Shown here: one piece after another, positions 1 to 64,000 of the stretch
How the letters are laid out: the number at the start of each line of letters is the position of its first letter
Numbering within the stretch: the first letter of the stretch is position 1
From: Candidatus Latescibacterota bacterium
GTDB lineage: Bacteria; Latescibacterota; CBDEFO01
Assembly (NCBI GenBank): GCA_965248755.1
Contig: OZ252149.1
Span: 1,536,001 to 1,600,000 of the forward strand
Reading direction: 5' to 3'
Length of the DNA: 64,000 nucleotides
Made by a program: the position numbers and the translations under genes
The notes under the pieces: model-generated
What the model was told of the DNA's origin: nothing
Database searches by the model: none
The model's input: the letters and a program-made list of their open reading frames with translations, nothing else

Positions 1-819
1 GAATGTTTTGTCTTTAATGAATTCTTGATATATCTTTAACGCATCCTCGTACCTGCCCTGAGACTCAAAGAGTTCCCCGATCTTCAGCCTGGCTTCATAT
101 TCTGTATTGGAGTCAGGATTTTGCTTTAAGACCATGCGAAAGGCATCTATAACTTCATTGGGTCTGTCCAGGATAATATTCACCTTGCCGATACGCTGCC
201 ACAGTTTATCTTTAATATCGCTTTTTTTGAAGCGAGATAGAGCCTCTTTATATTCCTCCAGAGCTGCTATATAGTCCTCATTTTCGAAGTTCATTTCGCC
301 CAGAGCAAATAAAGCGTCGTCGGCAAGCTTAAAGTCTTCCCTATTTGACGCTTTTCTGAGGAGCACCTTGGCGTCCCCATATCTTCCCGACTTCCAGTAG
401 CACAATCCCTGCCAGTATTGAGCCTCCTGTGCGAACTTGCTATCTGGGAAATTTACCTGAAGTTCTTCAAACTTACGCGCCCCCTTTAAGTATTCTGATT
501 GAAAGTAGAATGACTTGCCAAGGAGCATCAGGCTATCGTCCACCCACTTGCTGTTTGGGTAGAACTCTAAGACTGCAGACGCCTTTCTTACGACCTCTTC
601 GTACGCCTTACGATAAGACCTTCTCAGATTCTGTTTATCCCTATCTGAAAGTGCTTCCTTTTCCACCTTTTTGCGGTTCTTTTCTGCTTGGTTAAAGAGC
701 CTTTTCGCGTTGTAGAAGGTGTTAAAATATGCGCAACCCCAGGTGGATAGAAGGACGGTACATACTAAAAAAAGCTCCCCCCACGTTAAATATCCAAAGC
801 TACGAGTTCTGCTCGCCAT
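1..819 (-). CDS. TPR-repeat lipoprotein, partial (runs off the window edge)
   Basis: Manual translation from ATG at 819: [42 protein letters not shown]..., a lipobox-like WGC followed by TPR-like helices. Overlaps the carB 3' end. Confidence 0.7.
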
Positions 820-3800
820 CGACTTGGAGCGCCTCCTTATGATACTCCTGCAAAGTCTTAACTTTCAAAGACCCGTTCCTCAAAGCTTCAACTCCCGATA
901 CTACCGCCGCAGCCCCAGAAATCGTAGTGGTGTACGTCACATTTTTCATGATCGCTGCTCTCCTGATCTGTCGGTCGTCTACCTGGGACATCTCCCCCAA
1001 CCGCTTGTCGTATGGGGTATTTATCATCAAGTCTATCTCGTCGTTGCGTATGGCATCCAGTATATTCGGACTCCCCTCATGCACCTTTAGAATCTTATCA
1101 GACGGTATTTTGTTCTGTTTCAGGAACTTGTAAGTCCCCTCAGTAGCCACAATCTTAAACCCCATTTCGTAAAGCTTCCTGGCTATCGGGATCACTGAGG
1201 CTTTGTCCTTATCGCTCACGCTCATAAAGACCTTTCCCGACAGTGGCATCCTGAATCCGGCAGATAGCTGAGCCTTCAAAAAGCTGGCTCCAAAGCTGGT
1301 ATCTATGCCCATAACCTCGCCAGTGGATTTCATCTCAGGTCCCAATATAGAATCCGCGCCGGAAAACTTTATAAACGGCAGAACCGCCTCTTTAACTGCT
1401 GTGTGCTTTATGTACACCTCCGACGTGAATTCCTGCTCTTTTAAGGTCTTTCCAACCATCACCCGTGCCGCTATCTTGGCCAGAGGTACCCCTATTGCCT
1501 TGCTTATAAAAGGAACAGTCCTGGAGGCCCTCGGATTCACCTCCAGAACATAGATCTCTTTGTTCTTCACAGCGTATTGCACGTTCATCAAGCCCACGAC
1601 TTTCAAAGCCTTGGCTAGATCCCGAACATGCTCCTTCATCTTTCCAATTTCCCTATCACAGATCGAATTGGGAGGTACCACGCACGCGCTGTCGCCAGAA
1701 TGGATGCCCGCCCCTTCCACGTGCTCCATGATTCCGCCGATAAATACGTCGTTCTCATCACATACAGCGTCTACATCCAATTCGTAGGCGTCCTCCAAAA
1801 ACTTATCTATCAGCACAGGATGGAGCGGCGACACCCTGACAGCTTCATGCATATACCTCTCTAGAGATCCTTCATCGTGGACGATGACCATAGCCCTTCC
1901 GCCCAACACGTAAGAGGGCCTTACCAAAACGGGATAGCTTATGTCCGCTGCGATCTTTCTTGCCTCATGGAAAGTGCCCGCTGTCCCGTTTTCGGGCTGT
2001 CTTATCCCTAATTCTTCGATCAGCGCCCCGAAACGCTTCCTGTCCTCTGCGAGGTCTATGCTGTCCGGCGATGTGCCTAAGATTTTCACGCCCGCTCTTT
2101 CTAAGGGAATCGCCAGATTCAGCGGAGTCTGTCCTCCAAACTGAACTATCACACCGTCGGGATCTTCCTTATCTACTATGTTCAGTACATCCTCCACTGT
2201 CAGCGGCTCAAAATAGAGCTTATCTGATGTATCGTAATCTGTGCTTACGGTCTCAGGGTTGCTGTTGACCATAATGGTCTCAAATCCATCCTCTTTCAAA
2301 GCGAACGAAGCGTGCACACAGCAGTAATCGAACTCTATCCCCTGGCCTATTCTGTTGGGACCGCTTCCCAGGATCACGATCTTCTTCTTACTATTAGAAT
2401 GCACCACCTCACATTCGCTCTCATAAGTCGAATAGTGATAAGGCGTATAGGCCTCAAACTCCGCCGCGCACGTATCCACAGTCTTGAACGTGGCTATTAT
2501 TCCTTTTTCCACCCTCAGAGACCTGATCGTCTCCTCATCTGTCCTCCATATCGAAGCTAACTGGCGATCGCTGAAGCCGAACTGTTTGGCTCTCAGTAGC
2601 GAATCTTTGTCTATGCTGGAGGACAGTGCTAATTCCTCCTCAAACAGAACAATATCCTGTATATTGCCTAAGAACCAGGGGTCTATCTTCGTAAGTTCAT
2701 GGACCTCCTCCAAGGGCATTTTGGACTGGAACGCCTCTCTAATGTAGAAGATCCTCTGAGCGTTGGGAACTTCCAATTTATGCCTGATAAACTCCGATTT
2801 TCCATTTGAGGGGAGTTCCATCTCGACTCCGTCGGCGCCCAGCCCTCCTCTTCCTATCTCCAAAGATCGTAATCCTTTCTGTAGGGCCTCCTTAAACGTT
2901 CTGCCGATCGCCATAGTCTCGCCCACAGACTTCATCTGGATGTTCAGCTCATCTTTTGCCCCCGGAAACTTCTCAAACGCCCACCTTGGCAATTTCACCA
3001 CGCAGTAATCTATTGTGGGCTCGAACGAAGCAGGCGTCTCTCTGGTAATATCGTTTCTTATCTCATCCAGAGTATATCCCACCGCCAATTTGGCCGCCAT
3101 CTTGGCTATTGGGAATCCTGTCGCCTTAGACGCCAAAGCGGAGCTTCTGGATACCCTCGGGTTCATCTCGATTATCACCATCCTCCCGTCCTCTGGATTC
3201 ACTGCAAACTGTATGTTCGACCCACCTGTCTCCACGCCTATCTCCCTGATGACCCTTATAGCGGCGTCTCTCATAAGCTGATATTCCTTGTCCGTGAGAG
3301 TCTGAGCGGGAGCGACAGTTATGCTGTCCCCTGTGTGGACGCCCATCGGATCTAAATTTTCAATAGAACATACAATTACCACATTATCTTTGAGGTCCCT
3401 CATCACCTCCAGCTCGAACTCCTTCCATCCTATCACCGATTCCTCTATCAGTATCTCATTTATCGGACTCATATGCAGACCGTGCTCGGCTGACCTGTTA
3501 AACTCCTCATCGTCACGAGCTATCCCTCCACCTGTGCCCCCCAAGGTAAAGGACGGCCTTATAATTGAAGGGTAGCCTATCTCTTTTTGGAAATCAACAG
3601 CCTCATTGAGGGAATAAGCGAACCTCCCTTTGGGGAGATCGACCCCGGCATTTTCCATAGTCTTCTTAAAGAGCTCTCTGTCTTCTGCCTTTTTGATCGC
3701 CTCCAGTTTGGCCCCTATCATCTCTACGCCGAATCTCTCCAGGACTTTGCTTTCCGCAAGCTCCACCGAGATGTTCAATCCTGTCTGACCACCTAAAGTA

Positions 3801-4063
3801 GGCAGGAGGGCGTCGGGCCGTTCCTTTTCGATAATCTTTTCGCATATCTCAGGGATAATAGGTTCGATGTAAGTTTTGTCCGCCATCTCAGGATCAGTCA
3901 TAATTGTAGCGGGATTGCTGTTTACAAGGACGATTTCGAATCCCTCCTCCCTTAGAGCCTTGCACGCCTGCGTCCCCGAATAATCGAACTCGCACGCCTG
4001 ACCTATTACGATAGGCCCTGACCCTATGATCATAATTTTGTGTATATCGTGTCTTTTCGGCAT
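800..4063 (-). CDS. carB: Carbamoyl-phosphate synthase large subunit
   Basis: [31 protein letters not shown]-terminus, two ATP-grasp halves, C-terminal MGS domain. Likely start is the ATG at 4063. Confidence 0.97.
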
Positions 4064-4068
4064 AGAAG

Positions 4069-4587
4069 CTATCGCCACAATTGTATCAGGATCAGGTAAA
4101 TAAGCAGAAAGAGAGCGACCACACCCGCTATATAGATTACCTTGTAAACCCACAGCTTGACCCCGCCGGTGTATCTTCCCCTCTTCCGCTTGGAGGGGCC
4201 GGGCTGTGGGCTCGAACGGTATCGTTCTGACTCGATCATACTCACGAATTTAGGATCGCACTTGCCTATGGCCTGTAAGATCCGCCTTTTATTTAGAGAC
4301 ACTCTTTCGGCCAGGACTTCGTGAGCAGACTTTAAGGTACCATCTTCCTTTAACGTACCCTTTGACTCGTTAGGATCAAACTTGTTCTTGATCAGAGTGC
4401 TGACCCTTACGGAGGACAACTTCTTCTCAAGGAGATTGATCGTCTCTTTGTCCTTGACCTCTCTTTTTATTACCCTTTCGCAGCAGGATAAAAACAGGGT
4501 CAGGTCGTTCCATATCTCCTCATCCGTCAACCCCAGAAGATAGGATTCTTCAATCATCTCGTCAATAGCATCTCTGACTCTATTCAT
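4069..4587 (-). CDS. Hypothetical protein with C-terminal TM helix
   Basis: 172 aa ORF co-oriented between nnr and carB; hydrophobic C-terminus. Confidence 0.55.
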
Positions 4588-4652
4588 ATTTGAACTCCGT
4601 AAGGGTAAACATAACTATCATAATGTAGTATAACGCAAGAGAAGAGGCAAGG

Positions 4653-6263
4653 TTACGAAGTGCGTCCATACATTTTAACTCCCCAATCTGGATTCGGATT
4701 CGATTTTAATATTCCATATACCTCTTGGGTCGCATCGGGAAGAAAATCCACAATATCTCCGGCCGTGAGCCCCAAATCTCCTTTGACATCTCCAGCAAGA
4801 TCTCCAGCAAGACCGTGCAGATAGACTCCCGCAATTGCAGCGTTTGGAGGATCAACTCCACCTCCGATTATGGCGGCAATGACTCCCGTCAGTACGTCTC
4901 CCGAGCCCCCTGTGGCCATTCCAGCGTTTCCTGAGGAATTTACAAATACGCTGCCATCGGGCCAAGCCACCAGAGTCGGAACACCCTTTAGAACTACTGT
5001 AACGTTGAACTTACAGGCGAAGGATCGAGCGGTATCTATTCTATCCACCTGATAATCTTCAAGTTTTCCCGCTGTCAATCTTCTGAATTCCCCCGGATGG
5101 GGTGTGATAACTATAGAGGCTTTTGCCTCTTTCAGTGGCGAGGGGTCACCGCTTAAAGCGTTAAGCCCATCGGCATCTATTACAGCAGGGATCTGCAGGT
5201 CGCTTACTATCCTTTTTACCAATTCGACCGTCTCTCTGTACGTCGAGATGCCGGGACCCAACGCCAAACAATCTGCTCCTTTTAGCATCCTTCTGATCTG
5301 GCCCAGGGCCCTCAAGGCCAGGCATCTGCGCTTTCTAACCTGTGGAAGGGGCCTGGTCATCACTTCTGTCAGCTTGACCTCCATAATATCGTTTAATCCC
5401 TCAGGGATTCCGAGCGTCACAAGCCCGGCGCCCATCCTGACCGCAGACGTGGAAGTCAACGCCGCCGCTCCCGTCATTCCCAATGACCCGGCTACTACGG
5501 CAACTCTTCCGCAGTCTCCTTTGTGAGCATCTGGCGCCCGAACGGGCATAATCTTTGTCACATCCAGAGGTTCGATCAGATCAAGAAAAGATTCCTCCTG
5601 CTCTATCGTCGCCACGGGGACACCTATGTCCAGGACTCTCAATTCCCCGCACAAACCTCTCCCCGGATAGAAGAAGTGACCCACTTTCGGAAGCCCGAAT
5701 GTGACAGTAATGTAGGCACTAACGCACATCCCTTCAAATTTTCCGGTGTCTGCATCCAACCCCGACGGTACGTCTACAGCTACCACAGGCTTTCCGCTGC
5801 TATTTATAGACTCTATTGCATAAGCCGCAAGACCCCTTACCTCCCCCTTTATTCCCGTCCCGAATATGCCATCTATGACTACGTCTGCATCTTCGAGCGC
5901 GTCCTTTAAGGCTCTGGTAGCCTCTGGCTCCACAACTTCCTCAATATCCACATCCAGATCAGCAGCCCTTTTCAGATTCGTCAAAGCATCTCCCTTAACT
6001 TCCCCCACTTTGCCAAGTAGAAACGCAGATGGATTAGCTCCATTCTCCCTAAGTAGTCTTCCCACCACAAATCCGTCCCCTCCGTTATTTCCTTTTCCGC
6101 ACACTATGACGGCTTTCTTGTCTCTCACATCGCTTAAAATATCCTCCACAGCCCTGTATACTCCCTGGCCCGCCCTTTCCATAAGGTCCAGTCCCAAAAC
6201 TCCCATACCCTCTATGGATCGCCTGTCTATATTTGCCATCTGTTTTCCTGTCACCAGCTTCAC
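4653..6263 (-). CDS. nnr: Bifunctional NAD(P)H-hydrate epimerase/dehydratase
   Basis: YjeF_N motif GKGNNGGDG; carbohydrate-kinase motifs HKGDCG, TPHPGEF, GSGDVL. Confidence 0.95.
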   Translation of the reverse strand: MKLVTGKQMANIDRRSIEGMGVLGLDLMERAGQGVYRAVEDILSDVRDKKAVIVCGKGNNGGDGFVVGRLLRENGANPSAFLLGKVGEVKGDALTNLKRAADLDVDIEEVVEPEATRALKDALEDADVVIDGIFGTGIKGEVRGLAAYAIESINSSGKPVVAVDVPSGLDADTGKFEGMCVSAYITVTFGLPKVGHFFYPGRGLCGELRVLDIGVPVATIEQEESFLDLIEPLDVTKIMPVRAPDAHKGDCGRVAVVAGSLGMTGAAALTSTSAVRMGAGLVTLGIPEGLNDIMEVKLTEVMTRPLPQVRKRRCLALRALGQIRRMLKGADCLALGPGISTYRETVELVKRIVSDLQIPAVIDADGLNALSGDPSPLKEAKASIVITPHPGEFRRLTAGKLEDYQVDRIDTARSFACKFNVTVVLKGVPTLVAWPDGSVFVNSSGNAGMATGGSGDVLTGVIAAIIGGGVDPPNAAIAGVYLHGLAGDLAGDVKGDLGLTAGDIVDFLPDATQEVYGILKSNPNPDWGVKMYGRTS

Positions 6264-6341
6264 GTCTGATTGCCCTTGGGAAAATGTAAAACACTATAAG
6301 TAGGTATATAGGAACAAGTTATACGCGTTTTATATATATCA

Positions 6342-7166
6342 TCAGCGGTTGTGAGGCGGCTCTATCACTGCACGCTGCTCCTCTGTCATGTCCAGAATAT
6401 AGTCGGGGAATGAAATTTCGTGGGCGCCCACGCCGTAAGACTGAAACCCCGGACTGAACTTGTAAAGCAGCGCGCGCCGCTGGTGCTTTCCCTTCCACGG
6501 CAACGCGCCGTGCGTCAGGGCCTCCGTGAAAATTACCGCGTCGCCCGCTTTAGTGTTGGCCTCCATCACATACTGCTGATACTTCTCATAAAACTTCAAG
6601 CTCTGCGGGCAGGGGAGGTTCGCCTTCTGGCTGCCCGGAATGAACGCCAGTCCGCCATCTCCCGGCCCTTCGTCTGCCAGCATAAACTCCACAACTGTCA
6701 GACCGCAGTAGATGGCCCCGTTCTTGAAGGAGTAAGCCTGAGAAAAGTTGGAGCACTCTATACCACCGCCGTGCAGGCGGTGGCCCTCGGTGCCCTGGTC
6801 CATCGCAATTACGCCTGGCCCATGATCCAGCCGATAGCCCTCCCCCAGGATGACATTGAAGTAGGGCACGATGCGCGGGTGCACCAGAATGTCCCGGAAC
6901 GGTTCACACCATGGACGCTCCCATGCCAGCATTCCACCAATATCCTTCCGGTGTGAAGTACCTGCCAATGGCTTAGACTCAAACGCCAGCGATCTGGGGT
7001 ACTCCGTAAGCTGGTCAATGTGATGGTCGATGGCGATGTTACAGGACTCCACCTCCTCGGGCGTCAGCACCTCTGGGATGATGAGATAACCCGTCAGGTC
7101 GAACAAATAATTTTCGTCGTCGGTCACGACACCCCACCTCCTTCTCGGGTTATAGGTCTGTTTCAC
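6342..7166 (-). CDS. Phytanoyl-CoA dioxygenase (PhyH) family protein
   Basis: YLFDLTGYL N-terminus, LHGG, IPGS, AGDAVIFTEALTHG motifs. Confidence 0.85.
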   Translation of the reverse strand: MKQTYNPRRRWGVVTDDENYLFDLTGYLIIPEVLTPEEVESCNIAIDHHIDQLTEYPRSLAFESKPLAGTSHRKDIGGMLAWERPWCEPFRDILVHPRIVPYFNVILGEGYRLDHGPGVIAMDQGTEGHRLHGGGIECSNFSQAYSFKNGAIYCGLTVVEFMLADEGPGDGGLAFIPGSQKANLPCPQSLKFYEKYQQYVMEANTKAGDAVIFTEALTHGALPWKGKHQRRALLYKFSPGFQSYGVGAHEISFPDYILDMTEEQRAVIEPPHNR

Positions 7167-7202
7167 AGACAGATAAGATTCAACGTCCGAATACTTATAA
7201 TC

Positions 7203-7592
7203 TCATCTTTCCTGGACATTTTGAATAAGCACCACGGCGACGGCGTAGTTTTCCGTGTGAGAAAGGCTCATCGTTACTTCCCTACTTCCGACCATCTCTT
7301 TTGCCCTGCCGTGGAGCACCATTTGCGGTTTAGAGCCATTTCTGCTCACAATTTCCACATCTTTCCACGCGACTCCCTGTCCCCATCCAGTCCCTATAGC
7401 CTTAAACGCCGCCTCCTTGGCTGCGAAACGCGCTGCTAATGATCTATAGACTTCGCCCTTTTTAAAACAGTACTCTGCTTCATTTTGTGTGAATACGCGA
7501 TTTACGAACCTACCTTCCCATCTTTGGACGAGGTCTTTGATCCTCTTCACCTCTGCGATGTCTATGCCTATGGAATTGTTCATCAAGGTCAA
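7203..7592 (-). CDS. acpS: Holo-[acyl-carrier-protein] synthase
   Basis: IGIDI, ARFAAKEAAFKA and SLSH motifs. Confidence 0.95.
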   Translation of the reverse strand: MTLMNNSIGIDIAEVKRIKDLVQRWEGRFVNRVFTQNEAEYCFKKGEVYRSLAARFAAKEAAFKAIGTGWGQGVAWKDVEIVSRNGSKPQMVLHGRAKEMVGSREVTMSLSHTENYAVAVVLIQNVQER

Positions 7593-8299
7593 CTTGCCGT
7601 GGGCGCGCCACTATCATTCTCTTTTTCTACAATGCCTACGATCTGTCTGATATCATCTATCTCATAATCAGCTCCGGCATCCTTAACGTCGAAGGTGTCC
7701 CCATACCGTGCAAAGACAGTCTTTATGCCCACGCTGTGTGCTCCTACCATGTCCCTCTCTGGCCAATCTCCTACCATCAAGGCCTCATCAGGCTCGATAC
7801 TCAAAAGCTCAAGGGCCTTTTTGAAGGGGACGGGATGAGGTTTGGTCACGCCCGTATCGTCGAATGTGATTACAGAGTCAAAAGTGTGATGAAGTTGAAG
7901 CTGGCAGAGTCGAAGCCATGCCTGGAGGCGAGGCGCATCAGAGAGCACGGCAAGCTTTATTCCGCGCTTTGCCAATTCCATAAGCGTAGAGTTCACATGA
8001 GGATAGAGCACCAGCGCCGCCTCCCTTGCTCTCCTGTAGGCCACAATCCCCGCAGCGTGAATCTTATAATCGATTTCTCCCAACGTTTCGGTCAAGAAAT
8101 CGTCGAAGACAGTTTGAAACTCGATCCCCTTCTCGTCGTATATCCTGTAGAGTTCTTTCCTTACCTGCTCTTTAGGCATATTAAGCCCCGCGTCGATCAT
8201 AGCGTCACAGGCGGCATCTACGGAGTTCTCCTTCATCCGCATAAAGTCCACTAACGTATTGTCCAGGTCAAATATCACAGCCTTGATCACAATGATCAT
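7589..8299 (-). CDS. HAD-superfamily hydrolase
   Basis: FDLDNTL motif I, KPHP, VGD motif. Confidence 0.9.
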   Translation of the reverse strand: MIIVIKAVIFDLDNTLVDFMRMKENSVDAACDAMIDAGLNMPKEQVRKELYRIYDEKGIEFQTVFDDFLTETLGEIDYKIHAAGIVAYRRAREAALVLYPHVNSTLMELAKRGIKLAVLSDAPRLQAWLRLCQLQLHHTFDSVITFDDTGVTKPHPVPFKKALELLSIEPDEALMVGDWPERDMVGAHSVGIKTVFARYGDTFDVKDAGADYEIDDIRQIVGIVEKENDSGAPTAS

Positions 8300-8873
8300 C
8301 TCCTTGAAGAGTATAAAAATATTACAATGTCCCTTTCCTATATGAAAAATACGTCAATTTCTACTTTAAAGCAACCGTTTTTTATTGCGTCCCTTGCAGT
8401 TATTATGGCAAAATTGAAGAGGGAGAAACTCCAGTTGGGCGATCTACTTAAATACAACAAATGCTCGCCTTTTGAACTTAAAGATCTGCTACAAGTCGTT
8501 GCTCTGCACATCTGTTGCATGTAAGACCTGGGCGCGCAGGGGAAAATAGAATTTCGATGCAATTTGTCTTAACGAAAATGTGACCAGGATCACTGAACAA
8601 AAGTTTGAATAGTGCGATCTTACTACTACATATAGCACTACATATAGTTTGAACTTCGAAAAGGGAAGCGCAAAAATCGATCAAAAAGCAACAGTGCCAT
8701 TTTCCCTTGACAATATGTCTCTTATTCTTATATTGTACTCAAGGTTCGAGCATTATTTCTGGGTAGTAAGGTTCGAAATTCTTCGATTTTCACTTAACTT
8801 ATGGCCTGATAAGGATGTTTTTGCTCTTACAGGAATATGTTGCAATGTGTGAAACCGTATTGGGAGGCTAAAT

Positions 8874-9092
8874 ATGGATAAGGACGTACAGGGGACTGAA
8901 GAGCAGAGTTCCGATCAGAGCAAACGGACGAACAAGTCGAGCAGTCGCCGAAGGTTTATAAAGACAGGAGCCGTCCTCTTGCCGTACGTAGCGCCTGTCA
9001 TACAGACGTTCGTCTTAGACGAGCCTGCCGAAGCCAAGAAAAAGAATAGGATATCTGATCCAGCTCCTCCTCCGCCACCGCCGCCAAATTAA
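8874..9092 (+). CDS. Small peptide with twin-arginine-like leader and polyproline tail
   Basis: GGAGG RBS; SRRRFIK, YVAPVI, AEA, then a terminal proline run. Confidence 0.7.
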   Translation: MDKDVQGTEEQSSDQSKRTNKSSSRRRFIKTGAVLLPYVAPVIQTFVLDEPAEAKKKNRISDPAPPPPPPPN

Positions 9093-9391
9093 AATTTACA
9101 GAAGCTAGGTGGGGTTCTGTGTTAGTCTGCAACTTGTGATGGCTCTGTACTTGTCTGCTCAGTTAAAGGACAAGATGGGGGTAGTATGCACAAGCTGAAT
9201 GCAACTGTTAAGCTCAATATAAGTCTATGTCAGCTTATATAAGAAAGAACCTATAGACGAATATGAAGACATTGCTGCGAATCTGATCGATTTATATAAC
9301 GGTCGCCTGTCCTGGGACGGCTCCCGTGGCTGGCAGGGCAGGCGGCTTTTACGTTTCAGCAACTCAACCCATCTTTCAAAGGAGGTGTAAG

Positions 9392-9643
9392 ATGCTTTTT
9401 CATATCACGCAGACCCACGCTCCCGAGAGCTGTCCCAGAGACGAAGGGGGTTCAAAGATACTGTATGATCCGAATGTGGAAGGTGTTAAGATCCGAGCGA
9501 GATATGGAGCGTTTGCCGAGCACGTGATCTACTACGTCGTGGAGGCGGACAGCCTGAACGCAGTCAACAAATTCCTCCTTCCGGGCTTCACACGCTGTAC
9601 CTGCATGGTCACTCCGGTGAGCGAAGAGCCGGCTGTTGAATAA
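9392..9643 (+). CDS. Small hypothetical protein
   Basis: AAGGAGGT RBS before the ATG at 9392; MLFHITQTHAPESCP. Confidence 0.7.
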   Translation: MLFHITQTHAPESCPRDEGGSKILYDPNVEGVKIRARYGAFAEHVIYYVVEADSLNAVNKFLLPGFTRCTCMVTPVSEEPAVE

Positions 9644-10105
9644 AAAGCAAAAAGAACCTAAGTTCTATTGGGAGACGTAGTCTGTTGCCTCATTGTCGTT
9701 CTGCGATCTATAGACCTCCCCGTCAGTTAAGACCACCCTGTCGCTACAAAGCCCTTCGCATTTTGGACCTCGAATAGAAATCAACCTGCCAGGAGTTTTC
9801 CTCAAAAGCCGGCGTGGTCGCTGTGTGTGCGCTGCTTCCAGTACTTTTCCTAAGGATCACGGAGTCCCGGCAAGTGACGAAGTGGGTTGTGTGGCCCCTT
9901 TGCTACGAGAGGCAAGAAGCCACCAGAAAGGTGGGCTAAGAACGTTTCGGGGGAAAGAAAGGGGGGCAAGAGAGCGCCCCTTTGGACGTTCGTACACGTA
10001 GCGGATATTCACGCAGGTTACTGAGGTCGTGTCGATTTGCGGCAGCGTGGAACGAGAACTGATAAACTGCCTGCACTGAGTAACACACATTTTAAGGAGG
10101 GGAAA

Positions 10106-10522
10106 ATGGTCTTTGGGGAGAGTTTTTCGATTCAATCCGAGGGATTTTCAGATATCAAAAATATCACCGATGAAGTTCAGAAGATTGTTTCAAAATCCAG
10201 AATCGAAAATGGCTTGGTTAATATCTTCGTGGTAGGCTCCACTGCCTCTATTTCTACGATTGAGTACGAACCTGCATTGGTTGAAGATGTAAAGGAACAG
10301 TTAGAAAAGATTGTGCCAAGAACTCTACACAGCCGTCATTCCGAAACGTGGGGGGACGATAACGGTTTCTCCCATATTCGTGCGACATTTATGGGACCTG
10401 GGATCACAGCGCCAGTCTCCGGAGGTGCCGTCGTTCTGGGAACTTGGCAGCAAATTGTCCTGATTGATCACGATAATCGCCCGCGCTTACGGAAACTTTT
10501 TGTTCAGGTGATGGGAGAGTGA
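10106..10522 (+). CDS. yjbQ: YjbQ / UPF0047 family protein
   Basis: GSTASI, DDNGFSHIRA, LGTWQQI motifs; AAGGAGG RBS. Confidence 0.9.
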   Translation: MVFGESFSIQSEGFSDIKNITDEVQKIVSKSRIENGLVNIFVVGSTASISTIEYEPALVEDVKEQLEKIVPRTLHSRHSETWGDDNGFSHIRATFMGPGITAPVSGGAVVLGTWQQIVLIDHDNRPRLRKLFVQVMGE

Positions 10523-10528
10523 GAAAGT

Positions 10529-11380
10529 TTGATGATAGATTTCCCTTTCTACCACGGCATCGGTCAATTCGACCCTGCGTATCAGATCATGCTGGAAAAC
10601 GACACCCATGCCCCCGGTTCAGTAGATCGTGCCTTAGCAGAACTCATGATTCGACTGTGTCCCCAAACCGCCGCTTATCTTTACGGAGAATACACGCCAA
10701 CACAGGTGAGGTACCAAAGGGGTTCACGACCCGAGTTAGAATGCTATGTGGAGGAGGCAATCGCTGAGTGCGGTTCGGATGAGGAACGGGTTGAAAAGAT
10801 TGCCAGATTCTGCTCTGACCTGGGAAAGAGCGTAGGCGATGAACTGGACGAGATGCGATTCGGAGGGACTGAAGAGGAGATCATCCATCGCGGCTCTGAC
10901 TGGTGCACCGATTTGGCGAGGGTTGGATGTGCTCTCTGTCAGGTGGCTGGATTCCCGGCGCGTTTGATTATGATGTTCGACAGGGACATGGCGTACAGCG
11001 GACACCAGATCATCGAGGTGTATCGAAGCGGTATCTGGGGAGCGGTAGACCCGACGCATGGCTTGATCTACAGGGATTCGGAGGGAAAACCAGTTTCGAC
11101 ATGGGAGTTGAGGAATCAGCCTCATCTGATCGAAGCGAAATGGAGGAATCATCAAGATGTGCACAGCAGGTTAAGTCAATTCAGAAATGCAGCTATCGCG
11201 AACTATTCTGTCTGGGACCGAGAAGACTACGACTACACGATAAGTCCGGCCAACGGCTACTACTGGTCTCTCCTACAGATGTCCATTCGGGGATGGCCCG
11301 GAGGAGTCCGATGGCTGCATGGTGAGGATAACACCGGATGCGCAGGCGACTTTAGTAAAATCAAAGCATGGATACTTTAA
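10529..11380 (+). CDS. Transglutaminase-like domain protein
   Basis: WCTDLAR (Cys), GHQIIEV (His), VDPT (Asp) putative triad. Confidence 0.75.
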   Translation: MMIDFPFYHGIGQFDPAYQIMLENDTHAPGSVDRALAELMIRLCPQTAAYLYGEYTPTQVRYQRGSRPELECYVEEAIAECGSDEERVEKIARFCSDLGKSVGDELDEMRFGGTEEEIIHRGSDWCTDLARVGCALCQVAGFPARLIMMFDRDMAYSGHQIIEVYRSGIWGAVDPTHGLIYRDSEGKPVSTWELRNQPHLIEAKWRNHQDVHSRLSQFRNAAIANYSVWDREDYDYTISPANGYYWSLLQMSIRGWPGGVRWLHGEDNTGCAGDFSKIKAWIL

Positions 11381-11886
11381 CCCAAATCACACTCGGCGCG
11401 GGGGTCGGCGAAGCGGTTTTAGGTAGAAAAGTAGGGAACAAAGCTATCCTCTGGGGCGGAGTCGCCGCAGCGATCCCCGATTTGGATATGCTGGCAATGC
11501 CTTTTTTGGATTCTGTCCAAAGATTGACATCCCACAGGGGATTTTCTCATTCTATCGCATTTGCAATACTCTTTGCACCTCTGCTGGCGTATTTGACAAT
11601 TAGAATTCACGGTAGAAAGGAGGCAACCTGGAGTGAATGGACGAAATTAACCTTTTGTTCGATAATCACGCATCCAATGTTGGATTGTTTTACAACTTAC
11701 GGCACACAGCTTTTTGAACCGTTTAGCGAATATCGCGTAGCTTTCAACACCATTTTTATTATCGATCCTCTATATACTGTGCCATTTTTACTGTGTGTGA
11801 TTATGGTGATGTTCTTAAGGCCATACCGCTCCCCTTGACAGAGCGACAAATATTTCGCAAATTGGGGTTTGAGAAGGGAGGTCAAG

Positions 11887-12198
11887 GTGTCGAGCCCCGA
11901 AGTGAAAGATGGTAAGCGCTGGACGGCGACCCGTAAGGGAGAGATTGTGTTGGCTCTTTTGAGAGGAGCAGATCTATCTGAGGTGTGTCGTAAGAATGGA
12001 ATTAGCCAGTCGCAGGCGTATGCTTGGCGTGATAGTTTCTTAGAAGGGGGCCAGGAGAGTCTGAAGTCTCGGCGTGGTCGCAAGGATCCGAAGGAGCGAG
12101 AGGTTAGCCGGTTGGAGCGCAAGGTAGGGCAGTTGACGCTCCAGTTGGAGATACTCGAAGAGGTAGCCCGTCTAAAAAAAACGAAGCGGTTGCCTTGA
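11887..12198 (+). CDS. IS3 transposase OrfA
   Basis: HTH followed by a coiled coil; GGAGG RBS then GTG at 11887; A8 slippery run at 12174-12181. Confidence 0.9.
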   Translation: MSSPEVKDGKRWTATRKGEIVLALLRGADLSEVCRKNGISQSQAYAWRDSFLEGGQESLKSRRGRKDPKEREVSRLERKVGQLTLQLEILEEVARLKKTKRLP

Positions 12199-13058
12199 GT
12201 GGGCGGTTTTTGGGTCGAGGCTATTCCCGCAAGGTGGTAGCTTTGGCTTTGGGTTTGCATCGTTCGACTCTGTATAGGTTTAGGGATAGAGGTGTCAGTT
12301 CTTCTGTTAAAGAGCCTGTGATAGATGAGGAGCTTGCTTTTCGTATTCGAGGGATACTGGACCAAGAAGAGGCATTTGGTCACAGGCGGGTTTGGGCGCA
12401 TCTTCGTTTCAAGGAAGGGGAATGTGTCAACGTTAAGAAGGTTCATAGGATAATGAAGCTTAAGGGGTGGCAGTGTAAGCTGTGGAATCGTCCCGGGAGA
12501 AAGGGGCCACAGGTTGCCCAGAAGCGTTCTGTGGTGGATAGTCCCGACAGTTTGTGGTCGAGTGACTTGACAAAGATTTACTGTGGAAAAGATGGTTGGT
12601 GTCCTCTTATTGCGGTGGTGGACAACGGAAGCCGGGAGGTTCCTGGGTATCGTTTTAGTCGAAAAGGGAGGGCACTGGAGGCCACAGATGCCCTGGATCG
12701 GGCCGTGATCTCTCGATACACTTCCAAGGAGGCTGTCCCCCAGGGTCTCACTTTGCGCTCTGACAATGGTTCCATCTTTTTGGCTCGGGCCTATTTGGCC
12801 AGTACCGAATATTGGGGAATTCGTCAGGAATACATACCAAGTGGTAAACCCGATTGGAACGGTGTTGTAGAGCGTTTTTTCAGGACCCTCAAGCAAGAGT
12901 GTGTTTGGCTTCACAAGTTTGAATCCTTTGAACAGGCTGAGAAGATCATATCTCAGTGGATCGATAATTACAACAAGAACAGGCTTCATTCATCCCTGGG
13001 ATATAAGACCCCAAAAGAGTGGAGAAAACAATTTTATCTACTACCCCAGGTTGCTTAA
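12195..13058 (+). CDS. IS3 transposase OrfB (DDE), in the -1 frame relative to OrfA
   Basis: Integrase core motifs and RLHSSLGYKTP. Confidence 0.95.
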   Translation: MSGRFLGRGYSRKVVALALGLHRSTLYRFRDRGVSSSVKEPVIDEELAFRIRGILDQEEAFGHRRVWAHLRFKEGECVNVKKVHRIMKLKGWQCKLWNRPGRKGPQVAQKRSVVDSPDSLWSSDLTKIYCGKDGWCPLIAVVDNGSREVPGYRFSRKGRALEATDALDRAVISRYTSKEAVPQGLTLRSDNGSIFLARAYLASTEYWGIRQEYIPSGKPDWNGVVERFFRTLKQECVWLHKFESFEQAEKIISQWIDNYNKNRLHSSLGYKTPKEWRKQFYLLPQVA

Positions 13059-13748
13059 TTGGTGTCGCTTTCCTGGGAAGCAGTACAAGGCGGACATCTA
13101 AGAAGAGACGGATATTGAACTATATCGGACTCGGTTTAAGCAGTTTATATCTGATCTTTACGGTTATCAACAAATTCTATGTGAACTGGGTATTTGAAGG
13201 GTCGCTTGCAAGACAGAACATCTCATATGACAGATACTTTACGACGCCGACTCCGTTAAATAATATCCTCTGGAGTGGTGTCTTTGAAGACGAAAATGGT
13301 TTTTGGTTGGGACACTACTCTCTGCTGGACAGCAATAAAGACATTACTTTTCGATACATTGAGAAGAACGATCATCTAATTGATCTTATAAAGGATCAGC
13401 GGGCAATAGATAGGCTCATTTGGGTCTCCAAAGGATATTACTCTATTACCACAAAAGACGGTTTTAACTATTTTAACGACCTGAGATTCGGCCAATTCGG
13501 CGGGTGGGCGCAAGAGAGAGATAAGTTCTCATTTTCATATAAGATCATTAACGATGGAAACCGCGTTGACATCCGGAGGGAGCGCCGGTCGCTCGCACTC
13601 AGTTCGCTCAGGGAGCCGCTGAATCAACTTATCGAACGTGTAAAAGGGATTTGATACATTGGTGACCCGGTTCAGATTCAGCTTCTTCGAGTTTGTGACC
13701 CTGCAAAACGTCAGCTGAATATCATTCTTTCAAAGCAGAAAAAAAGAG

Positions 13749-14849
13749 ATGTCATCTTCAAGTCCGAAAAAGATTGTCTTTTTATTTGGTTCTGGAATTT
13801 CAATTTGTGCAGGAATGCCAAGAACCCAAGACATTACTGAACGAGTTCTTTCTGGCGAAGGCATTTCACATTATACAAGTGGGATCTATGGTTGCGATCG
13901 GGTGCTGAACTTTTTGGAAAAGCTGAAAGATGAGATAGATGATTATCACCGTTTATATCAGAATGGGCGGTGCACAAATTATGAAGATCTCTATTACGTA
14001 GCAAGTCAGATTCACGATAGCATATCGGGAGAGTACGATAACCCAGCGGTGCAACCTCTTATTGAAAAAATCTTGCCAGATATCCAGCCACTTCTTATCT
14101 ACAACGAGATCAGTGAGAGAAGTCAACTTAGTGACCTCGCTGACGAGACAACAAATTACATTCAATATACAGTAGAAACACTTCTTTCCGAAAAACCATG
14201 CCGTCTTGACTACTTGAACTGCATAAAGGATACATGTCAAAACATCGAGCACGTGGATATATTCACACTAAATCACGATACAGTTTTGGAACAGTTATTA
14301 AGGACAAACAGTATCAAATTTGTTGACGGCTTTGGGAAACGAGAAAACGATGTTCGATATTGGAATCCAGATTTGTTTGAAAATTCGAAGATTCGGCTTT
14401 TCAAATTGCACGGGTCGGTCGATTGGTTTAGGCATCAAACTAATGATGGAGATAAGTATATAAAAAATCCTAATGAGCAGATGGTAGCAAATATTCAGGA
14501 AGTGATCCTCCTAGTAGGCACTTTCAATAAGATGTTGAATTACACGAGGGCCATATTTACTGAGCTATATTGTCAGTTTCACAGTTCCTTGCGTTGTACA
14601 AAGAATTTAATAGTATGTGGATATAGTTTTGGTGACAAGGGAATCAACACACAGATAGCAGAATGGATTTGCTCGTCATCCGATCATAAGATCATAGTAA
14701 TACATCCCAACCCAGAAAGACTCAAGAGTGGGGCAAGACCTGCTATACGAAATAAATGGGAAACATTCGAAAAACAGAACAAGTTAATAAGCATTTCCAA
14801 GAGGATAGAAGAAGTCAATTGGAAAGAGATTAAGGAACTTGCTAAATAA
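13749..14849 (+). CDS. SIR2-like domain protein (putative NADase/defence effector)
   Basis: FLFGSGIS, FTLNHD, KLHGSVDW, GYSFGD motifs; AT-rich. Confidence 0.85.
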   Translation: MSSSSPKKIVFLFGSGISICAGMPRTQDITERVLSGEGISHYTSGIYGCDRVLNFLEKLKDEIDDYHRLYQNGRCTNYEDLYYVASQIHDSISGEYDNPAVQPLIEKILPDIQPLLIYNEISERSQLSDLADETTNYIQYTVETLLSEKPCRLDYLNCIKDTCQNIEHVDIFTLNHDTVLEQLLRTNSIKFVDGFGKRENDVRYWNPDLFENSKIRLFKLHGSVDWFRHQTNDGDKYIKNPNEQMVANIQEVILLVGTFNKMLNYTRAIFTELYCQFHSSLRCTKNLIVCGYSFGDKGINTQIAEWICSSSDHKIIVIHPNPERLKSGARPAIRNKWETFEKQNKLISISKRIEEVNWKEIKELAK

Positions 14850-15187
14850 ACATAGGGTGTCTCTTCATATAAAATTATATCGGCAACGAAACACGAACTT
14901 GGGCAGTTCCCCTCAAGGTGTGTTCCACGAGATGACGTCTATGTGAGCATCTACTGTGAAACCCTTCGAGAGCTCCCAAAGTGACCCGTAAATGAGCTAC
15001 TTATGAGACTTGGGGAATTTGTATCAGATGCCCATAACGGGCGGTCCCGAAGTAAAAACAATTGACTTTCCGACGTGTGCATCGTATATTTAGTGCAATC
15101 TATGAGTTCTATTCATTAGCTTGAAATGGGGACGGGGGCTTGCCCTGTCTACTACCTACTGTCTACTTTCTTTGGGGTGAGCAGAAC

Positions 15188-15997
15188 GTGGCTAAGGGAA
15201 AATCATATACTGTAATCGTCGTTCCAAACGATGGATCTAGGACTTTCAAATTCACGGCTAGCCAGTTTCAACTCCGGCTGATAAAATATGCTCTTGCTGT
15301 CCTTATAATCCTCATTGTTATCGGAGCGGCCTCTTACTGGACCGTGGCTCGGAGGGCTCTACAGGCTGATGCGTTAGAAAATAGAAACTTAGAATTGGAA
15401 GTCGAAGCCCGCAAGATAGCCCGACTGACTGCTACCCTCGAGAGAATTAAACGGATAAACAGGCAACTCTTGACGCTCTGGAGCGAACGGCAGGGGGAGG
15501 AGCTAAGAGGACTTTCGTACGCAGGAAGCTCATATTTGTCGCCATTTTTGAACTCCAAAGACGCAAAGGGGGCAAAGCGCGGTGAATGGAACAGTATTAG
15601 GTGGAGGCCCACTCTACAGCCTGTGGATGGTTGGATCGTCGAACCATTTGAAATAACAGAGGTTCCTGTCAAGAGGGAACATACAGGTGTAAAGATAGCA
15701 TCTGCTTCTAACTCTATAGTCAAAGCCCCAGCAGACGGAACGGTCACCTTTGCCGACTGGAAAGACGACTGGGGCAGCCTTATAGAAATAGACCATAACA
15801 GTCAATGCTACACCAGATACGGGCACAACCTGAATATACTTGTCCACAAAGGAGAAAGGGTCATAAAAGGACAGGCGATAGCTCTCCTTTCAGGAAATAA
15901 CGGAAAAGTGGAACCATATCTCTACTACGAGATATGGGAGGGCGAACCTGAACACGGAGAACCCCGAGACCCTCAGAACTATTTTTTGAAGTATTAG
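15188..15997 (+). CDS. M23 peptidase-family protein, degenerate active site
   Basis: TM helix, coiled coil and LytM-like domain (APADGTV, TRYGHN); HxxxD and HxH motifs are altered. Confidence 0.8.
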   Translation: MAKGKSYTVIVVPNDGSRTFKFTASQFQLRLIKYALAVLIILIVIGAASYWTVARRALQADALENRNLELEVEARKIARLTATLERIKRINRQLLTLWSERQGEELRGLSYAGSSYLSPFLNSKDAKGAKRGEWNSIRWRPTLQPVDGWIVEPFEITEVPVKREHTGVKIASASNSIVKAPADGTVTFADWKDDWGSLIEIDHNSQCYTRYGHNLNILVHKGERVIKGQAIALLSGNNGKVEPYLYYEIWEGEPEHGEPRDPQNYFLKY

Positions 15998-16015
15998 ACT
16001 TTGAGGAGACCATTT

Positions 16016-16492
16016 ATGGCAAGGGATAAAAACAAACAAGACGGATTTAACCAGGGAACTATGAACACCATAGTGGGAAAGGGATCCACGATAGACGGGA
16101 CTTTCAACATAGAAAGCAGTATAAGGATAGATGGGATCCTACGTGGTGAATTAGAGTCATCAGGCACGCTGGTTCTGGGACCATCAGGACAGATTGAAGC
16201 TAATGTCAAAGTGCAAAACGCCGTCATCGGAGGGAGAGTCGTTGGTAACCTGGAGGTCGCCAATAGAATACGTCTCGAGTCGAAGTCCATTGTCATGGGC
16301 AACATCAAAACCAAACTCCTCGTAGTCGAAGAGGGAGCCGTCTTTAAAGGCAATTGCGACTCAGGTGAGGACGTAAAGATCTCTCAAAGGGAGAACGAAA
16401 AGGACGTTTTGACCCGCAGGCTGAAGAGAGAAAGCGCTCCAGCATCCGACATCCCTTCTTTTAAGCTGAAGGAGGAGAATACAAAGAAATAA
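16016..16492 (+). CDS. Bactofilin (polymer-forming cytoskeletal protein)
   Basis: TIVGKGSTIDG..IRIDG..LVVEEGAVFKG; typical pairing with an M23 gene. Confidence 0.9.
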   Translation: MARDKNKQDGFNQGTMNTIVGKGSTIDGTFNIESSIRIDGILRGELESSGTLVLGPSGQIEANVKVQNAVIGGRVVGNLEVANRIRLESKSIVMGNIKTKLLVVEEGAVFKGNCDSGEDVKISQRENEKDVLTRRLKRESAPASDIPSFKLKEENTKK

Positions 16493-17309
16493 CCATAACG
16501 ATTTCACTCCAAACGCATAGCGTAGTAAATCCATCCCTAAGTCCTGGATCAGAAGAGAACTTACTCCCTATTTTATTTTCCCCTAAAGCCTCTATCTTGG
16601 CATTCTAGATTCCTTCCTCTTTAGAATACTTCAGTGTCTTTTCTACTAAAACCCTTAGGACACCCCGCCTTTGATATTCTGGAAGAACAGAAATGTAAGG
16701 ATTTCTCGCTATCTTTTTTTCTTGTTCCAGAACTGAAGTAATGTAGGGTGGACTTTTCCCGCTGCAGCTCCGCAAATATCCCGTGGGCGTTTGCCTTTAT
16801 ATCGTCCTGAATGTGCCTCCTTTTCTCCACTTCTAACTATTTCCCGACATCACTCCGGATATCTTCTCTATGCTTTGATCTGTGGACGGCATCAAAGCAT
16901 ATTGCAGCGATCTCTTTGAAGACATTCCTCTGGCCCTCGTGGTATTCTATTATCACACAGATGTCCTTTTGCTGTTGAACCCCTCTTATTCAGGGTAGAG
17001 ACTATTTAAGCGCAAAGCATGAAAAGTATGTTCCAATTTCAATTACATGGCGCATTAGAAAACTAACGGTCCCGGCAATGTTTCGTACTATTGGGCAGAG
17101 TAACCTCAAAAGGAAGCAAGAATTTCTTGAATCCCGTACTGTGGTTCTAGATATAGACTTGGATAAAATAGCCGATCAAGAAAATGAATTTAAGATTTTT
17201 TTGTTTCTTTTGGGAATTTGTTTATGTATATTATAGGATGTATATTATAGGATGTCTAGGGCCAAAGTAGATGTGGATCACCTCTGTTTAGCCAAAAGGG
17301 GAGCTACAA

Positions 17310-17735
17310 ATGGGGCAGACTCAGATTCTGATGATCGTCCTGTCTGTGATTATCGTGGGAATTTCTGTAGCCGTGGGCATCAGTCAATTTGGAGAAACGG
17401 CTGTCAGCGCAAACCAAGACGCGGTGGTCTTTGAGTGCCGGCGCATTATGGAGGTAGCGCATCACTGGTATCGTAGGCCCACCAGTATGGGCGGCGGAGG
17501 AAGATCATTTAACGGGCTGACTCTGACTGAGTTAAATACCAGCGGTGAAAACGACATCGGATTCTACAACTTGGGTGGGAGCGGAGACGACCTTACAATC
17601 ATAGGGGAGGGGAAGGAGCAGGACTCCGACGGGAACGTTGCCTATGTGACCGTGACGTTCGATGCCGCCTCTGGAACTCAAACGGGCATTACGATTGTAA
17701 GGGGGACAGTCGGCGGTAATCGGACTGTTCCCTGA
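17310..17735 (+). CDS. Pilin-like protein with class III-like N-terminal helix
   Basis: MGQTQILMIVLSVIIVGISVAVGI N-terminus; GGGGAG RBS. Confidence 0.65.
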   Translation: MGQTQILMIVLSVIIVGISVAVGISQFGETAVSANQDAVVFECRRIMEVAHHWYRRPTSMGGGGRSFNGLTLTELNTSGENDIGFYNLGGSGDDLTIIGEGKEQDSDGNVAYVTVTFDAASGTQTGITIVRGTVGGNRTVP

Positions 17736-17799
17736 GTTCATTCTGCGCAGGACAAAACACCTGGCTAGATTTCGAATCCGTTAGTCGTTCATAAACAGT

Positions 17800-17884
17800 G
17801 CCGAAGTGGTGGAACTGGTAGACACGCTGTCTTGAGGGGGCAGTGGGGAAACCCGTGCCGGTTCGAGTCCGGCCTTCGGCACCA
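17800..17884 (+). tRNA. tRNA-Leu (GAG)
   Basis: Acceptor stem GCCGAAG/CTTCGGC with ACCA end, anticodon loop TTGAGGG, long variable arm, GGTTCGAGTCC T-arm. Confidence 0.95.
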
Positions 17885-17894
17885 CAAATGTTCA

Positions 17895-17927
17895 GAAGGG
17901 TTATGCACATTTGCGTAACCCCTTTTT
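17895..17927 (+). terminator. Intrinsic terminator after the tRNA
   Basis: AAGGGTTATGCA...TGCGTAACCCC hairpin followed by a T run. Confidence 0.75.
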
Positions 17928-18268
17928 GTTGATTGTAGATTGCCTGACAAGTCACCTGAAGATTACGTTCCTGTTTGACCTGGTAAACGTAGAAGGAAGG
18001 GAATGCTGATAGGAAGTAAATCGTGGCAGCGGAAAAATCAGAGACGCAGAACATTACGTCGCAACGCAGAGAGTTTTTCGAAGATCAGGTTATCTTACAG
18101 TGGAAAATCTGTTATCACCTGAAAAACCGACAGGGTAACGGGCTGAAGTTCAATATCTGGCCGAGCTTGTAGATAACCTGTGCAGCCATGAAGAGAAAAT
18201 TACCGTGTTTGTCGCAGGGTCCCGACGCAATGTAGGACACTCCCATTCAACTGACGAAATGCCAATCT

Positions 18269-18529
18269 TCAGGACCCCCTTTTCTTGTCTCGAGCCAAGG
18301 GCGACTTCTTCCCCTTCTGTTTATCTCCCTCCACCAGCCACGTCCTTATAATTTGTGTGGCTTCTGCAGGCTTATTCTGGAAAAGGTTTATCAACTGTTC
18401 CAGGAGTTGTGACCTGTTCTGCAATTCTATCTTCAGTCGCTTTGCTGAAGCCTCCTCTTCAGGTGATTTTGCTGAAGCCTCATCTTCGGGTGGTTTTGCC
18501 GAAGCCTCATCTTCGGGTGTCTTGGCCAT
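18269..18529 (-). CDS. Small protein with three 8-aa repeats and a FliF-C-like tail
   Basis: PEDEASAK-type unit x3 (24 bp tandem); PAEATQIIRTWL. Confidence 0.5.
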   Translation of the reverse strand: MAKTPEDEASAKPPEDEASAKSPEEEASAKRLKIELQNRSQLLEQLINLFQNKPAEATQIIRTWLVEGDKQKGKKSPLARDKKRGS

Positions 18530-18856
18530 ATTTTCTCTCTCTTTGGTAGATTATCCTATTCTGTCACAGTCCACACCATTTTGCCCGTAACACTCGTACT
18601 CATCGGGCCCCGATTGAACCCCCGATTGACTCTATCGGGGGGCGGGGATCAATAAGGGGGCAAGATACAAAGCCCTCCTTAGAGTGCACTTGAACGATCA
18701 CATAGGCACCCTATATCTCCAGGGATAGGCACCCTCTATCTCCAGTATGGTGCTGTTCATGGGTTACCACTATCGCATCTGTTCCAATAAACGAGTCTTT
18801 ACCACGGGACGAGAATCTTCATCGTTTTGATGGATATGACGCGCATTTTATCTTCA

Positions 18857-19723
18857 TTACATCTGTCGGACGAATTTCTGAAGGCGTCCGTTCGCCTGAA
18901 CCTCGCCCACGTAAAGATCTCCGTACGAATCCACCCAGATGCCGTGTGGAAAGGCGAGGAACTCGCCGGGCTGATCGCTTTTCTCTGCACCGCCCCACTT
19001 AGTAAGCAGTTTGCCGTCGAGTGACCAGATGCTGACTTGATGCTGCAACTCAGCGATGTAAATGACATCGTCATCAGGGTCGAAATAGATCGTATCGGGT
19101 CGCAACAAGCCCGTCCACTCTGCCATGAAGCGACCTTCGGTGTCAAAGATCTGGATGCGGTTGTTCTCACGGTCACAGACCCAGACGCGGTCGTGTCTGT
19201 CTACCCGAACGCAGTGGGAGACCTCAAACTGCCCCGGGCCGATGCCCCATTCTCCCCAGGACATCAGCAGCTCTCCTTCGGGCGAAAACCTGTGAACGCG
19301 CGCGTTTTCGTATCCGTCCGAGACGAAGAGCTCGCCCGTTGATGCGATGGCCAGATCTGTCGGCTTGTTGAACGGGTCACCGTCCTTCTGGCCGGGCTGA
19401 TCGGGCGTACCCAACGTCATCACCAGTTCTCCGTTTGCGTTGAACTTGCGGATGCAATGGCGACTCCACTCGGTACAATAGACGTTATCGTCGCCATCTA
19501 TGTAGATACCGTGCGCGTCCGTGAGGATGTCTTCGCCCCACGAATCCACAAAGTTGCCGTCGCGGTCGAAGATGACCAGCGGATGCTCACTGCGCGAATA
19601 GACATAGACGCGGTCTTGTGAATCGCACGCGACCGCCGGAATCCAGCCCCACGTCCAGCCTTCCGGCAGTTGACCCCAGCCCTCCTGGACCTGGTAGGTG
19701 TATTTACCTTCTCCAAATGTCAT
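18857..19723 (-). CDS. NHL-repeat protein (peptidyl-alpha-hydroxyglycine amidating lyase-like)
   Basis: FNKPTDLAI, VSDGYEN, VWVCDRENNRIQIFD repeats; GGAGG RBS before the ATG at 19723. Confidence 0.85.
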   Translation of the reverse strand: MTFGEGKYTYQVQEGWGQLPEGWTWGWIPAVACDSQDRVYVYSRSEHPLVIFDRDGNFVDSWGEDILTDAHGIYIDGDDNVYCTEWSRHCIRKFNANGELVMTLGTPDQPGQKDGDPFNKPTDLAIASTGELFVSDGYENARVHRFSPEGELLMSWGEWGIGPGQFEVSHCVRVDRHDRVWVCDRENNRIQIFDTEGRFMAEWTGLLRPDTIYFDPDDDVIYIAELQHQVSIWSLDGKLLTKWGGAEKSDQPGEFLAFPHGIWVDSYGDLYVGEVQANGRLQKFVRQM

Positions 19724-20009
19724 TTCACCGTGCCTCCAGACTACACATTTTCGTTCGGCTTGTGTGTTAAAGATCACTGCATGTTGTCCATCCAATGATA
19801 TTACAGTATATAACGAATCGCTGGGCTGGTCAAGGATAATTTTCTCCTCATCTCTCCTTCCTTCTCTTTGAAGGAGCAGGTGTCTCGACCAGCCGAGTGC
19901 CGCACTCTGAGATTATTCTTTAAGGGCGAAGCGGGTGAACTGACCGCTGACAAGATGCTCCTTTCTACCCAAATGACTATACAGAGGACATAAGCGGACA
20001 ATACAGCAT

Positions 20010-20310
20010 GCGTTGCAGAAATGACCTGATTTCCGTAAGGAAGGATAAGTAGGAGGATACGCAAACCGCGCACAGAGAAGATCTCCGGTACCTCTCGAGC
20101 ACGACCTTCAGGGGAGGATGACCTCTGACTATCGCAATTACGAAAACAACGAGCAGTTCTGCTACATACTTAGCGGAGAAGGGGGGCTTAATCGGAGATA
20201 GAAAATATCATGTCAGGGAAGGATCTGTGACTTGCTTGCCGCGGAAGCCCTACGATCAGGCGTTCACGGACAAGTATGACGGTTGGATGACGTATCTGGT
20301 CTTGAGCTGA
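20010..20310 (+). pseudogene. Decayed cupin-domain gene
   Basis: Fragments ENNEQFCYILSGEG and IGDRKYHVREGSV, with frameshifts and stops. Confidence 0.55.
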
Positions 20311-20593
20311 AAGGTCTATGCGTTGGTCTAATTTCTATCAGGACGATAAGGACGTTTTACATGGAACTTTTTAAAAAAAGAATTTTTTTAATATAGAAAA
20401 GTTTGCTACAAATCGTCCTTATCGTCCTATCGTCCTGCAAAACGTTCACAGTGTGCATATATTATGCATTGCAGTCCATTATATCCCCTTGATCTCTAAC
20501 TCTTTGGAGGTCACGGTCTCTAACGTCTTGTAGATCTAAGCAAAATCTTGCAGGTCTAGATCTTCAATATTCAAGCAGTCAAGGCGGATTATT

Positions 20594-22249
20594 CTATTCT
20601 CCGAAGAGATCCACTGTCTCCTTTTCTACCTTTTTTCTCTTTTCCCTGGGATCTACCTCGCCCATGTCCTTGTAGAACTTCTCGTCGTAATCTCTGGTTC
20701 TTATCACCACCGGCATAGGGACAGCGTGTCCTATCACCAGGGCCTGCTGTTTGGAATCCAGGCTGGCAAGCACGCTCCTTAAGCCCGAAGCGTTGCTGAC
20801 TCCCGTTAAGACAGCCTGTATATCCTTCTCATCGTTCAGAAGGGCCGTTATCTTGGTGCCAATCTGAGACAGCACCTCTTCGTCTATGCCTGAGGGCCTC
20901 TGATCCACAATCAGAAGGGAGACATAGTATTTCCTCATCTCCCTTGCAATAGTTCCGAAGATCGTCTGCTTTGCCGCCACAGGGTTCAGGAACTTATGTG
21001 CCTCTTCTATCGTTATAACCAACTGTTTGGGTTCATCCTCAACATTCTGTGTGGAGTAGTACTTCTCGCTCTTTTTTACGTAGAGCTCGTGTATCCTCCT
21101 TGTGATGATGTTGGATACCAAAAGGTAGCAGAGTATGCTCGTCTGCTGACCGAACTCCAGAACTATGTGAATGCCCCTATCAATATAGTCCATGATCTTG
21201 TCTATCACATCCTGTCCTTGAGTCTTGCTGACCATAAAGGGGAAGTTCTCAATCCTCTTGAGCTTCCTGTGCAGAGCCACCAGAGAACCCGGATGCGCGT
21301 TTATCTCCTCAGCGAACTCCTCGACCCCCTTCCCCTCCTGATCTAAAAGTGTCCTGAGCCATTTTTCTCTGTATATAGCGTAGACAAGATAAGCCGACTC
21401 CACGGCGGTGGGATTCAGTTTTAGCTCCTCCTGAAGGGGAGCTATGTCCTCTACCGTAATCTGATCGTAGCTGATATAGACTTCGTGATCGGGTTGAACG
21501 CCTCTATCCCTGGTAGATTTCGGATCCAGGGAGAATATCGCCATCTTACTTCCGAACAGTTGTTTTAAGCCCTTGACAAAAGCCCCTTTCCCGATGCCCG
21601 ACTCGGCGATCGCCTTCCAGCCGTACTCGTTGTGCATGTCGAAGATGAAGTTTACGGCCGTGTCGCGCTTAATAAGACCTGAAAGCACAAGCCTGGTCAA
21701 AAACGTCTTTCCCGTTCCGGTCTTTCCGAAGATCCCGTTGCTCCTTTCCACGAAGCGGTTCAAGTTCAGGCATACGGGAGTCTCCATATCCAGAGGTTTG
21801 CCCACGCTGAAATACTTTTTCGAGGCGGATTCGTTCCCGAAGATGCGACTTACGTCCTCCTCCTCGGCCTCCTGAACCATCGAAAAGTGGCCGGGTATGG
21901 TCTTGACGGGTCGCGGCTCTGCATCTCCTTCGTCATTCTCTTGCTCATCTCTGCCCAGCATAAGCATAGGGCGCAGAGAAACAACTACGTACGTGCTCGT
22001 ACCGTCCAGCACCTTATGCATCAGTCCATCGCTCCAATCGGGAGGGTTTACCAATATATCAGGATTTGTCGCATCCAGCCGCACATCTGTGATCATGGAG
22101 AAAAAGTCGTTCTGCTGTCCCTCGATGACCACGAATTTCCCCGCCTTAATCTCTTCCACGTTCAGGTTCTTCTGGTCCAACTTCATCTCCAGTCCTTCAA
22201 CGAGAGAACCTTTCGTGATAATACCTATGCTGCTGTAGCGTCTTCTCAA
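20594..22249 (-). CDS. herA: HerA-type ATPase/helicase
   Basis: N-terminal HAS barrel, GKTGTGKT, FDMHNEY, IEEAHKF, REMRK, DQRPS; in an operon with nurA. Confidence 0.88.
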   Translation of the reverse strand: MRRRYSSIGIITKGSLVEGLEMKLDQKNLNVEEIKAGKFVVIEGQQNDFFSMITDVRLDATNPDILVNPPDWSDGLMHKVLDGTSTYVVVSLRPMLMLGRDEQENDEGDAEPRPVKTIPGHFSMVQEAEEEDVSRIFGNESASKKYFSVGKPLDMETPVCLNLNRFVERSNGIFGKTGTGKTFLTRLVLSGLIKRDTAVNFIFDMHNEYGWKAIAESGIGKGAFVKGLKQLFGSKMAIFSLDPKSTRDRGVQPDHEVYISYDQITVEDIAPLQEELKLNPTAVESAYLVYAIYREKWLRTLLDQEGKGVEEFAEEINAHPGSLVALHRKLKRIENFPFMVSKTQGQDVIDKIMDYIDRGIHIVLEFGQQTSILCYLLVSNIITRRIHELYVKKSEKYYSTQNVEDEPKQLVITIEEAHKFLNPVAAKQTIFGTIAREMRKYYVSLLIVDQRPSGIDEEVLSQIGTKITALLNDEKDIQAVLTGVSNASGLRSVLASLDSKQQALVIGHAVPMPVVIRTRDYDEKFYKDMGEVDPREKRKKVEKETVDLFGE

Positions 22250-22824
22250 TCCTGTATCCTCCTGATTATCGAACTTAAGCGGTGGTAGTCGTCCCTTATG
22301 AGCCGTGAGAGTTCCTTACCCGTCCTGACCAAGTATTCGGACTCACCTCTGTGCGCCGCGAGGGCGTTCTTGACTACGGCGATTATGAGTTCATCTGTGG
22401 GCGTGCTCTTATAGCCGTTCAGAATAGTCCTCAAAAAGTCCCAGTTTGAAGTGAAATCCCTGACCTCTCCCGGGGAGCACAAATGGACGAAATTATGAAT
22501 GTGTGGCGGTTGAGGAGGGAGATACTGCTTGGGTTCTACGTCGTTGTGATAGCCCACAATGATGGCCTCAAACTCCGTCTTTAGAAGCTCGAATATCTGA
22601 GGCTGTTCCATCCTGAGTTCTTCTTCGCTCTTGCCGTAGGCTGTGGGCCTCCTGTTCGGCTCTATCGAGTGTGTGGAGGTGTTGCAGACGATCCCGAATA
22701 TAGTGGGCTTCGAGTCCGTCTTCACAAATGCCCCAAAAGAAGGCGACTTGTGCAATTCACGCGTCTCAGCCGTAAAGTGAACCGTGCTGCTTTCGATGAT
22801 CTCCCCGATGTAATCTTCTTCCAT
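22246..22824 (-). CDS. HAS-barrel domain protein
   Basis: IGEIIESS..PSFGAFV..YLPPQPP; lies between nurA and herA. Confidence 0.75.
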   Translation of the reverse strand: MEEDYIGEIIESSTVHFTAETRELHKSPSFGAFVKTDSKPTIFGIVCNTSTHSIEPNRRPTAYGKSEEELRMEQPQIFELLKTEFEAIIVGYHNDVEPKQYLPPQPPHIHNFVHLCSPGEVRDFTSNWDFLRTILNGYKSTPTDELIIAVVKNALAAHRGESEYLVRTGKELSRLIRDDYHRLSSIIRRIQD

Positions 22825-22863
22825 AAGCGCTTCGCCCCTTCAAAATATAGTAAACAGTCGTCG

Positions 22864-22938
22864 GTAGAACAGACATTCTTGTCTGTTCAGTAGACAGGGC
22901 ATCTCACTCCCAATGTCAGACAGGAATGTCTGACCTAC
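22864..22938. repeat. REP-like inverted pair, GTAG-headed CAGACA(TTCT)TGTCTG family
   Basis: GTAGAACAGACATTCTTGTCTGTTC ... TCAGACAGGAATGTCTGACCTAC; related copies near 25886, 30157 and 30194. Confidence 0.75.
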
Positions 22939-22942
22939 TTGT

Positions 22943-24136
22943 TTATACTGTCGGCCCCAGCTTTTTCAGACTCTTTGCTGAAATGGCGGTCTTAATGTCG
23001 TTTTTGACCAAAGCGTCTCTTAAGAATTGGTAGAAAATATCTCTGTCTTTTCCTCTGACCACTGCTTTTTCGTGAGCTTCCGAGAGCACTATCGGATAGC
23101 CCGATCCCTTTTGGGCTTGATCACAGATGACAGAGTGGACAAGCTCCAAGAGTCTCTCGTCCTCGGCTACCCAACCAGGTATCTCGACTCTGGCTATCTC
23201 CCAACCTGCGTTTACGTAGAAGAAGAAGACTCTGTGAACTTCGTATTCATTCAGTACCCTGGAGGAACTTGCAAAGACGGGAGACCTTTCACCTTCTTTC
23301 AGAACTCGGGAGAAGAGAAGACCGTCCGTTACGCCTTCAATCGGCTCACAGGGAAGCTGGGGGATTATGCTATTTTCCACCTCTTCTTTCCACGGGCACC
23401 TGTCGCAGTCGGCTGCCTCTAAAGGGCATAAGCCCACTCTAAGCGTGTTGATGACGTCCGCACTTCCGGGATGGCTTATGTATCCGGCAAGAGGGACATC
23501 CGCCTCTTTGATCCGGTCGAAGGAATCCAAAAAGGGTTTGAGAGCCTGTCCTTTGAAGTCGGGAGGCGTGCCCTCAAGAGTCCACATGATCAGCGTCCCG
23601 TCTGAGAGAGCCACAGCGGTTCTGTCCTCAGAGGCTGCGGTTTCGGAAAGATCCGCCAGCGCCTTAAATTCCAGCGATCCCCTCTTTATAGCCAGAAACT
23701 CGCTGTTCATAAACGACCTCCTGCCTCCCCATGTCTGATAGAGGTCTTTCTCTCTGTAGAACAGCGAAGGCTCGCAGGTGAGGAGTGGCCGCTCTCCTGT
23801 CCCATAGTGGATCATTACAGAGCCGATATTTATCAGATAGCAGGATGAAACCTCGTGTCGGTCTGGGAATATCTGAGAGCCATCCGTCGCCGCAACGGTA
23901 ACCTCTTTAGGCCTTTCCGGCTTCGGATACGACTGCTTCAAAGGTCCCGAGATCCCTGCAAGAAGCCAGGAAGTCTTACTCCTTTCGACCTTATCCGAAA
24001 GCTCCTGCCACTTTGCCGACCACTCTATGAGCAGATTGTAGGCAGTTTCCATCTTATCGAGGAAGGTGTTCTGGCTCTCCTTCTGCTCCTTGGCCATCTG
24101 GTCTATCTGTCTTTTAACTATCGCAAGGTCTAACAT
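22943..24136 (-). CDS. nurA: NurA nuclease
   Basis: ATDGSQI, DGTL, GYPIVLSEAHEKA motifs. Confidence 0.88.
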   Translation of the reverse strand: MLDLAIVKRQIDQMAKEQKESQNTFLDKMETAYNLLIEWSAKWQELSDKVERSKTSWLLAGISGPLKQSYPKPERPKEVTVAATDGSQIFPDRHEVSSCYLINIGSVMIHYGTGERPLLTCEPSLFYREKDLYQTWGGRRSFMNSEFLAIKRGSLEFKALADLSETAASEDRTAVALSDGTLIMWTLEGTPPDFKGQALKPFLDSFDRIKEADVPLAGYISHPGSADVINTLRVGLCPLEAADCDRCPWKEEVENSIIPQLPCEPIEGVTDGLLFSRVLKEGERSPVFASSSRVLNEYEVHRVFFFYVNAGWEIARVEIPGWVAEDERLLELVHSVICDQAQKGSGYPIVLSEAHEKAVVRGKDRDIFYQFLRDALVKNDIKTAISAKSLKKLGPTV

Positions 24137-24175
24137 TTTCGTTGGCTTCCTGTTCTACGTTCACTGCCAAATTCT

Positions 24176-24748
24176 TCACACAATAGACTCATAATAGTAC
24201 TGTCTGCCGCCTCCCTGGACGTTCGGGTCTTTCACCCGATAGGTCAATCCCATCTTCTGAAGGGCGTTGAGCCTGTTGCAGGCGATGTTGACGTTCTTTT
24301 TCAGGGCTTTAGATAATTGAGTTGATGTGAGTTTCTTCTTCTTCAGTAGTATCTCCAGAGCCTCCCTGTTCGGAGGCTTCAATTCTCCCATTATCTCGAT
24401 CTTTTCCCCTCCCCGATTGAATCTATCGGGGATCAAAAGGACGGCAAGGTCCCTTATCTTAAGCACCGCCTCTATGGTCTCTTTAACTGAAGGATTGGCT
24501 CCGACTATGAAGATGAATTTAGAGCCTAACTCACCGCTTCTGATCCTCAATATGAGCTTGGTCAGGAATTCATCGGCGCAGGAAATATCCAAAAATTCTA
24601 TACCTGAAAAATTAAGCGGGACGACTGTGTTCGCTTCGGCTCTTGCTATGTGCGCCATGAGGTCGTCTAGAATTTCCTGTCCCTTCTTCCTTCCACTTAG
24701 AATGGTATTATCTGAAGTAACAACATAGGGTTGGGCATGACTAAGCAT
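24176..24748 (-). CDS. STAS-like (DUF4325-type) domain plus C-terminal winged HTH
   Basis: LNFSGIEFLDISCADE STAS-like segment; LTSTQLSKAL..NRLNAL..GL wHTH. Confidence 0.65.
   Translation of the reverse strand: MLSHAQPYVVTSDNTILSGRKKGQEILDDLMAHIARAEANTVVPLNFSGIEFLDISCADEFLTKLILRIRSGELGSKFIFIVGANPSVKETIEAVLKIRDLAVLLIPDRFNRGGEKIEIMGELKPPNREALEILLKKKKLTSTQLSKALKKNVNIACNRLNALQKMGLTYRVKDPNVQGGGRQYYYESIV
24412..24430. repeat. 19 bp palindrome CCCGATTGAATCTATCGGG (representative copy)
   Basis: Exact or near copies at 18621, 24412, 24889, 28571, 59415, 62242 and 62322. Confidence 0.9.
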
Positions 24749-24948
24749 GGTTTTACCCCACTTGTTCAGTTTAACTTAATTTAATTAAACTATAAAGATA
24801 AAAAAAATACTTCGGATGTCAAGCATTTTCTGAGACTTTTTGCATTTAGCATGAAAATGCGCTTTACAGATGTCTACGAGATTGCTTGCCCGATTGAATC
24901 TATCGGGGATCGCTCGCAATGACGGCTTAGGGGGAGACGGTCCGCTGT

Positions 24949-25821
24949 CTACTCTCTTTGATAGAGAGTTATGCACACCTGCGTGCCCGGAAAGGGGACG
25001 GATTCATACCTATATACCTTCGTTCCCCTTATATAGACCCTCGCATCTCCCGACCTTATGTGCAGACTCCCTCCGTGCTCGGCGCAGGTCCTCCTGACCA
25101 CGTAGAGGCCCAAGCCCCGTGTCGGATCTCTTGAGATGTCCTTCTTCAAAGCGTTCAATATAGCCGTCGCATGGCTCCATTTTGAGACATCAAACCTTGA
25201 AGATAGACTCTTTCTTATCCCGATTCCAAGATCTACCACAGAAATTACCGCAAATTTCTTGTCCTTTTTGTGATCGGTATATCTTTGAGCGGATATGTAG
25301 CCCCAATTCTCGCTGTGATCCAGGACGTTGTGACAGAGTTCAGCGGAGGCGTTCTTAAATTCGGTTATCTCCTTGATCGTATATCTAAGTTCTTCGGTCA
25401 GGATCGAATCCACGCGGCGATTTATAAGCTGTAAGACGAACTCCACATCCCTGGAGCTATGTATATGTGTCACCTCCAGGAGGGCTTCGTTGGCGGGACC
25501 CTCTGCGTATTCCATCCCCCATTCTCTGCCTTCCACCTGTGCGTAATCGCTTATGGCCTTCAGTATCTTCATCCGCCCCAGGTAGCTCTTGATAGGACCG
25601 AATTCGGGCAACTTCAAGACGACTCTGTCGAACCTTTCACACAGATAGCGGCCCAATAGACAGAGCATCCCCATGCCGTAGGGATCTATGAAATCCACAT
25701 TGGCAAGATCCACTATCACCTTACCGCGATCATCCCCGTTTCTCATTGAGGCGTTCAGGTCTTTCAGCACTCTGTCGAAGGACTTAGCAGAAAGTTTGCT
25801 GTCTCTTATCTTCAAGATCAT
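24949..25821 (-). CDS. STAS plus histidine-kinase-like ATPase (anti-sigma-type) protein
   Basis: VDLANVDFIDP; ELCHNVLDHS (N box), VDLGIGI (G1), GLGL (G2). Confidence 0.75.
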   Translation of the reverse strand: MILKIRDSKLSAKSFDRVLKDLNASMRNGDDRGKVIVDLANVDFIDPYGMGMLCLLGRYLCERFDRVVLKLPEFGPIKSYLGRMKILKAISDYAQVEGREWGMEYAEGPANEALLEVTHIHSSRDVEFVLQLINRRVDSILTEELRYTIKEITEFKNASAELCHNVLDHSENWGYISAQRYTDHKKDKKFAVISVVDLGIGIRKSLSSRFDVSKWSHATAILNALKKDISRDPTRGLGLYVVRRTCAEHGGSLHIRSGDARVYIRGTKVYRYESVPFPGTQVCITLYQRE

Positions 25822-26009
25822 TCCTCCCCTCCCTATCTCCCCAAGTAGACAGGGGCACTACATCCCATCCTTGAGATTGCTTCGTCAGACAAGAATGTCT
25901 GGCCATTACAAGCATGTGTTGATAATGACGAAGGAACGTAGCCACATATGGTCTGTTAGGCGACGTGGGATTACAACACTATTTATGCTTCCATCATAAA
26001 TATGGAAAA

Positions 26010-26525
26010 CTACTGTCCTTCTGCTACTCTTAAGTTTGCAATCTTTTGCCAAGTCGGGTCAGGCTCAAGAACAACGGCAACATAAACTGCATCCTCTTTG
26101 TACATAAATGCAATTTCTCCCTTTCGGAACTCTGCAACAACCTGTTCGGGAGTGAGCTTATACAAGGCCCCAGAAATTGCATCAACAGCAAACCCTATCA
26201 AGGTACCGAAAACTATAGACTCAACCACCCTACTTCCCTTGATACTACGAGTTACTGTACATTCAAAAGGCATATAGCCATAGCCACGCATCTCAATTTT
26301 AATGATGTGGTGGTCTTTACGGCTCAAGTCTGCGAAGAGGGGAGTATTACCATAAAACCTGTTGTCAATTGTTACCAAAGCCCCAGTTGGAGTACTCGAC
26401 ACTCCAACTTCTTGCCTTGTACCGTGCATGATTGTTGAACAACCCACTAGCACCACAATGCAAAAAATAGCTGTAAAGGCACTAATGTACTTACCTCTAC
26501 GTGTCATCGTACTGCCCTCCTCCAC
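26010..26525 (-). CDS. PEGA-domain lipoprotein
   Basis: LVGC lipobox; SSTPTGALVTID..GNTP. Confidence 0.75.
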   Translation of the reverse strand: MEEGSTMTRRGKYISAFTAIFCIVVLVGCSTIMHGTRQEVGVSSTPTGALVTIDNRFYGNTPLFADLSRKDHHIIKIEMRGYGYMPFECTVTRSIKGSRVVESIVFGTLIGFAVDAISGALYKLTPEQVVAEFRKGEIAFMYKEDAVYVAVVLEPDPTWQKIANLRVAEGQ

Positions 26526-26545
26526 AGGTGTCTACTGTTTGCTGT

Positions 26546-27307
26546 CTACTCCTCTTTTCTATCAGAGAAGAACCCGCGCATTAAGTCGATCGGCAAGGGG
26601 AAGATCAAAGTAGTGTTTTTATCGACCGCAATCTCAGTGACAGTCTGAAGGTATCGAAGCTGCAGGGCGGCTGGCTCCTGAGCAATGACGGCTGCTGCTT
26701 GAGTTAATCTCTCCGCCGCCTGAAACTCGCCCTCTGCGTGAATCACCTTGGCTCTCCTTTCGCGCTCTGCCTCTGCCTGCTTGGCTATAGCGCGCTGCAT
26801 CTCCTGAGGCAGGTCCACAGTCTTTACCTCCACAGCCGATACCTTGATCCCCCAGGCGTCCGTGCGCTCGTCTATGATCTGCTGGAGCCTCTGGTTTATC
26901 ATCTCCCTGTTGGCTAACAGGTCATCTAATACGTGTTCACCCAGGATGCTCCTTAGAGTCGTCTGCGCCATCTGGGACGTGGCGACGACGTAATTCTCCA
27001 CGTTGACTATGGCCTCCTGGGCCCTTATAACGCGGAAGTAGAGCACAGCGTTCACCTTTATGGTGACGTTATCTTTGGTTATAACGTCCTGTGGTGGGAT
27101 GTCCTCAGCTACTACTCTCAGCGATACTCTCACCATCCTGTCAACTATGGGGATCAGAAATATTAGACCCGGGCCCTTTTCTCCTATCAACCTGCCCAAT
27201 CTGAAGATGACGCCGCGCTCGTATTCCCTTAAGACCCGTATTGCTGCTGAAAGGATAACAATGGCAAAGAGTATCAAAACTATCAATCCAAAACCCCAAT
27301 TCGGCAT
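26546..27307 (-). CDS. Slipin / stomatin-like SPFH protein
   Basis: [39 protein letters not shown]. Confidence 0.93.
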
Positions 27308-27346
27308 GGCTTTATCCTCTGTTTTCTGGTTGTTCTAGTCGCTCGC

Positions 27347-28657
27347 TTACGTCTCAATCTTCGAGACCTTTAACACGGAGCGATCTGTGCTGATTACGTT
27401 CACTTTGTCCCCTTTGGATATGGGGACATCCGATTCTGCGTTCCAGTGTTCGCCTATCAAAAATACAGTTCCCTCGCCCTTTATGTCGGTTCTTGCCTCA
27501 CCGATCTTTCCCACAAGGCTCTCCGATCCGCTAAACACCTCCTTTTTCTGCGCTCTGAGACCCATGCCTACAGCTAAGATGAAGAAAAGAGTGGTAAAGG
27601 TAACAGTCGCAATTATCACCTTCCACGAGACCCTCAAGAGTGGATCGGGCGATTCAAAGAGCATTAAGGACCCTAAAGTCAAAGATATGATCCCGCCCAC
27701 GGTCAGGATTCCGTGAGTGGGGGTCTTTAATTCTGCTATGAACAGGATCACCGCAAAGGCGATTAGGAGCAACCCGGAATAGTTGACAGATAGGGTCTGC
27801 AGACCGAAGAACGCCAGGATAAGGCAGATGCCTCCCACAACTCCGGGGAGGATCGCTCCGGGATTTGAAAGCTCGAAGATAAGGCCGTAGATACCGAGCA
27901 TCATCAGTATGTAGGCGATATTGGGGTTGGAGATAGCCGATAGAATCCGGCGTCTTAGTCCCATCTGGATTTCTTTTATCTCTGCTCCTTTGGTCTGGAG
28001 CGTTCTATTTGATGATGGGAGTTCGACCTCCGCTCCGTCCAGGGAATCCAAGAGCGCTGACACGTCCTCACACACGAAATCTATAATCCCTATCTCCAGC
28101 GCCTCGCTCTCGGTTGCAGAGACGCTCTTCCTAACTGCGTCTTCAGCCCACTGGATGTCTCTATTGCGCTTTTCGGCGATTGTCCTGATGTAAGCTGCAG
28201 CGTCGTTTGTGGCCTTTTCCGCTAAAGTAGTGTCCATTGCCGCCCCTCCGGCGCCTATCTGCACAGGGTGGGCAGCGCCCACGTTGGTCCCCGGTGCCAT
28301 AGCTGCAAAGTGTGCAGCCAGCATTATAAATGCCCCCGCCGACGCAGCTCGGGATCCACTGGGAGAGACATAGACTACGACGGGCACCTCGGCCGCCATT
28401 ATTCTCTTGACGATGACGCGCATAGAGGCGTCAAGTCCCCCTGGAGTGTCCAACTTTATTATCAGACACTCTGCCTCATCCGATTCGGCTGTCTCTATGG
28501 CCTCGACTATGAACTCGGCCGATGTGGGACCGATGGCCCCGGCCACGACCGCAAGGTTCACGGTCCGTTCCCCGATTGAATCTATCGGGGATGAGAAGGA
28601 GGACGATGCTATAAAAAAGATGGATAGTAATAAAACCGAAGCTTTTTTGATGACCAT
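27347..28657 (-). CDS. nfeD: NfeD membrane-bound serine protease
   Basis: LDTPGG, RAASAG, NVGAAHPV, C-terminal OB fold; adjacent to slipin. Confidence 0.9.
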   Translation of the reverse strand: MVIKKASVLLLSIFFIASSSFSSPIDSIGERTVNLAVVAGAIGPTSAEFIVEAIETAESDEAECLIIKLDTPGGLDASMRVIVKRIMAAEVPVVVYVSPSGSRAASAGAFIMLAAHFAAMAPGTNVGAAHPVQIGAGGAAMDTTLAEKATNDAAAYIRTIAEKRNRDIQWAEDAVRKSVSATESEALEIGIIDFVCEDVSALLDSLDGAEVELPSSNRTLQTKGAEIKEIQMGLRRRILSAISNPNIAYILMMLGIYGLIFELSNPGAILPGVVGGICLILAFFGLQTLSVNYSGLLLIAFAVILFIAELKTPTHGILTVGGIISLTLGSLMLFESPDPLLRVSWKVIIATVTFTTLFFILAVGMGLRAQKKEVFSGSESLVGKIGEARTDIKGEGTVFLIGEHWNAESDVPISKGDKVNVISTDRSVLKVSKIET

Positions 28658-28927
28658 GGCGCACTTCCATAAGGATTATGGTTGAATGCCAAATGGAGAT
28701 TACGAGCTACGAATATAGCTCTAAATTCTTCGTTTGTCAAGGACGAAGCTACGAATGTCAGCCAAATGCAGGGGCGAGATAACCCCACGCCTGCGAACGT
28801 CAGATTCAAACCTTTGACTTTTCATCTTGACTTTAGACATAGCCTTTCTTTATCTTATCCTCACCGAGAGGCATCTGTTTGGTTAGCGGGCTAAGTGTCG
28901 CCGTCATTACATAAGGAGAGCAATTCT

Positions 28928-30082
28928 ATGCCGATCGCAAAAGACCTATCGTTCACTGTGGACGAATACCGTTCAAGGGTGAAAAAGGTTCAAAGTATCA
29001 TAGCCAAAAAAGATATCGACGCTATGCTATGCCACGCCTTCCCGAGTATCTGCTATCTGACCGGGATTCAGACGATCGGAGTGGATAAATACTTCATGGT
29101 ATTAGTGCCGAAAGAGGGTGATCCCGTCCTGTTGAGTCAGGACTTTGAGTCGCACAACGCCGCGTTAGGATCGTGGCTGGACGCGTGCGTCACTTACGGA
29201 ATAGGAGAGGATTACATCGAGGCTACGAGAAAGCTGCTCGACGATCGCGGTCTTGCCGAGGCGAAAGTTGGAATTGAGTTAGGCTCCTGCGGCCTCAGGG
29301 TTACGAATTATCTTCGTCTGTTAGATCTGTTGCCCCATGTCAGCTTCGTTGACGTTAGCGGCACAGTCGAACAGGTAAAGGTCATCAAGTCTCCCGCTGA
29401 GGTAGAGTACATCCGCCAGGCGGCAAACTTGAGCAGTGCTGGAATGCAGGCTGCCGTCGAAGTCGCAGGGGAGGGGAAGACAGACAACGACCTGGCTTTG
29501 GCAGGATACGAGGCCATGATCGGCGGTGGAAGCGAATATATGTGCTACGATCCTATAGTCACAGTCGGCGAGCGTTCTGGAATCCCTCATTCCACCCACC
29601 GCCGGATAAAGATCAAAAAGGGCGATCCCATCTTTATGGAGTTTGGAGCGTGCATCAACCGCTACAGCGCGCCAATTATGCGCACTGTGTTCATCGGGCA
29701 ACCCCCTGATATAGTCAAACGGATGGCCGACTCCTGTCGCGACAGTGTAAATACGGTCATCCAGAACGCCAAGCCCGGCATCTCAGGCGACGAGGTCGCC
29801 ATAAAGGCAAGTAGATGTCTGAATTGGCTGCCGTCCCACTTTATCTGGCACGGTTGCTACGCCTACTCCATCGGCATAGGGTTCCCACCCGAATGGGGCG
29901 ACTGCTCCACTGCTATCACAGAGGGCGACGATACTATGCTACAGTCGGGCATGGCCTTTCACTGCACCACCTCTCTTCGCGACCCAGGGAAATATGGCGC
30001 CACCGTCAGTGAGACCATCGTGATCACAGATGACGGATGTGAAGTCCTCACCGATCTGCCGAGGGAACTGGTCTGTAAGTGA
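28928..30082 (+). CDS. M24 Xaa-Pro peptidase / creatinase family protein
   Basis: IKSPAE, PHST, YSIGIGFPP, SETIVIT motifs; AAGGAG RBS. Confidence 0.85.
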   Translation: MPIAKDLSFTVDEYRSRVKKVQSIIAKKDIDAMLCHAFPSICYLTGIQTIGVDKYFMVLVPKEGDPVLLSQDFESHNAALGSWLDACVTYGIGEDYIEATRKLLDDRGLAEAKVGIELGSCGLRVTNYLRLLDLLPHVSFVDVSGTVEQVKVIKSPAEVEYIRQAANLSSAGMQAAVEVAGEGKTDNDLALAGYEAMIGGGSEYMCYDPIVTVGERSGIPHSTHRRIKIKKGDPIFMEFGACINRYSAPIMRTVFIGQPPDIVKRMADSCRDSVNTVIQNAKPGISGDEVAIKASRCLNWLPSHFIWHGCYAYSIGIGFPPEWGDCSTAITEGDDTMLQSGMAFHCTTSLRDPGKYGATVSETIVITDDGCEVLTDLPRELVCK

Positions 30083-30289
30083 TGGTTGATCTTTGATAGA
30101 TCTCCTGATGGTAAAATATAAGATTGCTGTGCTTTTGTCCCGAAAAATTATTGGTGGGTCAGACATTCCTGTCTGACGAAGAACCTTTGGAAGGAACAGA
30201 CAAGAATGTCTGTTCTACTATCTGGTGGAGTTAGGGGATGAGAGACAGTACCCTGTCTACTGTCTACAGAATGAAGGGAGATAGATGCG

Positions 30290-30385
30290 ATGTTGAGAAA
30301 GGATCAGATTGAGTTCTTTAGACAGCGCGGCTTTCGCCGCCTGGGAAAGGCCTTGACATCGTGGGGCGTTGAGGAATTAAGGTAG
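30290..30385 (+). pseudogene. PhyH-like N-terminal remnant
   Basis: MLRKDQIEFFRQRGFRRLGKALT..EELR followed by a stop. Confidence 0.35.
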
Positions 30386-30616
30386 GAGTTAGATTACGCT
30401 ATCCAGACGTTCTGCTCGTCCGTTCGAAGCTGGGAAGTCTTGGACTTATACTGTAAGGTGTGCGCTCAAAAGTGGAGGACTTAGAGCTTGTACCCCTATG
30501 GGCCGTGGGCAGAACCTGCACCCAAGGGGTAGAAATACAAGCCGCTTCAGGCACTGCTAGGTCGTTCCTTGGCGTTGGGTGTCATCCAAGCTAATGTCAC
30601 CAAGATAGGACAGTAC

Positions 30617-31792
30617 TTAGAAATACGTCGCGGTGCTGAACAGAATGGCTGCGCTGCTCACACGCACGTCCAGGCGGTCCCGAACCCAGTTGTACTGGTA
30701 GTCGAGCTTGAAGACTGAATCTTCTGTCGGCCGGAAATTCAGCCCCAGGGTGAGCCGCGTGTGGGTATCCCCCTTAAGTTTCGTGTCGAAGTCAACTAAT
30801 CCGTAACGGGCCACTCCTGCAAAGAACGAGCGGGGGAGAGATGGGAAGGCGCCCCGCAGGAAATCGGCGCTCCCCTGAATATACAAGCCCTGCTGCCGTT
30901 CGGAAAAGATAGTCCCCATGAGGCTCGGCGGAAGGTCTATCCAGGATTGCGCGTACTCCCCCAATACCTCGTAGCGATCGCGACGGAACTCCCCGTCGAT
31001 CGCCAGGATGGTCAGATTGCGCCCTTCGTCTATCTTCAGACCTTCCTCGCTGGTCTTGTTGTACTTTCCCGTATGCCATGAGATTCCTACTTCTCCCTCC
31101 GGAAGCGGACTGAGCGCCACACGCCCTGTGAACGCTGGACTGTTGTTGTTATCCTCTACGTTCCTTTTCCCCTGCGCAACACGTGTTCCCTCAGGACTCT
31201 CTTCGATTATGTCGGCGTTAAAACCATTTACAGCATAGAGTTCGTAGGTCAGCCGGGATCTGGCCGACGGGTAGACAGCCCCGTAGAACCCCATGCCGGG
31301 CTCCGACAGTGTCGTCGAGATTATTTGGGTACTCACTAACGGCCGATCGGTCATCTTGTTGGCTGGACTGTCGTGTGCCAGGTTAAACTTCCCGAGGGGG
31401 GTCAAGAGCATACCTCCCCGGAATGTAAACATCTCGTGAACTTCGAAGTCCAGAATAGCAAACTCTAACAAGATCTCCTCCGTCCCCTCTTCAAATTCTA
31501 ACTCGGCAGACGTACTGAAGCGCTCTGAAATGGATGCAAAGGTGAAGATATTAAACCGTTTCGGGACAAAGGTCAGCTCCTCTGTGATCCCCTCCTCTCG
31601 CTCGTAGCGGAAGTGCGCCTCGGTATAACCTCCGACTGAAGCCCTCCGCGAAGATGACTTAAACAAGTAGGGCTTGTCGTAGACGCCACCTTTGACGAAC
31701 GGACGTTCCTCGACTCCTTCCTGGGCGTACAGGGGGAGATTCCACGTTCCCATTAGCATAAACAGACCTAACCAGACAGCACGTTGACACAT
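30617..31792 (-). CDS. Outer-membrane beta-barrel (porin-like)
   Basis: Signal peptide, alternating amphipathic strands, C-terminal YF. Confidence 0.7.
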   Translation of the reverse strand: MCQRAVWLGLFMLMGTWNLPLYAQEGVEERPFVKGGVYDKPYLFKSSSRRASVGGYTEAHFRYEREEGITEELTFVPKRFNIFTFASISERFSTSAELEFEEGTEEILLEFAILDFEVHEMFTFRGGMLLTPLGKFNLAHDSPANKMTDRPLVSTQIISTTLSEPGMGFYGAVYPSARSRLTYELYAVNGFNADIIEESPEGTRVAQGKRNVEDNNNSPAFTGRVALSPLPEGEVGISWHTGKYNKTSEEGLKIDEGRNLTILAIDGEFRRDRYEVLGEYAQSWIDLPPSLMGTIFSERQQGLYIQGSADFLRGAFPSLPRSFFAGVARYGLVDFDTKLKGDTHTRLTLGLNFRPTEDSVFKLDYQYNWVRDRLDVRVSSAAILFSTATYF

Positions 31793-31804
31793 AATCGTTC
31801 CTCC

Positions 31805-32257
31805 TCATTTAGCAACAATAATATCTACAAAGCTATTATTCACCCGTGTCTCAAAGATCCGAAGCGAATTCGGCGCCGGCCCCCGCACTACCTTTCCATC
31901 CAGATCGAACGTGGAACCGTGGCACGGACACCGCAGAAAGTTTCCTGAACTTCGCACTCGACAGCCCAGGTGTGTGCAGATTGCAGAGAGAGCCCTGAAC
32001 GCGGTCCCGTCTATGTTGATCAGCAGAATGGGCCCGGCAGCACCGTCAGTGTCTACCAGAATTCCACCTCCTGACTCAGACAATTCGGGGTACACTGCTG
32101 TATCTACGACGATGCGCCCTTTCTCGACGACACCGTGGTAGACAGACATAGTCGCACATCCGGAGAGTCCATATACCGAAAGCCCCGACGCCATGACTAT
32201 CTCTCCAGATTCTATGAGAAACCTCCGCCGCGTCATACCATTTTCAGGCCGTCCCAT
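31805..32257 (-). CDS. Rieske 2Fe-2S protein with Tat/lipoprotein signal
   Basis: TRRRFL, LSGC, CTHLGC, CPCHGS. Confidence 0.9.
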   Translation of the reverse strand: MGRPENGMTRRRFLIESGEIVMASGLSVYGLSGCATMSVYHGVVEKGRIVVDTAVYPELSESGGGILVDTDGAAGPILLINIDGTAFRALSAICTHLGCRVRSSGNFLRCPCHGSTFDLDGKVVRGPAPNSLRIFETRVNNSFVDIIVAK

Positions 32258-32269
32258 ATAATCTTTCTA

Positions 32270-33523
32270 TCACAGCGACATCAGGAAAGCGATGAGGGCC
32301 TTTCGGTCGGTATCCGAAAGTGCCATAAACCCGTTTCGTGCCGCCTCGGCCTCTCCCCCGTGCAATTCGATTGCCTCGCCCAGATCCGTAGTCCATCCGT
32401 CGTGCAGATAGAACGCCGTCCCACCAAGAGGATCGCCGGCCAGCCGCAGTCCAAAGAGCGGCGGGGTGCGCCATTCATACCCATGGGCGCTCCCGTCCGG
32501 GCGGTTGTCGGCTAACTCTGGCCCCATGTCATGCAGCAGAAGGTCGGAATAGAGATGTGCCTCCACCTGGTTTAACTGAGGGATCGGGCTTGGCCCCGTT
32601 TTCAACATTGGCACGTGGCAAGATACACAATTCATCTCCATGAACAGTTTTTCACCACTACGAACCACAGCGGTGATCTCACCCCGATTGGGCGGTGTCA
32701 GTAGCCTTAGATACATCACCACATCTAACACCGCAGAGGCTGAAATCTCCGGATCGGGAGCCACGTCACCAACCACATCGCCCAATTGGGCATGGACGGT
32801 CTCCTCCGGCATAAAGTCGCTGGTTATGCCCATATCCTGAAGATGGGCCACCACATCCAGCTCAAGCAGAGAGGAGAAGTTCGCCTTGCGACCAAACCTG
32901 CCTACGGCGAGTCCCGGACCTGCTCCCACCATATACGACGGCACAAAGTCTGCGGCCTCCACCCAATTTATACGCCCTGAGATCCCATCCCCATCTGCAT
33001 CGTCAGGGTCTTCAAGCGCCAGAAGGGTCTCCTCAGGAATTCCCTCGATCAACCCCACCCCAAAGACCGGCGGTGGCATCCTGACTGATATGTCCACACC
33101 AGGCGGCAGTGTCTCCGGTGGCACTCCCGGGATGCTATGATTCTGGAGCTGATCTCCTCCTAACTCCGGGACCAGATCCGCTCCACGGCTGAAACGAGTC
33201 AGGGCTAATGAGGGCGTTCCCCGGCCATCCCCGGGATGACAGCTTTCACAGCTCGGCTGGTTGAAAATAGGCCCCAACCCCTCCGCGACGGTAAAGACAC
33301 GCGCGAACTGCTCATCACCCCTGGCGAACATAGCGTTTAACTCTGGCGAAAGCCCCTCGAACGCACCGTCCAGGCTCTCTCCTGCTGGCACTGAATCTGT
33401 CAGCAGTGTGTCGCAGCCGACTACGGATAGTAGCCACGTCAGCGCCGCCGCGGACATCAGCACGCGACGGACAAATGAAGGTCTTCTCTCTGCCGGAACT
33501 TTCCAACATTCTTGCATTCTCAT
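32270..33523 (-). CDS. Di-heme oxidoreductase family lipoprotein (DHOR-like)
   Basis: GLGPIFNQPSCESCH, CVSCH, YSDLLLHDMG, WRTPPLFG, YLHDG. Confidence 0.88.
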   Translation of the reverse strand: MRMQECWKVPAERRPSFVRRVLMSAAALTWLLSVVGCDTLLTDSVPAGESLDGAFEGLSPELNAMFARGDEQFARVFTVAEGLGPIFNQPSCESCHPGDGRGTPSLALTRFSRGADLVPELGGDQLQNHSIPGVPPETLPPGVDISVRMPPPVFGVGLIEGIPEETLLALEDPDDADGDGISGRINWVEAADFVPSYMVGAGPGLAVGRFGRKANFSSLLELDVVAHLQDMGITSDFMPEETVHAQLGDVVGDVAPDPEISASAVLDVVMYLRLLTPPNRGEITAVVRSGEKLFMEMNCVSCHVPMLKTGPSPIPQLNQVEAHLYSDLLLHDMGPELADNRPDGSAHGYEWRTPPLFGLRLAGDPLGGTAFYLHDGWTTDLGEAIELHGGEAEAARNGFMALSDTDRKALIAFLMSL

Positions 33524-33564
33524 AGATTAACTCCTTTGTGATCAAATGTGAAAATCTAGAGCTT

Positions 33565-34113
33565 TTATCTCAATTGCAAGCTCATCTCAACACCTGTTCC
33601 TATTGGAACTAAAACGCTTTGGTATCTATCCCGCACATATTCAAGATAATCATGCATCCTGTCTTTGAACATTTCAGCATTGTCGGCAACTATTAGAGCG
33701 TCTTTTGTGAGTTTTGATTCCATCAGCTTAAAGTAGCTAATGTAGTCGCTTTTAACTGCATCAAGGAAGAGGAAATCAAACTTTTCCATTAGTTTAGGTA
33801 TCTCTTCTAACGCATCACCCTGAATCAGTTTTATGTTGCTTAATCCAACTTTTTTGAAGTTGTCTGCTGCCATTTTCGCCTTCGATTCGGAGATTTCGAT
33901 AGTTGTTACCTTCCCGCCATAAGATTTGGCCGCTTCTGCCAGCAATAAAGTCGAATAACCGTTGGAGGTTCCTACTTCCAGAATGTTATTTGGTCTTAAC
34001 GCCGAAACCAGTATGAAAAAGAACTTACCGGTCTCTGGGGGGATGTTGAAATAACCCTCATTGTTTCTTCCAAATATTTCCAATTCTTCAATTAAATGCT
34101 CTGTTGCTTTCAT
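33565..34113 (-). CDS. Class I SAM O-methyltransferase; current ATG supplied by the IS terminus
   Basis: ILEVGTSNGYS, FDFLFLDAVK, IVADN. The original ATG GAT AAA G is stranded at 46582-46573. Confidence 0.85.
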   Translation of the reverse strand: MKATEHLIEELEIFGRNNEGYFNIPPETGKFFFILVSALRPNNILEVGTSNGYSTLLLAEAAKSYGGKVTTIEISESKAKMAADNFKKVGLSNIKLIQGDALEEIPKLMEKFDFLFLDAVKSDYISYFKLMESKLTKDALIVADNAEMFKDRMHDYLEYVRDRYQSVLVPIGTGVEMSLQLR

Positions 34114-35376
34114 ACCGCTCCCCTTGACAGAGCGACAAATATTTCGCAAATTGGGGTTTGAGAAGGGAGGTCAAGGTGTCGAGCCCCGAAGTGAAAGATG
34201 GTAAGCGCTGGACGGCGACCCGTAAGGGAGAGATTGTGTTGGCTCTTTTGAGAGGAGCAGATCTATCTGAGGTGTGTCGTAAGAATGGAATTAGCCAGTC
34301 GCAGGCGTATGCTTGGCGTGATAGTTTCTTAGAAGGGGGCCAGGAGAGTCTGAAGTCTCGGCGTGGTCGCAAGGATCCGAAGGAGCGAGAGGTTAGCCGG
34401 TTGGAGCGCAAGGTAGGGCAGTTGACGCTCCAGTTGGAGATACTCGAAGAGGTAGCCCGTCTAAAAAAAACGAAGCGGTTGCCTTGAGTGGGCGGTTTTT
34501 GGGTCGAGGCTATTCCCGCAAGGTGGTAGCTTTGGCTTTGGGTTTGCATCGTTCGACTCTGTATAGGTTTAGGGATAGAGGTGTCAGTTCTTCTGTTAAA
34601 GAGCCTGTGATAGATGAGGAGCTTGCTTTTCGTATTCGAGGGATACTGGACCAAGAAGAGGCATTTGGTCACAGGCGGGTTTGGGCGCATCTTCGTTTCA
34701 AGGAAGGGGAATGTGTCAACGTTAAGAAGGTTCATAGGATAATGAAGCTTAAGGGGTGGCAGTGTAAGCTGTGGAATCGTCCCGGGAGAAAGGGGCCACA
34801 GGTTGCCCAGAAGCGTTCTGTGGTGGATAGTCCCGACAGTTTGTGGTCGAGTGACTTGACAAAGATTTACTGTGGAAAAGATGGTTGGTGTCCTCTTATT
34901 GCGGTGGTGGACAACGGAAGCCGGGAGGTTCCTGGGTATCGTTTTAGTCGAAAAGGGAGGGCACTGGAGGCCACAGATGCCCTGGATCGGGCCGTGATCT
35001 CTCGATACACTTCCAAGGAGGCTGTCCCCCAGGGTCTCACTTTGCGCTCTGACAATGGTTCCATCTTTTTGGCTCGGGCCTATTTGGCCAGTACCGAATA
35101 TTGGGGAATTCGTCAGGAATACATACCAAGTGGTAAACCCGATTGGAACGGTGTTGTAGAGCGTTTTTTCAGGACCCTCAAGCAAGAGTGTGTTTGGCTT
35201 CACAAGTTTGAATCCTTTGAACAGGCTGAGAAGATCATATCTCAGTGGATCGATAATTACAACAAGAACAGGCTTCATTCATCCCTGGGATATAAGACCC
35301 CAAAAGAGTGGAGAAAACAATTTTATCTACTACCCCAGGTTGCTTAATTGGTGTCGCTTTCCTGGGAAGCAGTACA
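34111..35376 (+). mobile_element. IS3-family element, copy 2
   Basis: Same ends and ORF translations as copy 1. Confidence 0.97.
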
Positions 35377-36026
35377 ATATTTCTTGGGCAGAAAGAATTC
35401 TTTTACCGCCCGGTGAGCACTTCGATAAAGAACAAAAGGTAGTAATAAAATGTTTTGAAACCAAAGATATTCTTGCCTGCCCGGGTAGTGGTAAAACAAA
35501 GGCTTTGATTGCCAAGTTGTTGATTTTGTCCCGGCAAATGCCTCTTGAAAATAATAGGGGTATTTGCGTATTAACTCACACAAATGTGGCTATAAATGAA
35601 ATAAAAAGCCACGCTTACTTTGCTTCTAAAAAGCTCTCTAATTACCCAAATCATTTTGGGACAATTCAAAGTTTCGTGGATAAATATCTTGCGATACCGA
35701 CGTATATCAATCAGTTCAACCGAAGACCATTATTCATAAACAACGAAATTTATCTTGATAGGATGGAAAGAACGAGAAAATATTTAGGTAGAAAAACAAA
35801 TGCATTTTGCTATCAGAGCGGTCATAAAGATTTGCCTTATTCACTTAGATTTGAAGATTTTTCCCTGGATGATAATGGTATATGTAAAAGACTTAAATTA
35901 GATTCAAATGATACAACTCAAAGAGCACACTATGATAGATTGCTAAGACTAAAAGAACGGATACTTTTGGATGGAATACTAAGCTATGATGATGCATATT
36001 ATATAGCAGAAAGACACATTGAAAAG
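35377..36026 (+). pseudogene. UvrD/GajB-like helicase, N-terminal fragment
   Basis: ACPGSGKT Walker A, VLTHTN, GTIQSF; truncated at both ends by element termini. Confidence 0.85.
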
Positions 36027-36446
36027 TGTACTGCCCCCCTGGAAAGCGACACCGATTAAGCAACTTGGGGTAGCAGATATTATTGTTTTCTCCATTCTTG
36101 CAGGGTCTTGTATCCCAGGGATGAATGAAGACGGTTCTTGTCGTAATTATCGATCCACTGAGATATGATCTTCTCAGCTTGCTCAAAGGATTCGAAGCTG
36201 TGAAGTCAAACACACTCTTGCTTGAGGGTCCTGAAAAAACGCTCTACAACACCGTTCCAATCGGCCTTTCCGCTCGGAACATATTCTTGACAAACCCCTA
36301 ATATTCGGTACTTACCAAATAGGATCTAGAAAGAAAGATCGAACCGTTGTCCAGCGCTAGCCGTCTTCTGCTCTGGCGCTGACATCTTGCCCTTCGCGAA
36401 CCCTGATTTACAGAATATCTGTCGTTCTGTGAAGGGGAACGGTATG
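36027..36446 (-). mobile_element. 420 bp MITE-like IS3 deletion derivative, copy 1
   Basis: Ends CATACCGTTCCCC and GGGGCAGTACA; retains the 3' end of a diverged orfB. Confidence 0.9.
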
Positions 36447-36508
36447 ATATGGCAACCACCCATCTTCGATTATCGCACCTATCTTCGATTATAAATAGCC
36501 TTCTTGTT

Positions 36509-37873
36509 TCAGTTATTACTACCTGCTAACAATTCCTTATTAACATCCCAACCACTTCTCTGCAGTGCTTCTTCTTGTCCGGTAATACTATCCTTATGAA
36601 CCGCAATGCAAAGGAGACGAGATGGACGTGACATCCCTACAAAAGCCATTTTTAGATTTTGAATTACTCTTTCTTTTGGCTTAGTATGCTCTCCCTTTAT
36701 ATAATTTATTATTCGCTTAATGTCATAGTCATAAAAGAAAGTTTCAAGGTAACATGTTGCCGTATGGGTTTCGCCTTTGACACCATGAATAGTTGAAACT
36801 TCTATGTCGATATCAGTTGTTCCAGAAGAATATTTGTAGATGTTATTGCTCGAATGGGTTTCTTCATCATCCGCTTCCAAATCTGATGAATTTATAAAGA
36901 TTGTAAGTTCAACATTCACCTGATAATTAAAAAACTCCTTAAATTCATTGGTTAGATAATGTTTTATTTCTTCAAAAACTTCTTCTTGCCTGTGTATCTT
37001 CAAACACCAATTGGCGAGCCTTACCCTAAAATCCTGGTAAAAATCCGAGTTTTTTTCTGATATATATTTATGCAGTTTTTTCTCTGTGAATGCCCTTCCA
37101 TCGTCAGTTACTCCTGCAATTCTTAAGCACTTTAAGAAAGCTTCCCCTAACCTCTTCTTGTAAAAATTAACTCCATTAGATGAAATAAAACTATCAGATT
37201 GTGGAGCTAAATAACTTTTTAGATTACTAAATTCAGTTTTTTTAACTTTTATTTCTTTGGAGTAGCCGTCCCAATAACTTGGTATAGTTCTTTTTGTGTC
37301 ATGCGGTTTTCCACGCCATCCAACTGCTTTAAATACCCTTTTCTCATTCTGATGTAGATTATTTCTGATAATTATTTCACCGAATTTATCTAATACCTGC
37401 TGAATAGTATAATCATCATAAACAATGATAACAGGAGTAATTTCATTTTGCCTGCCATTTCCCGTTATTGTCTGCCGGAAAACACAAAGTTTTTCAACCT
37501 TGCTTGCTATAGCGTTAGAAAATCTTTTACTACCTGTAATACACATAGTTCTGTCGTCAATTACTGCCCAACCGCATTCCAAGTTAGGGTCATAGTCAAA
37601 TATTGATTGATTTAAATCACCTATTTTTTGAATAACAACATTATCATTGAATATTTTATTCATCAGTTCGGACTGTATTGTACTTGAATCCTGCATTTCA
37701 TCTATGAAAACATAGGCAAATCTTTTTGCAAATACGTTTTTCAAATTAGGGTGCTTTTCAATGTGTCTTTCTGCTATATAATATGCATCATCATAGCTTA
37801 GTATTCCATCCAAAAGTATCCGTTCTTTTAGTCTTAGCAATCTATCATAGTGTGCTCTTTGAGTTGTATCATT
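36509..37873 (-). pseudogene. UvrD-like helicase, C-terminal ~450 aa, inverted
   Basis: FIDEMQD, IGDLNQSI, STIHGVKGET, FVGMSRP motifs; fused to a MITE-derived ATG at 37942. Confidence 0.85.
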
Positions 37874-38293
37874 TGTACTGCCCCCCTGGAAAGCGACACC
37901 GATTAAGCAACTTGGGGTAGCAGATATTATTGTTTTCTCCATTCTTGCAGGGTCTTGTATCCCAGGGATGAATGAAGACGGTTCTTGTCGTAATTATCGA
38001 TCCACTGAGATATGATCTTCTCAGCTTGCTCAAAGGATTCGAAGCTGTGAAGTCAAACACACTCTTGCTTGAGGGTCCTGAAAAAACGCTCTACAACACC
38101 GTTCCAATCGGCCTTTCCGCTCGGAACATATTCTTGACAAACCCCTAATATTCGGTACTTACCAAATAGGATCTAGAAAGAAAGATCGAACCGTTGTCCA
38201 GCGCTAGCCGTCTTCTGCTCTGGCGCTGACATCTTGCCCTTCGCGAACCCCGATTTACAGAATATCTGTCGTTCTGTGAAGGGGAACGGTATG
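37874..38293 (-). mobile_element. MITE copy 2
   Basis: As MITE copy 1, with one SNP. Confidence 0.9.
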
Positions 38294-38355
38294 ATATGGC
38301 AACCACCCATCTTCGATTATCGCACCTATCTTCGATTATAAATAGCCTTCTTGTT

Positions 38356-38738
38356 TCAGTTATTACTACCTGCTAACAATTCCTTATTAACATCCCAACC
38401 ACTTCTCTGCAGTGCTTCTTCTTGTCCGGTAATACTATCCTTATGAACCGCAATGCAAAGGAGACGAGATGGACGTGACATCCCTACAAAAGCCATTTTT
38501 AGATTTTGAATTACTCTTTCTTTTGGCTTAGTATGCTCTCCCTTTATATAATTTATTATTCGCTTAATGTCATAGTCATAAAAGAAAGTTTCAAGGTAAC
38601 ATGTTGCCGTATGGGTTTCGCCTTTGACACCATGAATAGTTGAAACTTCTATGTCGATATCAGTTGTTCCAGAAGAATATTTGTAGATGTTATTGCTCGA
38701 ATGGGTTTCTTCATCATCCGCTTCCAAATCTGATGAAT
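38356..38738 (-). pseudogene. Helicase 3' fragment, inverted
   Basis: Matches the 3' end of the helicase. Confidence 0.85.
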
Positions 38739-40004
38739 TGTACTGCTTCCCAGGAAAGCGACACCAATTAAGCAACCTGGGGTAGTAGATAAAATTGTTT
38801 TCTCCACTCTTTTGGGGTCTTATATCCCAGGGATGAATGAAGCCTGTTCTTGTTGTAATTATCGATCCACTGAGATATGATCTTCTCAGCCTGTTCAAAG
38901 GATTCAAACTTGTGAAGCCAAACACACTCTTGCTTGAGGGTCCTGAAAAAACGCTCTACAACACCGTTCCAATCGGGTTTACCACTTGGTATGTATTCCT
39001 GACGAATTCCCCAATATTCGGTACTGGCCAAATAGGCCCGAGCCAAAAAGATGGAACCATTGTCAGAGCGCAAAGTGAGACCCTGGGGGACAGCCTCCTT
39101 GGAAGTGTATCGAGAGATCACGGCCCGATCCAGGGCATCTGTGGCCTCCAGTGCCCTCCCTTTTCGACTAAAACGATACCCAGGAACCTCCCGGCTTCCG
39201 TTGTCCACCACCGCAATAAGAGGACACCAACCATCTTTTCCACAGTAAATCTTTGTCAAGTCACTCGACCACAAACTGTCGGGACTATCCACCACAGAAC
39301 GCTTCTGGGCAACCTGTGGCCCCTTTCTCCCGGGACGATTCCACAGCTTACACTGCCACCCCTTAAGCTTCATTATCCTATGAACCTTCTTAACGTTGAC
39401 ACATTCCCCTTCCTTGAAACGAAGATGCGCCCAAACCCGCCTGTGACCAAATGCCTCTTCTTGGTCCAGTATCCCTCGAATACGAAAAGCAAGCTCCTCA
39501 TCTATCACAGGCTCTTTAACAGAAGAACTGACACCTCTATCCCTAAACCTATACAGAGTCGAACGATGCAAACCCAAAGCCAAAGCTACCACCTTGCGGG
39601 AATAGCCTCGACCCAAAAACCGCCCACTCAAGGCAACCGCTTCGTTTTTTTTAGACGGGCTACCTCTTCGAGTATCTCCAACTGGAGCGTCAACTGCCCT
39701 ACCTTGCGCTCCAACCGGCTAACCTCTCGCTCCTTCGGATCCTTGCGACCACGCCGAGACTTCAGACTCTCCTGGCCCCCTTCTAAGAAACTATCACGCC
39801 AAGCATACGCCTGCGACTGGCTAATTCCATTCTTACGACACACCTCAGATAGATCTGCTCCTCTCAAAAGAGCCAACACAATCTCTCCCTTACGGGTCGC
39901 CGTCCAGCGCTTACCATCTTTCACTTCGGGGCTCGACACCTTGACCTCCCTTCTCAAACCCCAATTTGCGAAATATTTGTCGCTCTGTCAAGGGGAGCGG
40001 TATG
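38739..40004 (-). mobile_element. IS3-family element, copy 3 (no target duplication)
   Basis: Same element; the flanks are different helicase positions in opposite orientations. Confidence 0.95.
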
Positions 40005-40245
40005 CCTTGAAACTTTCTTTTATGACTATGACATTAAGCGAATAATAAATTATATAAAGGGAGAGCATACTAAGCCAAAAGAAAGAGTAATTCAAAATCT
40101 AAAAATGGCTTTTGTAGGGATGTCACGTCCATCTCGTCTCCTTTGCATTGCGGTTCATAAGGATAGTATTACCGGACAAGAAGAAGCACTGCAGAGAAGT
40201 GGTTGGGATGTTAATAAGGAATTGTTAGCAGGTAGTAATAACTGA
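40005..40245 (+). pseudogene. Helicase 3' fragment
   Basis: LETFFYDY...AGSNN stop. Confidence 0.85.
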
Positions 40246-40307
40246 AACAAGAAGGCTATTTATAATCGAAGATAGGTGCGATAATCGAAGATGGGTGGTT
40301 GCCATAT

Positions 40308-40727
40308 CATACCGTTCCCCTTCACAGAACGACAGATATTCTGTAAATCGGGGTTCGCGAAGGGCAAGATGTCAGCGCCAGAGCAGAAGACGGCTAGCGC
40401 TGGACAACGGTTCGATCTTTCTTTCTAGATCCTATTTGGTAAGTACCGAATATTAGGGGTTTGTCAAGAATATGTTCCGAGCGGAAAGGCCGATTGGAAC
40501 GGTGTTGTAGAGCGTTTTTTCAGGACCCTCAAGCAAGAGTGTGTTTGACTTCACAGCTTCGAATCCTTTGAGCAAGCTGAGAAGATCATATCTCAGTGGA
40601 TCGATAATTACGACAAGAACCGTCTTCATTCATCCCTGGGATACAAGACCCTGCAAGAATGGAGAAAACAATAATATCTGCTACCCCAAGTTGCTTAATC
40701 GGTGTCGCTTTCCAGGGGGGCAGTACA
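40308..40727 (+). mobile_element. MITE copy 3
   Basis: Same 420 bp element. Confidence 0.9.
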
Positions 40728-43332
40728 AGATTGCTAAGACTAAAAGAACGGATACTTTTGGATGGAATACTAAGCTATGATGATGCATATTATATAGCAG
40801 AAAGACACATTGAAAAGCACCCTAATTTGAAAAACGTATTTGCAAAAAGATTTGCCTATGTTTTCATAGATGAAATGCAGGATTCAAGTACAATACAGTC
40901 CGAACTGATGAATAAAATATTCAATGATAATGTTGTTATTCAAAAAATAGGTGATTTAAATCAATCAATATTTGACTATGACCCTAACTTGGAATGCGGT
41001 TGGGCAGTAATTGACGACAGAACTATGTGTATTACAGGTAGTAAAAGATTTTCTAACGCTATAGCAAGCAAGGTTGAAAAACTTTGTGTTTTCCGGCAGA
41101 CAATAACGGGAAATGGCAGGCAAAATGAAATTACTCCTGTTATCATTGTTTATGATGATTATACTATTCAGCAGGTATTAGATAAATTCGGTGAAATAAT
41201 TATCAGAAATAATCTACATCAGAATGAGAAAAGGGTATTTAAAGCAGTTGGATGGCGTGGAAAACCGCATGACACAAAAAGAACTATACCAAGTTATTGG
41301 TGTACTGCTTCCCAGGAAAGCGACACCAATTAAGCAACCTGGGGTAGTAGATAAAATTGTTTTCTCCACTCTTTTGGGGTCTTATATCCCAGGGATGAAT
41401 GAAGCCTGTTCTTGTTGTAATTATCGATCCACTGAGATATGATCTTCTCAGCCTGTTCAAAGGATTCAAACTTGTGAAGCCAAACACACTCTTGCTTGAG
41501 GGTCCTGAAAAAACGCTCTACAACACCGTTCCAATCGGGTTTACCACTTGGTATGTATTCCTGACGAATTCCCCAATATTCGGTACTGGCCAAATAGGCC
41601 CGAGCCAAAAAGATGGAACCATTGTCAGAGCGCAAAGTGAGACCCTGGGGGACAGCCTCCTTGGAAGTGTATCGAGAGATCACGGCCCGATCCAGGGCAT
41701 CTGTGGCCTCCAGTGCCCTCCCTTTTCGACTAAAACGATACCCAGGAACCTCCCGGCTTCCGTTGTCCACCACCGCAATAAGAGGACACCAACCATCTTT
41801 TCCACAGTAAATCTTTGTCAAGTCACTCGACCACAAACTGTCGGGACTATCCACCACAGAACGCTTCTGGGCAACCTGTGGCCCCTTTCTCCCGGGACGA
41901 TTCCACAGCTTACACTGCCACCCCTTAAGCTTCATTATCCTATGAACCTTCTTAACGTTGACACATTCCCCTTCCTTGAAACGAAGATGCGCCCAAACCC
42001 GCCTGTGACCAAATGCCTCTTCTTGGTCCAGTATCCCTCGAATACGAAAAGCAAGCTCCTCATCTATCACAGGCTCTTTAACAGAAGAACTGACACCTCT
42101 ATCCCTAAACCTATACAGAGTCGAACGATGCAAACCCAAAGCCAAAGCTACCACCTTGCGGGAATAGCCTCGACCCAAAAACCGCCCACTCAAGGCAACC
42201 GCTTCGTTTTTTTTAGACGGGCTACCTCTTCGAGTATCTCCAACTGGAGCGTCAACTGCCCTACCTTGCGCTCCAACCGGCTAACCTCTCGCTCCTTCGG
42301 ATCCTTGCGACCACGCCGAGACTTCAGACTCTCCTGGCCCCCTTCTAAGAAACTATCACGCCAAGCATACGCCTGCGACTGGCTAATTCCATTCTTACGA
42401 CACACCTCAGATAGATCTGCTCCTCTCAAAAGAGCCAACACAATCTCTCCCTTACGGGTCGCCGTCCAGCGCTTACCATCTTTCACTTCGGGGCTCGACA
42501 CCTTGACCTCCCTTCTCAAACCCCAATTTGCGAAATATTTGTCGCTCTGTCAAGGGGAGCGGTATGTTGGGACGGCTACTCCAAAGAAATAAAAGTTAAA
42601 AAAACTGAATTTAGTAATCTAAAAAGTTATTTAGCTCCACAATCTGATAGTTTTATTTCATCTAATGGAGTTAATTTTTACAAGAAGAGGTTAGGGGAAG
42701 CTTTCTTAAAGTGCTTAAGAATTGCAGGAGTAACTGACGATGGAAGGGCATTCACAGAGAAAAAACTGCATAAATATATATCAGAAAAAAACTCGGATTT
42801 TTACCAGGATTTTAGGGTAAGGCTCGCCAATTGGTGTTTGAAGATACACAGGCAAGAAGAAGTTTTTGAAGAAATAAAACATTATCTAACCAATGAATTT
42901 AAGGAGTTTTTTAATTATCAGGTGAATGTTGAACTTACAATCTTTATAAATTCATCAGATTTGGAAGCGGATGATGAAGAAACCCATTCGAGCAATAACA
43001 TCTACAAATATTCTTCTGGAACAACTGATATCGACATAGAAGTTTCAACTATTCATGGTGTCAAAGGCGAAACCCATACGGCAACATGTTACCTTGAAAC
43101 TTTCTTTTATGACTATGACATTAAGCGAATAATAAATTATATAAAGGGAGAGCATACTAAGCCAAAAGAAAGAGTAATTCAAAATCTAAAAATGGCTTTT
43201 GTAGGGATGTCACGTCCATCTCGTCTCCTTTGCATTGCGGTTCATAAGGATAGTATTACCGGACAAGAAGAAGCACTGCAGAGAAGTGGTTGGGATGTTA
43301 ATAAGGAATTGTTAGCAGGTAGTAATAACTGA
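40728..43332 (+). pseudogene. Helicase fragment interrupted by IS copy 4
   Basis: RLLRLKE..PSYW | IS | WDGYSKE..AGSNN. Confidence 0.85.
41301..42566 (-). mobile_element. IS3-family element, copy 4 (TTGG target duplication)
   Basis: TTGG on both sides. Confidence 0.97.
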
Positions 43333-43394
43333 AACAAGAAGGCTATTTATAATCGAAGATAGGTGCGATAATCGAAGATGGGTGGTTGCCATAT

Positions 43395-43814
43395 CATACC
43401 GTTCCCCTTCACAGAACGACAGATATTCTGTAAATCGGGGTTCGCGAAGGGCAAGATGTCAGCGCCAGAGCAGAAGACGGCTAGCGCTGGACAACGGTTC
43501 GATCTTTCTTTCTAGATCCTATTTGGTAAGTACCGAATATTAGGGGTTTGTCAAGAATATGTTCCGAGCGGAAAGGCCGATTGGAACGGTGTTGTAGAGC
43601 GTTTTTTCAGGACCCTCAAGCAAGAGTGTGTTTGACTTCACAGCTTCGAATCCTTTGAGCAAGCTGAGAAGATCATATCTCAGTGGATCGATAATTACGA
43701 CAAGAACCGTCTTCATTCATCCCTGGGATACAAGACCCTGCAAGAATGGAGAAAACAATAATATCTGCTACCCCAAGTTGCTTAATCGGTGTCGCTTTCC
43801 AGGGGGGCAGTACA
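43395..43814 (+). mobile_element. MITE copy 4
   Basis: Same 420 bp element. Confidence 0.9.
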
Positions 43815-44058
43815 CGCTATAGCAAGCAAGGTTGAAAAACTTTGTGTTTTCCGGCAGACAATAACGGGAAATGGCAGGCAAAATGAAATTACTCCTGTTA
43901 TCATTGTTTATGATGATTATACTATTCAGCAGGTATTAGATAAATTCGGTGAAATAATTATCAGAAATAATCTACATCAGAATGAGAAAAGGGTATTTAA
44001 AGCAGTTGGATGGCGTGGAAAACCGCATGACACAAAAAGAACTATACCAAGTTATTGG

Positions 44059-45324
44059 TGTACTGCTTCCCAGGAAAGCGACACCAATTAAGCAACCTGG
44101 GGTAGTAGATAAAATTGTTTTCTCCACTCTTTTGGGGTCTTATATCCCAGGGATGAATGAAGCCTGTTCTTGTTGTAATTATCGATCCACTGAGATATGA
44201 TCTTCTCAGCCTGTTCAAAGGATTCAAACTTGTGAAGCCAAACACACTCTTGCTTGAGGGTCCTGAAAAAACGCTCTACAACACCGTTCCAATCGGGTTT
44301 ACCACTTGGTATGTATTCCTGACGAATTCCCCAATATTCGGTACTGGCCAAATAGGCCCGAGCCAAAAAGATGGAACCATTGTCAGAGCGCAAAGTGAGA
44401 CCCTGGGGGACAGCCTCCTTGGAAGTGTATCGAGAGATCACGGCCCGATCCAGGGCATCTGTGGCCTCCAGTGCCCTCCCTTTTCGACTAAAACGATACC
44501 CAGGAACCTCCCGGCTTCCGTTGTCCACCACCGCAATAAGAGGACACCAACCATCTTTTCCACAGTAAATCTTTGTCAAGTCACTCGACCACAAACTGTC
44601 GGGACTATCCACCACAGAACGCTTCTGGGCAACCTGTGGCCCCTTTCTCCCGGGACGATTCCACAGCTTACACTGCCACCCCTTAAGCTTCATTATCCTA
44701 TGAACCTTCTTAACGTTGACACATTCCCCTTCCTTGAAACGAAGATGCGCCCAAACCCGCCTGTGACCAAATGCCTCTTCTTGGTCCAGTATCCCTCGAA
44801 TACGAAAAGCAAGCTCCTCATCTATCACAGGCTCTTTAACAGAAGAACTGACACCTCTATCCCTAAACCTATACAGAGTCGAACGATGCAAACCCAAAGC
44901 CAAAGCTACCACCTTGCGGGAATAGCCTCGACCCAAAAACCGCCCACTCAAGGCAACCGCTTCGTTTTTTTTAGACGGGCTACCTCTTCGAGTATCTCCA
45001 ACTGGAGCGTCAACTGCCCTACCTTGCGCTCCAACCGGCTAACCTCTCGCTCCTTCGGATCCTTGCGACCACGCCGAGACTTCAGACTCTCCTGGCCCCC
45101 TTCTAAGAAACTATCACGCCAAGCATACGCCTGCGACTGGCTAATTCCATTCTTACGACACACCTCAGATAGATCTGCTCCTCTCAAAAGAGCCAACACA
45201 ATCTCTCCCTTACGGGTCGCCGTCCAGCGCTTACCATCTTTCACTTCGGGGCTCGACACCTTGACCTCCCTTCTCAAACCCCAATTTGCGAAATATTTGT
45301 CGCTCTGTCAAGGGGAGCGGTATG
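44059..45324 (-). mobile_element. IS3-family element, copy 5 (duplicated with its TTGG flanks)
   Basis: Same insertion site as copy 4. Confidence 0.97.
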
Positions 45325-46152
45325 TTGGGACGGCTACTCCAAAGAAATAAAAGTTAAAAAAACTGAATTTAGTAATCTAAAAAGTTATTTAGCTCCACAA
45401 TCTGATAGTTTTATTTCATCTAATGGAGTTAATTTTTACAAGAAGAGGTTAGGGGAAGCTTTCTTAAAGTGCTTAAGAATTGCAGGAGTAACTGACGATG
45501 GAAGGGCATTCACAGAGAAAAAACTGCATAAATATATATCAGAAAAAAACTCGGATTTTTACCAGGATTTTAGGGTAAGGCTCGCCAATTGGTGTTTGAA
45601 GATACACAGGCAAGAAGAAGTTTTTGAAGAAATAAAACATTATCTAACCAATGAATTTAAGGAGTTTTTTAATTATCAGGTGAATGTTGAACTTACAATC
45701 TTTATAAATTCATCAGATTTGGAAGCGGATGATGAAGAAACCCATTCGAGCAATAACATCTACAAATATTCTTCTGGAACAACTGATATCGACATAGAAG
45801 TTTCAACTATTCATGGTGTCAAAGGCGAAACCCATACGGCAACATGTTACCTTGAAACTTTCTTTTATGACTATGACATTAAGCGAATAATAAATTATAT
45901 AAAGGGAGAGCATACTAAGCCAAAAGAAAGAGTAATTCAAAATCTAAAAATGGCTTTTGTAGGGATGTCACGTCCATCTCGTCTCCTTTGCATTGCGGTT
46001 CATAAGGATAGTATTACCGGACAAGAAGAAGCACTGCAGAGAAGTGGTTGGGATGTTAATAAGGAATTGTTAGCAGGTAGTAATAACTGAAACAAGAAGG
46101 CTATTTATAATCGAAGATAGGTGCGATAATCGAAGATGGGTGGTTGCCATAT

Positions 46153-46572
46153 CATACCGTTCCCCTTCACAGAACGACAGATATTCTGTAAATCAGGGTT
46201 CGCGAAGGGCAAGATGTCAGCGCCAGAGCAGAAGACGGCTAGCGCTGGACAACGGTTCGATCTTTCTTTCTAGATCCTATTTGGTAAGTACCGAATATTA
46301 GGGGTTTGTCAAGAATATGTTCCGAGCGGAAAGGCCGATTGGAACGGTGTTGTAGAGCGTTTTTTCAGGACCCTCAAGCAAGAGTGTGTTTGACTTCACA
46401 GCTTCGAATCCTTTGAGCAAGCTGAGAAGATCATATCTCAGTGGATCGATAATTACGACAAGAACCGTCTTCATTCATCCCTGGGATACAAGACCCTGCA
46501 AGAATGGAGAAAACAATAATATCTGCTACCCCAAGTTGCTTAATCGGTGTCGCTTTCCAGGGGGGCAGTACA
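46153..46572 (+). mobile_element. MITE copy 5, right boundary of the composite
   Basis: Followed directly by CTTT. Confidence 0.9.
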
Positions 46573-46692
46573 CTTTATCCATTTTGAATCTTATAGGTTT
46601 CGGGTTTCATAAACACTTTCAGGACGCACCTGTCCCCGACTACATCACTGATAAGAGATCTGAATATATGTTTGGGTATATGTAGGGAGGCA

Positions 46693-46987
46693 CTAAGCAG
46701 AAAGCCGCCATAGGTAGGCTACCATGAGGCAGAGGATAATCCCCATTCCCACCGGCAGCAGCGATGAGACCGTAGTCCAATTGGCGCTCTTGGTCTCCTT
46801 ACCGTGGTAGCACATATACTGCACCAGATTCATGTCAGCAAGCTTTATGATCATTTTCATGGCCGAAGCTGCCGCCACCTGCATCCGCTCGGCGATCATG
46901 GACGGATTTGACCATGTCCACCGGATCCCTGCCCTGTTGAAGCTTGTAGATATCCTTCCGGAAGTCCTGTATCGTCTGGCTTCGCAT
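46693..46987 (-). pseudogene. Deletion scar: DtxR-like N-terminus joined to a FeoB-like C-terminus
   Basis: MRSQTIQDFRKDIYKLQ and IAERMQVAAASAMKMIIKLADMNLV resemble the 50007-50663 protein; ETKSANWT..LLPVGMGIILCLMVA resembles a FeoB terminal helix. Confidence 0.6.
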
Positions 46988-47019
46988 TTTAACTTTCTCC
47001 GGGGGCTTTATGTAGGATC

Positions 47020-47415
47020 TTATCGGGATGTGACAATGGTATCCGGGTTTCCGACCACGAATTTACCTTCCATTATTGGGTGCAGATAACAGGAATAGGT
47101 CAGAATCGTATCTTGCGGCGGCACTGAGAAGATGATGTCCTCACGCTCCCCGGGTCGAAGAATCTCCGTCTCCACATCGAGACCCTCTATTGCGAGATTG
47201 TGTTCAACGCCACGCGATTCATTGCGGAAGATCAATTTTACTTTCGAGCCGGGCTTCGCGTAAAGCGTCGGATTATTTCCACTGAAAACAAAGTTTTCCG
47301 CTACGACCTCGAGGATGGCATTCGGCCTATCCCGCATCCCCGCGACACCGACGAGTGTGATACCTATCAAAAGCAGAGCAAAAACGATTACCTGTGAAGT
47401 TCTTTGCCGAAACAT
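47020..47415 (-). CDS. Cupredoxin-domain protein
   Basis: Signal peptide, EHNL, YSCYLHPIMEG. Confidence 0.85.
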   Translation of the reverse strand: MFRQRTSQVIVFALLLIGITLVGVAGMRDRPNAILEVVAENFVFSGNNPTLYAKPGSKVKLIFRNESRGVEHNLAIEGLDVETEILRPGEREDIIFSVPPQDTILTYSCYLHPIMEGKFVVGNPDTIVTSR

Positions 47416-47457
47416 CTCCTTTCCCTCCTTATTAGCGGTATCAAATCAAAAAAGGAT

Positions 47458-48705
47458 TCAGAACGTGACCAGAAGCCCTGTCGCGTACATAATCAAGAAG
47501 CCCACGAGCAAGCCGACGAAGTTGTGGGGCGTCAGCACATCCGCGTCTTCGGATTGGCGTGCCATCTGACGGAGGATGACGTAAGAGACCTGCACAATCG
47601 CCCCTGCTCCGATGCCAAGAAACAGCACAGACCAGACTGCCGAATAGGTAAAGCCGCCGATCCACGCGCCCAGAATCGTCGGCACACCCGCAAGAGCTCC
47701 CATCCAGATGAAGTTGGCAAAGGCGACCCGCTGTTTCGCAACCGGAGCCACGATGGCTAACCCCTCGGTCGTATTATGAACAGCAAATCCGACCACCAAT
47801 AGTCCTCCAAGTGAGATGTTGCCAAGCGCGTATGCCGAACCGATGGCAAGCCCCTCTCCTAAATTGTGTAAGCCGATCCCAAAGGCGATCATGTAGGCGA
47901 GTACCATCCGCTGGAATGTCTCACCGCGTTGCAACGCCTGAGTGCGCGACCATCGAGCAATAACCATCAGAAGCAGCAAGCAGCCTGAAAATCCGACCAC
48001 GACCAGCGCAACACCCTCGTAAGCCTCCGGCAATTCATCAGCGACTTCAAGGGCTTCGTGGAGCGCGTCCACTGCGAGAAAGACCAGCAATCCCACGGTC
48101 AAGCTCAGAAGGAAATTCAACCCCCGGGTGCTCACATTTCGCATGGCCGGAAACCAGAGCAGCCCCAAGAAAACGGGGATCACACCCACATAGACCCCTA
48201 AAAGGGAAAAGATGCCGAGATACCTCCAATTGGGACTTGGAGATTCCACGGCCACTTCAATCTCCTTGCTAAACGTCAGTCCTGTTGAGGTGAGGAGGGT
48301 GACTTCGTGTGTGTCGCCCTCCACCCAGGGATAAAACAGATGAATCTGCGCGCTCTCCAGGTGGTTAAGTGTTGCCTTTGGCCTGATCTCAAAGGGCCAA
48401 TAGGCTTCATCCACCATCACCTGCGCGACGGTCGTCTCACTGGGGCCATCGTTGAGGATGTGCAAAATGATCTCTTTATGGCGTTCTTGCGCCACGTCTT
48501 GGTCCCGGAGCACAATGCGCTGAAACGCGATCTTCTCCACGGGTGGGAAATGGGTACGCAAGGCTTTGCCAGGACCATGGACCTGCAGAATGACGATCAA
48601 AATACCCAGCAGGACAAGCGGCAAAAAGATGAAAACCCAGTGCGATAGACTTTTTTTTCCGTGATGTGATGTATCTTCGGATTCGGGATGAGGATCCGCG
48701 TTCAT
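47458..48705 (-). CDS. ZIP-family metal transporter with N-terminal soluble domain
   Basis: GIGLHNLGEGLAIG and HNTTEG. Confidence 0.9.
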   Translation of the reverse strand: MNADPHPESEDTSHHGKKSLSHWVFIFLPLVLLGILIVILQVHGPGKALRTHFPPVEKIAFQRIVLRDQDVAQERHKEIILHILNDGPSETTVAQVMVDEAYWPFEIRPKATLNHLESAQIHLFYPWVEGDTHEVTLLTSTGLTFSKEIEVAVESPSPNWRYLGIFSLLGVYVGVIPVFLGLLWFPAMRNVSTRGLNFLLSLTVGLLVFLAVDALHEALEVADELPEAYEGVALVVVGFSGCLLLLMVIARWSRTQALQRGETFQRMVLAYMIAFGIGLHNLGEGLAIGSAYALGNISLGGLLVVGFAVHNTTEGLAIVAPVAKQRVAFANFIWMGALAGVPTILGAWIGGFTYSAVWSVLFLGIGAGAIVQVSYVILRQMARQSEDADVLTPHNFVGLLVGFLIMYATGLLVTF

Positions 48706-48727
48706 TGCTTCTGACTCCTTGTACGTA

Positions 48728-49942
48728 TTATACTGCGCTTACTGCCTGAATGATACCCATCCAGCCCAGCTCGGCGAACTCGGACTGATGCGCATGGATC
48801 ATGTATTGCCCCGGATACCGGAGCGTGACTTCCAGAATCGCCCGTTCCCCCTGACACATCATAACCGTATCGGTGAACTCATCCGTGTGCAAACGCGTCC
48901 CCGTCCGATATACATCGAAAAACGCCGCGTGGAGATGGAACGAGTTAACCGGGTCAAATTCGGTGACATTAACCAGATACACGCGCACCAGCTCGCCAAC
49001 TTTGACCTGAATCGGATGATTCATGTAGTAAAAGGCAACGGTATTGGCCGCATAGACTTCGTTGTCGCCATCGAAGTTCGTATCGAAGCCGTTCATCGTT
49101 ATGATCAACTCTTGAGCGGGAGGTCTCGGTTCCCGTGGATCCACGATATAAACGCCGTACAAGCCTTTATGGATATGGCGTTTTAGCGGCAGCGAGTGGC
49201 AATGGTAGAGGTGGATTCCAACAGGATCGGCGTCAAATTCGATAAGAAATTCACCCCCCGGAGGGACAAACTGATCCGGAAAAGCCCCGTCCATCTCGGG
49301 GCGATGCCAGCCGTGAAAGTGAATGGTGTGCGGATGGGAACCCTGATTGCGGAAGAGAATGCGGATGTTGTCCCCTTCGGTGGCGCGAATGGTGGGACCC
49401 GGAACCTGCCCGTTATACGTCCACGCAGGAAAGAAGACACCGGGCGCAATTTCAATCTCTTTGTCCACTGCGATAAACTCATATTCCCTCAGGAGCGTCC
49501 CGTCGGGTCGAGGCGTTTCACGGTAGTAGTTCTGGCGTTCTTCAGAGGGCAAATCATTAAAGTTCCAGGCGGTCAAGTAGCGTGTCGGGTCGAAGTCACC
49601 CGCTTGAATCTCTCCGACGGTGCCCATACGATGGGCATGCAATTCCGCTTTTGGTTGTATTGCCCCCCGCTCCTCTGCTTGTGCAACAAGGCCGATGGAG
49701 GAAGGAATTCCACGGCCGAAGGCACGCCGCCCGCCGACCCACAATGCCCCAAGAAGGGCGGCTCCGCCTGCCAGCAGAAAACCTCGGCGCGAAGAACCGT
49801 GCGGTGATTCGGAGTGCGTTATTGCGGTCATCCAGCGAAGGAGCTGCCGAAGCCAGAAAAAACCGCGTCCAGGCCAGAATAGAAGTAGTCCAACCGCACC
49901 TAAAGCGATAATAACCAGTAAAACGTTGATTGGATTCATCAT
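48728..49942 (-). CDS. Two-domain multicopper oxidase with Tat-like motif
   Basis: SRRGFL; HTIHFHG, YHCH, HLH, HAHQ copper ligands. Confidence 0.88.
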   Translation of the reverse strand: MMNPINVLLVIIALGAVGLLLFWPGRGFFWLRQLLRWMTAITHSESPHGSSRRGFLLAGGAALLGALWVGGRRAFGRGIPSSIGLVAQAEERGAIQPKAELHAHRMGTVGEIQAGDFDPTRYLTAWNFNDLPSEERQNYYRETPRPDGTLLREYEFIAVDKEIEIAPGVFFPAWTYNGQVPGPTIRATEGDNIRILFRNQGSHPHTIHFHGWHRPEMDGAFPDQFVPPGGEFLIEFDADPVGIHLYHCHSLPLKRHIHKGLYGVYIVDPREPRPPAQELIITMNGFDTNFDGDNEVYAANTVAFYYMNHPIQVKVGELVRVYLVNVTEFDPVNSFHLHAAFFDVYRTGTRLHTDEFTDTVMMCQGERAILEVTLRYPGQYMIHAHQSEFAELGWMGIIQAVSAV

Positions 49943-50006
49943 AAAAACCTCATACGTGGGTAGACGTTACTCATGGCACATCCTCTTGCCTCTTGGCTGT
50001 CCAGTG

Positions 50007-50663
50007 TTAAGATGCTGCACCCACCAATATCTTATCTGCTAATTCCCTCCCTAACGTATGTCTGTCCGAACCGATCTGGATGAGGATAGGGCCGTTGAAA
50101 GGGAGCTTTTCGGTAACCGCGACGATGACTCCGGGGAAGATACCGAGGCTGGCCAGGTAACGAAGGATGTCAGGGTCCTGGTCGTTGATGCGCGAAATGG
50201 TGACGGTCTGCCCGGCATCTGAGTCTGAAAGACTCCCGTGATCTACTTCTTCGAGGAGACCCTCTTTTGTGGGTATGGGATCCCCGTGCGGGTCTGTCGT
50301 CGGGTGCCCTAAGGCTTCGTCAATCTTATCCTCAAATTCTTCGGAGATGACGTGTTCTAACTCCTCAGCCTCAGCATCCACCTGATCCCATGTGTAGCCC
50401 AAAGCTTCAGACAGATAGAGTTCCAAGAGCCTATGGTGCCGAATGACCTCTACAGCTATCTTCTCACCTGAGGGCGTAAGTTTAACCTCCCGATAGGGTG
50501 TATGGACGACTAATTTCATATCGGTCAGTTTGCCCAGCATACTGGTAACCGAAGCAGCAGATACGTTGGCATTTTCCGCAACGGCAGAGGTAGTTACCTT
50601 CCCAGCGTCCTTCTGCAATTTGTATATGATCTTCAGGTAGTCCTCAACAGATTGGCTCAGCAT
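50007..50663 (-). CDS. DtxR/MntR-family metal-dependent repressor with FeoA-like domain
   Basis: EDYLKIIY, RHHRLLE, EAEELEH, DPHGDPIP. Confidence 0.93.
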   Translation of the reverse strand: MLSQSVEDYLKIIYKLQKDAGKVTTSAVAENANVSAASVTSMLGKLTDMKLVVHTPYREVKLTPSGEKIAVEVIRHHRLLELYLSEALGYTWDQVDAEAEELEHVISEEFEDKIDEALGHPTTDPHGDPIPTKEGLLEEVDHGSLSDSDAGQTVTISRINDQDPDILRYLASLGIFPGVIVAVTEKLPFNGPILIQIGSDRHTLGRELADKILVGAAS

Positions 50664-50686
50664 ATTTTAGTCCTTCAAATTAAAAA

Positions 50687-50769
50687 TTTAGGTATGCCTA
50701 TAAAATAATAAAGATACTAACCCTTGTCAAGTATTTAATCACAAAATTTTATATTTAGGTCTGTCTAAA
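50687..50769 (-). promoter_or_regulatory. Sigma70-type promoter with two DtxR-like operator palindromes
   Basis: TTGACA (50730-50725), N17, TATTTT; TTTAGGTATGCCTATA at 50687-50702 and TTTAGGTCTGTCTAAA at 50754-50769. Confidence 0.75.
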
Positions 50770-50806
50770 TTTATAAGTTGCTGATATAGAATAAGATCCG
50801 AAGATA

Positions 50807-50834
50807 AAAAAGCCCGATCAAATGACCGGGCTTT
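50807..50834 (-). terminator. Intrinsic terminator
   Basis: AAAGCCCGATCA..TGACCGGGCTTT hairpin; T run on the minus strand. Confidence 0.7.
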
Positions 50835-50857
50835 GAAGTAAAGATTCTACCTGGAAC

Positions 50858-53386
50858 TTAATGCGGAACACCCAGCTGGTGCATTCGGCGGTGGATAGCG
50901 TCCCTTGCTTCGATGAAGGGGCGCTCTAAATAGGCTTGATGATCCTGCTGCCCGTGATGGTGTGTGACCGTACCCGGGCGGTGCTGACGACTGAGATTTC
51001 CAATGTACGAAAGGCCGCCCTCTATAAGGGTGAGCATATACTCGGCGGACTCCTGGTTGAACATCCACCACTCGCCCCCGCAGGCTATGTAGATCGGCGA
51101 GGTGTGAGCCATAATACCGCGTCTCCATCCGTCATAGTGCGGGATGGCAGTCGAGTATCCGGGACCGCTGCACCTCAGGGCCAACCAACTGTGGCCTTCT
51201 ATCTGCACAGATGCTTTCAAATGGAGTCTCCTTGCTCCGTTCCTCTCCTCTGTAGAAGCTACCACGAGGCCCTCCTGCACGACCTCTAACGTATGTATCG
51301 GAAGGATAGATTCCGCCGTTGCTTCCACCTCCACTGTACCGCCGTTGCCGGAAAGCTGAAGTGTATCGCCAACGTGATGGCTGTCTACAGTAAATTGGAG
51401 GATCGGACCCCCGCTGTGGAAGGTGCGCCCCGCCGCAAGGTTCCTGCACCAGTTGTCGTAGGTAAACTCCTCGTCCGGAGGGATATAGACGTAGGTGCGG
51501 TAGATTCCGACAGGCACGTCTGATGTCATCTTGTCAGTGCCGCCGACCAAGGGCAGACGGTAGCCGCAGTTCAGATAGCGGTAGTACTCATTGTGTTGGT
51601 ACATACCGTGGCGCAGCATTTCGACTGCGTCGGTGCGTCCGGTCGCGATCAGGGTAGCTGGCTCGCCGTTGGGATTGGGAAGGTGCGGTATGATGACTGT
51701 ACCGCCCTGCTCGTGACACTGATCCGCCCAGTCGGACATCGTGATCTCCAACGATCCACCGAGTTCCGCTTCAGAAGGGCCGTCACTGCACCACGGCATC
51801 ACGGGCTTTTTGAGTCCTAACAAAATAAGATGTCCCAGGAAGTGCTGGCGATTCTCCTGCGAGACATAGACGATGCTCCTACCATCCTCTGAAACGCTGG
51901 GCCCGCCGGTGAACTCCTCTGTGTTGGTGAACAGGTGTCCCCACTGAGATTGCAGCAGATTGACGACGTTGAGGTCCTCACCTCTGGCCTCCGTGTGGCT
52001 GCCCTGCGCCGAGAGAAAATGCACGTGCGAGTCGCCGGAAAAGTATCGCTCCTTGTTCATGTTGCACCAGCGGTTCAGGTGAAGTGTAAGCTCCCGCTGG
52101 CCGGGTGTGATTTCGACCTTAGTGCGGAGCGGCTCATACTCAAAGCCGCGGGCGACGTCCACGATCATCTCTCCTCTGGGCAGCCATCCCTGGCAGGTGC
52201 CGTCTATATAGGCGTAAGTTATCTGACCCAGGCGCAGATCGCCGCCCACGTCAATATGCCATGTCCCCATATTGGAGTTGACGTGGGCGTGATGCCCGTG
52301 CGGAGCGTAGGGCACGCCATCCGGGGAGCGGAAGTGAATCCGGCAGGGCACCGGCTTACCAGTTTCGTCGTCCAAGACAGTAGTGTGAACCCAGTTTACA
52401 CCCTTGTCGATGATCTCCACATGTAGGCGATGTGACGGCTCGATTTTTCCCTTCTCCTCCAATTCACCCCACTTGACCTCTCCGAGCACCTCGCCCTCTT
52501 GTTTGACCCTGACGGTCGCAGACGGCGTCGCCGCCACCTCGACATAGCTGGGACTGCTCCTGGGGTTCTGCTCCTCTCCCCAGCCTTTGAAGTCGTCCTC
52601 CAAGAATTCGTCGGAGGACTTTTCGGGGAGAGCATAAGGATATGTCGCCACACCGCGATCCACTTCAACTTCCAGATCGAACGGCTTTTGAGCATCTGCA
52701 GGCCGCGGCAGAGTAATCTTTACTTCTCGCTTTGCCTCTCGCGAGAACGGGAACTCATCTGTGTGACCGAGCGTAATCCCTGCAATCAGGAAAGGGTGAC
52801 CACCTTTCGGGACGATCTCAAGCGAGACGATGGCGCGCTGGGGCTCCGGATTCATCCACGCCCACAGAAAGTAGCCGCGGGGAGACCCCTGTGATGCCTC
52901 TGTCTGACGCCTGCCGGCGCTATCCCAGGGTCCCTCGAATCGGTCCACAAGACCGTCGTTCTGATCGGGAAGCGCAAGGAAGGGCAGACCTCCCCCGGGT
53001 CCAGATCTGAGAGAATATGTCGGCGCTACGGAGATTTCGAAGCGGTCGCGCACCGGAACGCTGACCTCTTTGCCTCCCTCTAAGTGAAAGACGTACTCTC
53101 CCACCAAAGTGCCGACAGGCCCGCCATCCATGATGGGCGATTCCAACAGACGGTGAGCCACGATCACAGACTTCGCAGTCTGATTGATAGGTACAATGAG
53201 TGGTTCACTCTGGTGCTTCGCTCCGAAGGCGAGGAAAGGGCGATCACCGCCTCCATCAGAAGAACCGACCTGAAATGGCAGTCCGCGGAACGATTGAGAA
53301 CCCACCGGGGCGTCATTCCCTTCACCTAAAACCTTCATGCCCGCGTTGCCCAAAGAGGACAGATCGAGCGGTTGATAATCGGTCAT
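50858..53386 (-). CDS. CehA/McbA-family PHP metallohydrolase
   Basis: SGDSHVH, QENRQHFLGH, GGTDKM, AHTSPIY; AGGAGG RBS before the ATG at 53386. Confidence 0.8.
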   Translation of the reverse strand: MTDYQPLDLSSLGNAGMKVLGEGNDAPVGSQSFRGLPFQVGSSDGGGDRPFLAFGAKHQSEPLIVPINQTAKSVIVAHRLLESPIMDGGPVGTLVGEYVFHLEGGKEVSVPVRDRFEISVAPTYSLRSGPGGGLPFLALPDQNDGLVDRFEGPWDSAGRRQTEASQGSPRGYFLWAWMNPEPQRAIVSLEIVPKGGHPFLIAGITLGHTDEFPFSREAKREVKITLPRPADAQKPFDLEVEVDRGVATYPYALPEKSSDEFLEDDFKGWGEEQNPRSSPSYVEVAATPSATVRVKQEGEVLGEVKWGELEEKGKIEPSHRLHVEIIDKGVNWVHTTVLDDETGKPVPCRIHFRSPDGVPYAPHGHHAHVNSNMGTWHIDVGGDLRLGQITYAYIDGTCQGWLPRGEMIVDVARGFEYEPLRTKVEITPGQRELTLHLNRWCNMNKERYFSGDSHVHFLSAQGSHTEARGEDLNVVNLLQSQWGHLFTNTEEFTGGPSVSEDGRSIVYVSQENRQHFLGHLILLGLKKPVMPWCSDGPSEAELGGSLEITMSDWADQCHEQGGTVIIPHLPNPNGEPATLIATGRTDAVEMLRHGMYQHNEYYRYLNCGYRLPLVGGTDKMTSDVPVGIYRTYVYIPPDEEFTYDNWCRNLAAGRTFHSGGPILQFTVDSHHVGDTLQLSGNGGTVEVEATAESILPIHTLEVVQEGLVVASTEERNGARRLHLKASVQIEGHSWLALRCSGPGYSTAIPHYDGWRRGIMAHTSPIYIACGGEWWMFNQESAEYMLTLIEGGLSYIGNLSRQHRPGTVTHHHGQQDHQAYLERPFIEARDAIHRRMHQLGVPH

Positions 53387-53540
53387 AGAATTCCTCCTAG
53401 TATAAAGATTTCTGATATCCTGTCTTGGTGATCGCAGTTCAACAAGTTGACTGCACAGACTCAATTTTTTCATTAGTGAGAGAATTTACGAAATTTTCCT
53501 GCCAAGATCAAGCACAATTCCGGGAAAAATAGTAGAGGCT

Positions 53541-54806
53541 CATACCGCTCCCCTTGACAGAGCGACAAATATTTCGCAAATTGGGGTTTGAGAAGGGAGG
53601 TCAAGGTGTCGAGCCCCGAAGTGAAAGATGGTAAGCGCTGGACGGCGACCCGTAAGGGAGAGATTGTGTTGGCTCTTTTGAGAGGAGCAGATCTATCTGA
53701 GGTGTGTCGTAAGAATGGAATTAGCCAGTCGCAGGCGTATGCTTGGCGTGATAGTTTCTTAGAAGGGGGCCAGGAGAGTCTGAAGTCTCGGCGTGGTCGC
53801 AAGGATCCGAAGGAGCGAGAGGTTAGCCGGTTGGAGCGCAAGGTAGGGCAGTTGACGCTCCAGTTGGAGATACTCGAAGAGGTAGCCCGTCTAAAAAAAA
53901 CGAAGCGGTTGCCTTGAGTGGGCGGTTTTTGGGTCGAGGCTATTCCCGCAAGGTGGTAGCTTTGGCTTTGGGTTTGCATCGTTCGACTCTGTATAGGTTT
54001 AGGGATAGAGGTGTCAGTTCTTCTGTTAAAGAGCCTGTGATAGATGAGGAGCTTGCTTTTCGTATTCGAGGGATACTGGACCAAGAAGAGGCATTTGGTC
54101 ACAGGCGGGTTTGGGCGCATCTTCGTTTCAAGGAAGGGGAATGTGTCAACGTTAAGAAGGTTCATAGGATAATGAAGCTTAAGGGGTGGCAGTGTAAGCT
54201 GTGGAATCGTCCCGGGAGAAAGGGGCCACAGGTTGCCCAGAAGCGTTCTGTGGTGGATAGTCCCGACAGTTTGTGGTCGAGTGACTTGACAAAGATTTAC
54301 TGTGGAAAAGATGGTTGGTGTCCTCTTATTGCGGTGGTGGACAACGGAAGCCGGGAGGTTCCTGGGTATCGTTTTAGTCGAAAAGGGAGGGCACTGGAGG
54401 CCACAGATGCCCTGGATCGGGCCGTGATCTCTCGATACACTTCCAAGGAGGCTGTCCCCCAGGGTCTCACTTTGCGCTCTGACAATGGTTCCATCTTTTT
54501 GGCTCGGGCCTATTTGGCCAGTACCGAATATTGGGGAATTCGTCAGGAATACATACCAAGTGGTAAACCCGATTGGAACGGTGTTGTAGAGCGTTTTTTC
54601 AGGACCCTCAAGCAAGAGTGTGTTTGGCTTCACAAGTTTGAATCCTTTGAACAGGCTGAGAAGATCATATCTCAGTGGATCGATAATTACAACAAGAACA
54701 GGCTTCATTCATCCCTGGGATATAAGACCCCAAAAGAGTGGAGAAAACAATTTTATCTACTACCCCAGGTTGCTTAATTGGTGTCGCTTTCCTGGGAAGC
54801 AGTACA
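53541..54806 (+). mobile_element. IS3-family element, copy 6 (GGCT target duplication)
   Basis: GGCT on both sides. Confidence 0.97.
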
Positions 54807-54970
54807 GGCTAACCTATGTGTTTGCCTAAAGGGCAGACATACCCGGTCTGCCCCTACCAAGAATTGTTGATTCTCTGTTGACTTTTCTGCAAGGACGCTG
54901 TATTTTGGCTTTCGCAAGGGCGAAAGTTCAATAGCAAAATGTAATCCTTTAAAACTTAACGCAGAGCGAG

Positions 54971-55708
54971 ATGAAACTTCAAAATTTCACAGCGCTGCTA
55001 TGCAGATCGCTACTCGATTTTGTCTTCCCTCCTCATTGCTGCGTCTGTGAGTCTTATCTGGAGGAGGACGAGCATGTCGTGTGTAAGGGGTGCTGGGGCG
55101 GTATGGAACTGATCGATAGAGGTTTCTGCCGAAGATGTGGAGCGCCATTAGCTGAGAGCGTCTCTCCGTGCCAGTGGTGTCAGAAAAGGGAGTTTAACTT
55201 CAGTGGAGTGCGGATATTATCCATCTTCGTAGGGAAAACCCAGGACATAATTCATCAGTTCAAATACAGTGGGAAAAAGTCCATCGGAAGAAGACTGGGG
55301 GGCATGTTGGCGGAACTCTTGAGGGACGATGACAGGATGATAAAAGCCGATATGATCGTTCCAGTTCCGCTCCACAGGAGCAGAAAAAGGGAAAGGGGCT
55401 ACAATCAAAGCCAGATTATCGCTCAAAGCCTGGGGGATGCGCTGAAGATAGAGGTTAGGGAGGACATTTTGACAAGGTGGAAGTGGACAAAAGTCCAGAC
55501 AAAATTAGACCCCATCCAGAGAATCGAGAACGTGGATGGGGCGTTTCGCGTCGTCAAGGCTGAGGATCTAAAGGATAAGAAAGTGGTTCTGGTGGACGAC
55601 GTGCTTACCACGGGAGCAACGGCGAATTCCTGCGCAAACACGCTCACTGAGGGAGGCGCAAAGAGTGTGTTTGTAGCCGTAGCGGCGCGCCCGTTTGACA
55701 TTAGATAG
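54971..55708 (+). CDS. comF: ComF-family protein (zinc ribbon plus PRTase)
   Basis: CxxC pairs, PVPLH, RGYNQS, VDDVLTTGAT. Confidence 0.9.
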   Translation: MKLQNFTALLCRSLLDFVFPPHCCVCESYLEEDEHVVCKGCWGGMELIDRGFCRRCGAPLAESVSPCQWCQKREFNFSGVRILSIFVGKTQDIIHQFKYSGKKSIGRRLGGMLAELLRDDDRMIKADMIVPVPLHRSRKRERGYNQSQIIAQSLGDALKIEVREDILTRWKWTKVQTKLDPIQRIENVDGAFRVVKAEDLKDKKVVLVDDVLTTGATANSCANTLTEGGAKSVFVAVAARPFDIR

Positions 55709-55769
55709 TAGACAGGTGAAAGGGGATAGTGCTCCCTGCCTACCTGTTTACTTAGTACTGACTGCTGCC

Positions 55770-56504
55770 TTAGGCACCCTCCTCGGCGAATCTTTCTGCA
55801 TCATCCTCAGGATCGTATCCGAGAATCTCCTGTGCGCTGGATATGTCCCAGTATCGCCTCGTATTTCCTGATATAGCGTAGAATATTCCGAACTTTACGT
55901 CCGTCTCTATGGACAGTCTGGTAAGCTGAATGTAGTCGCGATTGCTCATCCACGTCGAAAGTATGCGCCCTTTGCCTACGGCAGGATCTCCTCCTGTAAA
56001 AGTACCGATCCTGTGGCAGATAACAGCAATTCCGAAGGCGTCTGAGTAGTATCGCCCTAAAGCCTCCCCGAAGGCCTTGCTGGCTCCGTAGTAGCCGTCG
56101 GGTCTGACGGGCATATCGGGGGTCGTAAATATCTTCCCGTCTTTCTCATAGTATCCCGTCACATGGTTTGTGCTGGCGAAGACTACTTTGTTCACGGTGC
56201 ACTGACGACAGGCCTCGTAGACGTTATATACACCTGTGATATTGGAATGCAGCACACTCTCCCAGGTGGCGTCCACCGCTGGGTCTGCCGCCTGATGAAC
56301 CACAGTATCTACTCCGTCAACAGCCTTCTTTACGCAGTCGAAATCTGCAATGTCGCATATTACTACTTCCTCGCCCTCTTCGGCGGGCAGGACGGTTCGA
56401 TGGTACATTAAACGCAAGTCATAATCGTCTTTCAAGCCTTCTTTGAGTACCCTTCCTATCTTGCCTGCAGCCCCCGTTATTAGAATCTTTTTCCTGTTTG
56501 ACAT
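55770..56504 (-). CDS. NAD-dependent epimerase/dehydrogenase (uronate dehydrogenase-like)
   Basis: TGAAGKIG, FASTNH, YGASK. Confidence 0.85.
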   Translation of the reverse strand: MSNRKKILITGAAGKIGRVLKEGLKDDYDLRLMYHRTVLPAEEGEEVVICDIADFDCVKKAVDGVDTVVHQAADPAVDATWESVLHSNITGVYNVYEACRQCTVNKVVFASTNHVTGYYEKDGKIFTTPDMPVRPDGYYGASKAFGEALGRYYSDAFGIAVICHRIGTFTGGDPAVGKGRILSTWMSNRDYIQLTRLSIETDVKFGIFYAISGNTRRYWDISSAQEILGYDPEDDAERFAEEGA

Positions 56505-56583
56505 TGATTCTCCTTTTACCAATACATATTCACCTTGACAAGATAACGGGATCTGTTAACTTGATAGATAGTTTTATCAGTTT

Positions 56584-56877
56584 TTAGCTAATCCCTATGC
56601 TTAGTCCACCACCGTACGAGCTCAGGTTGGTGTTCTTGATGAGTTCCTCTGCTACAGCTTTGGCAACTTCCTCGGGGGTCCCTTCCTGCTCTTCTACAGG
56701 AGTCCATTCCCACGCCTCCAGATAGGCGTCTGTGCCGACTGCGCCCTGTGCCATTGCAAGTTCGTCTATTGCAACCTGGAAGCGCTCTGGAAGCTGTTCT
56801 TTGGCTTCGTTTTCTGCATCGAAGGCTTTGACCTGAATGGGTATCTTCTTCCAGTGAAGTATCTGGTATTTTGCCAT
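56584..56877 (-). CDS. 'Virulence factor' domain small protein
   Basis: YQILHWKKIPIQV..LPERFQVAID..AM..YLEAW pattern. Confidence 0.65.
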   Translation of the reverse strand: MAKYQILHWKKIPIQVKAFDAENEAKEQLPERFQVAIDELAMAQGAVGTDAYLEAWEWTPVEEQEGTPEEVAKAVAEELIKNTNLSSYGGGLSIGIS

Positions 56878-56889
56878 CTGTGATCCTCC

Positions 56890-57114
56890 TTAATGTAAGG
56901 GGGGATACTTAAAGCATACGAAGAATGAGGCCAACACGATCAAGACTATAAGTACAATGGAAATAAGACATCCCAACTGGTAGGATTTCACTCCCGGTTC
57001 TGATAGTAGGCGGTCGTCGTGATGTTTACTCTCCAACGGTAGAAATTCGCCGCAGTGTTTGCATTTTATAGCTTCATCCTGTATTTCCTCTGCGCAGTAC
57101 GGGCACTTTTTCAT
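56890..57114 (-). CDS. Zinc-ribbon membrane protein
   Basis: [20 protein letters not shown] followed by a TM helix. Confidence 0.8.
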
Positions 57115-57328
57115 AGATGTCTTTTCCTTAGCAGGAGAGCGTCTTCTGTGGGATAGACGACCTCAGGCAATATACCTACAAAGGCCATTTAAGTCAACAG
57201 TTTTTGTCTTGTTCAATAGATACAGACATCGAATTTGTCTAATGTAGGGGCGAACCCATGTGGTAGTGTGCAGGGGGATGTGGCTACAAGCTACGAAGCG
57301 GTTTGTCCAAGTCAGGGAGGAGATCACT

Positions 57329-58291
57329 ATGGCTACACTCATTACTGGAGGTGCCGGTTTTATTGGAGCAAAGGTAGCGCGCCTTCTATTAGAAAAAGGA
57401 GAGAAGAATCCGGTCGTTTTCGATATCAACCCTTCCATCAAACGACTAGACGACGTGGAAGATCAAGTAGAAATGGTACAGGGTGATTTAGGTAACTTCA
57501 GCCAAGTGCTGGATGCAGTTAAGAATGCTCAACCTCGCGTGATATATCACCTAGGAGGAATGCTTTCTGTGCCTTCCGATGCCAATCCGGCTGCTGCTAT
57601 TAGAGCAAACGCCCTTGGTACCTTTCATGTGCTGGAGGCAGCAAGACTGTTTGACGTTCAGCAAGTGCTTTTTTCAAGCTCCATCGGGACTTATGGACTC
57701 GATATCCAGGAAGAGGTCATTAGTGATTATACCCTTCAACGTCCCCAGCTTTTTTATGGTGCCACCAAGGTATTCGGCGAACAAATGGGGCTATTTTACA
57801 AAAGGAAATATGGGCTTGATTTCAGAGGAGTTCGATATCCCTCCATCATAGGACCAGGGGTGAAGACTCCTGGAGTTTCCCAATACACTTGCGGGGTCAT
57901 TGAGGAGTGTGCCAAGGGAAATCCATATACGATCTGGGTAAAGCCTGAAACCAAGTTCCCTGTCCTGTATTTTAAAGATGCGGCCCAAGCGATGGTGCAG
58001 CTGAGTGAGGTACCTCTGGAAAACATCAAAACGGTCAACTATCTACTTGCTGGGGTTACTCCCGTTGCTAGTGCCAGGGAATTGACGGACATTGTGAAAG
58101 CCAAGGTGCCCGGTGCTCAGATTGATTTCAAGCCAGATTTAGATCTACAAGATATCGTGGATAAATTCATTCTGCCACTAGACGAAAGCAATGCTCAAAA
58201 GGAGTGGAACTGGAAACCTGAATACGACCAGGAGCGAATCGTTGATGATTTTCTCCAGGAACTTCAGGTAAATCCACAGCTTTACGTCTAG
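57329..58291 (+). CDS. NAD-dependent epimerase/dehydratase (threonine dehydrogenase-like SDR)
   Basis: TGGAGFIG, YGATK, DFRGVRYP; GGAGG RBS. Confidence 0.85.
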   Translation: MATLITGGAGFIGAKVARLLLEKGEKNPVVFDINPSIKRLDDVEDQVEMVQGDLGNFSQVLDAVKNAQPRVIYHLGGMLSVPSDANPAAAIRANALGTFHVLEAARLFDVQQVLFSSSIGTYGLDIQEEVISDYTLQRPQLFYGATKVFGEQMGLFYKRKYGLDFRGVRYPSIIGPGVKTPGVSQYTCGVIEECAKGNPYTIWVKPETKFPVLYFKDAAQAMVQLSEVPLENIKTVNYLLAGVTPVASARELTDIVKAKVPGAQIDFKPDLDLQDIVDKFILPLDESNAQKEWNWKPEYDQERIVDDFLQELQVNPQLYV

Positions 58292-58431
58292 CTTAAGAAC
58301 TACACCAGATCGGGGGTGCTATTCATCCTTACCAGCAGATCTGACTTCACGTTTAGTTTCTATCTTTTCAGACAAAACAGAACCACTATATAGTTGAATG
58401 CCTAAGGACGCGCAGGAAAGGATATAAGATT

Positions 58432-59283
58432 ATGACATGGTTAACGATGGGCGCTGTAGAGCTTACGGTGGTCAGCGGCGGGAGGTTCAAATTGGACGGA
58501 GGTTCGATGTTCGGGATTGTACCCAAGGCGCTGTGGGAAAGGACAAACCCGACAGATGAGAAGAACAGGATAGACATGGGGATGAACTGCGCTTTGATAA
58601 GGACAAGTGAAAAGTTGCTGCTGGTGGATGTGGGATTCGGGACAAAGTTAGGACAAAGGCAAAAGGATATATACGCGATAGACGATAGTGTGACGCTTTT
58701 GGAGTCGTTGAAAAAGGAGGGTGTGGAGGCCGAGGAAGTAGATATTGTTGTTCTGTCGCACCTCCATTTCGATCACTGCGGAGGCTCAACCCGCTATGAC
58801 TCGGACGGGGAGATAGTTCCGACCTTTCCTAACGCCGAGTACGTGGTTCAAAAGGGCGAGTGGAAGGACGCCCTAAACAATTTCGGGACGATGAAGACGA
58901 CTTACATCAGGGACAATTTTGCGCCACTGATGGATGCCGAAGTCTTAAGACTTCTTGAAGGTGATGTCGAAATATACGACGGAGTGAGCGTCTTTGTGAC
59001 AGGAGGACATACTCGGCATCATCAGGGAGTGTTGATCGAGTCAAAGGGACAAAAGGCCGTCTTCCCGGCGGATATTATGCCTACGACCTCGCACCTTAAG
59101 GGTCCATATAACATGGCGTACGATCTCTTCCCTTACGATACAATGATGAAAAAATTAGAGCTTCTCAGGGTAGGATCGGAAAACGGATGGATATTTATAT
59201 GGGATCACGATCCCTCCCTACCGATAGGCAAAGTGGAGTCGGACGGTAAGGGGGAATTTAAGGCTATGCCACTATCTGAATAG
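58432..59283 (+). CDS. MBL-fold metallohydrolase
   Basis: LDGGSMFG, SHLHFDHCGG, GHT, HD. Confidence 0.9.
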   Translation: MTWLTMGAVELTVVSGGRFKLDGGSMFGIVPKALWERTNPTDEKNRIDMGMNCALIRTSEKLLLVDVGFGTKLGQRQKDIYAIDDSVTLLESLKKEGVEAEEVDIVVLSHLHFDHCGGSTRYDSDGEIVPTFPNAEYVVQKGEWKDALNNFGTMKTTYIRDNFAPLMDAEVLRLLEGDVEIYDGVSVFVTGGHTRHHQGVLIESKGQKAVFPADIMPTTSHLKGPYNMAYDLFPYDTMMKKLELLRVGSENGWIFIWDHDPSLPIGKVESDGKGEFKAMPLSE

Positions 59284-59474
59284 GAGACAGCTTCCGGGGA
59301 CTCCCCCTCCCCTTTGAACGGGTATGTAACATTTCTTATGCAAAACTATATGTATTCAAGCTTCGTATATACCGAAGCTCCCTAAAAATGTATGGAGACC
59401 TGTGAATGTGCGATCCCGATTGCTTCTATCGGGGACCAGTTTGTGACCAGCGCTGTCCATCTCTTCCTGTTGGG

Positions 59475-60389
59475 CTACTCTTTACAGGCTTCGATGATCT
59501 CCTGTAAGACCCGGTCGCTATCCTTAAGGGAAGGCTGACATGTAGCTGCACCCTTGTGACCTCCGCCACCATATCTCTTGCACAATTCTCCGGAATCGGT
59601 AGTAGATGTCCTTACAAAGATGGAATGGGCAACGGAGAGGGTATCGAACTCGTCTTTCTTTCCGTCGGCAATCCGAACAGAAATATTACCTTCCGAAAGG
59701 CCAGGCAGTGTATAAATTAAGAAGCGGTTTGCCGATGGAATCTCTTTGCCGCGAACATCCGTCACGATGACATTGTCATCCAGATAAGAATTCGTTGCAT
59801 AGAACAAAGCGGCGATGCCCTGCATCTCAGTGTACTTCTTGATCCTCTCCTGCGAGTCGGGCATTTCAAGGATTTCCTCTACCGTATGTTTGGTCAACAG
59901 TAAGGGAATTCCGGACACCCATTGAAAATTGCTTATCGTAAAATCACGTTGAAGCCCAAGTCCAGTACGAGGATCCAGCAAGAGACCCAGAAGAATCGCT
60001 CCCTTGGGATTCAAAACCTGTTCGAGGGTAAGGTTTGCACTGTCCACAAGATCGGTGTCGTGGACAAGTTCTTCGTACTTTTTTAGTTCCGGATGTTCCG
60101 GAAGAAAGTAATTGTAAACCAGGTGCGCTGTACTTGGCGACACATCAACTCTTCCTCTGAAATTTTTGGGCATCTCCGGTTTGGTGATCTCGCTGGAATG
60201 GTGATCAAACCACATATAGCAGTTTGGGTGATACGGCAGGTTACAAATAAGATCCTGATCCGTCACATCCACCTTCGCATCTTGCATATCCTTGGGATGA
60301 GCCTGTTGCAGCTCGTCGCACATACCTAACTCTGTCAAAATGGCCGCACATACGGATCCATCCAAATCTCCTCTATAGATTACTCTCAT
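59475..60389 (-). CDS. DHH/DHHA1 phosphoesterase (nanoRNase/exopolyphosphatase-like)
   Basis: DLDG, FDHH, GGGGH. Confidence 0.85.
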   Translation of the reverse strand: MRVIYRGDLDGSVCAAILTELGMCDELQQAHPKDMQDAKVDVTDQDLICNLPYHPNCYMWFDHHSSEITKPEMPKNFRGRVDVSPSTAHLVYNYFLPEHPELKKYEELVHDTDLVDSANLTLEQVLNPKGAILLGLLLDPRTGLGLQRDFTISNFQWVSGIPLLLTKHTVEEILEMPDSQERIKKYTEMQGIAALFYATNSYLDDNVIVTDVRGKEIPSANRFLIYTLPGLSEGNISVRIADGKKDEFDTLSVAHSIFVRTSTTDSGELCKRYGGGGHKGAATCQPSLKDSDRVLQEIIEACKE

Positions 60390-60696
60390 GATTTCCTCCC
60401 CTTCCTTTAGCTATTATTAAAGAGAAACAGTATCAATCAGTTTCAAGAAATATTCTGTGACATAGATCACATTTCAGTAGAAAAAGATACAAAATTTTCT
60501 GCTAAAGTATATAATTGTAAAGTACATTTGTCAACCAAAAAATGGAGTTTGTCCGCACTTCCCTTCCTTCATATATTGTTATAGAGTTAGATGTCTTAAT
60601 ACAATCATGGACTGGCTATGGATACTACATGGACACCGGGAGGGAAAAAGGGAAAGAATTAGTACCAGACCAACTGTCCCATTTTCTATGTTTTTT

Positions 60697-62151
60697 TCAG
60701 AGACAAACGTCAGCTATTAAGCCCTGTTCAGCCGCGTAGGCCACCCTTAAGATCGTATCCTCCTCAAATGGCCTCCCCAAGATCTGCAGGGCTATGGGCA
60801 ACCCATCTGACGAAGTGCCGCAAGGGATAGATATGGCTGGAATTCCAGCCATATTGACCGAAATAGTGTAGATATCCGAAAGATACAGTTCTAATGGGTC
60901 ATCGATCTTCTCTCCGATCTTAAAGGCGGGCGTCGGAGAGACAGGCGTAATCAGCAGATCGCACTCGGAAAGGGCATTTTCGATGTCTCTTTTTATTAGC
61001 GTCCTCACCTTTTGGGCCTTCAGATAGTAGGCATCGTAATATCCAGCGCTCAGGGCATAAGTGCCGAGCATTATCCTCCTTTTTACCTCTTCTCCGAAGC
61101 CCTGGCTCCTCGTCTTAATGTAAAGCTGGATCAGGTCATCTTCGCTGCCATCGGCCCGATAGCCGTACTTAACGCCGTCGTATCTTGCCAGATTCGCAGA
61201 AGCTTCAGCCGTAGCGATGATGTAATACGCCGCCACCGCATACTTTGTGTAAGGGAGGGACACATCTTTGATCTCTGCGCCCTCCTCCTTCAGAAGTTCT
61301 GCAGTTTCTAATATCGCATCCTTTACCTGTGGATCTAATCCCTCAGCGAAGTACTCCTTTGGAAGCCCTAACTTTATCCCCTCAACGCCGTTTTGAAGTC
61401 TCGAAAGATAGTCGGGAACTTGATTAGCAAAGGAGGTAGAATCCCGCTGGTCGTGGCCTGCTATCACATTTAAAAGGAGTGCCGCGTCCCTTACATCCTT
61501 CGTCATCGGACCTATCTGGTCCAGGGAACTTCCGTAGGCTATGAGTCCGTATCTGGATACCCTTCCGTATGTTGGCTTTAGGCCCACGATTCCGCAGAAG
61601 GCGGCGGGCTGTCTGATCGAACCCCCCGTGTCGGAGCCTACGCCCAAGATCGTCTCATTTGCAGCCACAGCGGCGGCCGACCCGCCGCTGGATCCTCCGG
61701 GGACGCAGTCGAGATCGTGAGGGTTCCTCGTAATTCCAAAATAAGAACTCTCGGTCGAAGAGCCCATTGCAAACTCGTCCATATTTGTCTTGCCTATGAT
61801 CACCGCATCGGCGGCCTTCAGTTTCTCGGATACTGTAGCATCGTACGGTGCGATGAAGTTCTCAAGGATCTTCGACCCGCACGTAGTCTTTGAACCTGAC
61901 ACACATATTACGTCTTTCACAGCGACAGGGATTCCCGCAAGTGCACCTAACTTTTCGCCCTTTTTTGCCTTCTCGTCTACCCTCTCTGCGCTCTGGATAG
62001 CCTCATTCTCTAAGACCGTGATGAAGGCGTTTACGTCCTTTTCTACCTCATCTATCCGCCTTAGGAGAGCTCCCACCACATCCCTGGACTTTATCTCATG
62101 GCTTATTATCCTGCCCACAAGTTCGTGAGCCTTCATCTCATTTAGATCCAA
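60697..62151 (-). CDS. gatA: Glu/Asp-tRNA amidotransferase subunit A
   Basis: Amidase signature [33 protein letters not shown]. Confidence 0.97.
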
Positions 62152-62384
62152 AATCGCTCCCCAGCAAGTAGACAGAAAACAGTAGACAGCATACAGGGCA
62201 TCCCTGCCCCTCTCCGACTACTGTCTACGAAATTGCTTCCCCCCGATAGATTCAATCGGGGGCGCTCGCAATAACATCTGCTGAGACCTTTGGTAATTGC
62301 GAGGGGTGAAAACCCCGAATCCCCGATTGAATCTATCAGGGACTCAAGGGATGGGAGATGTGCCTCTGTCCACATTGTACTCGT

Positions 62385-62633
62385 TTACTCCTTCTTTTCT
62401 ACCTTGTTCCCTTCATCTTTTTGCGCTTCTTCTGAACGCTCGTTGGAGCTTTCCTGTGTGTCTTCAACGGCGCTCCTCACATCGATCTCCTTCTTAACAT
62501 CCTTGAGCGAATTTTGGAACTCTCTGATTCCCTTGCCCATACCGCGTGCTATCTCTGGGATCCTCTTTGCCCCGAAGACAAGGAGAATTACCAGGAAGAT
62601 TATTATGAGCTCCGTGGGTCCTAGTCCAAACAT
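62385..62633 (-). CDS. tatA: Twin-arginine translocase TatA
   Basis: GPTEL..FGAKRIPEIARGMGKGIREF. Confidence 0.93.
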   Translation of the reverse strand: MFGLGPTELIIIFLVILLVFGAKRIPEIARGMGKGIREFQNSLKDVKKEIDVRSAVEDTQESSNERSEEAQKDEGNKVEKKE

Positions 62634-62690
62634 GATATCCCACCTCCTTAAAACAGTTCTTTTTCAAGGACACTGCGGTTGCACTCTGAA

Positions 62691-62981
62691 TCAGTAAGAA
62701 TATTTATAATAATACCACGCTAACAAAAGGCCGGCTATGCTCGGCAGATTGAAGTGAAGCTCAAACCCAAAAGTAAAAGATAAAAGGATCAGAGGGATGC
62801 GAAGAGGACCGAACTCGTAATCGACCAGATGACTGACCAGAACCTGATACACAACGCGGTCTTGGGAAACGTCTGCAAGATCGAACACAAGGCCCAGTAT
62901 CATCCCCAACATATTGCCTATCAAAGATCCTACAAACAGGAAGACTATTAAGAGGCCGATTCCCTTATCCCTGCTCAGCAT
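62691..62981 (-). CDS. Small membrane protein (DUF4321-like)
   Basis: GSLIG..LG, FTFGFELHFNLPSIAG. Confidence 0.6.
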   Translation of the reverse strand: MLSRDKGIGLLIVFLFVGSLIGNMLGMILGLVFDLADVSQDRVVYQVLVSHLVDYEFGPLRIPLILLSFTFGFELHFNLPSIAGLLLAWYYYKYSY

Positions 62982-63037
62982 CTACATTTCCTCATGGAGT
63001 GGTAGCACGGAGCGCACGGTGCACCACAATTTGACTG

Positions 63038-63760
63038 TCAGTTAGATATCTCCTCCGCCACCTCTCTGTCGGTGACAAGATGCACAGACCACTTTGCTAC
63101 ACCTGAAAGGACATACACCATAGCAAACGGGAAGAGCACCTCGTCGGCAAACGGAATCATCAAGATGCAAGCGACGATGACGTAGATCAGCTTAATGCTG
63201 TTCCCCAGCGAGCTGAAGCTGAACCTGGGAAAGATCTCATACTCGAAAGTGCTGACCATCAAAAGAGATAGGGCTAACAGTAATAATACTGCAATCTGGG
63301 TGCCTCTCAGACCTAGCCACACGTTGTTACTAAAGATTACATACGAGGCCAAAGTCAAAGCAGCAGGGGGAATCGGGAGCCCAGAAAACTGCTCCTTACC
63401 AGTGCCGATCAGACGGGAGTTGAACCTTGCGAGCCTTATCGTCCCGCACAGCAGGAATATAAACGCTATGCTCACACCCCACGGGCCGAGCATGTCCAGA
63501 CGGTAGTTGAATATTAAAAAGGCGGGTGCAATCCCAAAGGAGCAGACGTCAGCCAAAGAATCAAATTCCACGCCGAACTTGCTCGGCGAATCGATAAATC
63601 TTGCTACTTTCCCATCCAAAGTGTCCAAAAAGCCTGCCAGAACGATCAACCACGCGGCTGCCTCAAATCGACCGTCCACGCTGTAGGCAATGGATAGGAA
63701 GCCGCAGAAGATATTGCCTATCGTCAATAGACTCGGAACCGTATCTTTGGGATTGATCAT
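63038..63760 (-). CDS. pssA: CDP-diacylglycerol-serine O-phosphatidyltransferase
   Basis: DTLDGKVAR..G..FDSLAD..FG; RLARFN; GLP. Confidence 0.93.
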   Translation of the reverse strand: MINPKDTVPSLLTIGNIFCGFLSIAYSVDGRFEAAAWLIVLAGFLDTLDGKVARFIDSPSKFGVEFDSLADVCSFGIAPAFLIFNYRLDMLGPWGVSIAFIFLLCGTIRLARFNSRLIGTGKEQFSGLPIPPAALTLASYVIFSNNVWLGLRGTQIAVLLLLALSLLMVSTFEYEIFPRFSFSSLGNSIKLIYVIVACILMIPFADEVLFPFAMVYVLSGVAKWSVHLVTDREVAEEISN

Positions 63761-63793
63761 CTTTGAAGTCCTTGCATAGAAAGACTCTCCTCT

Positions 63794-64000
63794 CTAGACT
63801 AAAGTGGCTATGACTGTCTCGCCACCTTTTACTCTATCTTTGACCTTAACCTGGATATTAGTATTCTCAGGCACGATAAGGTCAACGCGGGAGCCGAACT
63901 TTATGAGTCCGAATCTGTCACCTTTTTCTACATCGTCGTTTTCCTTTAAGTTGCACACGATCCTTCGGGCTAAGAGTCCGGCTATCTGTTTCACAAGGAG
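63794..64000 (-). CDS. psd: Phosphatidylserine decarboxylase, partial
   Basis: QIAGLLARRI and KFGSRVD self-cleavage motif; adjacent to pssA. Confidence 0.9.
   Translation of the reverse strand, partial: LLVKQIAGLLARRIVCNLKENDDVEKGDRFGLIKFGSRVDLIVPENTNIQVKVKDRVKGGETVIATLV

Follow-up and report, generated by a model that had tools for sequence, protein, structure and literature searches.

A remnant-ended, self-nested IS3-family composite in an O-methyltransferase gene of a Latescibacterota chromosome

In a 64,000-nucleotide window of a Candidatus Latescibacterota genome (GCA_965248755.1, contig OZ252149.1), an O-methyltransferase gene is cut after codon 3 by 12.46 kb of repetitive DNA, which raises the question of what this block is and how it was assembled. 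The initial annotation took it for a hybrid composite transposon, in which a complete IS3 on the left and a non-autonomous MITE of a diverged isoform on the right had mobilised a helicase cargo in one move. The block occupies window positions 34111-46572 between these features:

33565-34110, reverse strand: body of the O-methyltransferase gene, the target (Pfam PF01596, E 2.5e-21; joins MDK in genome G001)
34107-34110, forward strand: left CTTT of the 4-bp target duplication, read from the window itself
46573-46582, reverse strand: right CTTT and the displaced methyltransferase start, ATG GAT AAA (window letters and comparison with G001)

CTTT precedes 34111 and follows 46572 (right copy 46573-46576), as first annotated. 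Neither boundary element has a direct repeat of its own (the left IS lies between CTTT and ATAT, the right element between ATAT and CTTT), and the target repeat brackets the whole block, as in a composite transposon. A random pair of 4-mers would match with p ~0.004, and the frequency of CTTT in the window is 0.007. The predicted rebuilding of MDKATE on joining the flanks was borne out by G001, a same-genus genome (96% complete), which reads ATG GAT AAA GCA ACA GAA (MDKATEHLIKE) across the site and has ~95% synteny on either side of the empty CTTT. The uninterrupted allele was also found in public reads: contigs from two of four runs join 34106 to 46573 with 4 letters shared (X5, depth 3; X9, depth 16.5; X5 and X7 may be the source sample of the assembly). 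In runs X1 and X9 the flanks are covered and the cargo barely so, and an X7 contig passes without mismatch from 30 bases inside the rightmost element into the right flank.

The left boundary element is an IS3-family member with two genes:

34158-34487, forward strand: orfA, 109 aa, HTH (ORF list, domain search)
34484-35347, forward strand: orfB, 287 aa, DDE/rve, in -1 phase to orfA (NCBIfam transpos_IS3, Pfam rve)

OrfB scores 208 bits against NF033516 (transpos_IS3; cut-off 160), and the terminal inverted repeats are imperfect and ~27 bp long. The two genes overlap in -1 phase with a slippery A8C run (34463-34471, IS position 353) within the end of orfA, which by its sequence is presumed to be the -1 frameshift site. 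Full-length identical copies number 45 in the genome, and 49 of the 69 full-length family copies carry a direct repeat of at least 4 bp (48 with 4 bp, one with 5 bp). A 1,288-bp isoform, in which orfB is broken, has spread to 15 copies, which were therefore mobilised in trans. At E <= 1e-30, OrfB was found in two of 168 genomes of the phylum, namely the source genome and G001. The IS3 consensus 5'-TG...CA-3' does not hold at both tips: the left tip is 5'-CA rather than TG, its position is fixed by target repeats, it is the same at 10 of 10 G001 loci, and it is conserved within an IS clade. Membership of the family is not affected, because the left tip of IS2, itself a member, is likewise off consensus in the accessible text of PMC3299598.

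Circle junctions joining CAGTACA to CATACC had been proposed as a check. No IRR-spacer-IRL junction is present in the assembly; the two raw matches are a chance match and a stub of the first 28 cargo positions. A joint from 40009 to 36017 in X5 might pass for an end-to-end junction and was left out of the count, as it fits the 81-bp gap between two ordinary copies at genome 3661886-3661968. As a junction promoter the IS scores weakly (3/6 at -10; 3/6 at -35, or 4/6 using the end of the right boundary element), and the score is good in just 3 of 11 relatives scored (TTGACT-17-TATTCT/TATCGT).

The right boundary element, here called M, is a 420-bp IS3 relic that carries an internal deletion, and stop codons lie in what is left of its orfB. 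It is 86% identical to the IS across the final 326 bp and ~75% across the first 98 bp. In form it resembles a MITE (420 bp, non-coding, IR-like at both ends); that label was nevertheless dropped, since an identical 30-bp left flank accompanies all 14 copies, none of which has a target repeat of its own, and independent copies are lacking. The right end of M differs from that of the IS at just 3 of 27 positions, so the initial annotation's term diverged isoform is an overstatement. The left end has 3 changes in 27, against one in the spreading 1,288-bp isoform. We concluded that M is a one-ended relic that has never moved alone. Cis preference of the transposase (described in the accessible part of PMC5009743) is weakened as the sole reason for its immobility by the orfB-broken copies that moved in trans; decay of the left end explains it better.

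The search for other IS-cargo-M units uncovered a genome-wide family that has moved to multiple sites, with six composite insertions in host DNA flanked by matched 4-bp repeats. The repeats are intact at three: CTTT (the block), AAAC (genome 3655516-3660450) and ATCC (a 1,745-bp mini unit, genome 786134-787878). Those of the other three (TGTT, ATAG, CTAA) were split by rearrangement, their flanks having been swapped later. G001 is uninterrupted across ATCC, TGTT and ATAG, and more loosely across AAAC; at the CTAA pair a reading frame of 253 + 163 codons continues across. Empty sites were sought in G001 for nine flanks, of which three gave no match and one lies within a tandem repeat array. Outer flanks at 865321, 4068616 and 465746 have no partner, and the pair 4058696/464002 is contiguous in G001 with an irregular junction. 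A mini unit also lies inside cargo (repeat CTTA), and three IS copies carrying the last 100 bp of M have transposed, each with its own repeats. Insertion bounded by an IS left end and an M right end is upheld; the IS...M units with their own 4-bp repeats, the M-ended IS copies and the spread orfB-broken copies show that one transposase does use the ends of several isoforms. A classical composite has the same complete IS at both ends, and here the right boundary is a relic; the block works like a composite transposon of a remnant-ended kind.

What was called a helicase cargo is gajB of the Gabija system (PADLOC) without its first 9 codons. At the founder locus (genome 1278600-1283055) gajA is directly followed by gajB, as in Gabija (GajA + GajB in the PADLOC models); gajA is intact (1278600-1280462, PADLOC GajA E 8e-217), and gajB is split at ~codon 10 as MRIIITNDD-IS-ISWAE by an IS at genome 1280495 with its own repeat ATAT. 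The junction of the IS with cargo position H1 is seen at nine places in the genome. In contrast to a functional Gabija system, gajB is missing its start and all cargo copies in the genome are interrupted; the system was destroyed rather than mobilised. The cargo is absent from G001 in a DNA-level search, where matches are to M/IS ends alone.

The block does not have an IS-helicase-MITE layout. Its 12,462 bases consist of 5,064 in four identical IS copies, 2,100 in five copies of M and 5,298 in eight cargo fragments, which overlap, lie in both orientations and all come from one 1,957-bp gajB piece (H1-1957):

34111-35376, forward: IS3-family copy 1, 1,266 bp, outer left end, tip 5'-CATAC (identical genome copies, direct repeats)
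35377-36026, forward: cargo H1-650, 5' part of gajB without codons 1-9 (PADLOC GajB E 3e-72, from profile position 11)
36027-36446, reverse: M copy 1, 420 bp, with its right end against H650
36447-37873, reverse: cargo H531-1957, inverted (PADLOC GajB E 4e-129)
37874-38293, reverse: M copy 2
38294-38738, reverse: cargo H1513-1957, inverted
38739-40004, reverse: IS copy 2, recombinant
40005-40307, forward: cargo H1655-1957
40308-40727, forward: M copy 3
40728-41300, forward: cargo H561-1133
41301-42566, reverse: IS copy 3, at H1130-1133, own 4-bp repeat
42567-43394, forward: cargo H1130-1957
43395-43814, forward: M copy 4
43815-44058, forward: cargo H890-1133
44059-45324, reverse: IS copy 4, tandem copy of IS copy 3
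45325-46152, forward: cargo H1130-1957, gajB stop codon ending at H1895
46153-46572, forward: M copy 5, outer right end of the block (identity to IS; stop codons)

Many of these junctions have counterparts elsewhere. The M-H531 junction (M copy 2) partners H533-IS-left at genome 1643511 with a 3-bp repeat; the left flank of IS copy 2, H1655, is the partner of H1658-IS-right at genome 2435923, and its right flank, H1513, is also found at genome 1642246. The M-H561 junction (M copy 3) recurs at genome 1641381, and the insertion allele of IS copy 3 at genome 2710601-2718159. Two of the junctions confined to the block exactly repeat-partner those at other loci. We concluded that the block is a nest of insertions, not one cargo unit.

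The cargo also appears to be a favoured target. It holds 14 distinct IS3-family insertion points in ~20.6 kb (0.68 per kb), and host insertion density, taking GC classes in descending order, is 0.002, 0.008, 0.076, 0.065 and 0.37 per kb (58 sites), a thin AT control in its lowest class, which comprises just 5.5 kb and 2 sites. The IS favours AT-rich sites, and at 34% GC the cargo ranks with the most AT-rich sequence of a 49% GC genome, which probably accounts for the frequent cargo insertions. In effect the unit takes its most suitable target along with it, and the 14 insertions are in line with a steep AT preference. None adjoins an IR: the closest are 24-28 bp away from the right end of the IS and 56-59 bp away from the left end of M.

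Capture of a relic end, spread, self-nesting in AT-rich cargo and subsequent recombination are probably the best explanation for the observed ends, repeats, empty sites and cargo origin, together with the fixed left flank of M, the use of its right end, the AT gradient and the flank swaps. IS3-family elements transpose by a copy-out/paste-in route. At the start, a gajA-gajB operon would have stood upstream of M, by then an old, internally deleted relic. An active IS3 would have entered gajB at ~codon 10, placing its IRL ~3.2 kb upstream of the still functional IRR of M, and the transposase would sometimes have paired these two ends rather than the IS's own, leaving the left end of M unused. 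The IS, the beheaded gajB and M (~3.64 kb) may then have circularised and entered new sites, each time duplicating 4 bp of target; the O-methyltransferase gene would have been split at CTTT by an insertion of this kind. Repeated insertion of IS copies, of the broken isoform and of sub-composites inside cargo copies would have followed, and homologous recombination among the repeats would have collapsed and shuffled the nests into the 12.46-kb mosaic and swapped flanks between distant loci. The circle intermediates and the order of events are inferred; the block probably grew in place rather than before its last jump, and the data fit either order.

Right ends might instead have attacked nearby cargo directly, whether on their own chromosome or on its sister, with no self-insertion of whole units and with replication giving tandem and inverted duplications. 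Right ends are the sole ends with the canonical CA-3', the right end of IS2 is described as the sole donor (accessible part of PMC3299598), and a 2,758-bp tandem repeat begins at the M-H890 junction (M copy 4). Single junctions occur at five cargo points, four of right ends and one of a left end, a ratio that is not significant; their partners are assumed lost. This one-ended route is unlikely, as at 9 of the 14 points, including the composite insertions H531/533 and H1381/1384, the two junctions are both present and overlap by 3-4 bp, a signature of two-ended insertion. The initial annotation's history, with the whole block built elsewhere and moved in one step, is in accord with the intact outer ends and CTTT, with the intact repeats of the 1.7- and 4.9-kb units and with the movement of sub-units as composites. 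We consider it quite unlikely: no second 12.46-kb copy or donor exists in the genome, where copy-out would leave a donor in place unless it was lost, the block tiles into 10 exact pieces in common with several other loci, and its cargo is a headless gajB of which the genome holds no whole copy. Selection rather than targeting could also leave every cargo copy interrupted, if whole gajB were harmful, for example when re-expressed beside the intact gajA through the IS frame, and each new copy were retained only once broken; an in-frame IS-gajB ORF does open at 35190, 62 codons within the IS, its expression being putative. This seems improbable, given that several copies have more than one insertion, that two of 16 insertions (H1899 and another IS near H1910) lie past the stop codon, and that the AT gradient alone predicts a high insertion rate. 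Mis-joined repeats in the assembly are a highly improbable source of any part of the nest: the region is very repetitive, its internal order and the tandem repeat rest on the assembly with no contig or read across the whole block in the public runs, and one X7 contig holds the whole cargo unbroken (explicable, as contig builders drop low-depth branches), yet junction pairs are complementary between loci, X5 short-read contigs break at the offsets predicted for junctions H561, H1130 and H1899, X5 cargo depth (~6-10 x single-copy) agrees with the 9-12 cargo copies assembled, and a single base distinguishes the two tandem copies.

Under capture of a relic end followed by self-nesting, one chromosome displays a near-fully traceable composite life history (relic-end capture, spread, miniaturisation, self-nesting and flank exchange) of a kind described mostly for clinical plasmids and for systems engineered in the laboratory. 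Dead IS relics stay usable as ends, so mobile units go unnoticed where annotation passes over them; a defence gene, once destroyed, can still be multiplied ~tenfold as junk. The transposase here must cut after TG-3' at the left end, which bears on donor/recipient discrimination in copy-out/paste-in. A broader joint reading is conceivable and rather doubtful: an IS3 clade without left CA-3' (5'-CA/5'-TA), a pure-recipient left end, a runaway cargo loop, and nests as sinks and hubs. If it were true, the tip may have been lost because it doubles as the -10 box of a circle-junction promoter, and a recipient left end could pair with any downstream right end of the family, dead relics included. Every jump would add AT-rich target, and the nests would form a self-made sink for about a fifth of family insertions (14 cargo against 58 host sites) and double as hubs of chromosome rearrangement.

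Precedents exist for each part, namely Tn6330 remnants, IS2 asymmetry and IS1 self-insertion. A literature search, with most subscription papers, ISfinder and supplements outside it, returned no relic-ended, self-cargo-nested IS3 composite and no 5'-CA left tip; such silence is weak evidence that the combination is new. The hot spot in a study of H-NS-guided transposon capture is reportedly linked to AT richness. There too, horizontally acquired DNA is a transposition hot spot (PMC11335895); in the present case the transposon also multiplies its own hot spot. As described in the accessible portions of this and the following papers (PMC3281130 for general context), IS2 of Escherichia coli shares the orfA/orfB organisation and -1 frameshift, and its non-canonical left tip (TA-3') is a recipient only (PMC3299598), whereas in the present IS the left end finishes in TG-3' (5'-CA), with both tip bases off consensus, the repeat is 4 bp and the donor and recipient roles, including a recipient-only left tip, are putative. 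Insertions, deletions and inversions likewise arise where ends of distant copies are joined, in the IS30 rearrangement network (PMC9333248) and in an IS2-like composite megacircle of Burkholderia thailandensis (PMC6350997); IS30 forms IR-IR junctions and inserts beside IRs (PMC9333248), unlike the cargo insertions here. With an engineered IS1 in laboratory E. coli, nested self-insertion places homologies side by side, variants arise by recombination and sub-unit transposition, and composite duplications reach several loci (PMC12065110); its self-insertion occurs at chance, whereas in this natural case the cargo rate is far above the genome average. Single-ended derivatives of Tn6330 (ISApl1-mcr-1) retain a 42-90 bp stretch of the downstream IS that includes the IRR, and resemble the present unit in the full left IS, the right-end remnant, the repeats around the unit, the empty-site support and the copy-out/paste-in family (PMC5821093). 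There the element belongs to the IS30 family and the remnant is a deletion of the same IS (PMC5821093), whereas here an IS3-family element took its right end from a pre-existing older relic, the cargo is dead and the unit is self-nested.

We examined the 12.46-kb insertion at window positions 34111-46572 (the block), which the initial annotation had described as a hybrid composite transposon with an insertion sequence (IS) as its left end, a MITE as its right end and a helicase cargo, splitting a methyltransferase gene. Both coordinates were confirmed: position 34111 is the first base of a 1,266-bp IS, and position 46572 the last base of a related 420-bp relic (M). The block as a whole is flanked by CTTT on either side, and the boundary IS and boundary M alike lack a repeat of their own. 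The empty site was found in the same-genus genome G001, which is ∼95% identical on both sides and contiguous through the site (MDKATEHLIKE), and in contigs from two of four public sequencing runs, where 34106 is joined to 46573 with four letters in common. The refuting test suggested in the initial annotation, inspection of relatives at this site, left the proposed insertion standing. The target is an O-methyltransferase gene; in G001 another insertion, at a different place, disrupts this gene too. Other features at the block edges are as follows (window coordinates).

34149, minus strand: predicted open reading frame from inside the IS left end, in frame with the methyltransferase
30617-33523 and 47020-50663, minus strand: metal- and redox-related neighbour genes (di-haem oxidoreductase, Rieske protein, cupredoxin-like protein, ZIP transporter, multicopper oxidase, iron-dependent repressor)

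The IS belongs to the IS3 family, with orfA and orfB in -1 phase and an NCBIfam score above the cut-off. Its target repeat is 4 bp in 48 of 69 full-length copies and 5 bp in one more; its nearest relatives among 185,579 genomes are in a record that bears the name Ca. Latescibacterota. Two more copies in the window are ordinary insertions.

11822-13087: same IS, own repeat AGGC
53541-54806: same IS, own repeat GGCT

Cargo or M sequence occurs in ten clusters in the genome, and the block is a member of a family of units.

Units with an IS left end and an M right end (coordinates on contig G000:C1 of the genome under study)
Block: intact 4-bp repeat CTTT
3655516-3660450: intact 4-bp repeat AAAC
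786134-787878: mini unit of 1,745 bp, intact 4-bp repeat ATCC; formed when an IS later inserted 59 bp ahead of M
1645310/2719407: pair with flanks exchanged between loci, TGTT
2708202/2434658: pair with flanks exchanged between loci, ATAG
2440139/1636184: pair with flanks exchanged between loci, CTAA

G001 is contiguous across the ATCC, TGTT and ATAG sites and more loosely across AAAC; the CTAA site had no match in G001, and a reading frame of 253 + 163 codons runs across that pair. Since flanks are swapped between loci in three pairs, chromosome rearrangements took place by recombination at unit copies. No clean partner was seen for four of the units' outer flanks. Two irregular junctions (4064155 and 464002) each involve cargo position 1902 and the tip of an IS left end. 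In G001 the host flanks of 4058696 and 464002 adjoin; sites ∼3.6 Mb apart in assembly coordinates have therefore been joined by a rearrangement of unclear chemistry.

The identification of the right boundary as a MITE failed on independent sites: the left flank is identical in all 14 M copies and no M copy is bordered by a repeat of its own, which indicates that M was copied passively. Its right end is nevertheless functional, as seen in the composites and in three hybrid IS copies which carry the last 100 bp of M instead of their own end, and which probably arose by recombination that deleted the cargo.

462037, 1615229 and 3041514: hybrid IS copies, each transposed with its own 4-bp repeat
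3661968-3663255 and 14 more copies: 1,288-bp isoform whose orfB is interrupted by a 20-bp palindrome and by two insertions of one base each

The 15 isoform copies are near-identical despite the broken orfB and thus moved in trans. The same palindrome is present in 8 of 10 G001 loci, and a one-strand scan gave 412 palindrome-like matches (window members include 24412, 24889 and 28571). Over 27 positions, the left end of M carries 3 changes and that of the isoform 1. The proposal that one transposase takes the ends of different isoforms is borne out by the composites, the hybrid IS copies and the trans-moved isoform; the tolerance is modest, the right ends of M and the IS differing at 3 of 27 positions. 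We concluded that the element is an IS3 and that the unit is a composite of the remnant-ended type rather than of the classical type with two IS copies; M is not a MITE.

The left end of the IS, as fixed by target repeats, is 5'-CATAC; the cut strand ends in TG-3', whereas the family has CA-3'. The 5'-CA tip is also present in 10 of 10 G001 loci. The left tip could be placed in 12 of 14 metagenome relatives; it reads CAT in 9 (73-95% OrfB identity) and TAT in 3 (44-59%), with full 4-bp repeats confirming the boundary in three of these relatives. Right tips vary too (CG in three metagenome relatives). TG was established at both ends in four of five relatives at ∼40% identity. IS2 has a TA-3' left tip with a recipient role only (PMC3299598); by analogy, the right end would be the sole donor in the present IS. 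Read as part of a junction promoter, the left tip scored well in 3 of the 11 relatives scored and weakly in the present IS. One copy (2434658-2435923) has a TG left tip and only 2 changes. This natural variant with a canonical tip has not multiplied; it seems to have arisen by a deletion that joined the left end of an inner IS to an M right end, with the M outer flank (ATAG) kept.

The cargo was identified as GajB (H, a 1,957-bp gajB piece, is the reference for cargo positions). At the founder locus (genome position 1280495) the IS, with its own ATAT repeat, interrupts gajB nine codons from its start, and an intact gajA stands immediately upstream. This junction of the IS with H1 is present at 9 places, and the genome has no uninterrupted cargo copy. 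Gabija is destroyed rather than mobilised.

Genome 1275355-1280462: founder locus defence cluster, comprising a type IIG restriction-methylase gene and, after it, the intact gajA that has now lost its partner
Window 35190-36059, plus strand: predicted open reading frame from a GTG 62 codons inside the IS, in frame into gajB

The block interior does not fit the simple picture of one cargo between two elements. In the assembly it reads IS> H1-650 / <M <H531-1957 / <M <H1513-1957 <IS / H1655-1957 M> / H561-1133 <IS H1130-1957 M> / H890-1133 <IS H1130-1957 M> (arrowheads, orientation; slashes, junctions). The four IS copies, which are identical, make up 5,064 bases, the five M copies 2,100 and the eight cargo fragments 5,298. 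Ten pieces that match other loci exactly cover the block, a pattern that recombination among copies would be expected to give; no donor copy of the block was found in the genome. The block may have grown either before or after its last jump. ATAT stands at both ends of the cargo (window 35377-35380 and 46149-46152), as the founder IS repeat and as the M left flank, probably by chance in AT-rich DNA.

None of the runs examined gave a contig spanning the whole block, and the internal order and a 2,758-bp tandem repeat rest on the assembly. Runs X5 and X7 may be from the source sample. In X5, cargo depth is 48-66 against 6-8 for single-copy flanks (9-12 assembly copies per position), and the ends of contigs fall at H590, H561, H1159 and H1928, as junctions H561, H1130 and H1899 would predict. 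An X7 contig runs from M into the right flank of the block with no mismatch, and two junctions found only at the block are exact partners of junctions at distant loci. These four observations speak against an assembly artefact; one X7 contig passes through the cargo unbroken, which pruning of low-depth branches may explain.

The cargo has been hit by the IS3 family at 14 distinct points, or 0.68 per kb over ∼20.6 kb of present cargo. Host densities (58 sites) are 0.002 per kb above 50% GC, 0.008 at 45-50%, 0.076 at 40-45%, 0.065 at 36-40% and 0.37 below 36%; that lowest class has just 2 sites in 5.5 kb. The cargo, at 34% GC, therefore sits on the host AT gradient. By copying the cargo ∼tenfold, the unit multiplied several-fold the DNA that is the most attractive target in the genome. 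Both junctions, overlapping by 3-4 bp, persist at nine of the 14 points (two are sub-composite insertions), and a single junction is left at the other five. Self-insertion would create direct repeats, and homologous recombination between them would collapse these five points to one junction. The main rival to this two-ended self-insertion and collapse is a one-ended attack on the cargo by the right end. An unrelated second IS (465-aa ORF, ∼60 copies) accounts for two further cargo insertions, and its surroundings suggest one-ended mobilisation of neighbouring genes.

1268640-1274927 and 2711395-2717682: 6,288-bp block, duplicated exactly, headed by the second IS; its first 2,884 bp are at two more sites

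The family history, the loop in which cargo becomes target, and the non-canonical left end are worth following. The natural combination (a relic-ended, self-nested IS3 composite) and the 5'-CA tip were not found in the literature searched, which covered few subscription papers. The unit operates like remnant-ended Tn6330 derivatives (PMC5821093), its nesting like self-insertion variants of engineered IS1 (PMC12065110), and the asymmetry of its ends resembles that of IS2 (PMC3299598).
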